Shown here: positions 1 through 64,000 of the stretch, piece after piece
Layout of the letters: each line of letters opens with the position of its first letter
How positions within the stretch are numbered: position 1 is the first letter of the stretch
Assembly: GCA_002269645.1 (NCBI GenBank)
Contig: NIVC01000094.1
Location: 124,001 to 188,000, forward strand
DNA: 64,000 bases
Direction of reading: 5' to 3'
Source: Macrostomum lignano
Lineage: Eukaryota
Notes under the pieces: generated by a model
Told to the model about the DNA's origin: nothing
Databases searched by the model: none
Seen by the model: the letters and a program-made list of their open reading frames with translations, nothing else
Program-made: the position numbers and the translations under genes

Positions 1-40
1 TGCAGATGTCGGCGCAGGCATCCGCGCCGTCCTCGTAGCC
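1..40 (-). CDS. Downstream exon (partial, runs off the window) of the C2H2 zinc-finger gene at 960-1721
   Basis: Acceptor tttcccaatcgtgcAG|GGC TAC GAG GAC (GYEDGADACADIC) is phase 0, matching the phase-0 donor CAG|GTGATT at 960; the intron 41-959 holds a 30-bp minisatellite. Confidence 0.5.
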
Positions 41-182
41 CTGCACGATTGGGAAAGTTGATCAATGAACACTTAACTTCTGTATTTGTCCTACTAGCAA
101 TTAGAAAAATATTTTATTGCGCGATTCTAGAAAACGGAGTTTCATTTAAAATGCGATTCTTTCTAAGAAGCAAAAATCTAAT

Positions 183-912
183 TGTGATTCTAAGAAACCA
201 AATATATACAAATGTGATTCTAAGAAACCAAATATCTACAAATGTAATTCTAAGAAACCAAATATCTACAAATGTGATTCTAAGAAACCAAATATCTACA
301 AATGTGATTCTAATAAACCAAATATCTACTAATGTGATTCTAAGAAACCAAATTATCTACCAATGTAATTCTAAGAAACCAAATATCTACTAATGTGATT
401 CTAAGAAACCAAATTATCTACCAATGTAATTCTAAGAAACCAAATATCTACAAACGTGATTCTAAGAAACCAAATATCTACTTATGTGATTGTAAGAAAC
501 CAAATATCTACAAATGTGATTCTAAGAAACCAAATATCTACTAATGTAATTCTAAGAAACTGAATATCTACAAATGTGATTCTTAGAAACTGAATATCTA
601 CAAATGTGATTCTAAGAAACTGAATATCTACAAACGTGATTCTAAGAAACCAAATATCTACAAATGTGATTCAAAGAAACCAAATATCTACAAATGTGAT
701 TCAAAGAAACCAAATATCTACAAATGTGATTCTAAGAAACCAAATATCTACAAATGTAATTCTAAGAAACCAAATATCTACAAATGTGATTCTAAGAAAC
801 CAAATATCTACAAATGTAATTCTAAGAAACCAAATATCTACAAATGTGATTCTAAGAAACCAAATATCTACTAATGTGATTCTAAGAAACCAAATATCTA
901 CTAATGTGATTC
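183..912. repeat. 30-bp minisatellite (aaatgtgattctaagaaaccaaatatctac)n, about 24 units, intronic
   Basis: Directly visible tandem units; they explain the 'NVILRNQIST' repeat ORFs. Confidence 0.97.
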
Positions 913-959
913 CATATAACCCAATAAAGCAGATGTCATTAAGCAATCAATTTAATCAC

Positions 960-1721
960 CTGAGCATTGGGACGCAGCAGCTGAACGGACAAAGCGAACA
1001 GCCTGCCAGCCAGGTGCGACGGTGCGAGCTCAGCTCCGGCCCGACGCGCCACATCTTCGCCGAGCTGAAAGATCAGCTCGATCTGGCGGCCGATCGACAA
1101 TTGTCTATTGTCCAAGTGCTCAGCCAGCACCACGGCGGCATCGAACACCCGCGTGGCATAGGACGGCACAGCACTGCCAGACTCGCCAGCCGCTAGGAAC
1201 TCCTGGTAGATGGCGGCGAGGCTGGCAAACTGCTCGCTAGCTGGGTAGTTCAGATACCCGTCGTGGTGCAGCGGCAGCCGGCGAGTTAGGTCGGGCTTGA
1301 GCTCAACAACCGGCAGCAGCTGGCTGCAGGGCTCGTTTGTCAGATCAACGCTGCTAGGCAGCGACTCGGGCGATTGTCGCGGGCGCTTCAGAGATGGGCC
1401 CGGCTGGCGCTGACGGAGGGCAACAGCGGTGGTGGAGGCGGCTACAGCAGAGCTGCTGGCGGGCCAAGCTGGAGGCTGCTGTTGCTGTTGCCGGCTCCTC
1501 AGAACATTGCGAAGGTCACTCGGCTCGATATTGAACTGATCATGGGGTTCAGTTTGATGACACAAGCGCATGTGCTCAGCAAGCTCGGTAAAATTGTAAA
1601 ACTTTATGTCGCCACACTCGCCGCAGTGCAGCGTGACGCTGCTCAGCTCGTGGACGAGGGCAGCGTCGCTTTCGCTTTCAAAAATCAGTTGAAGTTGATC
1701 GCCGAATTTGGCAAATTTCAT
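960..1721 (-). CDS. Exon of a C2H2 zinc-finger-containing protein (5' end uncertain)
   Basis: ORF 939-1721 contains CGECGDIKFYNFTELAEHMRLCH (C-x2-C...H-x4-H), has GC-rich codon usage, and has a splice donor at 959. Confidence 0.65.
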
Positions 1722-1730
1722 GGCAGCAGA

Positions 1731-2912
1731 ATGGGTCAGACTGTAGAATTAGCTGAGGCAATGGGTCAGACTGCAGAATTAGCTGAGAGAATGGGTCAGA
1801 CTGCAGAATTAGCTGAGAGAATGGGTCAGACTGCAGAATTAGCTGAGAGAATGGGTCAGACTGCAGAATTAGCTGAGGGAATGGGTCAGACTGCAGAATT
1901 AGCTGAGAGAATGGGTCAGACTGCAGAATTAGCTGAGGGAATGGGTCAGAATGCAGAATTAGCTGAGGGAATGGGTCAGACTGCAGAATTAGCTGAGGGA
2001 ATGGGTCAGAATGCAGAATTAGCTGAGAGAATGGGTCAGAATGCAGAATTAGCTAAGAGAATGGGTCAGACTGCAGAATTAGCTGAGAGAATGGGTCAGA
2101 CTGCAGAATTAGCTGAGGGAATGGGTCAGACTGTAGAATTAGCTGAGGCAATGGGTCAGACTGCAGAATTAGCTGAGAGAATGGGTCAGACTGCAGAATT
2201 AGCTGAGAGAATGGGTCAGACTGCAGAATTAGCTGAGAGAATGGGTCAGACTGCAGAATTAGCTGAGGGAATGGGTCAGACTGCAGAATTAGCTGAGAGA
2301 ATGGGTCAGACTGCAGAATTAGCTGAGGGAATGGGTCAGAATGCAGAATTAGCTGAGGGAATGGGTCAGACTGCAGAATTAGCTGAGGGAATGGGTCAGA
2401 ATGCAGAATTAGCTGAGAGAATGGGTCAGAATGCAGAATTAGCTAAGAGAATGGGTCAGAATGCAGAATTAGCTGAGAGAATGGGTCAGACTGCAGAATT
2501 AGCTGAGGGAATGGGTCAGACTGTAGAATTAGCTGAGGCAATGGGTCAGACTGCAGAATTAGCTGAGAGAATGGGTCAGACTGCAGAATTAGCTGAGGGA
2601 ATGGGTCAGACTGCAGAATTAGCTGAGAGAATGGGTCAGACTGCAGAATTAGCTAAGAGAATGGGTCAGACTGCAGAATTAGCTGAGAGAATGGGTCAGA
2701 CTGCAGAATTAGCTGAGGGAATGGGTCAGAATGCAGAATTAGCTGAGGGAATGGGTCAGACTGCAGAATTAGTTGAGAGAATGGGTCAGAATGCAGAATT
2801 AGCTGAGGGAATGGGTCAGACTGCAGAATTAGCTGAGGGAATGGGTCAGACTGCAGAATTAGCTGAGGGAATGGGTCAGACTGCAGAATTAGCTGAGGGA
2901 ATGAGTGAGACT
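1731..2912. repeat. 30-bp minisatellite (atgggtcagactgcagaattagctgagaga)n, about 39 units
   Basis: Directly visible tandem units with a few recurrent variants. Confidence 0.98.
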
Positions 2913-3173
2913 ACAAAGCTAAATATAAATTTTGATAACTTTCTTTAAGATTTTTGATAAATTGAAAAATTATAGATTTTTTACTTTGTTTTTGAATTTT
3001 GGACAGTGTTGGGCACTTCCGAACCGAGTAACTTGCAAATGGTAACACAAGTTACTTTTTCGTAAAGCGTTCCTTACGCAAGTTACTTTTTTATTTTAGT
3101 AACGGAGTAATGGTAAGTTACTCAAATTTCAGAAGTCCGTTACAGTTACTTTGCAACAATCGCAATATTTAAA

Positions 3174-4714
3174 TCTATACCTATAAAAATCAAAACTCTG
3201 TCTGTCTGTGTGTGGACAATTTTGATCGCTATGGACTCCCAAACCGCTCAACCAAATTACACCAAACTTTACACCCACCCTAAACTTACTACGGAGAATG
3301 TCTTAGGCTACCTTTTAATTTCCTAGACTCAAGTCTTCCTACCTAAAAGTACAAAAAACTGCTCAAAATGCGCGATTTTTTCACTAAATCCTCCATAGCG
3401 CCGCTCCACTTTTACCGATTCTCTTCAAATTTGGCACAGGCAATTTTCAACTATTTTGACACAATCGTGTAAAATTTCGAGTCTCAAAGTTAATCCTGAG
3501 CGGTGCTGTGCACTTTTAAAGTTAGGCTGTTTTTTTTCAGCGAGGCAGCCACCCCAACCTCCGCCCGCCTGCCTCTCTTTCCCGATCTGGGCCCAGATGT
3601 GTAAAAGGGTTTCAAAATTGACTAACTTTCAGCTGCCATAAGTTTGCTCCACGTAAAGCGATTGACTTCACACTTGACACAATTCTTCATTGACTCATTC
3701 TCTATCTAAATGTAAAGTTTCAACTCTGTAACTCAACCGAAAAAGAAACTGTAAGCATGTGAAGTTTGTCTGCTTTTTCTGTTGTTTGCCGCTCATCCAA
3801 CTCATTCCCCCAGACGAAGGATCAGGCGATAGGGCTCAATGTACATAGCGAATGTACAGTGTTTTGGAATAACTTTTTAATAGCCTTCTCTGTACCCCGC
3901 GAGTGGAGAGGCGTGGAGAGGAGAGAGTTTAGCGAGAGATTCAATTTCAAACCACTGTCCTCTGAATAGACAAGTCTGCAGCAGTTAAACAAGGATGGCA
4001 AACCAAGGCGATGTGGGATGGTTTGTAAAAATATCGAAAAATTAATGAATAACTGATTACAATGCAATCCTACTAAATTAGTTACACCATGAAGCTTTTA
4101 ACATTAAGTTTCGCATAGGGTAACTTTAAAATTTAAATGACTCCTAATAAATGCGTATTTCCTTGGTTGTTAGACTGCTGCAGAGTGCAGACTGTGGTGG
4201 TGGAGCTGGAGATACACAAATTCCTCTCAGGGCTGCTAATTGGCCAGAAAGGTGACGTGATTAAAGCATGAGAAATGATAACCATGATAGTACCGTCCCA
4301 CAAACTGGCTTTCGAAGCAGGGATCGGTAGATTTTTAACTCAAAGGCCAGATAAAGAATCCAACTCATGGCTGCGGGCCAGATGAGAGTGAAAAAGAAAA
4401 GGAATAGACTATTAGAAAGAGAGGAAGGGCGAGAGGGGGGTAAGAAAGAATATATTAAGATAACAGGAGAGACGAGTGGGGTGAGGACGAGGAGAGAGCA
4501 GAGAATATGGGAGGAGGAGGGGAGACAGGAGGGAGAGGAAAGAGTAGAGGAGAGAAGAGGAAGAGAGAAGAGGGGAGAGATGAGACAGAGGATCGATGAG
4601 AGAGGAGAGTAGAGAAGAGTGAGAAGAGAATCGAGAACAGAGAGGAGATAGGAGGGGAGAGAGAGGTAGAGAGGAGTGAGAAGAGAGAAGATAAAAGATG
4701 AGAGAGAGAGAGAA

Positions 4715-4768
<54 letters not shown>

Positions 4769-6004
4769 GAAAGAAGAGAGGAGAAAGGAAAGATGATAGA
4801 GTAAAGGGAAGAAGAGGAGAGAGGAAATAGATGAGATTGTGGAGATGAGAGAGATGAAAGGAAAGATGAGAGAGTAGAGATGAGAGATGAAGGAAGAGAG
4901 AGCAGAGTGCAGAGACAAGAGAAGAGAATAGAGGGGAGAGAGTATAGAAGAGGGAAGAGAAGAGGAGTAAGAAGAGAGGATTAAGTAGAGGGGAAAAAGA
5001 AGTGTACACAGGAGAGTGGAGAGTAAAGATGACAGAAGAGAGAGGGGGTAGAGAGCAAAGATGAGAGTGAACGCGAAATATGAGAGGAGAGAGGAGAGTG
5101 AAGAGAGAAGAGAGAAGACAAGAGAGGGAGATAATAGAAGAGGGAAGAGAAGAGAAGGGAAAAAGGAGAAAGGAAAAAGAGGAGTCAAAAGAGGGGAAGA
5201 GAAGAGTACAGATGAGAGAGGTGAGAAAACATACGAGTATAAGAGAGTAAAGATGGCAGATGAGAGAGGGGAGATGAGAGACCAGAGACGAGAGTGAACA
5301 GACGAGAGATGGGAGAGTGGAGAGAAAAAAGGATAGAAATAAGAGATGAGAGGTGAGACAAGGGAGAGAGAAGTGAGTGAGGAGAGAGGAGGAGAGGGGA
5401 GAGAACCGAGAGGACAGGGGAAAGAGGAGAAAGGACGAGAGAGGAGAGGAAACAGGGGAGAGATTAGAGGAGAAAGAGAGATGGGCCAGGAGAGAGCAGA
5501 GAGCTGCAGATGAGAGGAGAGAGGAGACAGCAGAGAGGAGAGCAGAGAGGAAACAGGTGAAAGAAGAGATGAGAGAGTAAAGGGAAGAGAGAAGAGATAA
5601 AGATACATCTCTACATCTCTAAGGTTGTAGAGATGAGAGATGTGGAAGGAGAGATGAGAAATGAGAGATGAGAGATAACGGAGAGAGGAGAGTGGAGTGA
5701 GAGAAGAGAGGGAGACAGAGTATAGAAAAGGGAAGAGAAGAGAAAAGAAGAAAGGAGAAAGGAAAGTGAGGAGTCAAAAGAGGGGGAAGAAAAGAGTACA
5801 GAGGAGAGAGGTGAGAGAACATATAAGACAGAGATGCCAGATTAAAGAGGGGGGTGAGACAGCAGAGACGAGAGTGAACAGATAAAAGATGAGAGAGTAG
5901 AGAGAACAGAGGAGAGGTTACAGAGATGAGAGGAGAGAGGAAAGGAAAGAGGAGAATGGAGAGGGGAGAGAGTAGAGAGAGGAGGAGAGATAAGAGAGAA
6001 AGAC

Positions 6005-6087
<83 letters not shown>

Positions 6088-6711
6088 CAGAGAGAAATGA
6101 GAAGAGATAAGAGAGAAAAGATAAAAGAAGAGAAAGGAAAGATGAGAGAGCAAAGACGAGAGAGAAAAGAGGTGTGGGAAGAGACGAGAGAAGAGGGGAG
6201 AGTTAAGAGAAGAGAGAAAAGAATAGAAAGGAGAAGGAAGATAAGAGAGAAGAGGGGGTGAGAGGAGAGAGGAGAGGGGGAGAGAGGAGAGAGGAGAGGA
6301 GAGAGAAACGAAGAGACAAGAGATGAGATAAGAGAGATGAGGGAAGATACGAGAGAAGAGGGGAGAGAGGAGAGAGGAGAGATGAGGGACGAGAGAGATG
6401 AGAGGAAACAAAAAAACGATAGAAATTTTAAAAGATCCAAGGGACGTAGTGAGAGTCAGGGAGAGACCAGAGTTTAGCAATATATGTTTTAGAGTCAGAC
6501 AGACATTGCCTGACATTCTGCGCAGTACCCCAGCCAACAATGTCTCAGACCCTAATTTTACACGAATGTGCTCCACTCCATGTCTACCTCCATCCTACGA
6601 ACTATTAACAAGTTTTTGTTTGTGTATGGCCTTAGATTTCAGAATACATGCAAAAATAGTTCCGGGGATTGGAATTCCCCGGGTTCAAAATCCGCGGGTT
6701 TTAACAGCTTG
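3174..6711 (+). mobile_element. Non-autonomous Helitron, copy A, with GA-rich low-complexity core
   Basis: Starts A|TCTATACCTATAAAAA, has a (CTGT)n tract near the 5' end, a GC-rich subterminal palindrome and a CTTG|T end; inserted in an AT dinucleotide with no TSD. Confidence 0.8.
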
Positions 6712-7076
6712 TCCATATACTAAAAATGAAAATTTTAAAACTGAAATGCTTAGCTATTACGACGGTTGTCACATGTTTTTGCATTCTTCATTCCTAAATT
6801 CAAAATTAAGTGAATAGTATCATATGGTATTGCGCTTAATTAATGAAGAAATACTTGAAACATGTTTTACTTTGTTAATTTCAGTAAAATATTTTCGCCT
6901 TTCATTTTGGTTACTAAAAAAATTTCAAGTTTGATTCAAACAAACAACCAAAGAAAGAAATTCATCTGTAGCCTCCACAAGTCCCTCCACTGGCACTGCA
7001 GTACACTACACCATTTTATACAGTTCTATTTATTTTACTCTATTGAATTATTGATATTTGTTTATTTTATAATTTA

Positions 7077-7895
7077 CAAGCTGTTGAAACCCGCGGATTT
7101 TGAACCCAGGGAATTTCAATCCCTGGAACTATTTTTGCATGTACTCATATTCTAAAATCTGAGGTCAAACTTAAACAAAAACTTGTTAATAGTTAGGTTA
7201 GAATTAAACATAAAATAGAGTACATTCGTGAAAAATTAGGATTTGAGGCAAACATTTATATTGTTGGCTGGGGTGCTGCAAACAGGCAAACTCTGGCCTC
7301 TGCCTCTCCTTATGTCCCTTGGATCCTTAGAAACTTCGACCTTCTCTTCTGTTTCTTCTCCTCTCTCTCTTGTCTCTGTCTCTTCTCTCTCTCTCCTCTA
7401 TCCCCTATTCCCTCGTCTATTCCCTCTCCCTTCTATTCTTTTATCCCTCCTCTCCTCCCTCCTCTCTCCTCTCTCTCCTCTCATCTCTTCTCTTCTTTCC
7501 TCTCTTCTCTCTCCTCTCATCTCTCTGCTCTCTCCTGTCTCATCTCTCTTTCTCCTCTAATCTCTCCCCTGTTTCCTCTCCTCTCTCGTCCTTTCTCCTC
7601 TTTCCCCTGTCCTCTTGGTTCTCTCCCCTCCCCTCCTCTCTCCTCACTCACTTCTCTCTCTCTTTGTCTCACCTCTCATCTCTTATTTCTATCCTTTTTC
7701 TCTCTCTTCCCTCTTCTATACTCTCTCCCCTCTATTCTCCTCTCTTGTCCTTTTGCACTCTGCTCTCTCTTCCTTCATCTCTCATCTCTACTCTCTCATC
7801 TTTCCTTTTATCTCTCTCATCTCCATAATCTCATCTCTTTCCTCTCTCTTCTTCCCTGTACTCTATCATCTCTCCTTTCTCCTCTCTTCTGTCTC

Positions 7896-7950
<55 letters not shown>

Positions 7951-9474
7951 CTCCTCTCTTCTCACTCCTCTCTACCTCTGTCTCCCCTCCTATCTCCTCT
8001 GTGTTCTCTATTCTCTTCTCACTCTTCTCTACTCTCCTCTCTCATTGATCCTCTGTCTTATCTCTCCCCTCTTCTCTTTTCCTCTTCTCTCCTCTACTCT
8101 TTCCTCTCCCTCCTGTCTCCCCTCCTCTCGCTTCCTCCTCCCATATTCTCTGCTCTCTCCTTGTCCTCACCCCACTTGTCTCTCCTGTTATCTTATATCT
8201 TTTCTCTTACCCTCCTCTCGCCCTTCCTCTCTTTCTAATAGTCTATTCCTTTTCTTTTTCACTCTCATCTTGCCCGCAGCCATGAGTTGGATTCTTTATC
8301 TGGCCTTTGAGTTAAAAATCTACCAATCCCTGCTTTGAAAGCCAGTTTGTGGGACATAGTACTATCATGGTTATCATTTCTCATGCTTTAATCACGTCAT
8401 CTTTCTTGCCAATTTGCAGCCCTGAAAGGAATTTGTGTATCTTCAGCTCCACTGCAGTCTGAATTAGTCTAACAACCAAGGAAATACGCATTTCTTAGGA
8501 GGCCATTTAAAATTTACACAGTACCTTTAAAAGAAACCTAAAATTTCCATGGTGCGCCTAATTTAGTAGGGTTGTATTGCATTGCATCGCCTTTTCATAA
8601 ATCTTTTGCTTTTACAAACCATGCTAGATTCCCTCGATTTGCCAATTGCCATCCACTGTTAAACTGCTGCAGAGTTTGCCAATACAGAGGGGAGGGCAGT
8701 GGTTAGAATTTCTCACTAAACTGTTATGGCTAAATGTAGCCTCTCCACTCTCGGGGTGCAGAGAAGGCTATAAATAAAGTTATTCCAAAACACTGTACAT
8801 TTGCAATGTACATTCAGTCCTATCGCCTGACCTTTTGTCTGGCTCTGGGGGAATGAGTGAGTGAGTGGCACAAACAACAGAAAAAGCAGACAAACTTCAC
8901 ATGCTTACAGTTTCTTTTTTGGTTGAGTTACGGAGTTGAAACTTTACATTTAGATAGAGAATGAGTCAATGAAGAATTGTGTCAAGTTTGAAGTCAATCG
9001 CTTTACATGGAGCAAACTTATGGCAGCTGAAAGTTAGTCAATTTTGAAACCCTTTTACACATCTGGGCCCAGATCGGGAAAGAGAGGCAGGCAGGCGGAG
9101 GTTGGGGTGGTTGCTACGCTGAAAAAAACAACCTAACTTTAAAAGTGCACAGCACTGCTCAGGATTAACTTTGAGACTCAAAATTTTACATGATTGTGCC
9201 AAAATAGTTTAAGATTATCTATGTCAAATTTGAAGCGAATTGGTAGAAGTGGAGCGGTGCTATGGGGGATTAAGTGAAAAAATTGCACATTTTGAGCAGT
9301 TTTTTATACTTTTAGCTAGGAAGACTTGAGTTTAGAAAATTTAAAGGCAGCCTAAGACATTCTCCGTAGTAAGTTTAGGGTGGGTGTAAAGTTTGGTGTA
9401 ATTTGGTTGAGCAGTTTGGGAGTCCATAGCAAAGTAATTTGTCCATAGACAGACAGAGTTTTTATAGGTAGAGA
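7077..9474 (-). mobile_element. Non-autonomous Helitron, copy B
   Basis: Reverse-complement homolog of copy A with the same TC...CTTG termini. Confidence 0.8.
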
Positions 9475-10149
9475 CAAGCTGTTGAAACCCGCGGATTTTG
9501 AACCCGGGGAATTCCAATACCCGGAACTACTTTTGCATGTATTCTGAAATCTAAGGCCATACACAAACAAAAACTTGTTAATAGTTAGTAGGATAGAGGT
9601 AGACATAAAATGGAGCACATTCGTTTAAAATTAGGGTTTGAGACATTGTTGGCTGGGGTACTGCGCAGAATGTCAGGCAATGTCTGTCTGACTCTAAAAC
9701 ATATATTGCTAAACTCTGGTCTCTCCCTGTCTCTCCCTACATCCCTTGGATCCTTTAAAATTTCTATCGTCTCTTTGTTTCCTCTCATCTCTCTCGTCCC
9801 TCGTCTCTCCTCTCTCGTCTCTCCTCTCTCCCCTCTTCTTTCGTATCTTCCCTCATCTCTCTTCTCTTTCATCTCTCTTATCTCATCTCTTGTCTCTTCT
9901 TTTCTCTCTCCTCTCTACTTTTTCGTTTTCTCTCTTCTCTCTCCCCCTCTCCTCTCTCCTCTCACCCCCTCTTCTCTCTTATCTTCCTTCTCCTTTCTAT
10001 TTCTTTTCTCTCTTCTCTTAACTCTCTCATCTCTCCCCTCTTCTCTCGTCTCTTCCCGCACCTCTTTTCTCTCTCGTCTTTGCTCTCTCATCTTTCCTTT
10101 CTCTTCTTTTTATCTTTTCTCTCTTATCTCTTCTCATTTCTCTCTGCTC

Positions 10150-10226
<77 letters not shown>

Positions 10227-12164
10227 TATCTCTCCTCCTCTCTCTACTCTCTCCCCTCTCCATTCTCCTCTTTCCTCTCCTCTCTCCTCACTCACTTCTC
10301 TACCTTTGTCTCTCCTCTCTCCTCTCAACTCTGTAACCTCTCCTCTGTTCTCTCTACTCTCCCATCTTTTATCTGTTCACTCTCGTCTCTGCTCTCTCAT
10401 CCCCCTCTTTAATCTGGCATCTCTGTCTTATATGTTCTCTCACCTCTCTCCTCTGTACTCTTTTCTTTCCCCTCTTTTGACTCCTCACTTTCCTTTCTCC
10501 TTTCTTCTTTTCTCTTCTCTTCCCTTTTCTATACTCTGTCTCCCTCTCTTCTCTCACTTCACTCTCCTCTCTCCGTTATCTCTCATCTCTCATTTCTTAT
10601 CTCTCCTTCAACCTCTCTCATCTCTACAACCTTAGAGATGTAGAGATGTATCTTTATCTCTTCTCTCTTCCCTTTACTCTCTCATCTCTTCTTTCACCTG
10701 TTTCCTCTCTGCTCTCCTCTCTGCTCTCTCCTCTCATCTGCAGCTCTTTGCTCTCTCATCTCTACTCTCTCCTCTCGCTTTTCCTCTCTCCCCTCTTCTC
10801 CCCCTCTCTCATCGTCCTCACCCCCTCATCTCTCCTATTATCTTTTATCTTTTCTTTTATCCCCTCTGTCGCCTCTCCTCTCTTCGAATCGTCTATTCCT
10901 TCTTCTTTCCACTTTCATCTGCCCCTCAGCTATGAGCTGGGTTCTTTATCTGGCCTTTGAGGTAAAAGTCTGCCCATCCCTGCTTGGAAAGCCAGTTTGT
11001 GGGATGTAATACTCTCATGGTTGTTCTCATGCTTTGATCACGTCATCTTTCTTGCCAATTTGCAGCCCTGAAAGGAATTTTTGTATCTTCAGCTCCACTG
11101 CAGTCTGCATCAGTCTAACAACCAAGGAAATACGCATTTCTTAGGAGGCCATTTAATATTTACACAGTACCTTTAAAAGAAACCTAAAATTTCCATGGTG
11201 TGCCCAATTTAGTAGGGTTGTATTGCATTGCATCGCATCGCCTTTTCATAAATCTTTCGCTTTTACAAACCATGCTGGATGGTGGATTCCCTCGATTTGC
11301 CAATTGCCAATTGCCATCCACTGTTAAACTGCTGCAGACTTGTGTCTATACAGAGGACAGTGGTTTGAATCTCTCGCTAAACTGTCTCTCCTCTCTACGC
11401 CTCTCCACTCGCGGGGTGCAGAGAAGGCTATAAATAAAGTTATTCCAAAACGCTGTACATTTGCTATGTACATTCAGTCCTATCGCCTGACCCTTCGTCT
11501 GGCTCTGGGGGGAATGAGTGGAGTGAGTGAGTGGCACAAACAACAGAAAAAGCAGACAAACTTCACATGCTTACAGTTTCTTTTTCGGTTGAGTTACAGA
11601 GTTGAAACTTTACATTTAGATAGAGAATGAGTCAATGAAGAATTGTGTCAAGTTTGAAGTCAATCGCTTTACATGGAGCAAACTTATGGCAGCTGAAAGT
11701 TAGTCAATTTTGAAACCCTTTTACACATCTGGGCCCAGATCGGGATCGAGAAAGAGAGGCAGGCGGGCGGAGGTTGGGGTGGTTGCTACGCTGAAAAAAG
11801 CAGCTTAACTTTAAAAGTGCACAGCGCCGTTCAGGATTAACTTTAAAACTCGAAATTTTACACGATTGTGTCAAAATAGTTGAAGATTATCTGTGTCAAA
11901 TTTGAAGAGAATCGGTAAAAGTGGAGCGGCGCTATGGAGGATTTAGTGAAAAAATCGCGCATTTTGAGCAGTTTTTTGTACTTTTAGGTAGGAAGACTTG
12001 AGTCTAGGAAATTAAAAGGTAGCCTAAGACATTCTCTGTAGTAAGTTTAGGGTGGGTGTAAAGTTTGGTGTCATTTGGTTGAGCGGTTTGGGAGTCCATA
12101 GCGAAGTAATTTGTCCACAGACAGACAGACAGACAGACAGAGTTTTGATTTTTATAGGTAGAGA
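9475..12164 (-). mobile_element. Non-autonomous Helitron, copy C, joined head-to-tail to copy B
   Basis: A|TCTCTACCTATAAAAATC 5' end at 12164; its CTTG 3' end abuts the TC start of copy B at 9475/9474. Confidence 0.8.
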
Positions 12165-13144
12165 TAATTTTAATTATTGATTGCCATTGCTCATTGGTCC
12201 TTCTACTTGCCTTACATTGTGTCACCAATTCCTGTCTCTGGCTGTTAATCGGTTAATCCTAATGCCCAATGGCAAATTTCGGTAACAACAATGTGAAAAA
12301 ATGTGCAATGTGAAAAAGCAGAAAATTTTGTTATTAACATGGGTAATGGAAGTGGGTAACGGACAGTAACTTAAAAGTTACCAGGTTTTTGTCTAAAGTT
12401 ACTAGGCTAACGTAAGTTACTATTTAAAAATTGGTAACTTAAGTTACTTAAGTTATCCAATATCCAATACTGATTTTATCCAATTATCCAATTATCCAAT
12501 ACTGATTTTGGATATGTTACAAAAGTTATATATTCAATTAAAAGAAAGTCATAGCTAATATAATTTTAAAGGTTTTATAGATATAAGTCAAAAGCATAGT
12601 AATACGAGTATATATATTTGTTTATTTTTGATATATAACTTTCTTATAGTTATATTATAATTTGTCTTTATAGCACAAAAATGAACTTTATTAGTAACTT
12701 TACTATTTATTGGATTAGCAAAGACAAACATAATTGCTATTGGAATTTTTCACTGATTATTGACTATTTGTTATTATTAATATAAATGCTCTAAATAATT
12801 ACTTATGCCTAATATATAGCCTATCTACATATACTTCCTTTACTAATTTAGATATTCTATTAATATAAATATTTTTAGAGATAATATAATGTCTAGGCTT
12901 ATATAGGTCTATTTTTGTATTGCACCATATATAACATAATTAGGCCTAGTTAAGACCAAAGCAAAGTACTCATTATATGCATATATCTATAGCCATAGCA
13001 TAGGCCTTATAAATATAATAATAGATCCATAAGCCCTACCTACTTATACCAAATTATAGCAAATGTTGACTAGTCTTTTCTTTATATTATAATATACTGA
13101 CTAGGCCTACAACCCACAAGATCAAAAATTTTATTTTAATAAAA

Positions 13145-13306
13145 CAGGGGCAGATCCAGAGGGGGGCCAAGGGGCCAAATGGCCAAAATCATTCAATTTG
13201 GTGATATTTTTTTGGCTTATAATTATGCTAGGTCTATTTTCCAATATTGGGTTATAGTGCTTAGTAAAGTTTGTCCACCCCCTAAAAAACTTTCTGGATC
13301 CACGTG
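13145..13306. mobile_element. Degenerate short MITE-like element
   Basis: CAGGGGCAGATCCAG ... CTGGATCCACGTG imperfect terminal inverted repeat, GC-rich within AT-rich DNA; no TSD confirmed. Confidence 0.4.
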
Positions 13307-13851
13307 TAACGATGTTGATATTTATATTTAAAAAAATAATTTAGTATTAATAATGTGTCTTTAGTATTATATTAATTTATTTATTACTCATTAGTGAATT
13401 TATAAGTTATTCAATATGTACGCTTAAAATTTGTTTTACTATATCCTTCATGGAAATATGAGTATTGCATTATTTAAAAGACAATTAAATTGCGATTTTG
13501 CGCTCTACTTTTGTTGGTCTTGTGCGTGCTTTTCGGTTGGTCTGCCGCGTGGTGCCTTTTTGCTATAACTTATTACCAATAATTTAATGGCAATAGTTTA
13601 AATCTTGTCAGTTCAAATAAATAATACAATTAAATACAATCAGTCAAATTTCAAATATAATACTCTCTTGCTTGCTACGAAGACTCAATTTATTATTGAT
13701 ATTGCATTTGCATAGCCATCAGCACCGAACAAAGAAGGGTTACGTCACAGATGCCTGGAATAAAAGATCTACTTGTGCCTTGCTTAGGCATAGCCATAAG
13801 ATATATAGTGTAGAATACACCTATGAAGCCCTTGTTAGATAAATGGCTTAC

Positions 13852-14373
13852 AATCAAGACCTAATCAATAGTATAAGCCTATTTCTTTTATTGTTAGACA
13901 GCTAGATGCTAGCCTAGGCCTATATGATATTGATAAATCTTGCTTATCCCAAAAATTAGTAGGCCCTATTAAAGCCAGATCAGGCTCTAAGATTTAAGAT
14001 ACTATACGAGATTATGAGCTATACTAAAAAGGTATAATATTTCATATAATTAATTAATACTCACTAAAGGAAAAAACAAAACCCTAGTGACGTCGTTATA
14101 AACAATGTTACTGAGGCTATTGTCAAAAGAAATATCTTGCGAACATCAAATGGGATGTCAATAGGTTGAACAGTGACAGAGTGAAGTGAAGAGTAGAGTA
14201 TCAAGTCCTGAAGTTAGACGACGATAGGTCGAATTGAAAGTGGAATAAAGAACTGATAATTTTTAATAGATTATTATTAATTAATATATTAATACTAAAT
14301 CATATTTTTACTGAGTGGCAACTGCTGCATATTAGGCCTGTAAATAGCTGCATGTGAAAACTTATATTTGTTT
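13852..14373. repeat. Left copy of a ~520-bp direct duplication flanking the LINE block
   Basis: Near-identical to 17330-17893. Confidence 0.92.
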
Positions 14374-14477
14374 TTTTTAGTAGTAGTAAGTTTGGCTCAG
14401 GCGAGAAGCCTGTTTGGCCAGTATATGTCAGTGTATTTATATTAATATTATTTCGATAGAATGGGATCTGTGCGGCG

Positions 14478-15250
14478 AGTAGTAGTAGTAGTAGTAGTAA
14501 GTTGGCTCAGGCAAGAAGCCTGTTTGGCCAATATATTTCTGTGTATAGTGTATTTAAGATTACTTCAGGAATAGGAGACAATATTTTAGCACTAGTTATT
14601 TAATTATGATTAGTACGAGTTTTGCAATATGGTATTTTAAAAGAACGCGGAAATGTTATTGACGATACTTGGACGACTAACGAAGCGAAAGAAAAAGCAA
14701 GGAGTTAAAAAAGTATTGCGTGAAATTTATGTATGTAGTTGGTGGTATTGCACGAAGCAGCTTAGTCCTTACGTTATAAAAGTAAATTTATATAGATATT
14801 AATTAGATGACAACAAAATTGAATACAATATAAAATTTGAAAGAGCGTGAAAAACGAACGAAAAATGAACAAAAACGAACTTCGAAAGAACTTTACGTTA
14901 AACGAATAACGACGATTTAAATAGGTATTAGATAGGAAACTAATTAAATACTAATTAAATGCTAATTAAATAGGAAATTAAAAAGACAGTAAATGAATAA
15001 ACAAAAGAAAAGCGGATTTATTACACTGCTGATATGTCTGTTTCAGTTTGCATAACTGTTTTAGCTATTCATGACTTCATATATTTTAGCTACACCAGTG
15101 AGCTCTTTTCTGATTCTTTTTTCATTTGTAGCATATCCTAACTTGTGTACTTGCTTGTCATTTAAGAGGTACTGACAGAAGTATTTTTTTCTGATCTTTT
15201 CAGTTTGCGGACATTCGGACATTCGGAGTTTTACAATAATATAGTATTTG
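14478..15250 (-). mobile_element. 3' fragment of a second, divergent LINE (C-terminal codons, 3' UTR and (TAC)n tail)
   Basis: 15216-15061 translates to ECPQTEKIRKKYFCQYLLNDKQVHKLGYATNEKRIRKELTGVAKIYEVMNS*, homologous to the C-terminus of ORF 15741-16655 (ECVGILDVRKKYF...LGYATNENKNKKDLLAIEKIY); (TAC)n tract at 14478-14499. Confidence 0.7.
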
Positions 15251-15262
15251 AAAGGGCGCCAA

Positions 15263-17329
15263 TTTTTTTTTTCTTCTACGAAACTTCAAAAATCTTTAAC
15301 GGCAAACAAAGCAAAAAGTATTTAAGTAAGGAATTAAAAGACAAGTATGGTGTCACTTGAATCCGTAGGTGATAAAAATAAGTTTATATGTATTAATCAG
15401 ACAAAAAAATCAGATGAAAGGATTGCTGGCAATTATTAGGCATTAAATATGAAGGGTATTTTTGAAGCAAATATGTAAGAAAGAAATAACCAAAAAGAGT
15501 GCTTAAATAAAAATAAGGCGCGATTAGAAAAAGAAAATTTTTACCTAAATAAACGCGTAATACGGGATAGATTGCACCGGTATTGTTTACACGAAGAGGG
15601 GTAGGGACTTAATAGCAAGAGATGCATAGTAGCAAGAGGGAATAGCAAGTAAAGTATCAAGGTAACCAGGGATTCAATTGGTGTAAGACGGTCAGCAATC
15701 AGCGTGGTACACATGGTGTTCTCTATAATTTTCATGTCGGTTAAGGAGGGAGATTTGCTATGAGTTTATAGATCTTCTCAATAGCTAGCAAATCTTTTTT
15801 ATTTTTGTTTTCGTTTGTAGCATAGCCTAAACTGTAAAAGTGTCTTGTGCTCAGGTGGCTTTGGTTAAAGTATTTTTTCCTGACATCTAGTATACCGACA
15901 CATTCAGTTGTATAGTGTAAGATATTATTGCCTGAATCTCTGCCACAAAGTTTGCATTTTTCTTGGGTGTATTTGCTTGGTAAGAACTCAGTTTTAAGCT
16001 TAAGCAGAATTTCTAGGAGTTTTTTATTTCTAAAAATACTGGGAAAGTAGTTTTTTAAGTTAGGCTTGAAAATATTCTTATAGATGAAGCAATTTTTGTA
16101 ATGCATGACTTTCGCGTGGTTTTCTATTTTTTTGAAGAGTTCACGCTCCCAGGAGATGAGTAGTTGTGTGGTCATTGTTGTTTTATCTTTGTTGTAGCTG
16201 TCACCAGGGTCCGATGTTTGTAAATTAAGCAGGTGAGATAAACCAAGGTTTTGTAGTTTTTTAGTGATGTTGGTTTTCCATGGGTTGTTTGGGCAGTTGT
16301 TTGATTCGAAGATGCCTATAGTGGTACTATTCAGTTTTTTATGTTTGATTTTGAGCCAGTATGTAAGAAAAAAGTTCGAGATGGTAAGTGAGATAGGTGT
16401 TAAATTAAGTTCTGCGTATAAAACAGAGTTGCAGGTACTTTTAGGTAGGTTAAGGAGGTATTTGTAGAAATTTGTTTGGATTTTGTCGATGTTCTTGAGT
16501 TCAGTACAGGTTGCTAGAGGTCCCCAGATTTCACAACCATACGTTATAACTGGTGTGACCAAAGAATTAAATAGTCTACTGATAAGTATAATACCCAGCG
16601 TGGTGTCTTTTACTTTGTGTAGCAGTGAAAACATGGCGGAGTTACCTTGTTTCATCTGATAAGCAATGCATTTTTAAAAACTATTATTGGGTTCAAAGAT
16701 GATTCCCAGGTATTTAAATTCATTTACTTCTTCTATCTGTTGCATTTCGTAAAGAATTTCGGTGTCGTTTTGCATTTGCTTGTTTTTACCCTTGCAGGCT
16801 TGCATGTATTTTGTTTTGCTGGCATTTATTTTGAGGTAGTTCTGTCTACAGTAGGTTTCCATTGTGCGGAACATGTGTTGGAGGTCAGTTTTGTTTTTGC
16901 TTAGTATGGCTTGATCATCTGCGAAGAGTAGTATATGTGGATAAGGGGGTGCAACGAAAAAATTTCGATAAGTAGAGGTTTCAAGGTATTCAACTAAGTC
17001 ATTGATATAGATCTCAAAGAGAACGGTAGATAGTGGGTTACCTTGAAGTACACCTTTGTTGATTGGGATGGGCTCAGATAAGTCGCCGTTTTTTTGCAGG
17101 AGGAAGCATGCATTTTCATGCATGTTCTCGATTAGGTTCATCATCTTTCCTTTGATACCTTGGTTGGCTGTTTTGTACCAGAGTGTTGGTTGGTTAATAC
17201 TATCAAATGCTTTTTCATAGTCAATGAAACCGATAAAAAGGGTCTCTTTTTCACCGCAGGTTTTATTAATAATGTTGTATAGATTAAAGCACTGGTCAAT
17301 TGTGCTATGATTCTCAAGACCTAAGACCT
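15263..17329 (-). mobile_element. 5'-truncated non-LTR retrotransposon (L2/CR1-like group), RT pseudogene
   Basis: RT motifs FIDYEKAFDSI, KGVLQGNPLS, LFADD and KYLG; one in-frame TAA at 16674-16676; C-terminal C-x2-C...H...C; poly(A) at about 15263-15272. Confidence 0.85.
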
Positions 17330-17893
17330 AATCAAGACCTAATCAATAGTATAAGCCTATTTCTTTTGTTGTTAGACAGCTAGACGCTAGCCTAGGCCTA
17401 TATGATGTTGATAAATCTTGCTTATCCCAAAAATTAGTAGGCCCTATTAAAGCCAGATCAGGCTCTAAGATTTAAGATACTATACGAGATTATGAGCTAT
17501 ACTAAAAAGGTATAATATTTCATATAATTAATTAATACTAAATTAATACTATTAATACTATTAATTAATACTATTAATTAATACTAAAGGAAAAAACAAA
17601 ACCCTAGTGACGTCGTTATAAACAATGTTACTGAGGCTATTGTCAAAAGAAATATCTTGCGAACATCAAATGGGATGTCAATAGGTTGAACAGTGACAGA
17701 GTGAAGTGAAGAGTAGAGTATCAAGTCCTGAAGTTAGACGACGATAGGTCGAATTGAAAGTGGAATAAAGAACTGATAATTCTTAATAGATTATTATTAA
17801 TTAATATATTAATACTAAATCATATTTTTACTGAGTGGCAACTGCTGCATATTAGGCCTGTAAATAGCTGCATGTGAAAACTTATATTTGTTT
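17330..17893. repeat. Right copy of the ~520-bp direct duplication (with an internal TTAATAC-type expansion)
   Basis: Near-identical to 13852-14373. Confidence 0.92.
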
Positions 17894-18392
17894 ATTGTGG
17901 CTGCTAAAAATTCAAAAGTTGAACTGTTATGTACTTTACATACTATGACTTGTAGGTTCAGTAAAAGGGTTTGTAACTACTTATAGTAACGTACTACATG
18001 TAGAAATGGAATTTTTAGTTACATAAATTGTTACATTCTGAAAACATTTAGTTTAAGCGGATAAGCCTCTTTGTTCACTTTGGTGAGGAAGCGACACCCA
18101 GTCTGTCGCGTCCTACTTTCTTCTACACAGTTAACCTGCTCTTGTTTAGAAAACTTGGGATCTGACTTTTGGTGTTACAGTTTTCCTTTAAGTCTTGTCT
18201 ATATCTGCCCGTGCACGGTATCATTTTGGCCGCAAGAATACAACTGCTACCAACTCAAACTGCTACCAAACTCAAACTGCTACTTACTTACTTGACTTAG
18301 CTGCAGGGCGGTCCGAAGACGCAGCGGGGAGGCGAGCGTCGCCCATTCCGCTAATCCCTGAAAGACCCGCATAGGCTAGGGCGCGGGGCCGG

Positions 18393-21300
18393 TCAGGGAG
18401 GTCTGCCGGTCCTGTCTGCAGCGTTGTCTTCGGTGGGGAAGACGGAGGCTCGCTTGGTGGCCCGGAGGAACCGGATGAGCCGTGGGATGTTCTCGGGCCG
18501 GCAAACGTCGTCCAGGGACGGGTTGGGCCCGAGGTGGTTGAGCCGGTCTCGGTTGAAGGCCGGGCAGTAGCAGACGAAGTGCATGGCATCTTCATTCTCG
18601 AGGCTGCAGAAGGGGCAGAGTTCACTCCGGCGAACACATCGGAGGAAGCAGTGCCTGGCAAAGCAACCGTGACCTGTGAAGGTCATAGTGAGAGCGCGGA
18701 TATCTTTTCGATTTTGATTCAAAAGGATTCTCCGCAGCTTGAGGGACGGATTGGGCACTGCCGCACGAGATTGGCGGCAGTTGGAGATACCATCCCATCT
18801 GCGCAAGTGCAGGATGTCCGCCCAGTCGTTAATCTGACGATTAATGACTGTGGCGGGGATGGGGGCCAGGGGCACGGGGCCAAGGGGCGAGCCGGAACAG
18901 CCCGCCTTAGCGAGGGAGTCGGCGAGCTCGTTACCTTTGAAGCCGGCGTGTCCTGGGATCCACGTGAGCCGGACGGTGTTCCTCCGAGCCAGCTTGTTGA
19001 GCTGCCCGATACAGTCGCGGACTGTTCGGGAGTTCGTAGTGGTGTGACACAGGGCCTGTAAAGCGGCCTGGCTGTCAGAGTGGAAGAAGATTCTTCTGTC
19101 CTTGAAGTCCTTGCGGTGGAGCTCAGCTGCACAGGAGCTGATGGCAAGGACTTCATTCTGGAAGACGCTGGAGAGTCTGCCAGTGTGTTGGGCGTGAGTA
19201 GCAATCACGCGGCCGTTGATAAGGATGCAGACTCCAAAGCCGGATAAACCGTCTTTGGAGGATCCGTCAGTGAAGCAGTGAACCTCCTGAGGGGCCCAGC
19301 TGTCGTTGGCGTTCTCCCTGGAGGGGATCGTGACCTTGAAGCGTTGGTAGAGGTTGAGGGAGCGCGGTTCAGCGTCCGAAAGGACAGCCGCACTCCCACT
19401 CTCCTCCAGAACTTTAAGGCACAGGTCAGAGTGCGGCAGGAGCTTGCGCTTCGCCATCGCTCTTTGTGGCTTGAAGCTAACACCAGCCTCGATGAGCCGG
19501 CGGGTGGTTTTAGCAGCCTCGCGACGGACAAAGATGTCCAGAGGCGGGAGGCAGAGAAAGGCGTTGAGGCCGTCAAAGGGAGCAGAGAGCGGGGCATTCA
19601 GGATCATGCGGCACGCACGTCCCTGCACCTTTTTGAGGGCTTCGTGGCAGGTTTTAATCTGCAAGGCGCTGGTCCAGACCAGGCCGGCGTATGTAACGGC
19701 CGGTCGGACCATTGCGGTATAGATCCACCAGAGACGCTTTGGGGTGAGGCCCCAGGTGGTGCCGACGGCTCTGCGCAGCTGCGCAAGAATCGCGAGGGCT
19801 TTTTTGGTTTTGGCCTGGACGTGGGTGGACCAGCTCAGCCGGTGGTCCAGCGTAACGCCGAGACACTTGGTTTGCTTGCAGGATGGAATTTCCACCCCGT
19901 AAAGCTTTAGTGGGCGAATACGCCAGTTTACCCTGCTGGTGAACATGATCGCGACAGTTTTGGTCTCGGAGAGCCTGAGGCCGCACCTGTCCGCCCAACG
20001 TTCAGCAGAGCGAATGAAGTTTTGCAAAAGATCTCTAAGGGTTTCAGGTGACGGTCCGGATGCCACGGCTGTGACATCATCGGCGTAACCGACCTTGAGG
20101 ATGGGGTCAAGATGGCTGTCCTGGAGGAGCTCATCGATGACCATGTTCCAGAGAACTGGAGAGAGGACACCGCCCTGGGGGCTGCCTTTGCAGACGGTTA
20201 CCGTCCGTTGGTGGCCCAACAGGTGTGCGGTGGCAGTACGGTGGCTGATCATATACATGATCCACCGGGTGAGGTGCGAGTGGGTTCCTCTAGCACGTAG
20301 AGCTCTGTCAAAGGCCTCAAAGAGGACATTATCGAAGGCTCCAACAATGTCGAGGAAGACAGCGAGAGCGTAGCCATTACCAAGAACGGCTTTCTCCAGC
20401 ATGTCAACCAGAACGTGAAGCGCGCTCTCCGTGGACCTGCCTGCCCGAAAGGCATGCTGGTTCTCACTGAGCGGCTTGTTCTTCAGTTCCACAGAGAGGA
20501 GGCGCCAGAGCACCAGTCTCTCTAACAGCTTCACCAATGAGGAGGTGAGGCTAATTGGTCTGAAGGATTTAATGGACCGGTAGTCCGGTCGGCCAGGCTT
20601 GGGGATAAAGACCACCTTGGCCTCGGTCCAGGATTTCGGAACAAAGCCGAGCACAATGCAGGCTTTCAGAAGCCGGCAAAGGTTCCGCAGGAAACCGGTG
20701 CATTTCACCGCCTCCCGCAGGAAGGCTGGCACAACGCCGTCCGGTCCTGGGGATTTGAAGGGTTTGAAGGAGGAGACAGCTTTAGTAACGCGGTCCTCCG
20801 TGATGATTGAGTCAGCCAGTACGTGTCCGCCCACTGAGTGGTCAGGGGGGCCGGGCCTAGCTGGCTCGTTCGGGAAAAACGCTGTTAGCATCGCTTCCAG
20901 TGTTTCTCCTGGGTTCTCAGTGAGCGAGCCGTCGGCTCTCTTGACTGAGGAGAGTTTGGACATTTTGTCCAGGGTGAGGGCTTTAACGATTCTGGAGGTG
21001 GGGCGGGAGCCCTCAAGTTCCTCACAGTATTCGCGCCACTTGTTGGTTTTGGCGTTCCTAACCTGCCTCTTGAACTCGTGGATAGAGTTCAGGTAGGCGG
21101 TTTGGTCGGCCGGGTTTTTAGTTTTTTGGGCCCTGCGGTGAAGCCTTTTGGCTCTGCGACGGAGGTCGCCAAGCTGCGGGTTCCACCATGGGGCCGACTG
21201 TTTGCCTTTATATGCCTTTAGTGGGCATGAGGCTTCGAAGGCAGCAGTGAGCGAGTCCGTAAGTGCGGCCGCAAATTCATCTGCTTCTTCGCAGGTGTTG

Positions 21301-22097
21301 ATGGAGACTGGAGCGCTAGTGCAACGATAGGTCTCCTCCAGGGCAAGCCTGAAGGCGGTCCAGTCGGTATTCCTAGCATTCCGTTTCCAGTAAAGCTGGC
21401 CTGCGTTACGGGCGCTGGCCAGCGTGAAAGAGATGAACTTGTGATCGGAGAGGGACGCCTCAGGAAGCACCCGCCATTCCCTAGTGCTCTGGAAGAGCCT
21501 GGGCGTGGCGAGGGTGGCATCCAGCACCTCCGATCGGCGTCCGTTATTGAAGGTAGGGGTACTACCCGAGTTACAGAACTCAAGGGTTGTAGTAGCAATA
21601 TAAGCCAGGAAGTCTTCACCTCTCTGGTTTATATCAGAACTGCCCCAGTGGGTGTGGTGGGCATTGATGTCACCTGCCACGAGCAGCTCATAGTTTCTGG
21701 TGGAGCAGAGCTCGACCAGTGTGACAAGCTCTACTGGGATCATCTCGCCGTCGCCCGGTAGGTAAACCGAGGCGATGAGGGTAGTCCTCCCAGGGAGTAT
21801 GTCTTCAGACTGGATGACACAGATGTCCCTGGTGGACAGGTCTGATCTGAGCCATGCGTTAATAGAACTGGACACCATGATGCAGGATCTTGGTGCCAGG
21901 TTTCCCTCCCGGGTACCAGCGGTTAAACACTGGTAGCCGGTGGGGACATGTTGGGGGCTGCCCCTAAGCGTCCAAGGTTCCTGGATAAGGATAATCCCTG
22001 GCACGTATTGGTCAGTGTGCTTCAAGAGGTTGACTGAAGCAGCAATGCTGTGCTGCAGGTTGACCTGCAAGCAGTGGATGCCCTGGGAGACAGTCAT
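18393..22097 (-). CDS. ORF2: AP endonuclease, reverse transcriptase, RNase H and C-terminal CCHC finger
   Basis: QVNLQH, IQEPW, GDINAHH, SDH (APE); PQGGVLSP, YADD (RT); [18 protein letters not shown] (RNase H); CPFC...H...C. Confidence 0.96.
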   Translation of the reverse strand: MTVSQGIHCLQVNLQHSIAASVNLLKHTDQYVPGIILIQEPWTLRGSPQHVPTGYQCLTAGTREGNLAPRSCIMVSSSINAWLRSDLSTRDICVIQSEDILPGRTTLIASVYLPGDGEMIPVELVTLVELCSTRNYELLVAGDINAHHTHWGSSDINQRGEDFLAYIATTTLEFCNSGSTPTFNNGRRSEVLDATLATPRLFQSTREWRVLPEASLSDHKFISFTLASARNAGQLYWKRNARNTDWTAFRLALEETYRCTSAPVSINTCEEADEFAAALTDSLTAAFEASCPLKAYKGKQSAPWWNPQLGDLRRRAKRLHRRAQKTKNPADQTAYLNSIHEFKRQVRNAKTNKWREYCEELEGSRPTSRIVKALTLDKMSKLSSVKRADGSLTENPGETLEAMLTAFFPNEPARPGPPDHSVGGHVLADSIITEDRVTKAVSSFKPFKSPGPDGVVPAFLREAVKCTGFLRNLCRLLKACIVLGFVPKSWTEAKVVFIPKPGRPDYRSIKSFRPISLTSSLVKLLERLVLWRLLSVELKNKPLSENQHAFRAGRSTESALHVLVDMLEKAVLGNGYALAVFLDIVGAFDNVLFEAFDRALRARGTHSHLTRWIMYMISHRTATAHLLGHQRTVTVCKGSPQGGVLSPVLWNMVIDELLQDSHLDPILKVGYADDVTAVASGPSPETLRDLLQNFIRSAERWADRCGLRLSETKTVAIMFTSRVNWRIRPLKLYGVEIPSCKQTKCLGVTLDHRLSWSTHVQAKTKKALAILAQLRRAVGTTWGLTPKRLWWIYTAMVRPAVTYAGLVWTSALQIKTCHEALKKVQGRACRMILNAPLSAPFDGLNAFLCLPPLDIFVRREAAKTTRRLIEAGVSFKPQRAMAKRKLLPHSDLCLKVLEESGSAAVLSDAEPRSLNLYQRFKVTIPSRENANDSWAPQEVHCFTDGSSKDGLSGFGVCILINGRVIATHAQHTGRLSSVFQNEVLAISSCAAELHRKDFKDRRIFFHSDSQAALQALCHTTTNSRTVRDCIGQLNKLARRNTVRLTWIPGHAGFKGNELADSLAKAGCSGSPLGPVPLAPIPATVINRQINDWADILHLRRWDGISNCRQSRAAVPNPSLKLRRILLNQNRKDIRALTMTFTGHGCFARHCFLRCVRRSELCPFCSLENEDAMHFVCYCPAFNRDRLNHLGPNPSLDDVCRPENIPRLIRFLRATKRASVFPTEDNAADRTGRPP

Positions 22098-22099
22098 GT

Positions 22100-23629
22100 C
22101 TACTGTCCAGGGGAGGAGAAAAGCAACTCATTCTCAGCCTCATCGGTGAGAGTTGAGTCGCCAATTTCCATTGGCTCAGGCTCAGCCGCCTCCCCAGCCG
22201 CCGCGGAGGCGGACACGGCGCCCACGGCAGGTGAGTCACCTAGCCGCGCTACACCGCCCTCCTCCCCAGCGACTGGGGTACGGCTGCTGCCTTCGCCTTG
22301 CGCCCCGCCGTCGGGAGTCTGAGCTCGGCCGGCAGCGTCCTCCTGGTGGTAATCCCACCAGTTGGAAGGCTGAGCCGTGCCGTCGTCCAGTTCCCTCGGC
22401 TGGCTTTCAGTGTTTTTTCGAGCGGCACGAGTCTGCTCGAGGTGAAGTCTCAGAGACTGAGCTTCGTCAAGTGCGCGCTGGATTAGACCGGACCGCCGGC
22501 TACTGCGGGCGGGTCTACGTCCGCGCGAGGCGGACTCAGCAGCGCGAATAGCCTTGTTAGGCTCGGGATCGGGTTGCTGCTGCCGCTTGGCCGGCGGGGC
22601 ATGAGCCCCAGCTCCGGGAGCGGCGCGCTTCCCGTCTTTCTTGGTCTCCACCTTGCCCTCCTCACAGCGGAGGATGGTCAGTTGATGGAGACCAAGGTGG
22701 AGGTTTGTGCCGTGCGGTAGCCGCTTGGCCCATCCCTCCGTCAGGCCGAGGATGACTGTGGCCCCGGTCGTGCCCTTGCGGACCGTGCTGTGGTACACAA
22801 GACCACTGGCGTCGAGATCCGGGTGCCGCTTGAGCAGGAGCTGCCGCAGCTGCTCCCCGGACTTGATTGCACTGTCGGCCGGGACCCAAATCCGATGGCG
22901 GATGGTCTTCGGCCGCTCGCTCTCCAAGGCGAAGGTCAGCTGGCCCAGGTCGCTGTGCCAGTCGAACTTGGGCAGCTGATCCCGCAGGAGCTGGGTGCTC
23001 TCCTCGGATTTGCACCACAGTAGGATGCACCCGTTCGCCTTGGTGGACTTGACGATGTCCACGAAGGCGCCCTCCAGGGTTAGATTGAGCAAGCCCTCGT
23101 CGATGGTACGCCACGCGACGTCGAGCTGCTCGGGCGTCAGGTCGAAATCCCCGCCGAGGATCATCACGGCGGGTTGCAGCGGCTGCTTGACCTTGGACGC
23201 GTAGGACTCGGAGGTCTTGAGCGGGGCCGCTTTGTCTTTGGAAGGCGGTAGGCCGGCAGGGTTGCCCCCCTGAGAGCCCGAGGACACGGCGGTTCCTGAC
23301 GGCCCAGCCGCGCCACCGGACTCCCCAGAGGGCCTCCCCGCTGCGGTGGCTCCCGAAGGCCTCACCGCGGCTTGCGTGCCCTCCTCAGACGCAGCAGCAG
23401 CCCGCTTCTCCTGCCGCTTACGGTTGCGGCGGATGTTCCGCTGTCGTCGAGACTCGGCCGTGCGCGGTCGGCTAGACTGGCGGCCAGGGTGATCGGCGGC
23501 AGCGTCAGCTGGCCCGGTTGGACCAGGTTGGGCGTTGGTGCTACCAGTGGTAGCTACCGGAGCGGCTGATCCCGGTGAGCCAGAGGCGACCGGGTCAGTT
23601 TCTTTAGGGATGGTGGCGTTAGTGGCCAT
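22100..23629 (-). CDS. ORF1 (gag-like) of the LOA-group element, without CCHC knuckles
   Basis: 509-aa ORF ending 2 nt before the ORF2 ATG; low-complexity ends, central domain alignable with ORF1 of copy 2. Confidence 0.88.
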   Translation of the reverse strand: MATNATIPKETDPVASGSPGSAAPVATTGSTNAQPGPTGPADAAADHPGRQSSRPRTAESRRQRNIRRNRKRQEKRAAAASEEGTQAAVRPSGATAAGRPSGESGGAAGPSGTAVSSGSQGGNPAGLPPSKDKAAPLKTSESYASKVKQPLQPAVMILGGDFDLTPEQLDVAWRTIDEGLLNLTLEGAFVDIVKSTKANGCILLWCKSEESTQLLRDQLPKFDWHSDLGQLTFALESERPKTIRHRIWVPADSAIKSGEQLRQLLLKRHPDLDASGLVYHSTVRKGTTGATVILGLTEGWAKRLPHGTNLHLGLHQLTILRCEEGKVETKKDGKRAAPGAGAHAPPAKRQQQPDPEPNKAIRAAESASRGRRPARSSRRSGLIQRALDEAQSLRLHLEQTRAARKNTESQPRELDDGTAQPSNWWDYHQEDAAGRAQTPDGGAQGEGSSRTPVAGEEGGVARLGDSPAVGAVSASAAAGEAAEPEPMEIGDSTLTDEAENELLFSSPGQ

Positions 23630-23877
23630 AGCTGAAAAGCGGGGGAGGGCTACTCGTTATGCGAGTTGAGTACCCGACTGGCCGACACCTCAAGCCAGCC
23701 GGTTTGAAAAAAGGACCGCTAGCGACCGGACTACTCCCCGGCCTTCCAGCCCATCGGCACGGTCAAACACCTTAGGCATTAGAGGGTACGTTAAGCAGTA
23801 CCACGGCCTGCAGGCTGGTGAGCCAGACCCGCATACCCAAATTCGGCCGAAGCCACTGGATAGGGTCGCCAGCGCCG

Positions 23878-24115
23878 GAGCCCAGTCTGTCCAGCAGCCC
23901 TAGGGTCTGCCTTGAACACACGCGGGGACGAGTACCCCTGGGTCGACTTGCGAGACAGCGTGGGGGAGTCTGCGGCTGCCAGAGGCAAATAGAGGGTGCA
24001 GACCTCCCACCAGCCTTGACCTGCTGAAGATGGGGGCAGGCGTGAAGCATCGCAGACCTTAGCTCGTAGGCCTAGTCTGTCTCATACTTCACTGGCTGAA
24101 TACGCCTTCGCGTGC
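23878..24115 (-). ncRNA. HDV-like self-cleaving ribozyme at the 5' end of element copy 1
   Basis: P1 GCACGCG/CGCGUGU (G1.U wobble), P2 CCCAG/CUGGG, P3 GGG/CCC, L3 UACUCGU, P1.1 AC/GU, P4 GGCAG...CUGCU, J4/2 CAGA (catalytic C at 23889). All elements occur in the canonical order. Confidence 0.85.
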
Positions 24116-25448
24116 AACTCAAACTGCTACCAATTCAAACTGCTACCAAATAAAGCAGAACCCTAAACTCGAATATTTTTATAATTCATCATGAGAATCA
24201 AGTGTATAGGCTGGGGTCTCCAACCTGCCTCGGTAAAAGAAGATCCGATCCGGTTGTTTTCATCCACAAGTTTCCTTCATCGATAAGCTAGATCTGTGCT
24301 AAACGAGTGGATTGCCGTTCATTGTAGAGATTTGCAACGGATCCCGAGTTTGCAACTCTCAGTAGGTTAATTTGTTCTCTGAATTTTCTTGACAGACTTC
24401 AGGGATTCTAACAACCCAAATCATAAAAGGCAGACAGCTGACGGTCCATCTGTGGCTATAGCCAGCCCACTTTGGGAGATCGGCATGTTGACAGAAGATG
24501 CATCTTCCCGAATGCGTACGAGCCGTACATTCTAATAAGTATTTTTTGTCTTTTTTCTTTACTATTTTTAGGATTTTTAGGACAAAACGATTCAGCTCTT
24601 ATTTTGGTAGTTCAGTTTTAGATTATATCTTGTACGGACATGTGGGTCAACCTGTCTAGATCGATGGTTTATGGCCCTCTTATCAGTCTTATGGAAGCCG
24701 TCAACGCTCTATGAGCTAATCGGAGCTTGAAAAATAGCTACTTTCTATATATAGAAATATTAATCATAGCTTTCCTATGAATTCTTTTTAATTTTCGTCG
24801 ACTCTGCGCGAGGCACATTATCCTGAAGCTATTTTTTGACTGCACCTGTCAAGTTATTTAGTGTCTGGCATGTTTTAGGTATCCAGATCGGCCAGTCAGA
24901 GTCATACTAGGCTTGTTCGATTAGAAAAAATCGCTTTAAGTACAAAGCAATCAGTTCAAACCGAAAAATCGACGCTTGGTATAACAAAACGACTCGAAAC
25001 CTCGACTCAAACACAGCAATTTTGAGAGACGACCAATACACATGGATTTTAAATATACATTTTGTACATTTTAAATTTCAAATAAAAAACTGCATCCTTG
25101 AATCTCTGGATTGTTTTGCGGTGCTCAAGTGCAGGCCGGACTATAAGCGCTTTAAGTGTTTCAATGAAATTTTAACAACAGAAAGCAGTTGCAAATAAAT
25201 AATAACAGCTGACACAAGCAGTATGTATTTTGGTATTTTTAAGCGTTTAGGCGTGTAAGAAATGTTAAATTACTGTTAAGTTTGGCAATTTTCAATAATG
25301 CGTATACATAAGAGGTACCAAAAGTTTTCCAGCCATTTCATGGGTTGAGCGGTTGCACGCCTTGACCAAGAAGTACTGCATAGGATCTTGGTCATTTTGA
25401 ATTTATTTTTAGCCAAATATCATTTTAAGGATATTAGGATAAAACTGC

Positions 25449-28400
25449 TCAAGTGCTAGTGCCACTTTTTACTGCCAACTTCCGGGCCGAGTGGTCGTAC
25501 ATCTTAATCAAATTCACGAATACCTGGTCCAGCGACATCTGGTAGAGAGCCCAGTAGCTCACCCCCATACGGCTCTGGTTGGCCGCCAACCATTTCAGTG
25601 CGGGTGACAGGCTCCGCACCGCGGGCTTGGGTACCGAAAACCGCATGACAAAACCCAGGCCGAGGTCCTCCTGTGTATGCGCTCCTTTGAACTGCTCTAC
25701 AACTGCGTTCTTGATGGATAGCCTCTTCTGTCTGACTGCCGACTCGCCATCCGGAGCCAGCAGCAGCTCCAAGGTGTACGCGTCTCCGTGACTGCAAGGA
25801 AAGTACAAAAGTTATATAAGGATAAAAATACCGTTACGTATAATAGGCTGGAGTTGATCTGTTGACAGTACTGGTAGCTACGAAGAATAAAAACGACCAG
25901 GATGTGAACAGTGCATCAACATGCACGCCTGACAGTCATTATGAGTCATGCTATTTATAGATATGGCATGCTGCGGTGTGGCGACTGCTGGTTAAATTCG
26001 ATGTAGGAGGAATCTACTCGAAGAACTGTAACCTTCTCTTGACTAAAAGCTCAGGGCTAACCAAATTTCTGGGGCCTACTGGTTAAGTACGCTCGTAGTT
26101 CTTTGGTAGCGGGTTAAGGTCTGGCGCTAAGGTTCCTGAGATCGATTCTGTGCCTGGTCTTAATCTGCGGCGCCTCTTGGCCTTTTTAGAGCGATTCTTA
26201 CCCATTAGGACCGACCCCAGGGCACAGACTGCGTACATGCTTGAAGACAACGGAATCAAGACCACTGTACACCCTGCGTGAGCGCGTGCCTACGTACGAA
26301 ATCTAATAATGCGTGTGCAAGCTCAGGCGTCGCATTTGGGGCGAAGTACGTATCCGTCGCTTTTATTTGCGACAAGACAATGCCTGTTGGAGTGCTTGCT
26401 CTCAACAGATTGTTTTTCTCAGGTTCAAATTTGACTTAATAAGCATTTGGATTCAATTTGAACGATGGGCAGCACCTGATGATTTTTAGTTATTTGGCTG
26501 TAAAGACTAAATTAGGGTTTGGGTTTTTACATGGTGTCCTCAGAAGAGCGTACTGTCATATGGGATGCGATGATGCAGCGAGGCTGCATTGGCTGTCAAA
26601 GTTGACTGAAATAGCTCATATTCAGTATAGACCTGCCTGAATACACACTGCTCACGAGCTGGAGACAATGCAGACTGCTCAATAAAGCCCAATTCGCACT
26701 GCCATCAAGTCAAACGACCGATGTAAAAAGGAACGAAAGTTGAAGTACAAGTAATTTGGTTTAATTTGATGGCACTGTGAACGAGCCATAATTCACAACA
26801 CAAAAATATTTCATCCTGCTAATTAATAGGCTCACCGACTCTGCAGCTGCTGCACGGTGCCCACTGAAATCATGCGGCCTTTGTTCATGATGCCGACCCG
26901 ACTGCACAGGGCTTCGACCTCCTCCATACTGTGGGTCGTAACTATGACCGACCTCTGCTGATGCACCATGCGGCGGATGGCACCCCAGATGAAGCGCTTG
27001 TTCTCGGGATCAACGCCGGTCGAAGCCTCGTCAATAACGATAAGTGCCGGGTTGCCGAGCATGGCGATGGCGAGGCAGAGACGCCGCTTGTTGCCGCCCG
27101 AAAGCTGACCGGCTTGCTTGTCGCAGTGCTGCGCCAGGCCCAGGCTCTGCATCAGACAGATCGTCTGTCACTCCGCTTCGATCGTATCAAGTCCGCGGAT
27201 GGCCGCGTAAAAGCGAATGTGCTCGGCGACGGTGATGCTGTTGAAAAGTGGATTGTGCTGAGGGCAGTAGCCGATGGCGCCGATTGTGGCTCCCTCCCGA
27301 CCGGAAACCCAGGCACCGTCATGCACGCGGACCTCACAAACGCCCTCCGTCGCAGCCTCCTCGCCGACAATGACCGACATGGAGGTGGACTTACCGGCTC
27401 CGTTGGCGCCCAGCAGACCGAAGATCTCGCCGGCCATCGTTCCGAAGGTGATGCCTCGCACAGCGTGGACTCCGTTTGCGTGAATCTTTTGTAGCTTCCG
27501 TACTTCCAGCACGTTCTTGGAGTTCCTGGGAGCCGCCAGCACCCTCTCCGTCTCTTTGCGAGCGCCTTCTTCCATGTCGCTTTCGGGTTTGTTAGGCATG
27601 GTCTGGGAGCCGCCGTGGCAAAGGATCTCTTTGACAACTTCTTTTTTCTCAACGAAGAAAATAATGCCGCTCAGAATGATAATGTGCACTGGCATTGCTA
27701 TCAAACAGTTGAGTATCTCCTGTTGCTTCCACAGACTTTCAGCCATACCAGGCAGTTCGGAACCGTCAACTGTTTGATAATACTCAGCCTTGAAGAAATA
27801 GTACAACATGCAGTGAAACACAAGGCCAGTAGGGGCTGCAGGCGGAACTGTCCAAATCAGCACGTTAAAAATATAAGCGGGGAAGTAAGTTAGTAATGCG
27901 AAGGCTGCAGGCAATAACACTCCGACCAACACGCAAACCGTTGAGACAAGGGTGTTGTGAGTCTTTATAAAAACAGCGATGGCGTACATTGTCAGCAGGT
28001 TGGACACAAGTCCAAAGAAAAACAATGGTAGAAGTGCAGCAAGAATAAGATACGCGCGCCTGTATGCCTCTGTAACCATTAACAGCCCGATGGCTAATGC
28101 GTAGAAAATCGCATACTGGACCCAGTGCATCAAAAATGTGTTGATCCAATAGGCTAGATGCGTCATGCCAGTGGACAAGAGGTAGCCGCGCACCCTGCTG
28201 CATATGTCCTCAACTGGATCGCTCAAATATGAGATTGGGAGCAATGGGATCACTAATAAAAACACTATTAACGGCCAGCCGGTTCTGGCAAGTCTCGTCT
28301 CCCTACTATTTATTACAGCGAGAGCCGTAGTGTTTTCGTATCCTGCCATTCCAAAAAAATTCAGCATTGCGACTAGCGCTCTTCTGTGAATATGCACTTT

Positions 28401-31400
28401 GGATTGGGAGATATCTTTTCCAAAGAAAACACCAATGCTTACGGACCGGCCCTTGTTTGACACATTCTTTTGCCAGGAAGAGGCGTAGTACAAAACGCAC
28501 GGAGTATACCATTTTTTATTATCATCTATAAATCTATAGTTCCATAGCATATAGTACACATGATCATGAAAAATTTTATCAGACATAAGTTCCTCTATCC
28601 CCAAAAATGGAGGCTTTTCTATAACAATGGGCGGAAGAGGCTCGTCTTTTTTAGTTGCATCTCGAAGAGCAAGCCTCTTGCAGTCATCCACTGAGATGTA
28701 ATTCGCGGCCCCATCAGAGATGCACACAATTGGTATTGCCTGTATACCAAAGTCTTCCACTCTAAACAACATCGGCTTGACCAGAATATCCATCTGCATC
28801 AATTCGAGCTTGCTTTCTTTAACTTTTTTAAACCCGGTTTTAGACGTAGCGGTGCTAACAGCCATCAGTGTGAGCAAGGCGGCCGGAACCAGGAACCTGC
28901 TTGCTAGATTAGCCTTTACCCGCACTTGTCGCTTGATATTGATCTTGAACAGAGCGGCAAACTGACCTGTAACGAAGGTTCTCATTTTGGTTGAGCTTGT
29001 CATCAGTTGATCAGATGCTTCCTTCACCTCGGGAGTCTCAACCGGAACACTAAGGATTTCGGTACGCTGAGGGAGCAGCAGCGTTCCTGCGCGAAAGGCT
29101 TTGATGATATCTTCCGAGTCCATCCCACCAAGCCTCATGAACACGTCGTCAAGAGATGCCTGCGATAAGCCAAACGTTTCTACCTCTCCGCTCGTCTCCA
29201 GAATTTGAACTGCTTCTGTCAACACAGCCGAGTCCATAGCAGGAACCTCAAGCTGGAGCTCCGTATCGATGTGACTCTTCACTCGGATCTGTTTCAGCTT
29301 GGTCAGTAGTGGCTGCACTCCAGTCTTGGACTTCAGTGACACGTTCAGTGTAAAGCTGCAGCCAAACGCTCGCTTTAAAAACATCGAAGACCCCGCGCAC
29401 ACGATCTTGCCGCCGCACAAAAAGATTTTGCGGTCTGCAAGAATGTCCGCCTCATCCATGAATTGAGTGCACAGAATAATGGAGCGGCAGCTCTTCTCCT
29501 CCTGTAGCAGCTGCCACAGCTGTCGCCTCGACACCGGGTCCAGACCGCTGGTGGGTTCGTCAAGAAACACAACATCCGGGTCGCCCAACAGAGCCAAGAT
29601 CGTGCTCACCTTCCTCTTTTGCCCGCCACTCAGGTCGGACAAACGCACATTCTCCTTGTCTTCCAAGCCGAGTCTCTGGAGCATACTCCGAGCTTTCTCC
29701 AGCTCGCTTTTACTGGCCAATCTGCTGAGCATAGTGACTCGGATGCAGTCCATTACGGTGAGCGCGTCGCAAAGGTCGTCGAACTGAGGGCAGAGACTAA
29801 TCCGTCCTCTAAGCGATAGACGGAGCAGCGGGTTCGTCACTAGACAGCCGCCGATATAGGCCGTTCCCTCGTCTGGCAGCTCATCGCCTGTGAGGATCTT
29901 GACGAGGGTTGACTTGCCTGCGCCGTTGTGTCCGATGAGAGCCGTGATCTGGCCTCGGTAAATCTTGCCTGCAGTTGTTGAAAGGAGATGAATGATTGTC
30001 GAGTTCCATTATTAATTTCTTACTAGCATCACAATAGCACTCTAGATAGGCCAGCAAATAAATGCTCGAACAAGCGCCGATCGAATAATTTATTGCACCA
30101 TTACACTTCCCCTGAGCAGAAAAAAACATTTTGATCTCTGCCTTTCCGGGCGCCGAATATCTCACTGGCTATAATGATCTGCTGAGCAATGGTTTTCTGA
30201 TGCTCTTCTACTTTTCAGCGCCTTGCGTTTTCTCTCCCTCTATTTACTTTTTTGTACATCGTAGGTACGGCTTCATTGCTAAAAACGCCCAGATCTTCTA
30301 AATCCCTAGACCTCTTTTTTCCTCATATGTTTGAACGGAATTTTTCAGGAATAAAATATCTGTACTAGTATTGTCTTACTTTAGTATGTTGATAGTAACC
30401 TTCATTCAATCAATTTTATACAAAAAATGAAAACTAATGTCAATTCACACCATGTAAAAAGTTGTCTTATTGTCGTTTAATCGAATCTAAATATACTAAA
30501 TCTCTAAGGTTTGTATGCTTGTATTTACTAATGTGAAGCAAGGCGTTTGCATTCACGTTAATTCACTTACACGATAGCTTCTTCAGCACGGCGGGCACGT
30601 CAGAGCAGCAAAAGCACAAACTTCTGTAGGTCTTTGTGATGTCATTGACAGCGATAATTGGTGACAGCCCCATCACCGGCTCGATGTGGGGCTCTGCCTT
30701 CTCCGCCGTAACTTGACCCGCACCCTGAGCAGTGTCGTTCTCATCCTTCTTGCCTCGCTGGCTCCAGAAGGCGGGCATGAACGGGTATTGCGGCGGCAGA
30801 CAAAGACCGTTTCCGCTGCTCAGGATGAAGTCCAGGTAAGTCAGCAGCAAGAATAGCAGCAGTAGCCCGATAACCGTCCAGTTTTGGATTTGAGAAAGCC
30901 GCCCGGAGTCGTCTTCTTGTTTAATTTCGGAGAATTGACGTCTGACTTCCGAACTGAGCAGCTTGGTGATGTATTCAGTGGCGAACAGTGGGGAGAAAAT
31001 GTACAATAGGAATTTATACTTCTCTTGGGGTGGTGGCTTGATGAACTCTGTCACCAGCAAGCCGATGCTTATGACAGTAGCCAGTATTGACAAACCAATC
31101 GTTGACGGCATCAGCAGCTCCAGAAGCAGCAAGACGGCAGCAAAGTTGAGGCAAAACAATGTAAAGAAGACGAAGAGTCGAGCCATGGCTGAAGCTGGAA
31201 AAACACCGGGGCACTGCAGTGCGTTCGATGCCGTGAACACACCGGCGAACAGGAGGCACTCAACCAGAGTGATGAGCCAAATAACCAGCCAGTAAACGGA
31301 CACCGACAGGCCGCTCCGAAACAGTCGCTGCAGGAAGCCACCGGTCTTTAGCGCCCGGACGCAGGTTATGGTAGAGATGAGCATATAGAAGGTCACTCCA

Positions 31401-32224
31401 CCTGCTGCTAAACTGACTGTGAATCGCACAGTTGCGTGTATCAAACGTATAAAAGAATTCTTTTTAATGTACTTTGCACAAATTGACTGCGGCAATGATA
31501 TTGACGCCGCAATATTCCGTTTTTTAATATTGTTGCGCTCAGTTGGTTTACGAGTCGGTTTCAGAGAAGGGTCTTTGTAAAACACTTCGAACTGTTGCAC
31601 ATCAGCAAATCTGTCGAGTCCAAGCCTTTTCTGCGTTGAAAGTATCAAAACTTTGTACAAAAATGCGCATCTGATGTCCCGGAATAACGTAGAGGTGGGC
31701 ATAAAAATTTTACCTAAGCATTCCAACACCGTCCTAGATTTTTCGGGAGTTTTGGAGTAGCGTATCAGCGCTACGATGGCTGGATTGGTCCGATGGATAT
31801 TAAACCGCTCTCTGCAGTCCGTCTCTGGCCCGCAGTCCTCAATCCAGTCGGCATTTCCACCTGCCGCAGTCATGAAGCTGGTTGCGGCAGCCGCCTCAGC
31901 CGGGAAGGCTGACCGGTCAACCAGAACTTTGGATTTCGACGCCGCAAAGTCGGAGGCGGTGTATAGGATGACTGTTTTGTTAGCATTTATTTCATCCAAT
32001 GAAGAACTGACGTCCCCTTTAAGGGAAACAGCCGCTATTGGCAGGACATAAAGGTTGGACATCATTAGTGCAATGGGCACAACAATCACGAGGAGGCGCC
32101 AAGCCTTGAGCTTCAGCAGCAGCAGGAGCAGCAGTACGAACTGCTCGAAGAACCCGCCGGCGCTCAGGTTCTGCTCCGGCTTGGGCACGGCTGACGGCTG
32201 CTTCTTGCTTGGGTCGAGCGGCAT
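25449..32224 (-). CDS. ABCA: Full-size ABCA-subfamily transporter; exons 32224-30571, 29968-26836, 25791-25449 (1710 codons) with an in-frame TGA at 27168-27170
   Basis: TMD-NBD-TMD-NBD layout; GHNGAGKST/LSGGQKRK/FLDEPTSG and GANGAGKST/LSGGNKRR/VIDEASTG; GT-AG introns are phase-consistent. May be a recent pseudogene allele. Confidence 0.88.
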
Positions 32225-32869
32225 TCGGAAGTTTCTTCAGAGTGGCCACAAAGCCGCCTTTGTTGCAGGGAAGCCTGGCTGCCGTTCTCAGATTGCTATA
32301 GCTAGGAATGGTCTCAAGTTCTCTTCCTATACTGACCGCCTTTAGGCTGATTTGCCCAGCTCTCGGACTTAGCACACCGAGATCAGGAGTGCCGGAATTT
32401 CGGCAAGCACTAAGCATCTCAGTTTGGTCTATGGTGCGTTCAGCTATTGTTATTTTTAGTAGCTCATGCACTTAGCTGATGAAGAGTGAAGACTGAGCAA
32501 CCGGTTCGAATCAACCTATTTTGGACACTCGTCCAGAAGCCCCACATGTAGAATACAGTCTCCCAACCGGTACCAAAAGTTGGTGGTAGCAGCGGAAAGC
32601 AAATGCAAATTGAAACAAAAATCGATCCTTCACTACTGACTCAAAACATAAATTGTAACAAATAAATGAAAAGAGTATTTTCTTCAATAGCTGTGTTATT
32701 GGCATATTTATGAGCGTAGATTTATTTCAATCAGATCTGGTCAAGCATTTATATTTTAAAGATGTATTGAATAGAAGGCAGTTGTAAAATAAAATAGGAG
32801 CGTAACTTTGCCATCATTTAAACCGGTCTTCGAGCTTACTAATCTTTACAAAGGTGCACGCCAACATAC

Positions 32870-32895
32870 AGAGAGAGAGAGAGAGAGAGAGAGAG
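32870..32895. repeat. (GA)n microsatellite
   Basis: Directly visible. Confidence 0.9.
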
Positions 32896-33026
32896 CATTG
32901 AATTTTGGAAACTAAAAGAGATAATTACAAGCTCAAATAATAATGAAAAAAGATACGATTAGCCTGCCTGCAGGGAATTGCATGGTGTGTAAGAGAACAG
33001 CAATGCTGAGATTTTCTTGTTCCAAT

Positions 33027-33374
33027 TCCTTATCTGCTCAGCCACCCCACTCCGAATCCTTATCTGTGCAGCCACCCCACTCCGAACCCTTATCTGTGCA
33101 GCCACCCCACTCCGAATCCTTATCTGCGCAGCCACCCCACTCCGAATCCTTATCTGTGCAGCCACCCCACTCCGAATCCTTATCTGCGCAGCCACCCCAC
33201 TCCGAATCCTTATCTGTGCAGCCACCCCACTCCGAATCCTTATCTGTGCAGCCACCCCACTCCGAATCCTTATCTGTGCAGCCACCCCACTCCGATTTCT
33301 TATCTGTGCAGCCACCCCACTCCGAATCCTTATCTGCGCAGCCACCCCACTCCGAATCCTTATCTGCGCAGCCA
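33027..33374. repeat. 30-bp minisatellite (ttatctgtgcagccaccccactccgaatcc)n, about 11 units
   Basis: Directly visible tandem units. Confidence 0.96.
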
Positions 33375-33506
33375 GCCCCATCTATACCAGCTACATGCAC
33401 AACACCAGCAAGGCTACAATTATTCTAACTGACCAGTTGTTTTCATGTAAATCCTAACTCAAACTGTAAATTCCCGCCAGTCAACAAGGTGGAAAGCACG
33501 ATCAGG

Positions 33507-33714
33507 TCACGGCACCGGGGGCAGGTGCTCCCGCACCGCCTGCAGAATCCGCGCCCTCGGCCCCTTCGGCAGGCCGATGCCACGCAGGCCCCGATCGTCC
33601 AGGCACACCAGCTCGCGCACGCCGATGTTGTGCTGCTCAAAGTGCGGAATGTACTGCCCATAGCCCAGGTAGTCGAGGAACTGTCGGAGGAACGGCGGCT
33701 CCGATCCGAAGAAC
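33507..33714 (-). CDS. Terminal exon encoding a SAM domain
   Basis: [61 protein letters not shown] fits the SAM pattern (L..LGL..Y...F....I....L..L....L..IG...G.R.RIL). Confidence 0.85.
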
Positions 33715-36700
33715 CTGCACTCCGAAGAACCGTGAACGATTAGTAACGAGCTACATTATTGTATAAATATCACTGTTAAATCTACCATACTTGTTCCATC
33801 CCAACCAGTAAACTTCAAACCATCTACTTCCCCACACCTGTTTTCCCTCACATTTATTCCTGTCACATCCGTTCCCCTCACACCTGTTCCCCTCACACCT
33901 GTTCCCCTCACACCTGTTCCCCTCACACCTGTTCCCCTCACACCTGTTCCCTTCACACCTGTTCCCCTCACACCTGTTCCCCTCACACCTGTTCCCCTCA
34001 CACCTGTTCCCCTCACACCTGTTCCCCTCACACCTGTTCCCCTCACACCTGTTCCCCTCACACCTGTTCCCCTCACACCTGTTCCCCTCACACCTGTTCC
34101 CCTCACACCTGTTCCCCTCACACCTGTTCCCCTCACACCTGTTCCCCTCACACCTGTTCCCCTCACACCTGTTCCCCTCACACCTGTTCCCCTCACACCG
34201 GTTCCCCTCACACCTGTTCCCCTCACACCGGTTCCCCTCACACCGGTTCCCCTCACACCGGTTCCCCTCACACCGGTTCCCCTCACACCGGTTCCCCTCA
34301 CACCGGTTTCCCTCACACCGGTTCCCCTCACACCTGTTCCCCTCACACCTATTCCCCTCAGCAGACAATACAAAAAGATAAAACTTCAGCAGACCAGGAG
34401 AGCTTCTTGTGCCGCAAAGGGTTCGTCATGTAGCCAAGTATTCCCGGACGGTCTGGCGGCCAGTCTCGTTGCCATGGCAACCCAGTCCCGATGCCGTTGC
34501 CGATCGGTCTGAGAAAGTCCGCTTCGTCCCCATCAGCAGACGGCTCGTCCAGGTGGCCGCTGCCGGCCTGTTGAATCGACTGCAGGCCGTCCAGCTGCAC
34601 TTGTTGCGGGTCACTCGAGGACATCAGGCTGAGAGCCTGGTTCAGGCGCTGGCTCAGGTGGGTTACGTGCCGCTCCAGGCGTCGGACACGATGCTCGAGC
34701 GCTCTAGTTGAAATGAATGAATTGGGTTTTTAACTCGTAATTCAAATCTGCTGAGTTGCCAGAATTATTAATGATAAAAGCTTTCTGCAGATTCTATGGT
34801 ATTTTCTATTGTACATGTACTTTCCTTCAGACGCAATGAAGTTTAATTTAGGCCATTATTCCACACTTTTGGAACTTTCCATAGACAAAAGAGTCAATCA
34901 GTATATTTTAACCAATAAGCAACGGATGCAAATACGAGAACTCGTATAACTGAAAAGATATCAGGGCCTCACGGCTAGTAGTCTATGGCCAAAACTGTGT
35001 CAAACAAGAAAAACATGTACTACACCTTTTCACGTTCATTTTTTATCAAAGTCTAGTTCTAATAAAACTAGCGGAAATTCAATTCAGATAATTCAGACTT
35101 GGGCAACAAACCCCCGTTCAAAACATTATGCAACCGAAGCAAGTTTTAGCCATAGACAAAAATTGTCCCCAGTCTGAATCGTCTGAATTGAATTTCCGCT
35201 AGTTTTTTTACAACTGGACTTTGTTCAAAATTGAACGTGAAAAGGTGTAAAAGCTGCATTCATCCTTGAATTAAATAAACGTGAACACACATCCAGAACA
35301 GGAGCAATCAAATGTCACTGTCTATCAACGTTACTGCAGATGTCAAAGACGCCTATTACTTACCCCCAAAATTAAATGTACAGTTTTCAAAGCGGCAATT
35401 TTCGAAAATACGGGACACTTGTGCCTGGGCGTTGCACGCGAAGGCGTATTCAGCATGCCAGTGAAGTATGAGACAGACTAGGCCCATGGGCTAAGGTCTG
35501 CGATGCTTCACGCCTGCCCCTATCTTCAGCAGGTCAAGGCTGGTGGGAGGTCTGCACCCTCTATTTGCCTCTGGCAGCCGCAGACCCCCCCCCACGCTGT
35601 CTCGCAAGTCGACCCAGGGTACTCGTCCCCGCGTGTGTTCAAGGCAGTCCCTAGGGCTGCTGGACAGACTGGGCTCCGGCGCTGGCGACCCTATCCAGTG
35701 GCTTCGGCCGAATTTGGGTATGCGGGTCTGGCTCGCCAACCTGCAGGCCGTGGTACTGCTCAACGTACTCTCTAATGCCTAAGGTGTTGACCGTGCCGAT
35801 GGGCTGGAAGGCCGGGGAGTAGTCCGGTCGCAAGCGGTCCCCCTCCTGGTGTCGGGCCAGCCTTGAGGGTGTTATTGGCCTACTGCCCGGTCAGGTGGAG
35901 CGGCCGGGTGGGTACCGCGCCCCTTTGAGGGTAGCCCACCAACCTTTTATCATGGCCTTCGAGCCGACTATGGATAAACAAGCTATTTCTAGGGACGGGG
36001 ACCCTTCTAAACCCCAACCTCAGTCCGAAGGACCGGCCGGCCCTGCTGGCAGATCCCAACCGACTGATTCAACTGTGGCAAAGGAAGGACCGGCTGGCTC
36101 TGCTGGCAGATCCGACCAGAGCTACCAAACTCAAAATACCCTAAGACCTGCCAGCTCCGCTGGTGGATCTAAGGGAACCGCGAGCTCTGAGCCTAAAGGA
36201 CCGGCCAAATCTGGCAGATCCGATGAAGCTCAGCGGGCTCGGCTTGAGCGCAAACGCGCTAAACAACGCGCCAAAAGGCAGGCCAAGAAGGGAGCTGCGG
36301 GGGCCAAAGCGGCGGCGTCCACCATGGATGCTGAAGCGACTGGAGTCCCAAGGCAACCAGGCGGGCCGGCCGGTGGAAGCTCCAGTAGTTCAGCGGCGGC
36401 GCTCCCTGGAGCTGCTGCCGCGGCTGCTGAGGCCGAAACCACGGCGCAACAAATGGCCACTGCCAACAAGGAGGTTCCTTCGGGAGCTACCTTTGCGGCG
36501 AAGGCCAAGGCCAAAATCCCGGGAGTGATCATCCAAGGTCGCGACCAGGACTGGACCACTGATCAGCTTCAAAAAGTGTGGAGTGCTGTTGACTCCTATC
36601 TGATTGAGCTGACTGTCGAGGAGGGAATCTCCATCGGCGTTGAGCGGATGGTGCTGCGAAGCACATTCGTTCTTATTGCTCCTAGCAGCGAGGAGGACGC

Positions 36701-39700
36701 TCGGCGGCTGCTCCAGCGGCTACCGACGGTCTCCTTGGATGCTGACCTTGGCGGAGCTCTTTTTCTTCGCGAGGGCCAGCGTCCAAAGACGATACCCTAT
36801 GTGGTTTTCGTCCCTGCTAAGAGCACCGCAGCTGGACCAGACGTTATTCGCCGGGTCCTACTGCGTCTGAACCCCGACCTCCCTGCTAGTGGACTGGTGT
36901 ATCACCGTAAAGTCCGCAGGGGGGAGACGGGCAACTCAATTGTCCTCGGCCTTTCCAGCACTTGGGCGAGTCGGTACCCTAATGGATCCTCTTTCCAGCT
37001 GGGTGCCCTCAAGCTCAAGTTGCGCCGAGGAAAGTCTGCCAAAGGGAAGGCTTCTGCCAACCCCGGCATCTCCGGCAAGAGCGGGGCGCAGTCTAAGGCC
37101 CAAGGAAAGGCGCAAGCCGATCCCAAAGCCAAAGCTGCATCTCGCCCCTCTGCTAGCAGCAGTTCGGCGACCGCGGTAACGGCTCCGGCCGAGCCCCGGG
37201 AACCAAACCTGCCAGTCGGAGAAGGAGTTGAGGACGAGGCCGGGTCTTCGGAATCCGAGCTCTCCTCGGCCACCTTGGTGGGGTCTGAAGGTAAAGATGC
37301 AGGTGAGGAAGCTTCCTCCATCCTGTCATCGGAGCCTGAGGACTCTGCTGGGGGGGCCGGTGGGGGTGAGGAGGCCATGGACGTCGACCAACTCCCATCT
37401 CCCAGTCAAGCCCCAGCGGCCTGGGACGAGGACGATCTGTTGTCCAAGTCTCCTTGATGGCCTGGGCTCTAGCCAGATATTGCATTTAATACAGTATGAC
37501 TAAGCTCCACGCTGCCAAAGGAGCGACATTCTGTCTGCAAATAAATTTACAGCATTGCGTATCTGCGTCAGTAAATCTGATGAAGATTGCTGAGCTGTAC
37601 AGGCCAGGCCTCATCCTGATCCAGGAACCCTGGATGCGCAACGGTAAGTTGCCCAACATTCCCTCTGGCTACTCTGATTTTTATGTGTGTGGCCCGGGGA
37701 ACAGCCGCCCTAGAGCGGCTATCCTCGCTGCTAGCCATCTCCAGGCTTGGCTGAGGACTGATCTCTCTGATGGAGACCTTTGCGTCATCCAATCTAATCA
37801 TTTCTCTCCGCGTACGTGTCTTGTTGCCTCGGTTTATATCCCAGGCGACAGAGACCCTGCTCCCGAGAGTTTACTGCGCCTTGCGCAGTACTGCGAGTCC
37901 CAGAACGCTGAGCTGTGCTTAGGGGGCGACCTCAACGCGCACCACAAGCACTGGGGCAGCAAAGATACCAACACTAGAGGAGAGGAGCTTCTGGCCCTCA
38001 TCTCTAACACAAACCTCATGCTCTGCAACCGCGGCAGCACTCCTACCTTTAATAATGGCAGATGGACCGAGGTCCTCGACGCCACACTCGCCACCCCAAG
38101 ACTCTTTGACAGAGTCAAGGAGTGGAGAGTCTGGTCTGAGGAGCCCTCCCTGTCTGACCACTGCTTTATCGCCTTTAATATCGCGGACACTAAAACCCAG
38201 TCTCCGATCACTTGGAGACGCAATATCCGCAACACTGATTGGGCGGCCTACAAGGCTGCCCTTGATCTGCACCTGCAGGAACTCACGGACTTACGTCCGA
38301 TTGAGACCTGCGAGGATGTGGATCATATGGCTGAGACGCTGACAGGTTGCATTATTGCAGCCTACGAAGCGGCTTGTCCTGCTCGCGCCTACAGAGGCAA
38401 GACCTCGGCGCCGTGGTGGAACCCGGAGCTGGGGAAACTCAGGCGGAAGGCCAAAAGCCTTCATCGCCGTGCCATGAAGACCGGAAACCCGGAGGACATG
38501 GAGCTTTTCCGGCAAGCCTCCCGCAATTTCAAATCTGAAGTGCGCAAGGCCAAGGAATGTAAGTGGCGCCAATTCTGCAATGAATTGGATCAAGACAGAC
38601 CTACTTCTAGGCTTGTCAAGGCCCTTACAATGGACAAAATGTCCAAATTAGCCATGATCAAAAAAGATGATGGCTCTCTTACTAAAGACCCTGAAGAAGT
38701 GCTTCAGCATATGCTTAGCACATTCTTCCCGAGGGTACCTACTGCTAGACCGGAGCCCAACCATTCGATGGATGGAGCCACCCTAGCGGCGGGCATTGTC
38801 ACTGAAGACCTAATCGCTCGTGCGGTCAGAACCTTCAAACCCTTCAAATCTCCTGGACCTGATGGTATCTACCCTGTTCTCCTTCGTGAAGCAGCCAAGA
38901 TACCCTCGTTCCTGAGACTCACCCGCAATCTTATGCGGGCCTCTATCCAGCTGGGATACGTTCCCAAAAGCTGGACTGAAGCTCGAGTAGTCTTTATTCC
39001 CAAACCTGGGAAGGGTGACTACCAAAGCGTCAAGGCCTTCCGGCCAATTAGCTTAACGTCAGCAATGCTTAAGCTCACTGAGAGGCTTATTCTCTGGCGG
39101 CTGCTCTCCTGCGAGCTGACAGCGATGCCCCTCAGCAATAATCAGCACGCCTTCCGTACCGGGAGGTCGACTGACAGCGCCCTGCATGCGATTGTCGAAA
39201 AGATTGAACGGGCGGTACTGGGTGACGGTTACGCCCTGGCTCTCTTTCTTGACATTGTTGGCGCCTTCGACAACGTTATCTTTGAAGCGTTTCAGAGGGC
39301 CCTTCAAAATCGCAAAGCTCATGCTACCCTCATACGGTGGATCATGTACATGATCTCCAACCGTACGGTCACTGCCCAACTTCTTGGGCAAACTGCCTCC
39401 ACCAGAGTCTGTAAGGGTGGACCCCAAGGCGGAGTCCTCACCCCGACGCTCTGGAACCTGGTCATGGACGCTCTTCTGAGTGACTCCCGACCTGACCCCG
39501 TCTTCAAAGTCGGGTATGCTGATGACGTCACGGCCATTGTGGCAGGACCGTCTCCCAGCACGCTCAGGGATCTGATGCAGAGCTTTATCCGCAAAGCAGA
39601 ATCCTGGGCCAATGACAATGGTTTGGAACTCTCTGAGCCCAAAACCGTTGCCATTATGTTTACCAGCAGACTACGCTGGAACATACGTCCTCTGCAGCTC

Positions 39701-42700
39701 TACGGCAGAGATATTGCCTTCGCGCACCAGACCAGATGTCTCGGGGTCACACTTGACCACCGGCTCAACTGGTCCTTCCACGTGAAAGCAAAAGCTAAGC
39801 GTGCCTCAGCCATCCTGGCCCAGCTCCGACGAGCACTTGGCACTTCTTGGGGTCTATCCCCAAAGCGGCTTTGGTGGATCTATACTTCCGTAGTTAGACC
39901 TGCCATTACGTACGCCTCTGTTGTCTGGGTTAGCGCTACCCAGGTCAAAAGCCATGCAGACCTGCTCAACACGATCCAAGGCAGAGCGTGTAGGCTCATC
40001 TGCAACGCCACCAGGTCCACGCCCTTTGCTGGCATGGGGGCCTTTCTTAATCTTCCGCCTCTTGACCTCTTCATCAGGGGTGAGGCGGCTAGAACGACGC
40101 GGCGTCTAATTGATGCCGGCGTCAAATTCATTTACATGAGAGCACCTGCTAAGCGGAACCTTGTCCCGCATAGCGATCTGTGCCTCAACTTTCTCAACGA
40201 GTGTCAGGCCAATCGCGTCTTCACCGATGGCATTGCCTCAACGCTCAACCTGAGACAGCGCTACTCCGTAGCTATCGACTCGCGCGATAACATCAATGAC
40301 CATTGGAACCCTGGTGAGCTTCATTGCTACACCGACGGTTCTAAGCAGTCAGCCAACACCGGCTTTGGTGTTGGAATCTTTCTGAACGGGAGGGTCATCG
40401 CTACCCACGCTCAATACACTGGGGTCAACTCCAGTGTTTTCCAAAATGAAGTTCTGGCCATCAGCTCCTGCACTGCAGAGCTTCTCGCCACTGGCGTTAC
40501 TGGTAAGAACATCATTTTCCATTCGGACAGCCAAGCTGCCTTGCACGCCATCAGTGGCTGCAGCACCAACTCTGCTACAGTCCTTGACTGTATCAAACTC
40601 CTCAACATGTTGGGTTCCGCCAACAAAATTACCCTTAAGTGGGTTCCGGGGCATGTGGGGATCCGAGGAAATGAGTTGGCTGACACCCTTGCAAAAGTTG
40701 GTGCCTCCGGCTCCTCTCTCGGCCCCGAACCTCTTGTCCCGATTCCTGGCTGTGTCATCGACTCGCGCATCAAAGCGTGGATCAGGACTCAGCACCGCTC
40801 GACTTGGGCGAACCGCACGAACTGCAGGCAATCCAGAGGCGCTGTCCCTCAGCCCTCTCACCAGCTCCGGAAGCTCCTCTTGCGCCTCTCGCGCAGAGAC
40901 ATCCGGGCTGCCACCATGACCCTCTCTGGTCACGGCTGCTTCTCCAGGCACCAGTACCTGCAGGGCAACGCCACCAACGCCACCTGTAGTTTCTGCAACT
41001 CAGGTGACGAAACCGCTGAGCATTTCGTCAGCATCTGTCCCGCCTTCACGCGGGCCAGACTCACTTACCTCGGGCCACACACATCTATTACTGAAGCGTG
41101 CAAACCCGAAAACTTTAATCAGCTCATGCGCTACCTTCGGGCCACCCGCAGGGCTGAACTCTCCTTTCCAGAGAGCACCATAGCTGCTGGCGACACTGGG
41201 GGACCTCCCTGGGCGGCGCCAACCCTCCGTCCATAGCGACGCGTCGGCCGTTCAGGGACTAGCGGAATGGGCGCCCGCGCCTTCCCGCTGTGTCCCCTCC
41301 GGGACAGCCCTGCAGCTAAGTCAAGTAAGTCAAGTGCCTGGGCGTTCATCACTGCAATAATTTAAAGCGAAACTGTTTTTACCGTTGACTTTGGCAGTGA
41401 CTGAATTTCTACACCATCCATTCTCGAACTCAGGTCCATGTCGTCGCCCGCCACCTCCGGAAGTTCCGGCAGTTCATCAGTGCCATGATCGTTCTCAAGC
41501 CACTTAATGAAATCACTCAGGGCCTGGTCATCGTGATGTTCTCCATGCATGCTTATCTCCGACAAAAGTTGCAGCTCGTCCATCTTGACACCATTGAGCG
41601 AGTCGACCGGAAGATTTTTCCAATTGATAAGCGCAGGCATTTTGAAGCTACAAAAACGCGTCCCTTAATATGTCAAGAGTGATAAGAAATGGACATCAAT
41701 ATTGCAAGTTTTCTGTCTATGGTCCAAGTAACCTCTGCAGACAACATAGCGAGCAACGTTTAGTCTATGGTCAAGAGAAAAGTGTGGAATAATGGCCGCA
41801 AAAGTGTGGAATAATGACTGCGCGCTGAGTGAAAGTATAAATACAATGCACTTGTGTACACCATTTTACCCTCGCTTTTGAACAAACTCCGTTTCACTTT
41901 AGACAGCCGGAACTTCAGTTTAGACACTTTTAGACTGGAGCCCCGAATCTACATTCACTATCGACAAACTCCGTTTCAGTATCGACAGCTAAGCTTTGTG
42001 GTGCTACACTTCTATCTATTTACATAGGCAAGTAAGGAAACGCACATCCAGATCTAGGCGAAACTCCCTTTCACTTTCGACAAACGCCACTTCTCCTTAA
42101 ACAGTCTATGGTCTAAGCTGCTGAAACTCCGTTTCACTTTAGTCAACCAACATTCAAGATAGACAAGATACATTCACTTTAGACATGAACTCACACGGGA
42201 GGTGTGCAAAGGTTTATTAAGCATGTTCATGGAAATTTCCAAGGATTAAAACTTTCATTGTAACGGAAGATGGCGTGCAACGAGGATTTTTTATCAATAA
42301 ACAGTTAGTTTGGCGGCCTAGTTTAAAAGGCATTTGAGAATGCAGGACTGTTCCAAAATATTTTTGTTTAACAGCGTCGTGATTAAAACGGCAAAGCCAG
42401 CAGAAGCGAAGCGATAGTTCAGCGATGGGTTCTGATTTCCATTAGCCATCAATTGGCTGAGACACCAAGCACCGTGGCAGATACCTGAAGCAATGGCTGA
42501 GCCACCGTGCCACCTTCTCTGGAGTGATGCAGTCGGCAGTGCCGTCCACCTCACGAGCTGCTGCTCGCTCGGCCTGATGAAGGAATCTTGAATCGCCGAC
42601 AGTCGACGCTTCAGAGCCGCCTTCCAGCATGATATCGCGTTCTCAACTGGGTGAGAAATGGACTGTAGGGTGGCAGTCGTCTCACTTCCACAGCGTCTTC

Positions 42701-45700
42701 GACCTCGTAGCTTTCGGCGTCATTGTGGCTGCTGACGTTTTCTATGACAACACTGATGCTGCTGTCTGGAAACACGCTGTGGAAGTTGGTGATTGTGTTT
42801 GTGAGAAACTCGCCGAATCTCTCCTTTGTCATGCCGCTGTCGTATGACTGGAAGTGCACGATTCCAGCAGCTGGGGCTTACTGCCAGGCAGACGGTGATG
42901 CGCTGTCCCTTCTGTCCAGAAACCTGTCGGTACACGTGCTGTCCACGAAGAGATCGTCCATAGGATCGCCGCATCCATGTGTTGAAGCCAAACTCGTCAA
43001 TAAAGATCTTCTCTGTGTTAGATGCTTCGGGCGAGCACATCCACTGAGCAAATTGCTCACGAGCGGCTACAACCCTTGGCGAGTTGCGCTCAGCTGGAAG
43101 ATCTCGTGCCAGCTTCGTTGTGAACAGTGCACCGTCGAGTTTTATGCTCAGTGTCTTTTCTGAGACATGCTGCTTCTCAGGAAAAGCTTGTCTGAGCATG
43201 GTGTTCATCTCTTTCAGAGTCAGCAATGGATTCTGCTCCACGATTGCGCACAAATATTCTTGCATCTCACCATCCCACCTCACGTTCTTGGCTCCGCCGC
43301 ACGTTCTCCACTCGTCCACTCCTCACAATGGAATATGCGGTCGTTCTCTTGATGCCAAGTTGAGAGACCAGTAGGATAAAATCTTCGGCCTTCTGGTAAG
43401 CGGAGAGAAGTCGCTGCCTGTCATGGTTGCTCACTGGCTGTCGCTGTTGCGCTGGAGCCTCCTCTTCAAAGTCGCTTTCACTTTCGTCTTCGTAACCAGG
43501 CTCCTCTTCTAGGTACGAATCTTCACTATCCTCCATCTTTTTCAGGGCAATTGCTTTAGCGAATATCTTTAGCGAATAGGCTTCAGTGTTTGGAGCGAAG
43601 GGAGAGTAGGCTGAGACTTTGGTTCGGAAGTTCGGAAGGTCTGGCCGGCGACCCTGCCACCCCACACTGTTCAAAGGGGCGAAAAGGGTGTCTTAAAAGG
43701 TATCTATGGTCAAAACCCCTCTTTCAGCCAACACTAGGCGTAAACAAATGACGCATCTAAGAATCTGTCTAAAGTGAATGTATCTTGTCTATCTTGAATG
43801 TTGGTTGACTAAAGTGAAACGGAGTTTCAGCAGCTTAGACCATAGACTGTTTAAGGAGAAGTGGCGTTTGTCGAAAGTGAAAGGGAGTTTCGCCTAGATC
43901 TGGATGTGCGTTTCCTTACTTGCCTATGTAAATAGATAGAAGTGTAGCACCACAAAGCTTAGCTGTCGATACTGAAACGGAGTTTGTCGATAGTGAATGT
44001 AGATTCGGGGCTCCAGTCTAAAAGTGTCTAAACTGAAGTTCCGGCTGTCTAAAGTGAAACGGAGTTTGTTCAAAAGCGAGGGTAAAATGGTGTAGTATGC
44101 AACTTCGTTGAATAATAGCCAAAACACGAGTGCGCGTAGCATAATATCAGTTGCATACTATACAATCTACCATTGTAGCTTGGAATTTAGAGAGAGATAA
44201 TTATGAAAGATAGTGATGAGAGAGATAATGGTGAGATAGATAATAATGAGAGAGATAATGATGAGATAGATAATAATGAGAGAGATAATGATAAGATAGA
44301 TAGTGATGAGAGATGATGAGAGAGATAATGACGAGAGAGATAATGATGAAAGAGATAATGATGAGAGAGATAATGATGAGAGAGATAATGATGAAAGAGA
44401 TAATGATGAAAGAGATAATGATGAGAGAGATAATGACGAGAGAGATGATGAGAGAGATAATGATGAGAGAGATAATGACGAGAGAGATAATGATGAGAGA
44501 GATAATGACGAGAGAGATGATGAGAGAGATAATGGTGAGATAGATAATAATGAGAGAGATAATGATGAGACCACGGCGCACCATGCGCAAAGTGAAAGTC
44601 CGGCATCTATGAAATTGAGGCCTCAATGACAACTTCAATAATTTTGTGAGGTGTTGTGCCATCACCATGTCCACCATTTCCCTTCTAGCCTGAGTACAAA
44701 GCGGCTTCTCCAACCCCCTGGGGCACCTGACGGCCGCCCCGCTGCTGCCAGACGAGGAGCCCGAGAGAGTGTCGGCCTCGTCATCGAGACTGTCCGAGCG
44801 GGCGGAGGCCGAGCTGCCGTCAGTCGAGCGGCGCCTTCGCCGTCCGCCTCTCCTCCGACTTTTCGAGCCGCCGGACCGTCGCCGGTCGGACTCGCCTCGC
44901 CGATGTCGCCGTTTCGACGACCTGCCGTCCGGCCGGGCGGCGGCTGCGGCGGTGGAGGCGGCGGACTTCCGGCCGAACTGCGGCGGCGGCGGGGGTGGCG
45001 GCGCGGGCGGCGGATGTTTCGGCGGAGGCGGTCGCGGCGGCGGCTGCGGTCGCTCAGGCGGCGCCACCTTCGGGCTGGCGACCTCGGAGCTGCCCGGCCG
45101 GCTGAAGTCGAGCTCCGCCAACGGTTCTTCCTCGCCTTCGTTGTTGCTGACGCTGGCCAGCCTGGCGTTGTTGGCGGCGGCAACCGCGGCAACAGCGGAC
45201 GCGACGGCATCCCGGTTCATCGCGCCCGGCTGGTCGGGCTCGAAGGCTGCGTTGGCCCGGCCGCTGGCGGGGGACTTGGGCTGATAGCTGGATGGCGGGG
45301 GACTTGGGCTGATAGCTGGATGGCGGGAGAGACTTGGGCTGATAGCTGGATGGCGGGGCTGATGGCTGGATGGCGGGGCTGATAGCTGGATGGTGGGGCT
45401 GATGGCTGGATGGTGGGGCTGATGGCTGGATGGTGGGGCTGATAGCTAGATGGCGGGGCTGATGGCTGGATGGTGGGGCTGATGGCTGGATGGCGGGAGA
45501 CACTTGGGCTGATAGCTGGATGACGGGGCTGATGGCTGGATGGTGGGGCTGATAGCTGGATGGCGGGGGACTTGGGCTGATAGCTGGATGGCGGGGCTGC
45601 TAGCTGGATGGCGGGGCTGATGGCTGGATGGCGGGGCTGATAGCTGGATGGTGGGGCTGATGGCTGGATGGTGGGGCTGATAGCTGGATGGCGGGGCTGA

Positions 45701-48700
45701 TAGCTGGATGGCGGGGCTGATAGCTGGATGGCGGGGCTGATGGCTGGATGGTGGGGCTGATAGCTGGATGGTGGGGCTGATGGCTGGATGGTGGGGCTGA
45801 TGGCTGGATGGTGGGGATGATGGCTGGATGGTGGGGCTGATAGCTGGATGGCGGGGCTGATGGCTGGATGGTGGGGCTGATGGCTGGATGGCGGGAGACA
45901 CTTGGGCTGATAGCTGGATGGCGGGGCTGATGGCTGGATGGTGGGGCTGATAGCTGGATGGCGGACTTGGGCTGATAGCTGGATGGCGGGGCTGCTAGCT
46001 GGATGGCGGGGCTGATGGCTGGATGGCGGGGCTGATAGCTGGATGGTGGGGCTGATGGCTGGATGGTGGGGCTGATAGCTGGATGGCGGGGCTGATAGCT
46101 GGATGGTGGGGCTGATGGCTGGATGGTGGGGCTGATAGCTGGATGGCGGGGCTGATAGCTGGATGGCGGGGCTGATAGCTGGATGGCGGGGCTGATAGCT
46201 GGATGGCGGGGCTGATGGCTGGATGGTGGGGCTGATAGCTGGATGGTGGGGCTGATAGCTGGATGGTGGGGCTGATGGCTGGATGGTGGGGATGATGGCT
46301 GGATGGTGGGGCTGATAGCTGGATGGCGGGGCTGATGGCTGGATGGTGGGGCTGATGGCTGGATGGCGGGAGACACTTGGGCTGATAGCTGGATGGCGGG
46401 GCTGATGGCTGGATGGCGGGGCTGATAGCTGGATGGCGGGGCTGATAGCTGGATGGCGGGGCTGATAGCTGGATGGCGGGGCTGATAGCTGGATGGCGGG
46501 GCTGATAGCTGGATGGCGGGGCTGATGGCTGGATGGTGGGGCTGATAGCTGGATGGTGGAGCTGATGGCTGGATGGCGGGGCTGATAGCTGGATGGCGGG
46601 GCTGCTAGCTGGATGGTGGGGCTGATAGCTGGATGGCGGGGCTGATGCTGGATGGCGGGGCTGATAGCTGGATGGCGGGGCTGATAGCTGGATGGCGGGG
46701 CTGATAGCTGGATGGCGGGGCTGATAGCTGGATGGCGGGGCTGATAGCTGGATGGCGGGAGACACTTGGGCTGATGGCTGGATGGTGGGGCTGATAGCTG
46801 GATGGTGGGGCTGATAGCTGGATGGTGGGGCTGATGGCTGGATGGTGGGGCTGATGGTTGAAAAATCTACTTGGAATTAAGGAGAAAATGGAATTAAAGA
46901 GGCCACTTACGCGTCCGAGGGTCCCTCCTCCGGCTGCTGGTGTCCCATCTCGTCTTTGTGCGGCTTCAGCGGCGCCGGCGTCTCAAAGCCGGGAGGCGGC
47001 GGCGGGGTCTTCGGCTTTTCCGACTGCAAGCGGGGAAAATCAGCATTTTTCTACTAAGAGTAGTGAAACAAAATACGGAAATCAATTTTTTGCTAATAGC
47101 AAACTAATCAAGTGCTATTCACCTGTTCGGGCTTCACCCTCAGTGGCGGAACGGCATGCTTGGCCAGGCCTTCCAGTTTTCCATTAGTCACCTGCAGGCA
47201 GGTGAATGTACGCTTGCAAACTTAATTCAACTGTTTTTAACAGATTCAGAGGCTTAGCTAGTAGATAAAATTTAATTTAACTTAATTTTAATAGAAAAGA
47301 ACAAATGAAAATGCTACTGCAAACAACAACCACTCAGGTAAAATGAACAACAGGTAGCTTTCTGTATGAAGCAATAAACTGCAGCTGCTGTTAGGAGCAG
47401 CAACTAGTTCAAATGTATTTGCTCACTAAATTATACCGCAATACGTGTACGACACAGTGGGGCAAGCAAACGGATGCACAAATCAAGCGCAGAAAGAAGA
47501 GGCAATGGGAAAAGCATTCAATTTAGCAGGCAAAGCTATATGAAAAATGATTCTGCATATTAATTGCACTACGAGACGCAATGCAGAAGTAAAAATCAGT
47601 CAAAAGCAGAGAAAACAGTTATGAAATTCAGTGCTGATCGGTGCACTTCAGAGCTCAAGTCATCCTAATTTGGGCAGCGACGGCAGCTCAGTCGACCTCC
47701 TCGACGGTGGGTCCGCCCGCTCGTCCCGCTCGCTGCGGACCCTGCGGAGGCGGCTGCTGCTGCTGATGCAGCTTGGCCATGAGAGGCGAGCACAGGCTGC
47801 TCAGCTGCCGCTGCTGTTCGGCGATCTCGTCCTTGTCGGCCGTCTGGTTGTTCTCCAGCCAGGAGATGACGCGGTCGCAAGCGGCGGTCACCTCGCCGGC
47901 CTCCTTCTCGCCCAGCCGGTCCTTGCAGTCGTTGGCCGCCTGCTTGTACTGGAAGGCGAGCGATTCCAGCTGGTTGCGGGCCGCCAGGCGCTCGCGGTGC
48001 CGCTCGTCCTCCTCGCGGAACTTCTCCGCGTCCCGCACCATCCGCTCGATCTCGTCCTTCGACAGGCGACCCTTGTCGTTCGTGATTGTGATCTTCTCCT
48101 CCTTGCTGGTGCTCTTGTCCTTCGCCGACACCACCAGGATTCCGTTGGCGTCTACGTCGAAGGTCACCTCGATCTGCGGGACTCCGCGCGGCGCTGGCGG
48201 GATGCCGTCCAGGTTGAACCGGCCCAGCAGGTGGTTGTCCCTGGTCAGCGCCCGCTCGCCCTCAAACACCTGCACCGTGACGCCGCTCTGGTTGTCCGAG
48301 TACGTGGTGAACGTCTGCGTCGCCTTGGTCGGGATGCGGCTGTTCCTCTCCACGATCTTGGTCATCACGCCGCCGGCAGTCTCGATGCCCAGCGACAGCG
48401 GAGCCACGTCAAGCAGCAGCAGGTCTTCGATCTTCTCGTCCTTCACACCGGTCAGCACCGCCGCCTGCACCGCGGCTCCGTACGCGACCGCCTCGTCCGG
48501 GTTGATCGACTTGTTCAGCGTCCGGCCGCCCATGAACTCCTGCAGCAGCTTCTGCACCTTCGGGATCCTCGTCGATCCGCCGACCAGCACAATCTCGCTG
48601 ATGCTGCTCTTGTCCATCTTGGCGTCCCTCAGCGCTCGCTCCACCGGCTCCATCGTCTGACGGAAGAGGTCAGCGCACAGCTCCTCGAACCGAGCCCTGG

Positions 48701-51700
48701 TCACGCTGGTGTAAAAGTCGATGCCCTCGAACAGCGAGTCGATCTCGATGCTCGCCTGCGCTGAGCTGCTCAGAGTTCGCTTCGCTCGCTCAGCCGCTGT
48801 GCGCAGCCGCCTCACTGCTCGGGCGTTGCCGCTCATGTCCTTGCGGTACTTGCGCTTGAACTCCTGGATCAGGTGCTCCACCAGCCGGTTGTCAAAGTCT
48901 TCGCCGCCCAAATGAGTGTCACCGGCCGTCGATCGCACCTCGAACATGCTGCCCTCCGACACCGTCAGGATGGACACGTCGAATGTGCCGCCTCCCAGGT
49001 CGAAGATCAGAATGTTCTTCTCGCCGTCCAGGCTCTTGTCCAGCCCGTAGGCCAGGGCAGCCGCCGTCGGCTCGTTCACAATCCGCAGCACATTCAGCCC
49101 GGCGATCGCACCAGCGTCCTTCGTCGCTTGCCGCTGGCTGTCGTTGAAGTAGGCCGGCACCGTGATCACCGCGTCAGTCACCTTCTCGCCGAGGTACGCC
49201 TCCGCCGTCTCCTTCATCTTGGTCAGCACCATGGCCGAGATCTCCTCCGGGTAGAAGCTCCGCCTCTCGCCCATGTACTGAACCTCAATCTTCGGCCGCC
49301 CACCGTCGTTCGCCACCTTGAACGGCCACAGCTTCATGTCCCGCTGCACCGTCTCGTCGCTGAACTTCCTCCCGATGAGTCGCTTGGCGTCGAACACCGT
49401 GTTCTCCGGGTTCATCGCCACCTGGTTCTTTGCCGCGTCGCCCACCAGCCTCTCCGTGTCCGTGAAGGCCACGTAGCTGGGCGTGGTTCGGTTGCCCTGG
49501 TCATTGGCGATGATCTCCACTTTGCCTGCTTGGAACACGCCCACGCACGAGTACGTGGTGCCCAGGTCGATGCCGATTGCAGGTCCGTTGCTCCTCTTGC
49601 CCATGATGCTTCTTCACTGAGCTGAGCTTGACTGAGAAAGAGGCTTCTTCACTGAGGAAGGCTTGTCTTGCTTTGGATGCTTCTGGATTGCTTTGGTTGC
49701 GATCCGAACTGCTTGCTCCTGGGCCAGCAGGACCGCCTGCTTATATAGATTGCAGCTCAGCTTCGAGAAATTTCCAGAATTCCCCATTCACGCCGTCACA
49801 CATTGGCCCTCTGCTTCGCTGTGCTATTTTTAGAATAGCCTTTCTGGAAAATTCTAGAATTAATTAAGAAATGAAATGTGTATAACTCCTGCGTTCAGCT
49901 ACTAATAGTAGAAATATGAACACAAGGCGTTCCGAAAATGCATATTTAAAGGATAAAATTTTCAATTCACTAATTTTCTTTGTTGAAATCCCCTACCGTC
50001 CGTGAAGCGCCGCGGAGATCATCCTCCGTGACGGTGACAGACGATTCCGCAGGCGCTTTGGGGGCCTGCTGTCGAACATCAGAGGTCGAAGTGCGCGCCT
50101 GGGGCTTGGCTGACTGCTGCAAATGAGAGAGATGGCACCATTGATTATGTAAAGACACGGGGACTCACGGTGCTTAAATTATTGTTTCCGGTGCAAGATC
50201 TTTTTAGACTTACAACAGTGATGAGACGAACTTGACTAGTTTTGCTTGCCGGCGAAATATTCACTGAAAATGAAAGCAACTTACTGCCCAAATTAACTTT
50301 GCAACGTGAAATGTGAAAGTCTCGTCCCATCCCGCCTCTCTCCCATCCCGCACCTCTCCCATCCCGCCTCTCTCCTATCCCGCCCCTCCCATCCCGCATC
50401 TCTCCCGCCTCTCTCCCATCCCGCCCCTTCTCTTATCCCGCCTCTCTCCCATCCCGCCCCTTCTCTTATCCCGCCTCTCTCCCATCCCGCCCCTTCTCTT
50501 ATCCCGCCTCTCTCCCATCCCGCCCCTTCTCTTATCCCGCCTCTCTCCCATCCCGCCCCTTCTCTTATCCCGCCTCTCTCCCATCCCGCCCCTTCTCTTA
50601 TCCCGCCTCTCTCCCATCCCGCCTCTCTCCCATCCCGCCTCTCTCCCATCCCGCCTCTCTCCCATCCCGCCTCTCTCCCATCCCGCCTCTTTCCCATCCC
50701 GCCTCTCTCCCATCCCGCCTCTCTCCCATCCCCGCCCCTCTCCCATCCCGCCTCTCTCCCATCCCGCCCCTCTCCCATCCTGCCTCTCTCCCATCCCGCC
50801 TCTCTCCCATCCCGCCCCTCTCCCATCCCGCCCCTCTCCCATCCCGCCTCTCTCCCATCCCGCCTCTCTCCCATCCCGCCTCTCTCCCATCCCGCCTCTC
50901 TCCCATCCCGCCTCTCTCCCATCCCGCCTATCTCCCATCCCGCCTATCTCCCATCCCGCCCTCTCCCATCCCGCCCCTCTCCCATCCCGCATCTCTCCCA
51001 TCCCGCCTCTCTCCCATCCCGCCTCTCTCCCATCCCGCCTCTCTCCCATCCCGCCTCTCTCCCATCCCGCCTCTCTCCCATCCCGCCTCTCTCCCATCCC
51101 GCATCTCTCCCATCCCGCCTCTCTCCCATCCCGCCTCTCTCCCATCCCGCCTCTCTCCCATCCCGCCTCTCTCCCATCCCGCCTCTCTCCCATCCCGCCT
51201 CTTTAACTAACGTCCCTAGCCTCCCCACCGCGGATCAAATACAAAGAATCCTCGTACCGCCATCCTCCAGTCGCTGCTGGCTGTAGACGGGGTCAATTCG
51301 GGTCAGCGGTCCAGAAGAGGCCGACTTTCCAGGCGCCAGCGGCTGCTTGGTGATTGGCAGCCGCTGCTGCTCCTGCTGTTGCTTTTGCTGCTGCTTCTGC
51401 TGCTGCTGTCTCTGATGCTGCTGCTTGGTCTGCTGAACGGTTGACCTCGATTGAACCCGAGCCTGCAGCAGACAGGTGGCTTGAGTGAATTGTGACTCTG
51501 GTGCCAGCTTACATATTTAGTTTCCGAGCCCCCAGCATCCCCCGCTTACGGCCGCGGCGGCGGCGGCGGCGGCTCTGGCGTCGCAGAAGCTTCGGACCCA
51601 GCGGACCAGGTTGAGGGTCTGATAGAGCGAGCCCGACATGATCTCTGCCGATGGGATGTTTTTATTGTGGGGGCGGTAATTTAATAAATAAAAATATTGA

Positions 51701-53430
51701 TAACAATAAATGACTCAAAAACTACCCATATTTTGCTGCCTAAATTGTCACCATCGTGTTTAGCATTGTTTGAAAAATTAAAGTTGTTAGTGAACTTTTC
51801 GTATTGTTGAGCTAAATTTCATTTTTAATTTGTGAAGACGGATGTCACTGGGGTTGTGAAGCCGGATGTGACTGGTGGTTTTGAAGCCGGATGTGACTGG
51901 TGGTTTTGAAGCCGGATGTGATTGGGGGTTGTGGAGCCGGATGTGACTGGATTTGTGAAGCCGGATATGATTGGGGGTTGTGAAGCCGAATGTGATTGGG
52001 GGTTGTGAAGCCGGATGTGATTGGGGGTTATGAAGCCGGATGTGATTGGGGGTTGTGAAGCCGGATGTGATTGGGGGTTGTGAAGCCGGATGTGACTGGT
52101 GGTTTTGAAGCCGGATGTGATTGGGGGTTGTGAAGCCGGATGTGATTGGGGGTTATGAAGCCGGATGTGATTGGGGGTTGTGAAGCCGGATGTGATTGGG
52201 GTTTTGAAGCCGGATGTGATTGGGGGTTATGAAGCCGGATATGATTGGGTTTGTGAAGCCGGATGTGATTGGGTTTGTGAAGCCGGATGTGATTGGGTTT
52301 ATGAAGCCGGATGTGATTGGGCTCATGAAGCCGGATGTGGTTAAGGTTGTGAAGCCGGATGTGACTGGGGACAGTGAAGTGGCTCCATGAAAAGCATCGT
52401 GCAAACCGCCGTCTCACCTGACGCACTGCTGCTGGGCTGAGTGGCGCCCATTCGGCACAGGTGAGTCACGCACAGGTCCAGGTTCGCTAGTCGAGCAGCT
52501 CGAGTCCCCGGCGACCGATTGAGACCATCGATTGGCTGATCGACTGGGGGATGAAGGAGGCAGAGCAGCTCAGAGGTTAACGCATCTGACCCTCTCGCAC
52601 CAGAGATTTTGGGACTCCTGCATCAAAAGCTTGTTGCACGACTCCCTTCGATGAGCGACAACCCGATGAGGGCGCAATCGTGCTCAGTGGTCAGCGGAAT
52701 GGGAATTCCTGCTTGCCTCTTCGCTAGCTGCAGGTGACTAGCTAACTGGTAATATACGAACCATGTGCCTAAGGACTAATTCAACAACTGACAAGCCATG
52801 CATTGGCATGCATTGAGTTTAAACCAGAGCGTCACTTACGCCGCTTCTCAACAACCAGAGGCAGCGACAGGCCGTCAGCCACAGCGGACTGCAGGCTGAT
52901 CGACTGAGGCCGGCGCGACTGGCCAGCCGAGCTGGAGGAGCCCAGCTGCGACAGGCTGGAGTTGAGCCAGGCCAGGTGACCCTGCGGTGGTGCACAGGCG
53001 GCAACGGTTAACTGCGCTGGTTAGAGTCAAAGGGCTGGTGCAGATTTTTTACCAGCAAATCGACAATATCAATCGAAAACTGAACAGGTTTGGAAGCAGA
53101 GAGTTGCTTTAGTTTTACCACAGCCAAAATACATTAAACGATGGAGAACAACTGAAACTGGTTGCTTGTCGGTCTCTGGTAGAATTTTTTACCATTTTTC
53201 TTGAGACACTTGCGAGTAACTCTTTAACAAAAACACGTGCTGGCTTAATTTGCAGTTCAAACGTCCAGGTGAGACGTCTACGGACTACGGATGTCTTCAT
53301 CCGTCTACGGACGTCTCACCTGGGGGGGCCTCACCTGGATCTCCGTAGAAGCGTTGCCAGACGAACCGGCCGGGCCCGACCTCAAAGGGTTGCGCCGGGC
53401 GTCCCACTGCGCAGCTGCCAGCCCGGTCAT
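33507..53430 (-). CDS. 11-exon gene for a ~666-aa low-complexity protein with a coiled coil and C-terminal SAM domain; exons 53430-53335, 52981-52840, 52543-52418, 51644-51550, 51462-51258, 50263-50214, 50116-49997, 47023-46911, 45263-44727, 34703-34395, 33714-33507
   Basis: All ten introns are GT-AG and phase-consistent, summing to 2001 nt with no internal stop; GC3-rich codons. The start codon and two weak donors (44726, 34394) are less certain. Confidence 0.65.
33860..34357. repeat. 15-bp minisatellite (cacacctgttcccct)n, about 33 units, intron 10 of the SAM gene
   Basis: Directly visible. Confidence 0.97.
34395..34703 (-). CDS. Coiled-coil exon of the SAM-domain gene
   Basis: [27 protein letters not shown] heptad pattern; acceptor tttcaactAG at 34704. 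Confidence 0.7.
35023..35247. mobile_element. Tc1/mariner-type MITE
   Basis: TA|CACCTTTTCACGTTCA ... TGAACGTGAAAAGGTG|TA, imperfect TIRs of about 85 bp, TA TSD. Confidence 0.8.
35434..35676 (+). ncRNA. HDV-like ribozyme at the 5' end of element copy 2 (one G fewer at the P2/P3 junction)
   Basis: Same P1, P1.1, P3, L3, P4, J4/2 (C at 35665) and P2 elements as copy 1; reads CCCAGGG instead of CCCAGGGG. Confidence 0.78.
35952..37457 (+). CDS. ORF1 (gag-like) of LOA-group element copy 2
   Basis: First ATG at 35952 (MAFEPTMDK); central domain similar to copy 1 ORF1 (TFAAKAK/SYASKVK, P.L.ASGLVYH). Confidence 0.85.
   Translation: MAFEPTMDKQAISRDGDPSKPQPQSEGPAGPAGRSQPTDSTVAKEGPAGSAGRSDQSYQTQNTLRPASSAGGSKGTASSEPKGPAKSGRSDEAQRARLERKRAKQRAKRQAKKGAAGAKAAASTMDAEATGVPRQPGGPAGGSSSSSAAALPGAAAAAAEAETTAQQMATANKEVPSGATFAAKAKAKIPGVIIQGRDQDWTTDQLQKVWSAVDSYLIELTVEEGISIGVERMVLRSTFVLIAPSSEEDARRLLQRLPTVSLDADLGGALFLREGQRPKTIPYVVFVPAKSTAAGPDVIRRVLLRLNPDLPASGLVYHRKVRRGETGNSIVLGLSSTWASRYPNGSSFQLGALKLKLRRGKSAKGKASANPGISGKSGAQSKAQGKAQADPKAKAASRPSASSSSATAVTAPAEPREPNLPVGEGVEDEAGSSESELSSATLVGSEGKDAGEEASSILSSEPEDSAGGAGGGEEAMDVDQLPSPSQAPAAWDEDDLLSKSP
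37496..41236 (+). CDS. ORF2: APE endonuclease, RT, RNase H and CCHC finger
   Basis: [44 protein letters not shown]...H...C. Confidence 0.96.
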   Translation: MTKLHAAKGATFCLQINLQHCVSASVNLMKIAELYRPGLILIQEPWMRNGKLPNIPSGYSDFYVCGPGNSRPRAAILAASHLQAWLRTDLSDGDLCVIQSNHFSPRTCLVASVYIPGDRDPAPESLLRLAQYCESQNAELCLGGDLNAHHKHWGSKDTNTRGEELLALISNTNLMLCNRGSTPTFNNGRWTEVLDATLATPRLFDRVKEWRVWSEEPSLSDHCFIAFNIADTKTQSPITWRRNIRNTDWAAYKAALDLHLQELTDLRPIETCEDVDHMAETLTGCIIAAYEAACPARAYRGKTSAPWWNPELGKLRRKAKSLHRRAMKTGNPEDMELFRQASRNFKSEVRKAKECKWRQFCNELDQDRPTSRLVKALTMDKMSKLAMIKKDDGSLTKDPEEVLQHMLSTFFPRVPTARPEPNHSMDGATLAAGIVTEDLIARAVRTFKPFKSPGPDGIYPVLLREAAKIPSFLRLTRNLMRASIQLGYVPKSWTEARVVFIPKPGKGDYQSVKAFRPISLTSAMLKLTERLILWRLLSCELTAMPLSNNQHAFRTGRSTDSALHAIVEKIERAVLGDGYALALFLDIVGAFDNVIFEAFQRALQNRKAHATLIRWIMYMISNRTVTAQLLGQTASTRVCKGGPQGGVLTPTLWNLVMDALLSDSRPDPVFKVGYADDVTAIVAGPSPSTLRDLMQSFIRKAESWANDNGLELSEPKTVAIMFTSRLRWNIRPLQLYGRDIAFAHQTRCLGVTLDHRLNWSFHVKAKAKRASAILAQLRRALGTSWGLSPKRLWWIYTSVVRPAITYASVVWVSATQVKSHADLLNTIQGRACRLICNATRSTPFAGMGAFLNLPPLDLFIRGEAARTTRRLIDAGVKFIYMRAPAKRNLVPHSDLCLNFLNECQANRVFTDGIASTLNLRQRYSVAIDSRDNINDHWNPGELHCYTDGSKQSANTGFGVGIFLNGRVIATHAQYTGVNSSVFQNEVLAISSCTAELLATGVTGKNIIFHSDSQAALHAISGCSTNSATVLDCIKLLNMLGSANKITLKWVPGHVGIRGNELADTLAKVGASGSSLGPEPLVPIPGCVIDSRIKAWIRTQHRSTWANRTNCRQSRGAVPQPSHQLRKLLLRLSRRDIRAATMTLSGHGCFSRHQYLQGNATNATCSFCNSGDETAEHFVSICPAFTRARLTYLGPHTSITEACKPENFNQLMRYLRATRRAELSFPESTIAAGDTGGPPWAAPTLRP
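41334..41640 (-). pseudogene. Small acidic ORF remnant interrupted by a TAA and by LINE copy 2; continues at 35433-35356
   Basis: Removing the LINE and one TSD restores ...[33 protein letters not shown] in a single frame. Confidence 0.5.
41859..44092 (-). mobile_element. IS630/Tc1-family DNA transposon with long (~325 bp) IR/DR-type TIRs
   Basis: TA|CACCATTTTACCCTCGC ... GCGAGGGTAAAATGGTG|TA; TIRs contain repeated AAACTCCGTTTCACTTT motifs. Confidence 0.92.
42442..43536 (-). pseudogene. Frameshifted DDE transposase (IS630/Tc1-like)
   Basis: HTH region, [15 protein letters not shown] (second Asp replaced by Glu) and [11 protein letters not shown], spread over at least three frameshifts. Confidence 0.88.
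44200..44570. repeat. 15/12-bp minisatellite (gatgagagagataat)n, intron 9 of the SAM gene
   Basis: Directly visible. Confidence 0.95.
44727..45263 (-). CDS. Pro-rich and Arg/Ser-rich exon of the SAM-domain gene
   Basis: Open GC-rich frame ([25 protein letters not shown]...PPPPPPPQF...RSSKRRHRR...), phase 2 at both ends. Confidence 0.75.
45280..46856. repeat. 20-bp minisatellite (ggctgatagctggatggcgg)n, about 75-80 units, intron 8 of the SAM gene
   Basis: Directly visible, with periodic longer variant units. Confidence 0.97.
47688..49604 (-). CDS. hsp70: Cytosolic heat-inducible Hsp70, intronless, nested in intron 7 of the SAM gene
   Basis: [22 protein letters not shown] and [14 protein letters not shown] signatures; C-terminal GPTVEEVD. 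Confidence 0.98.
49741..49748 (-). promoter_or_regulatory. TATA box of hsp70
   Basis: CTATATAA on the - strand, about 140 nt upstream of the ATG and just downstream of the HSE. Confidence 0.85.
49761..49780. promoter_or_regulatory. Proximal heat shock element (4 perfect inverted nGAAn units)
   Basis: cTTCg aGAAa tTTCc aGAAt. Confidence 0.92.
49841..49860. promoter_or_regulatory. Distal heat shock element (4 perfect inverted nGAAn units)
   Basis: tTTCt gGAAa aTTCt aGAAt; a CCAAT motif at about 49802-49806 lies between the two HSEs. Confidence 0.92.
50318..51200. repeat. 16-bp minisatellite (tcccgcctctctccca)n with a 33-bp variant block, intron 5 of the SAM gene
   Basis: Directly visible. 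Confidence 0.96.
51835..52365. repeat. 25-bp minisatellite (tgaagccggatgtgattgggggttg)n, intron 3 of the SAM gene
   Basis: Directly visible. Confidence 0.95.
53265..53323. other. Hairpin: perfect 14-bp outer stem plus 7-bp inner stem, covering an alternative splice donor
   Basis: CCAGGTGAGACGTC / GACGTCTCACCTGG; inner ACGGATG-TCTT-CATCCGT. Confidence 0.8.
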
Positions 53431-54704
53431 TGGCAGCTGCAGACCTCAGGGCTCGGGGCCGACTGACAGGCCGCAGGTAATAAATAATATTTGACGGACT
53501 CCCCAGGCTGCAAAGGCGCTCGGTGTGGGGGTGATTATAATATTTTAAACATAACTGACAGGAGAATGAAGACACAGACAGATGCGCAGAGCACACAGCT
53601 GCAGGGTCAGTGAGTTGACAGAGCAGCGGGTCAGAGCTAGGAACAGCTGCAATAAGACTTCGGTTCTCAGCGAGCGGCAGCGCAGGACAGACTATGCTTG
53701 TGTGTGTTTAACGGCTAAGCCAAGGCCAACTCGGGGGACCTCCCGCTGAGAATATCGCGCTCCAGATGTGAGAGAGAAAACTGTTTGAGAACAAGAGAAA
53801 TAAAGACGCTGCCTCTTTGCTTCTGCGAGCGTGACCAAGTTTCTGCGCACCAATATTCCCTTAATACTGCCTCCACCTGCTCCCGGCCCAGTAGGGGGGG
53901 GGCGACTTTGTCCAATCATCGCCACTGAGGATGAGGCATTAAAGTCGCATAACGTGTGCATTTGTGGATTAGGCTGCAATAAAATATTGGCGGAAAAGTA
54001 TTACCAAAAGCAACAGGTGTGGCAATTGTCCATTGTCAACTCTCCAATCAATGTCTGCCCTGGGCACAGGGCCCAAACTGATGGTAACCAAAACCGTACG
54101 GTGACTCCAGATCAGATCCATGGCATCACTCGCACTGGCAACTGACTGAGTGACTGCAGCGGCTGACAAGCCACTGTAAGCTGGGGACCTCTCCCCATAC
54201 AGCTCTCCAACAATTGTTGAAGTTTGCCTTGAAGGCTTTGAGTTGCGGTATTCATTGAAAGCTAGCCGTATAGAGAGGAAATTCAGCTTCAAAAATCCCA
54301 TAGTGACAGCAGCTCAATTGCCAGGCGCAGCCACCTCCAGCAACACGCACTTAATTTTCTTTCACGCCACTCTCTCAGCGTCTGGCCATCAATAATAGAG
54401 GAAGAATGGGATCCCCATATCAAACAGGGAAATTTAACTAGCCCCATCTACGAGTACTGCATAGCCTGAGTAATGGAAATAACCGCGCCAGAGGCATTCT
54501 CCTCTTCCCTGCCATAGTAGACCAACGGTATAACAACACAGCATTGCAGAAAGTCCAACTTGATTCAACTCTAGAATACACGTACTGTTTACATCTCACA
54601 CAGAACTCAACCATTCAATTACGTGTATGAGCCTGATTTGACGATCCACTCTTTGGAATTCGAAAAATAATTGTTCCCACACAATTTCATAGTTCTTGCG
54701 ATAG

Positions 54705-54890
54705 CTCCTTGCGATTCTGTGAGGTCATTGTGATTCAGCCCGGTCGTGAGGTCCTTGTGATTCTGTCCGGTCGTGAGGTCCTTGAGATTCTGTGAGGTTA
54801 TTGTGATTCTGTGAGGTCATGAGGTCCATGTGATTCTGTTCGGTCATGATGTTCATGTGATTTTGTCCGGTCATGAGATCCTTGCGATTC
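54705..54890. repeat. Degenerate tandem repeat (gtgaggtccttgtgattct-like)
   Basis: Several imperfect units are visible. Confidence 0.7.
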
Positions 54891-55722
54891 TATTCAATCG
54901 TGTACTCGTAATTCTAAGAGGTTCTGCCTTGATGGGGATGTCTGAGCGTTGCTAGTCAACTGGTCCAACAAGTTATCCATTGCAGTCAGTTTGATCAGGG
55001 CATTAGGATGGCATCTATCCTCTTATGTCGATGGCTAATCCCATTAGTTCTACATGTATTGCAGATGATTATAGCCTGCCAGGCTTCTCAGTCAAGTGAA
55101 TTCTACTCGTGCGTATTGCTAACGCTTTCAACCTACAAAGCAAACAGCTCACATGCTCACACTTAGCGGCTGTAAACCACCTGGCTGCAGCGGAAGAAAA
55201 GCAGGCCAAACTCTTTTGTTCGGAATGCCAGACAATAACTGACAAGTGTCAACCCCATTCTGTCACGGGCCGTGCAAATTTTCACAGAGGCCAAGCATCA
55301 CCCTGCAACTGTTACAAGTCGTTAAACAAGCATGCGCTCTCCCAGTGCAGGTCCTCACTTTTCCCTAACTAAAGAATGGCTCAAATCTCTTTCACTGATG
55401 CACTTTAAGTCGCAATAGCAGTAGCAAGAGGTTGTGCAGAAAAATATCAGTTAGAATAGACATTTGCTAACTACACTACTGACTGGCAGTAGCAAAAATT
55501 AATGTCGCAAGCGTCTCGGTAAACATTATTAAACAAATTAGGATATAAAATGACGAAGACAAAAACGCGGCCATAAATCTTTTTCAATTTTGGTTATTTT
55601 TTTCCAATCAAGTTCAGCTATGGATACTCGCGTGTATTTTCTGCACCGCTTTGCACCGCGCGTTCACAGTTTAGTCTAGCATCAGCCTCAAGCCAGCGCC
55701 ATCCTCAGCTCTGAGGGCGGAT

Positions 55723-56181
55723 CTACTTCTTCTTGGACACACCGACGGTGCGGCCGCGGCGGCCGGTGGTCTTGGTGTGCTGGCCGCGCACTCGCAGGGT
55801 CCAGTAGTGGCGCAGGCCGCGGTGGGCGCGCACCCGCTTCAGCCGCTCGAGATCCTCGCGCAGCTTCGTGTCCAGCTGGTTGCTGATGACGTGCCGGTGC
55901 TTCATGTCCTTGATGTCCTTCTGCCTGTTCAGAACCCAGTGCGGGATCTTGAACTGCTGCGGGTTCATGATGATGGTCACCATCTGCTCAATCTCGTCGT
56001 CCGACAGCTGGCCGGCCCGACGGTCGCGGCCGATCCCCGCCCGCTTGGCAACCAGGTCCGAGTAGCGCCTGCCGACACCCTTGATGGAAGTCATGGCTGT
56101 GCGGGCCATGACCTTGCCGTCAATGTTGGTGTTGGAGATGCGGATGATGTGCTTGAAGTTGGCCGGGATGATCAGCGACAT
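55723..56181 (-). CDS. RPS18: 40S ribosomal protein S18 (uS13), intronless CDS, divergent
   Basis: 152 aa; [18 protein letters not shown] and [23 protein letters not shown]. Confidence 0.97.
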
Positions 56182-57256
56182 TTTGATGCTGGGCGCTGAA
56201 GATGCCGTTTATGGAACAGTATTAAAATTTAAAATTAAAATTCGCTACTCGCCTACTTAAATCCTAACAAAAGCAGTAGACTATATAGAACATACTTAAT
56301 ATCATGGTAGCGATCTTTCGAAAAAAAGTCCAAATTCTGTGATTCCTGTGAAAAATGATAATTTTGTACAAGGCACTTATACTGTTATGCCCTATCTCAT
56401 AGTTTTAACATTACATAAGAGTTCTGTATAGATTTCCCTAAACAAATATTTGAATTATTTAATTTTGTTAGAAACAAGGCTATCCAAACTCTCCAAAGAA
56501 TAATTGCAAACCTTAGTTTAAAAGGGTTGGATGAGATCTTTATTGTAAGGCTTACACTTATAAGATCTTTGTTTTTTGCTATTATGATCTAATTGGAGCT
56601 GTTGATTTGATGGGGGTAGGGTAGTAGAAATAAATGAATGTTGCTATTTTCAAAGTAAAGGGAAATTCCCTGGAATTTAGGACTCAAGCATCAACATAGA
56701 TTGTCAATACTACCTCTATTAAGGACTAATTAAGGTTGGGTAGTAGGGGCTATTAAGATGAATGTTTTCATTTTCAATGTAGGGAAGCTCTTAAGTTGGG
56801 AACTCAAAGACAGAGTTTTAATGCCATGTGCATATTGGGCTTGGGTGGTGGGGCTAAAGTTGAGATATATTTTTTCACTTTTAACATGAAGACTGAAAGA
56901 AGCTCTTAAGTTCCTAGAATTGGGACTCAAGCAACAAAGACAATAATGTTTGACACTACATGCCCTATAGGTTTGAATAGGGGAGGGGTGTCAAAGTTAA
57001 GACATGTTTTCATTTTCAACACAAAAGGAGATTTCAAGTCCTTAGGCCTAAGGTAAAAAGAATTAAACAAAACCCAGAATCTATCAATATAAGCTTATAA
57101 AGGGGAGCCCTAGTAGCCATGTATATAAATAATGTCATTTTGCTCAAAGTGACACCAGGAAGCTAGATTTAGAAAAGTTACAAAAACTAGACCTAGGATA
57201 AGAGAGAACAAGCAAGGAGACAATTAGAAACTCTACATTATGAGCTTAAGATTATA

Positions 57257-58241
57257 CGAGGGGTGTCCAAAAAGTAGTGATACTTTCAACTGTAGCTCTC
57301 GTTCTATAGCTTCCTGTGATTTAAAATTTTATGAACTGATAGCGGCAAATCTCTTCTACAGACTGATTTTTGAATTTTTAAAATTGATACCAGAGAACAA
57401 AAGTTATACCCATGAAAGTAACAGTACCTGTATCATAGAGTTACACAAATTATAGGCTGAGCTTCACGAGATCCATGCTGAGTAAGCTTCGATGAATTGT
57501 TGATTTCGGCTTGTCCAACCTGTCAGCGATCTCTCTAATGGTCATTCGGCAGTCCTCGTCAAGAAGATTCAGAATGGAGTCCGCCAGTACATCAGGTTGA
57601 TGAATGTATGGCCGCCCCATCCAATGCTGATCTGCCAAGTCAGTCCTTCCCTCGCTGAACTGCTCCATCCATCGATAAACTGTCATTTTGCTGACCACAG
57701 AGGATCCGTGCGCAGAGCAAAGTTTTGCGTGAATTTCTGAGGCACTATGGCCAGCACCCCAAAGAGTGAAGATAGTACTTTGCTGAGCAACAACTGAGTG
57801 CACATCCATGTGTGTTGTCGAGTATAGGCAATGAAATCAATTGCAAAATGCAAGCTCCTCTGTTTGCAAGTAAAGTAATGAATTTAATGCTTTATTTTTC
57901 GGCGCATGATTCTGTCCATAGACAAATTTCAGTCAGTCACAGTGAGCATCATTTTGCAATTGGGCTTTGGTATTGCTTAAACAAGACATTTATTGATGCC
58001 TTCTTAATGAATAAGTGCAGAAGTCGACTATCATAAATTTTGAAATAGTTTATGTAACTCTATGATACAGGTACTGTTACTTTCATGGGTATAACTCTTG
58101 TTCTCTGGTATCAATTTTAAAAATTCAAAAAGCAGTCTGTAGAAGAGATTTGCCGCTATCAGTTCATAAAATTTTAAATCACAGGAAGCTATAGAACGAG
58201 AGCTACGGTTAAAAGTATCACTACTTTTTGGATACCCCTCG
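57257..58241 (-). mobile_element. Internally deleted mariner element with ~190-bp TIRs
   Basis: TA|CGAGGGG ... CCCCTCG|TA; ORF 57450-57809 encodes only the N-terminal HTH part of a mariner transposase (TVYRW..QF.EGR...GRP, MTIREIA). Confidence 0.92.
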
Positions 58242-59477
58242 TATTATTGTCTCTAATTATCTCTTTGCTTGTTCAGTGCATGGATTTTTTGTCTGTAGCC
58301 TATTTGTCTACTAGCAAATGAAAGGACTTTTTGAAAAGAAGAAGTAAAATATGGCTACATAACTTATATGAGTTTATTATCTTTACTTTTTAAGCATTTT
58401 TAAGATATATAGTCTAGAAACCTCTTTATATTACCAATTCCAGAACCATTAATCATTAATCATTAACTCTATTAATATTTGACTGCCTTAACAGGCTCAT
58501 TTTGCACAATTTTTCACTTTCTTCTTGGCGATTTTCATTCAATAATTAAAAGTTTATAGCAAGTATATCCCTCTAGTTAAGGAGACAAGTTATACTTTAA
58601 CAAATTGGTTCTGGTTCTGAAAACAGGACAAGGACAAGCAATATGAAGAGCCTCTAGATTTTTCCTTTTAATATTATATACATATAAATACTGATGTATA
58701 TTAATATTTTGTTAATAGACAAAATTATTTTATCATATTTTTGCAAACAAAAAGTAGCAGACAAACTGGCAGCAGATGAAACAACGATCAAGTGCTTGTT
58801 CTAGCCTATCCCAAGTCCAAATAACTTTTCTTGCCAAAATCATTTGTGTAGGCTTACATAATGTTATTTAGGCTTTATTTCATAAAATTAAGTTGATGTA
58901 CCCTTTGAATCAGTGTTGGGCACCAGTCTATTAATAAGCATTAATCTGTTAATAAGTGTTAATAAGCATTAAGATTTTCATTAACATTAACAGACTGCCA
59001 TTAAGATTTTTTCACTAATGAATTAGCCTAACAAATTTGTGTTAATAATTTAGTGAGTTAACAACAAATTTATCATTAATGTTAATGAATGTCAGTGACC
59101 AAAGATGCAAAAAGAACAAAAATATAAGTCTGATGAGAAGTTACAACATTACAAATGTATTTAAATCTATATCTAAATACCTAATTATTCTCTTTGTTTA
59201 TAACAATGATAATGTAAATATACCAACTTCTTATTAATGAACTTTAATAATGCTTGTGCATAAGCATTGATTGCTTTGATTCACTTCTTTCCTAATCTTT
59301 TGTAACTTTCTGTTGCGCCTGCTAATGTTACTAAAACAATCCTCCTATTCATATTTGATTATAAACTAATAAAATTATTAATTATTTACTTTTAAGTTTA
59401 AAATAAATTAGTTACTTCTTTTACTATATGCTTACTTTTAGTAGTATTATATATTCATGTTTTTAAATATGCTTGGA

Positions 59478-59665
59478 TGTAACCTAGGGATTCATCTAGC
59501 CATTTCTATTGGCAATACACACATATAAGTCACTATTGGATGATTGGATGAAATAGTAGTCACATGATTGCTCTTAGCCAATAGTGACTTATATGTGTAT
59601 TGCTAGGCCTAATGGCATAATGCTAATAGAAAATTAGAAATGGCTAAGTGATTCCCAAGGTTGCA
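59478..59665. repeat. Imperfect ~190-bp inverted repeat (MITE-like fold-back)
   Basis: Outer arms TAACCTAGGGATTCATCTAGCCATTTCTA / TAGAAATGGCTAAGTGATTCCCAAGGTTG and inner arms GCAATACACACATATAAGTCACTATTGG / CCAATAGTGACTTATATGTGTATTGC. Confidence 0.7.
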
Positions 59666-62446
59666 CATGTATGTTTTTTAATTATTATTTATTACTTTTT
59701 TAGCTTCTAAATTTTAGATGACCTTTGTGTTTTGCTAAAAAGGTGGAAAAGCAAAGACAGTGCATTATGGAAGTCTGTTTTGGAAAAAAGTGAAAGATTT
59801 CCAACTATTTTCTATGTTAACTTTAGTGGATTACCACTTTTATCAGTTAACTTTCAGTTAACTTCACAAAATTAAAAGATAATAAGTTGAGACTTTGTTT
59901 TAGGCCTAATGCTAATACTTTTGCTATTAATAATGGACAAAAATATCATTGCAATAGCAACAATTTTAGCAGAATATTTTATTTTAATGCTAGAAAAAGA
60001 ACAAATTATTCTCTTTTTTTCTTAAATAGTCTATTTTATTTCAATAAGGGACATATAAAAATTTGCAATGTTAAACAAAATAAAAAAATTAAGCTTAGGC
60101 CTATTTTATTTTTACTTTTATAAATAGGCCTAGCATAAATCTGCTAGCTAATCTACTAGCCAATGTGGCTAGTTAAAATTGTGGAAGATAAAGAGAGAGT
60201 CACGAAATTGACGAGTTTTGACAATTATATTAGAGCCTAGTAGGCCTAGGCTTGTTCATTTGATTTTAAATTGAAAACATTTTGAATTATAAAAACTAGC
60301 AACACAGAAATTCGAAATTCTCTAGTTTAAGTTTACCCCTTATATGTGGCCTAAGTTAGATTAAAATTAGTCATACCTATAGAGTGGCCATATTTTTACT
60401 GCTATCTACATTTTACGGGATTGTACGCCCAGCCGGTAGTTTTCAATATAATAAAATTCTAAATATTGAGTTTGACCTAGAGCCCTCTCAGTACTCAACT
60501 TAGTGCTCGAGCTATGAGAGCGCGCGAAATGGAATTGGAAATCTAAATTGTAATATAAATTGTCAGCAGTCAAATTTTTCGACAACTCAGTTCTTCATTT
60601 TTTTTGTTTCTGCGAGTTTAAAGCTATTTCGCTCGTTTTTTGCCTAAACTAGAGTGATCTGTTTTGTTTTAATGTACCGTTCTATGAAAATATAAAGAAG
60701 AGCTCGATGCACGACTTACGTTTCACTAGCGAATAAACCATCACACCATTTTTTAGAAAATAATTCGCTATCGCAAAAAATATGTCTGGTAAATAAACTT
60801 TTTCATTATGAATATTCGCCACGAAGTTTCGTCTCCAATAGTGATTCGCTAGTGAAACCAAGGACCACTGTACTACTACTACAGTGGTCCTTGTAGTGAA
60901 ACGTGAGTGATGCACCCTCCCTGATGCTTAGTCAGCATATTGCACGCGCTTTTTTCTGCGACCTCGTTGCACTGGCAGTATTTTGGCAAAACTTGCGGAG
61001 CTCTTGGCTCTTCTAGAGCTTTTTTATGTAAAATTCTCGTATCATATCTATATCGATCGTAGTATAGTAGTAGTCCAAAATTTATCGATCACACTCATCG
61101 ATCTTTGTGTCAGACTACAGGGAGGGCGGGGTTGCCTGCACCCGCAGGTTTCTCGGGATGGTCGCAGACATGTTGTGGATATTTTCAAGGCCTGCAATTC
61201 GCGCTGTCACGAACTTGCCTAGTTCGATCAGAAAGTAGAATTTCAATGAGCAGGTAATGCTAATTGAAATCGGCACTGAAGCTAGTCACCAGCCCAGAAC
61301 TCTGCGGCATCCCCGAATCCGCTGACGCAGTCATTGCAGCTCCTGTTAAGCAAGGAAGCAAGGATGGAACCCGTGTCTTCCATCTGCTGTAGCGAATCGA
61401 AACTCGCGACTCTCCGCTGGCGCTATTCGATTAAAGGACCCGCGCGGGCCGCGCCTACTACATGTAGAAGATGGAATGGAGGTGCGGATCGGGCCCAGCA
61501 AGACCAATCAGTTCTCTTAATGCCACCACGGCACCACCAAGTCTGGCTGCCACAGTGCCTAAGCATCTCAAGCGAAACTAGGTGGCGGCAGACGGTCCCG
61601 ATGCGCTTCTGTTTTCAATCCGATCTGGTCAGCGACTCGCCCCCTCTCTGTCGGTTGCAGTTCCCCACACAGCTGATTCAAGCGGCAACAGCGGCAGCTT
61701 CGACCGTGGAGCAGCAATCTCAGGACATTCGCTGCTCAGTGGGCCTGAAGTCATATCTCTGGGGGGACTGGAGAAGCGTTTCGACTTTTTTTTCCGCTAC
61801 ATCAAGTGGTTGTGACAACAGCTCAGCTCACCAGCCACTGTTCACCTTCGCTACTCTGACTCTGTTTTGGCTTTAGACTGCTTTGTTAGGGACTTTCCAC
61901 TTTAGCACAGCTCTTTTCAGTCTTCGCTTTCCTGCCTGTGACATGAATTTAGTGATAGCCACTATAGAGTTAATGCGATTATAAAGGCAATGAAAAACTC
62001 TGTCCTGAAAGCCTCCTCGTGACAACTTACAAACGGGAGAAAATGATCTCTCTTTTTTCATCCCTTGGTTCCCATATTGTTTTCTATCAGTCCTTGCTGC
62101 TCAAAATTGGTTCCCTTTCTCTGATCCACACTCTCACAGCCCCTGTGAAGCTTGAAAATCAATAAACAGATCATTTTAGCAGCTCGTATAGTGGAAGTTG
62201 TCACCAGCGAGCAAGTCCGTGCAGCAGCGAGTTGAGGCGGACAAAGGAGGACCCGCATGCCCGGTCTGCAGAGCGGGTTTTTCGCCCATTGTCCGGATCT
62301 GACCGCCCGGCTTGCTGTCCGATGCACAAATTATTCATAATTTCGCTTGAAAATGCTTTTAAAGCATCATATTGGGAATTTTATACTGTATTTATAGCTG
62401 AATGATATGGCTGCCGCAGTCAGGCTGTATGGGAGGCTGTTAGGAA

Positions 62447-62541
62447 ATGATGATGATGATAATGATGCTGATGGTGATGATGATTATGATGATGATGAAG
62501 ATTATGATTATGATGATGATGATGATGAAGATGATGATGAT
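62447..62541. repeat. (GAT)n trinucleotide microsatellite, imperfect
   Basis: Directly visible. Confidence 0.92.
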
Positions 62542-63545
62542 GAATAGAACACACCAACAGAATAGAATAACTGATGCCGATTTTACTCCATGAATTATGC
62601 TCATACTGGTCATAGAGAAATTCGCAACAGGGTATCCATAGTCAACTGGTGCCACCTGTTGAAGGTCTATAAGGTCTGCCTGGGTAAGGCCAGTGACCAA
62701 CGAAGTGACCAAGTGACCAACGAGACCAGGTGGTGCTTTGTTAGGTCCTCAGCTCCACCAGCTGAACAGTGCAAGGACATGGACACGCACAGGTGACCCG
62801 AGTCCTGTGCCCCACCCACCTCACACGCTAGCTTTTTGAAAGTTGGCCGGAGTCTTCATCATCAGCGTGGGCTCGGGCTTCGGGGTGCGGCTGTGAGCAC
62901 TGATGAGCGAAGCGACAGCGAGTTTTGCTGCAGCCGCTAAAGCTGTTGAAGTCGAAACAGACGCTGTTGCATTTATATTATTTTTGTTGGTGTCATCAAG
63001 TACCAAGGTCTGCGCTAACAGCACTCCACCGCGTTACGTCTTGCTGAAGAGAAGCCGGCACGATCGTCATCATATCGCATGGCTTTTGTGCAGGTCGCCA
63101 TAGAACTGCATTGAACCCACATCCACAATTTCACAATTCATGTTCCGGTTAATTAAAATGAAAGAAGCTGCATTGTCTTTCCGTTTTTTGGCAGCAATAT
63201 TGTCTTGAAAAATTTTTTATTTTTTCTAAATTGGCCTGAGTTCTGAGTCTTTGCGTATGTTATTTTACTAATCTAGCTTGTCGTGCACTGGCGCTCTTCA
63301 AGAATTTATCATTTCTCGAAGGAGAACTTGCACAATACATTTATTTGTCCAACCACGAAGCAGTTCGTAACGTTGGTAAGTATTTTTGCCAAGAAAAAAG
63401 CCCTTTACACAAGAGGGACTTCGTTCGTCCTTATTTGTGACATGTATTCGAAGTACATGCACATGCATCTTGCTCGTACGTTTCATAGTCTATTTAACAA
63501 ATAACCAAGTGTTTGTGGGAATTTATTGTGGGAATCACCCACAAA

Positions 63546-63862
63546 TTACTGAGCGTCAGCCTTCAGCTTCACCGCATTGTCCATCACACGCTTGTTGTAT
63601 CTGAAAGTTTGGAATCGAAGCGGGAACTGAGCTTATAGTTACTACAGTGCATACAAAAATGTAAGTTGCAGATGCATTACCTGGGTCTGCCCAGCGAGGC
63701 AAAATATCGGTTGAGATTCAACAGGTACTCCTTCAGCGAGTCCGGATCGTCGAAGGCGTCAGTCGACTGGGCCAGAAAGGCGTGATGGCGGCCGCCTGAG
63801 GCGTAAGATCTGGCGGTGCTTGTTGACACGGCAACGAGCAGCAGCAGTTGTAGCCAGCTCAT
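63546..63862 (-). CDS. npf: Neuropeptide Y/F family precursor; exons 63862-63681 and 63600-63546 (78 aa)
   Basis: Signal peptide; YLLNLNRYFASLGRPR-Y with Tyr at positions 10 and 17 from the terminal Tyr; the family-diagnostic phase-2 intron lies inside the last Arg codon; AATAAA 19 nt after the stop. Confidence 0.9.
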
Positions 63863-64000
63863 TGTTTCTTTTGACAGGTTCTCTATGTTGAATAAATCTA
63901 GAACTGCAGCACATGTGCTGCCATGGCAAGCATTCGAGTCTATATATGATTAGAAAGTTGATTTCGAAGGTGAGTGGTCAGGCCTTGTTACAACCAATCA

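Follow-up and report, generated by a model that had tools for sequence, protein, structure and literature searches.

A predicted HDV-like self-cleaving ribozyme with a large conserved J1/2 domain at the 5' end of LINE retrotransposons in the flatworm Macrostomum lignano

The first 235 nt of the RNA of the flatworm LINE retrotransposons described here probably form a nested double-pseudoknot, HDV-like self-cleaving ribozyme with a large structured J1/2 domain between P1 and P2, in which a cut directly 5' of base G1 would free the element RNA from the transcript upstream of it. In the 64-kb window (the whole stretch of Macrostomum lignano DNA that was analysed), the anatomy of such a ribozyme is present at the start of the element, the anatomy is conserved in relatives with compensatory changes, and G1 is the boundary of the insertion. 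That a ribozyme should have its scissile site at the first base of the element is the central claim, and is well supported in silico.

The principle of a terminal HDV-like ribozyme has been established since 2010-2011, and such ribozymes are already known from R2, R4, Dong, Baggins, RTE and L1Tc. Those of R4, Dong, Baggins and L1Tc cut at the element's 5' end, and that of R2 at or near it (PMC3774820; PMC6765202). For flatworm LINEs, the papers found describe twister variants in Schistosoma (PMC8501958) and a predicted planarian R2 ribozyme (PMC3774820); in full-text searches, no paper was found that links Macrostomum to ribozymes or describes Macrostomum LINEs.

Two LINE insertions and their ends

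Copy 1, on the minus strand, is flanked by a target site duplication (TSD) of about 28-32 bp that differs by one mismatch and one indel, and the first base after it is G1. Taken by itself this end is ambiguous by 1 nt, since a G also follows the 3' copy of the TSD, and it is copy 2 that resolves it: this second insertion, found on the plus strand by comparing the window with itself, starts directly after a perfect 13-bp TSD with the G of GCACGCG (Table 1). The initial annotation had proposed that both insertions begin exactly at the predicted scissile site, and this is borne out, G1 being the first base after the TSD in each. Both elements have intact ORFs and CTAAGTCAAG(TAAG)-type 3' tails with no poly(A), that of copy 1 being CTAAGTCAAG(TAAG)n.

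In both copies ORF2 matches the Pfam families Exo_endo_phos_2, RVT_1 and RNase_H; ORF1 showed neither a Pfam domain nor a zinc knuckle. An APE-RT-RNase H architecture is common to I, R1, Tad1, ingi and other clades besides LOA, and since several clades carry it, the domain set of ORF2 does not single out the LOA group, to which the elements had initially been assigned. A Macrostomum lignano entry in UniRef matches part of ORF2 at 100% identity, and numerous other matches are to the same species, which marks the window as flatworm and not insect DNA; the named ORF2 homologues are all uncharacterised animal proteins. Exact-protein look-ups of ORF2 from both copies and of ORF1 from copy 1 returned no record.

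Table 1. Positions of the two insertions, their predicted ribozymes and the neighbouring gene in the window. For copy 1 (minus strand), element position p corresponds to window position 24116-p.
Feature	Window position (strand)	Element positions	Remarks
Copy 1, whole element	24115 to about 18281 (-)		From TSD, ORFs and window self-comparison
Copy 1, 5' TSD copy	24116-24147 (-)		Within 16-bp tandem repeat GGTAGCAGTTTGAGTT
Copy 1, 3' TSD copy	18252-18280		
Copy 1, P1 5' strand GCACGCG	24115-24109 (-)	1-7	Pairs 7/7 with 23918-23924
Copy 1, J1/2 peripheral domain	24108-23943 (-)		166 nt
Copy 1, P2 5' strand CCCAG	23942-23938 (-)	174-178	Pairs with 23881-23885
Copy 1, P3 GGG	23937-23935 (-)	179-181	3 bp with P3'
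Copy 1, L3 UACUCGU	23934-23928 (-)	182-188	7 nt; positions 2-3 (AC) in P1.1
Copy 1, P3' CCC	23927-23925 (-)	189-191	
Copy 1, P1' CGCGUGU	23924-23918 (-)	192-198	Directly 3' of P3'
Copy 1, J1/4 GU	23917-23916 (-)	199-200	Complementary to L3 A183-C184, giving a 2-bp P1.1
Copy 1, P4 hairpin	23915-23890 (-)	201-226	From RNA fold
Copy 1, J4/2 CAGA	23889-23886 (-)	227-230	Proposed catalytic C at 23889
Copy 1, P2' CUGGG	23885-23881 (-)	231-235	3' end of the ribozyme
Copy 1, rest of 5' UTR to ORF1 ATG	23630-23880 (-)		Conserved in relatives (leader alignment)
Copy 1, ORF1	23629-22100 (-)		509 aa
Copy 1, ORF2	22097-18393 (-)		1234 aa, APE-RT-RNase H
ABCA-like gene, last exon	25449-25808 (-)		Same strand as copy 1
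Copy 2, whole element	35434-41333 (+)		Different lineage from copy 1
Copy 2, TSD	35421-35433 and 41334-41346		Perfect 13 bp, GTGCCTGGGCGTT
Copy 2, ribozyme	35434-35673 (+)		
Copy 2, P1	35434-35440 (+)		GCACGCG, pairs 7 bp with CGCGUGU, G.U at base
Copy 2, J1/2	35441-35612 (+)		
Copy 2, P2 CCCA	35613-35616 (+)		
Copy 2, P3/L3/P3'	35617-35629 (+)		
Copy 2, P1'	35630-35636 (+)		
Copy 2, J1/4	35637-35638 (+)		
Copy 2, P4	35639-35664 (+)		
Copy 2, J4/2 and P2'	J4/2 from 35665; P2' to 35673 (+)		
Copy 2, ORF1	ends at 37457 (+)		
Copy 2, ORF2	37496-41236 (+)		1246 aa

Anatomy of the predicted ribozyme

Read 5' to 3' on the minus strand from 24115, copy 1 begins GCACGCGAAGG, and segment-by-segment location places all the parts of an HDV-like ribozyme, in canonical order and size, within the 235 nt that end at 23881. 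The pair at the base of P1 is a G.U (G1.U198), G1 is predicted to lie just 3' of the scissile bond, and the two strands of P1 are 184 nt apart. The list of segments drawn up in the initial annotation was recovered part by part on the minus strand, in the place and order it gave, and the catalytic cytosine that it named is indeed the J4/2 C at 23889. The completeness claimed there holds for copy 1. The core of copy 2 has lost a single nucleotide at the P2/P3 boundary (GGGG to GGG), so that either P2 is reduced to 4 bp and J4/2 has 5 nt, or P3 is reduced to 2 bp.

How far such an arrangement could arise by chance was gauged with a descriptor, written after the candidate had been seen, that asked for a P3 of 3 bp, an L3 matching U...CG., one or more pairs in P1.1, a P2 of 5 bp, a C three bases ahead of P2' and, no more than 400 nt away, a P1 of 7 bp whose first base is G. 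A single site in the window satisfies it, and the P1 of that site is at 24115; copy 2 does not pass the strict form because of its 1-nt deletion. Dinucleotide shuffles gave 0.71 matches per 64 kb to the core alone and 0.043 to the full descriptor, and shuffles of the element itself 0.0045 full matches. Heptamers able to pair fully with P1' of copy 1 occur in the window at a frequency of 3.1e-4, and three of them lie on the sense strand of the element, including the one at position 1. By itself the core is thus unremarkable; what is remarkable is that P1 is formed by the first seven nucleotides of the element.

A covariance-model search for HDV-like ribozymes, offered as a check in the initial annotation, gave no Rfam match at gathering score across the whole window, and at E<=10 neither the 1-kb sequence, the 101-nt core nor the metagenomic relative L002 (described below) matched an HDV-like family (those of interest being HDV ribozyme, CPEB3, drz-Agam-1, drz-Agam-2-2 and F. 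prausnitzii), the only matches being chance ones to miRNA, snoRNA and lncRNA models. Such non-detection is expected, since the models cannot score pseudoknots or bridge a J1/2 of 166 nt; it is a failed test all the same.

Conservation of the leader in relatives

Two further leaders were reached through protein matches, giving a comparison set of four sequences from three independent lineages: copies 1 and 2; L001, a contig from Logan with an ORF2 that shares 60% identity with that of copy 1 and 57% with that of copy 2; and L002, a contig from a JGI metagenome that is truncated before P1 and has an ORF1 sharing 56% identity with that of copy 1. The four leaders align over their length, with the ribozyme part of copy 1 being 58% identical to that of L001 and 74.5% to that of L002. 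The corresponding segments are set out in Table 2.

Table 2. Sequences of the ribozyme segments in the compared leaders.
Segment	Copy 1	Copy 2	L001	L002
P1/P1'	GCACGCG/CGCGUGU (7 bp)	GCACGCG/CGCGUGU (7 bp)	GCCUGC/GCAGGC (6 bp, G-C)	not seen/CGCGAGC
P2/P2'	CCCAG/CUGGG		CUCAGA/UCUGAG	CCCAAA/UUUGGG
P3 (invariant in four sequences)	GGG/CCC		GGG/CCC	GGG/CCC
L3	UACUCGU		UCUCCGU	UUCUCGU
J1/4	GU		AG	GU
J4/2	CAGA	CAGA	CUGC	CGUG

Positions U1, C5, G6 and U7 of L3 are invariant in the four sequences, as is the C of J4/2; the rest of J4/2 varies, and L001 and L002 have no A at the position where one is usually constrained (PMC3774820). Both pairs of P1.1 are altered on both sides in L001 and still pair (L3 CU with J1/4 AG), L002 keeps one pair only (UC with GU), and P4 of L002 is a perfect 8-bp hairpin. 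Base 1 of L001 starts a P1 of its own (GCCUGC), different from that of the copies and paired with its own P1' (GCAGGC); this contig start is consistent with the assembly having broken at a repeat boundary located at G1. Two 5' ends defined by TSDs and one contig start coincide with G1.

Pair counts were taken from a structure-guided alignment of the four sequences; because this was adjusted manually to the structure, the counts are inflated. In it, 97.1% of 103 cells are standard pairs and 11 of the 31 pairs show compensatory changes on both sides (P1, P2 and P1.1 two each, P4 five), the two in P1 deriving from the comparison of copy 1 with L001. None of 500 shuffles reached any of the observed pairing measures, and in a control where the 3' partners were slid by 1-3 columns pairing stood at 25-47%, with at most one compensatory pair. 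The central part of the initial interpretation, a ribozyme whose predicted scissile site is the first base, stands on compensatory changes in P1, P2, P1.1 and P4 and on coinciding ends; its view of the two insertions as a single family is contradicted by their proteins, as set out below.

Searches for more distant leaders were less productive. Two AT-rich contigs with ~33% ORF2 identity (L123 and L124) have unrelated 5' regions, in which a relaxed descriptor finds no HDV-like motif. Protein searches with ORF1, run both with a single sequence and with a four-sequence profile, returned only P0077, which is L002. A scan of metagenomes with the pattern GCAAGYCGN{4,10}GGGTNNYCGTCCC gave 120 matches, mostly in prokaryote-like contigs, which are put down to chance because the pattern is too degenerate; none of them proved homologous to the four leaders by BLAST. 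One further protein relative, P0002, was recorded at 57% identity.

Folding of the J1/2 domain

In an RNAalifold consensus of copy 1, copy 2 and L001, J1/2 is predicted to be a closed domain of 48 pairs, eight of them with compensatory changes, in which three hairpins sit inside a stem formed by element positions 10-14 with 155-159. When copy 1 was constrained to form P1, P3 and P4, with the strands of P2 and P1.1 left free, the predicted energy was -86.3 kcal/mol against -92.6 kcal/mol for the minimum free energy (MFE) fold, the P2 duplex being worth about -6.7; for copy 2, under constraint to P1, P3 and P4, the values were -95.1 and -98.2 kcal/mol. The ribozyme-compatible nested fold is thus predicted to be energetically competitive even with P2 and P1.1 left uncounted. 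The unconstrained MFE fold of copy 2 already has P1 and P3, and in that of copy 1 positions 5-13 pair with 159-166, a pairing that competes with P1.

Stable J1/2 domains are known to draw P1 and P2 together and to raise the rate of cleavage by as much as three orders of magnitude (PMC4908430), and the active ribozymes of silkmoth R2 have J1/2 loops of 216-498 nt, with a distance from P1 to P1' that can exceed 700 nt (PMC3774820). A closed, conserved, multi-hairpin J1/2 agrees with what is known of such large natural HDV-like ribozymes.

Comparison with known ribozymes

The closest point of reference for the individual parts is drz-Agam-2-1 from Anopheles gambiae, which cleaves within seconds and for which both sequence and bracket structure are available (PMC4908430 Table S1). 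It has a G1, a 7-bp P1, a J1/2 hairpin, a P2 abutting a 3-bp P3 (ACG/CGU), an L3 of UCCACGU, a P1' directly after P3', a J1/4 of GG, P4, a J4/2 of CUAA and P2' (PMC4908430). Copy 1 shares this order of parts, with G at +1, a P1 of the same length, a structured J1/2 and a P2 that likewise abuts a 3-bp P3. Its 7-nt L3 has the same U1, C3, C5, G6 and U7 (UACUCGU against UCCACGU), its P1' again follows P3' directly, the 2-nt J1/4 is complementary to L3 positions 2-3, a P4 follows, and the 4-nt J4/2 has the form C..A (CAGA against CUAA). The differences lie in J1/2, where a single P1.2 hairpin contrasts with 166 nt and three hairpins in copy 1; in P2, which has 7 bp and an extension in the mosquito ribozyme and 5 bp here; and in the pair at the cleavage site, G-C there and G.U here, with one P1.1 pair an A-U and P4 short in copy 1. 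Cleavage has been measured for the mosquito ribozyme, whereas copy 1 is a flatworm LINE with an RNase H domain whose ribozyme is predicted from sequence.

Among retrotransposons, R2 (with R4 and Dong), and silkmoth R2 especially, resembles these elements in carrying, at the 5' end of a non-LTR element, an HDV-like ribozyme that processes the co-transcript (PMC3774820), and silkmoth R2 in addition shares a very long J1/2 and a sequence that, apart from the catalytic C and some positions in L3, is little conserved (PMC3774820). R2, however, inserts site-specifically into 28S rDNA, encodes a restriction-like endonuclease, has only one ORF and depends on Pol I for co-transcription, whereas the flatworm elements encode an APE endonuclease, have two ORFs and are inserted at dispersed sites between TSDs; many R2 ribozymes cleave at -28 within the 28S sequence, whereas those described here would cleave exactly at the junction.

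Baggins1 (Drosophila, LOA clade), RTE and L1Tc (Trypanosoma cruzi, ingi clade) are likewise dispersed LINEs of the APE type, and their ribozymes cleave at the first nucleotide of the element, freeing it from read-through or polycistronic transcripts (PMC3774820; PMC6765202; PMC3383444). The hosts differ, and the ribozyme of L1Tc is compact (77 nt) and doubles as a promoter. Perere-3 of Schistosoma mansoni is also a flatworm LINE of the APE type with TSDs, and has a 5'-terminal self-cleaving ribozyme that processes its RNA (PMC8501958). That ribozyme is a twister variant whose substrate strand is regenerated from the TSD (PMC8501958), in contrast to the HDV-like double pseudoknot predicted here, where P1 lies wholly inside the element.

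Proposed mechanism and alternatives

In the mechanism we propose, the element would be transcribed from upstream DNA, a scheme with which the setting of copy 1 is compatible, as it lies on the same strand as an ABCA-like gene and ~1.3 kb downstream of its stop codon. The ribozyme would then fold, with the J1/2 domain placing the terminal strand of P1 beside the P2-P3 core, and the cytosine at the start of J4/2 (window 23889), together with Mg2+, would cut the backbone directly 5' of G1. Cleavage would release an RNA that has a 5'-OH, begins with the element's first base and is free of host sequence, and the uncapped, highly structured leader would probably support internal initiation on ORF1. 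Full-length target-primed reverse transcription would yield new copies that again begin at G1. Catalysis, co-transcription and the role in translation are what we infer; for the last of these, the conservation of the rest of the leader and the five upstream AUGs in the 5' UTR of copy 1 agree with internal initiation on an RNA lacking a cap, a route that has been proposed for R2 and L1Tc.

The same leader could be read differently: the HDV-like fold may be real and conserved and yet serve mainly in some role other than cleavage, with an internal promoter at G1 setting the 5' end and the pseudoknotted leader acting as an IRES-like element, a binding site for element proteins or a protective 5' structure. 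A promoter that starts transcription at G1 would likewise give identical 5' ends, conservation extends beyond the ribozyme over the whole leader and is in J1/2 well above what a simple connector needs, the 5' UTR has those upstream AUGs, and J4/2 past the C is not conserved in L001 and L002. There are precedents as well, L1Tc using the same 77 nt as promoter and ribozyme (PMC3383444), the R2 protein binding the ribozyme pseudoknot, and HDV-like ribozymes having been proposed as IRESs (PMC6765202). We nevertheless regard this reading as unlikely, for positions needed for catalysis, and not for folding alone, are kept (G at +1, the C of J4/2, and U1, C5 and G6 of L3), and P1 is formed by exactly the terminal 7 nt in copies 1 and 2 and the terminal 6 nt in L001, as ends defined by cleavage predict. 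Moreover, promoter and ribozyme roles are compatible and are combined in known elements such as L1Tc.

A second variant keeps self-cleavage and places P1, and with it the cut, inside the leader, with P1 at positions 154-158 (CACGC), which would leave a J1/2 of ~15 nt and render the match of the terminal heptamer secondary. This segment does pair over 5 bp with P1' in copy 1, as does the homologous CCUGC of L001 with its own P1'. Set against the terminal P1, with its 7 bp in copy 1 and 6 bp in L001 and its initial G, it offers only 5 bp and starts with C, it is the closing stem of the J1/2 domain in the consensus fold, and the aligned segment of L002 pairs over 3 bp only. The genomic full-length copies retain the first 153 nt, so the RNAs that were retrotransposed had not been cut there, and on these grounds the internal P1 was rejected as highly improbable. 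Chance resemblance in a GC-rich, highly structured 5' UTR might be argued from the frequency of core-only matches in shuffled sequence, the lack of any Rfam match and a descriptor made post hoc, and it is just as improbable given how rarely the full match is expected per window or per element, a P1 at the independently defined first base of three elements and 11 compensatory pairs where slid controls have at most one.

A possible exchange of leaders between lineages

Self-cleavage at G1 is thus the preferred reading of the ribozyme part, and the leader that carries it has a history of its own. The initial annotation treated the two insertions as one family, which the proteins contradict: ORF2 is 59% and ORF1 32% identical between them, so they belong to two lineages, and yet the ribozyme part is 97.5% identical. 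The first ~403 nt are nearly identical, followed by an abrupt break in identity. L001, whose ORF2 is equally distant, has a leader only 58% identical to that of copy 1 in the ribozyme part, which is what would be expected of parts inherited together and for this reason points to a recent exchange of the leader between the lineages of the two copies. It is conceivable, and we put it forward tentatively, that the ~403-nt ribozyme leader is a transferable cassette that has recently moved between deeply diverged, intact LINE lineages, and that its three-hairpin J1/2 may do more than join P1 and P2, for example by recruiting element proteins or the ribosome to an uncapped 5'-OH RNA.

Implications

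Terminal HDV-like ribozymes being an established theme, more interest attaches to two side results of this analysis, the large conserved J1/2 domain and the leader swap. With the former, the set of natural ribozymes would gain a member whose J1/2 is both large and conserved in evolution, useful for testing the 'pinch' model of activation by peripheral domains. The latter, a near-identical leader on lineages whose proteins are so far apart, suggests that ribozyme leaders are exchangeable among LINE lineages. As an annotation mark, the motif would indicate the true 5' ends of full-length, probably active elements. The finding would extend terminal HDV-like ribozymes to Macrostomum lignano, a free-living flatworm and genetically tractable model of regeneration.

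A leader common to two LINE lineages

Comparison of the 5' leaders of the two LINE copies in the window, copy 1 on the minus strand and copy 2 on the plus strand, suggests that two lineages have recently exchanged a 5' UTR: the leaders are almost the same, with 97.5% identity in the ribozyme part, identity is lost abruptly at approximately element position 403 (element position p in copy 1 being window position 24116-p), and the proteins encoded beyond have diverged, with only 32% identity in ORF1 and 59% in ORF2. Outside the window, an environmental contig, Ga0394873_0103931 (L002), in JGI metagenome 3300038379 holds a sequence closely related to the copy 1 lineage, with 56% identity in ORF1 and 74% in the leader, which places Macrostomum-like flatworm DNA in that sample. 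Two more distant ORF2 relatives (L123 and L124; 33% identity) belong to AT-rich genomes and have unrelated 5' regions, with no HDV-like motif detected in positions 1-720 of L123 or 1-1080 of L124; thus, either the wider clade does not generally carry the ribozyme leader, or these contigs lack the true 5' ends.

Coordinates of features in the window and in L001, a contig with a homologous leader
Feature	Coordinates	Strand	Remarks
Leader, copy 1	24115-23713	-	compared with copy 2
Leader, copy 2	35434-35840	+	compared with copy 1
J1/2 domain, copy 1	23943-24108	-	
J1/2 domain, copy 2	35441-35612	+	
J1/2 domain, L001	7-169		
P1-like segment, copy 1	23950-23962	-	element positions 154-166
Leader 3' of ribozyme, copy 1	23630-23880	-	
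3' tail, copy 1	18281-18300	-	
3' tail, copy 2	41316-41333	+	
3' tail, L001	5955-5965		
ABCA-like transporter gene	25449-32224	-	multi-exon; ABC signature motifs at 29633 and 27104
C-terminal exon of ABCA-like gene	25449-25808	-	
Hsp70-matching ORF	47688-49604	-	638 aa, intronless; full-length Hsp70 match, E 3e-256

Insertion sites and neighbouring genes

Copy 1 starts approximately 1.3 kb downstream of the ABCA-like gene and on the same strand, so that read-through from this gene could reach it; copy 2 has the opposite orientation and lies past the gene's 5' side. At both target sites GTT stands directly 5' of G1, the first base of the element (GAGTT|G, 24116-24118; GCGTT|G, 35431-35433), and in copy 2 it falls inside the target-site duplication (TSD) and is clearly target DNA. 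Across these two sites, the shared GTT may reflect a preference in top-strand nicking or an effect of microhomology. Copy 1 landed in a short array in which a 16-bp unit, GGTAGCAGTTTGAGTT, is repeated in tandem (24116-24150 and 18241-18280), leaving the length of its TSD ambiguous between 16 and 32 bp. In place of poly(A), the 3' ends of copy 1, copy 2 and L001 carry CTAAGTCAAG and then repeats of TAAG or TCAA, and there is 1-3 nt of microhomology between the element tail and the start of each TSD.

Conserved structure within and beyond the ribozyme

J1/2, the 166-nt insert between P1 and P2 of the ribozyme, forms a closed and conserved three-hairpin domain with eight compensatory pairs among copy 1, copy 2 and L001, a degree of conservation beyond what a simple linker would require. 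Within copy 1, CACGC at element positions 154-158 resembles the P1 strand and could form 5 bp with P1', and in the minimum free energy fold positions 5-13 pair with 159-166, in competition with P1; the segment spanning 154-166 could, on this modelling, be a folding switch or decoy.

Conservation across lineages also extends to the leader 3' of the ribozyme, where, for example, a CCGGGGAGTA.TCCGG block is invariant in copy 1, copy 2, L001 and L002. Taken together with five upstream ATGs in the copy 1 5' UTR (element positions 31, 66, 282, 337 and 362), this conservation suggests that translation of these elements may begin by a structured, non-scanning start.

Follow-up and report, generated by a model that had tools for sequence, protein, structure and literature searches.

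The C-terminal amide is treated as a near-absolute requirement across the NPY/NPF superfamily, from flatworms to humans. A gene of this family in the flatworm Macrostomum lignano therefore raises a question, as it encodes an otherwise intact prohormone with asparagine in the place of the glycine that donates the amide: is its product still made and used as a signal, or is the gene a redundant paralogue in decay? The gene lies at one end of the 64,000-nt stretch of DNA that was analyzed here (GenBank assembly GCA_002269645.1, contig NIVC01000094.1, positions 124,001 to 188,000), hereafter called the window, and all coordinates are given relative to its first nucleotide. The gene itself, annotated as Mlig008652g2, is already in the databases; its missing amidation site appears not to have been described.

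Structure and transcription of the gene

Reading and splicing of positions 62800-64000 confirmed to the base a two-exon gene on the minus strand at 63862-63546. The features of the gene and its surroundings, in which g1 denotes a second copy described below, are as follows.

63994..63998, minus strand: inverted CCAAT box (ATTGG), a putative promoter element that g1 shares unchanged, ~135 nt upstream of the ATG
63941..63946, minus strand: TATATA box, ~80 nt upstream of the ATG, found by motif scan
63863..63910, minus strand: 5' UTR, minimum extent, from the partial g1 model PAA85310.1
63862-63860, minus strand: ATG, start codon of the NPF-like gene
63681..63862, minus strand: coding part of exon 1, 182 nt, ending in ...GGC AGA CCC AG and encoding the signal peptide, the short spacer RSYASGGR and the NPF-like body as far as the second base of the Arg61 codon
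63862-63812, minus strand: signal peptide, aa 1-17, from the translation and its hydrophobic core
63601..63680, minus strand: intron, 80 nt, GT..AG (GTAATG...TTTCAG), phase 2, within an Arg codon (AG|A)
63546..63600, minus strand: coding part of exon 2, with the last base of Arg61, Tyr62, Asn63, Lys64-Arg65, the 13-aa C-flanking peptide VMDNAVKLKADAQ and TAA
63599-97, minus strand: TAC (Tyr62), the first complete codon of exon 2
63594..63596, minus strand: AAC (Asn63), in the place of the amidation-donor Gly by alignment and paralogue comparison
63588..63593, minus strand: AAG CGT, the Lys-Arg dibasic prohormone-convertase site, retained, with K64 and R65 invariant in the alignment
63548-46, minus strand: TAA stop codon, the coding sequence ending in CAG TAA
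63522..63527, minus strand: AATAAA polyadenylation signal, starting 19 nt after the stop and identical in the g1 copy

The spliced coding sequence of 237 nt encodes a 78-aa precursor, MSWLQLLLLVAVSTSTARSYASGGRHHAFLAQSTDAFDDPDSLKEYLLNLNRYFASLGRPRYNKRVMDNAVKLKADAQ, which ends in ...YFASLGRPR-Y-N-K-R-VMDNAVKLKADAQ. Every sequence statement in the preliminary description of the locus, including the splice, the precursor and the coordinates, proved correct on re-splicing, and the signal peptide, two conserved tyrosines and poly(A) signal from which it had judged the gene to be otherwise intact were all found in place. Directly past the stop codon, the 3' UTR holds a hairpin-capable palindrome (TTGTGGG-TGATT-CCCACAA; 63516-63544, minus strand), whose CCCACAA element occurs once more, such that the two repeats bracket the AATAAA; this sequence is identical in the g1 copy.

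The encoded protein is a 100% match to M. lignano PAA91104.1, 'hypothetical protein BOX15_Mlig008652g2', whose record lists a precomputed PF00159 domain, and over 10,455 nt the locus on GenBank NIVC01000094.1 and the window agree at every base. The window is thus nuclear DNA of this free-living flatworm, in keeping with the LINE elements, the intronless HSP70 and the many tandem repeats near the gene. The second copy, Mlig008652g1 (PAA85310.1), is located on NIVC01000337.1 within a syntenic duplicate locus, with a Kunitz/Ig-domain neighbor common to both loci. It is ~98% identical and keeps the RPRYNKR sequence, the only amino-acid difference between g1 and g2 being V66A in the C-flanking peptide, and it is also the protein of UniRef A0A1I8J1G8, which bears the automatic UniProt name 'Neuropeptide F'.

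The gene models of assembly Mlig_3_7 derive from RNA-seq, by way of a genome-guided transcriptome (StringTie/TACO) and a de novo assembly (PMC5730564). Because the GenBank annotation was built from RNA-seq, both the splice junction and the expression of the gene rest on reads and not on ab initio prediction. The possibility that the gene is not expressed, which the preliminary description had named as fatal to its reading, is thus opposed by the available evidence, as the GenBank model has the same junction. The g1 model PAA85310.1 is flagged 'partial' and translates 16 codons (AAVLDLFNIENLSKET) of upstream sequence that is 5' UTR, which has the look of an ORF called on a transcript. As this transcript-derived partial coding sequence begins 48 nt upstream of the ATG, the 5' end of the mRNA would fall ~30 nt downstream of the TATATA box. 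Mlig008652g2 is therefore a genuine transcribed prohormone gene of the NPY/NPF family, and one of two near-identical copies.

Membership in the NPY/NPF family

The identification as an NPY/NPF precursor made in the preliminary description is borne out by a domain match, the C-terminal motif, the spacing of two tyrosines and the position of the intron. Residues 31-63 match the Pfam model for pancreatic hormone peptides (PF00159) with E=2.2e-11 and 44 bits, against a curated cutoff of 28.7. The R-x-R-F/Y motif is present as R59-P60-R61-Y62, and Tyr46 and Tyr53 occupy the positions 17 and 10 back from Tyr62, as in flatworm NPFs; in an alignment of 19 precursors, R59-P60-R61 and K64-R65 are invariant columns. 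At the junction, AG|gtaatg...tttcag|A TAC, the Arg codon just ahead of the terminal aromatic residue is split after its second base. An intron at this point is regarded as diagnostic of NPY/NPF genes in animals ranging from flatworms to vertebrates (PMC7314547; PMC2953531), and the M. lignano paralogue Mlig022158g2 is interrupted there too. Judged from its sequence, the gene is by descent an NPY/NPF-family prohormone gene.

The N-terminus has a hydrophobic core, LQLLLLVAV (aa 4-12), with Kyte-Doolittle values of up to 2.86; the signal-peptide and monobasic cleavage sites were assigned by eye and rule. AlphaFold2 (mean pLDDT 73) places a signal-type helix at 3-21, a poorly ordered linker, the amphipathic family helix at 40-57 (block pLDDT ~77-86) and a free C-terminal tail, and models the C-flanking stretch 64-77 as a helix. 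With respect to the PP-fold, the predicted helix 40-57 is present and the N-terminal proline series is absent, P40 and P60 being the only prolines in the precursor. The preliminary description had counted the lack of the PxxP prolines as a further oddity; their absence is real, but N-terminal prolines are also missing from many invertebrate and flatworm NPFs, such as Smed NPY-8, and their absence consequently neither decides membership nor makes the gene more unusual.

NPY/NPF genes of Macrostomum lignano

A HMMER scan, cluster look-ups and a profile search together identified at least seven NPY/NPF-family genes in M. lignano.

Mlig008652: the gene analyzed here, YNKR
Mlig022158: LARPRYGKR
Mlig009822: three tandem ...SRPRFGKR units
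Mlig007142/003006: two or three units
Mlig025228: canonical G-K-R
A0A1I8JDA1: canonical G-K-R
A0A1I8I774: canonical G-K-R

The family genes other than Mlig008652, at least six in number, all have F/Y-G-K-R, and most of the M. lignano genes are found in two or three near-identical copies, as a recent genome duplication predicts. Multi-copy NPF precursors, composed of 2-3 tandem units of ~30 aa that each have an RPRFGKR end, are encoded in M. lignano by Mlig009822 (P0005, P0012, P0013), Mlig007142/003006 (P0007, P0014, P0015) and P0020, and are also present in the krill Meganyctiphanes (P0004, P0011). As NPY/NPF precursors normally contain a single peptide, this layout in a flatworm and, independently, in krill is unusual. 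On two scaffolds, copies of Mlig009822 and Mlig007142 lie on one contig under consecutive accessions, and on a third Mlig009822 is paired with Mlig003006g1.

Asparagine in the glycine position

Bioactive NPF/NPY peptides have their Gly donor immediately after the terminal F/Y, and in Mlig008652 this residue is Asn63 instead. In the alignment, the column between F/Y and K-R is Gly in 17 of the 19 precursors and Asn only in the two copies of Mlig008652, and among the retrieved family members with a visible C-terminus all others have G-K-R. The closest paralogue, Mlig022158g2, reads TAC GGC AAG CGC, whereas Mlig008652g2 reads TAC AAC AAG CGT. Alignment and paralogue comparison thus agree with the central claim of the preliminary description, that Asn has taken the place of the amidation Gly in a gene that is otherwise intact. 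The change from GGC to AAC consists of two G>A transitions. From the need for at least two substitutions it had been argued that a single error is unlikely, and this holds for an error of sequencing; a single mutational event is another matter, as GG>AA corresponds to a tandem CC>TT change in the complementary strand and may have arisen in one step.

It had also been allowed that transcripts might use another acceptor that gives F/Y-G-K/R-R. When each AG up to 1.68 kb downstream was spliced to exon 1, F/Y-G-basic-basic was never produced, and the pattern AG|N-T[AT]Y-GGN-basic-basic is absent from both strands of the whole 64 kb. A six-frame motif scan of the window for a second NPF gene found just Mlig008652g2.

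Searches for orthologues and earlier descriptions

A word-indexed search of 5.8 billion proteins recovered the Mlig008652 gene alone. A full HMMER scan of 1.84 billion representatives returned paralogues and distant NPFs without an orthologue, and a profile search, which was seeded partly with RPRFGKR words and is therefore biased to canonical ends, added more paralogues and Schmidtea NPYs and yielded neither an orthologue nor another member lacking the Gly. The YNKR ending that the preliminary description had proposed to look for in relatives is thus confined, in these searches, to the second M. lignano copy. One metagenome protein (P0009) that ends in '...GRPRYNTTS' was considered and rejected as a YN variant, as its DNA reveals intron read-through (CG|GTATAATACAACC) in a prokaryote-style gene call. 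About 20 similar metagenome proteins (P0023-P0044), as well as L003 2501-2722 (JGI metagenome 3300006913), are eukaryotic NPF genes called in the same prokaryote style, the ORFs starting at the ATG, reading across exon 1 and on into the phase-2 intron, and either stopping right past GRPR or acquiring spurious 'YNTTS'-like tails. Such read-through ORFs are a trap when metagenomes are mined for neuropeptide variants.

Neither 'GRPRYN' nor 'Mlig008652' appears in the literature that was searched, which did not take in McVeigh et al. 2009, and within the same bounds no loss of the amidation Gly has been described in the family. McVeigh et al. 2009 reportedly mined M. lignano ESTs for NPFs, and their set may include the Mlig008652 precursor.

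Predicted peptide and its proposed activity

The precursor would enter the ER co-translationally and lose its signal peptide near Ala17, a position suggested by the LQLLLLVAV core and the small residues S-T-A. It may in addition be cleaved at a monobasic site, after Arg25 (with Arg at P8). A PC2-type convertase would then cut after Lys64-Arg65, and a carboxypeptidase would trim K and R, releasing a secreted peptide, HHAFLAQSTDAFDDPDSLKEYLLNLNRYFASLGRPRYN (38 aa, monoisotopic mass 4454.18 Da), with a free carboxyl group and the end ...GRPRYN-OH; the alternative product would be a 46-aa form of 5288.59 Da that starts with RSYASGG, likewise with a free carboxyl group. The C-flanking peptide VMDNAVKLKADAQ would have a mass of 1401.73 Da. 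Since peptidylglycine alpha-amidating monooxygenase needs a C-terminal Gly, ...GRPRYN would not be amidated. NPY/NPF receptors recognize the C-terminal amide and the terminal aromatic residue, such that ...RPRYN-OH is expected to activate the canonical NPF/NPY receptor weakly or not at all.

Our main reading, to which we assign a probability of about 0.5, is that the peptide is still made and used as a signal with altered pharmacology, either through a receptor of its own or a shifted receptor or in a competitive or modulatory role; classical NPF/NPY signaling would be left to the six canonical paralogues. It is a more doubtful proposition that Mlig008652 encodes an Asn-extended, non-amidated NPF that is selected and bioactive as such; it might serve as an endogenous antagonist of the canonical NPF/NPY receptor, activate that receptor in part, or bind a receptor that diverged along with it. 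In a more exotic and less likely version, two A-to-I edits (AAC to GGC) would switch amidation and activity on.

Maintenance or decay

The chief rival to a peptide that is still used as a signal is a redundant paralogue in decay, in which the G-to-N change abolished activity and the gene, under relaxed selection, is transcribed without function. Relaxed constraint is a serious rival given the six canonical paralogues in the species. At least six intact F/Y-G-K-R family genes are found elsewhere in the genome, and copy counts indicate that the family was recently duplicated two- to three-fold (PMC5730564), hence redundancy is high; moreover, apart from the Mlig008652 copies every aligned precursor has the amidation Gly, so its loss was likely damaging. 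Retention of the reading frame is not in itself strong testimony to function, as 237 nt is a tiny mutational target and 78 codons can stay intact for long by chance. Against decay, the ORF, splice sites, KR site, signal peptide, TATA box and AATAAA are kept in both copies, and transcription has been retained, as the RNA-seq-based model attests. The two copies have the same NPF core, whose 25 residues are the best conserved among the M. lignano paralogues relative to outgroup NPFs (mean 12.9/25; 17/25 identities with a lophotrochozoan-type NPF, 15/25 with Smed NPY-1), for which reason the body of the peptide does not look degenerate. Between g1 and g2, the coding sequence differs at 4 of 237 nt (1.7%; three synonymous changes and V66A) and the intron at 2 of 80 nt (2.5%), both without indels, whereas the 2-kb flanks have 3.1% mismatches and 452 gap columns. 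The comparison of coding sequence with flanks leans in favor of constraint, but the coding divergence is not significantly below that of the intron or the flanks, and four coding differences provide no power for inferring selection. We regard decay as a real possibility, though a less probable one than continued use.

The other explanations have much less in their favor. The Gly could be restored post-transcriptionally, by two A-to-I edits (AAC to IIC, read as GGC) or through an unannotated alternative 3' exon. Exactly two A-to-G changes would be needed, and flatworms have active ADARs, as described in planarians (PMC8797187); since the database proteins were translated conceptually from genomic DNA, such edits would leave no trace in them. 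However, the codon lies in no stable duplex: the pre-mRNA at 63500-63760 (261 nt) folds no better than shuffles (z = -0.55), and among inverted repeats within 63200-64000 none touches 63585-63605. The C that lies 5' of the first A of AAC also creates a context not favored by ADARs, and a near-complete double edit at a single codon would be exceptional. As for an alternative exon, neither the acceptors within 1.7 kb nor the 64-kb pattern scan yields a canonical end, and restoration of the Gly by either route is accordingly highly improbable. It is also very unlikely that the active product is a different fragment, namely the 13-aa C-flanking peptide VMDNAVKLKADAQ or an N-terminal piece. NPY-family precursors do give rise to a C-flanking peptide as well, either product may be the active one, as in Smed NPY-8 (PMC2953531), and the AlphaFold2 helix at 64-77 lies in the C-flanking stretch, but it is the NPF core that is the conserved part of the precursor; the C-flanking peptides do not align across the family, and the sole residue that changed between the copies, V66A, is in this peptide. 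An assembly or sequencing artefact that conceals a GGN codon has a negligible probability: no support for one was found, two wrong bases would be needed, AAC is present in both independently assembled copies on different scaffolds, and the protein also occurs in separate UniProt/UniRef M. lignano entries, counted here as records and not as independent assemblies.

Other features of the window

Two full-length non-LTR (LINE-type) retrotransposons in opposite orientation occupy 18393-23629 (minus strand) and 35895-41236 (plus strand), and both carry an intact ORF1 (~510-520 aa) together with an ORF2 (~1,240 aa) that encodes endonuclease, reverse-transcriptase and RNase H domains; their uninterrupted ORFs suggest recent activity. 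Other traces of mobile elements are a remnant with a mariner/Mos1-type HTH domain at 57450-57809, a possible transposase fragment without a Pfam match at 42720-43674, and an AT-rich degenerate pair of reverse-transcriptase-like ORFs with a FADD motif at 15741-17144, all on the minus strand. The minus strand also encodes an intronless 638-aa HSP70 (47688-49604; PF00012, 852 bits), for which the gene-position index holds no record of the exact protein although the locus is in GenBank, and a single-exon ORF of 152 aa for ribosomal protein S18 (S13 family; 55723-56181), where the GenBank model is 143 aa with different coordinates. Large exons of an ABC transporter at 27168-32224 (minus strand) contain ABC_tran, a weak below-cutoff match to ABC2_membrane_3 and a long hydrophobic region, and probably belong to an ABCA-type protein.

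Tandem and low-complexity arrays at 1374-2948, ~4400-10650, 32940-34400, 44170-46800, 50290-51300 and 52030-52430 yield artefactual ORFs of hundreds of codons in several frames. Together with strong GC/AT skews at 4-6 kb, 10-12 kb and 44-52 kb, these arrays fit the repeat-rich genome of M. lignano. An Rfam scan of the window returned no match.

Comparison with known systems and significance

The flatworm NPF/NPY prohormones, including Schmidtea mediterranea npy-1 to npy-10, Moniezia expansa NPF and Schistosoma npp-20, resemble Mlig008652 in their small precursors, in which a signal peptide is followed by a single ~36-40-aa peptide and a brief C-flanking peptide, and also share the core Y-x6-Y-x4-GRPR-F/Y, the phase-2 intron in the Arg codon, the KR site and PF00159. 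They differ in having Gly before KR, as in Smed NPY-1, -2, -6, -8 and -10, where Mlig008652 has Asn. Within the species, Mlig022158 (PAA78650.1 and copies, '...LARPRYGKR') has the same two-exon layout, with exon 2 starting at A|TAC as in Mlig008652. In Mlig022158g2, exon 1 is 209 nt and the phase-2 intron 83 nt, compared with an 80-nt intron in Mlig008652, and 14 of 25 core residues are identical. The two genes differ in that Mlig022158 has GGC in place of AAC and keeps the N-terminal prolines (QQPDMDDLLPP) that are absent from Mlig008652.

Divergence at the C-terminus has a precedent in the expanded flatworm NPY family, here set beside Mlig008652 by description. The S. mediterranea npy-11 gene ('atypical neuropeptide Y') keeps the intron organization of the family and has lost the C-terminal aromatic residue (PMC2953531). 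The two cases differ, as Mlig008652 keeps the aromatic residue and loses the amidation Gly. Seminalplasmin/PYY2 no longer has the canonical amidated C-terminus and has acquired an unrelated role, and is a model of neofunctionalization once the amide is gone. The bovine protein is listed as 'seminalplasmin or peptide YY2', a duplicate within the NPY family (PMC2698874). It is a heavily diverged vertebrate protein, whereas the NPF core of Mlig008652 is still well conserved.

Expressed, conserved and without the Gly, Mlig008652 is a natural experiment on whether a peptide-receptor pair can tolerate or exploit the loss of the amide; alternatively, it may be a snapshot of a neuropeptide paralogue dying inside an expanded family. 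If the peptide is merely the product of a decaying gene, the case amounts to a minor annotation note, and the UniProt name 'Neuropeptide F' overstates the product. If it is bioactive without the amide, it would be the first NPY-family signaling peptide to work without one. The question is directly testable, as M. lignano is a tractable animal with RNAi by soaking, transgenesis and a transparent body. In planarians, reproductive maturation is under the control of NPY-family signaling (npy-8), which has also been discussed as a target for anthelmintics; a natural ligand with antagonist-like properties would be of practical interest there.
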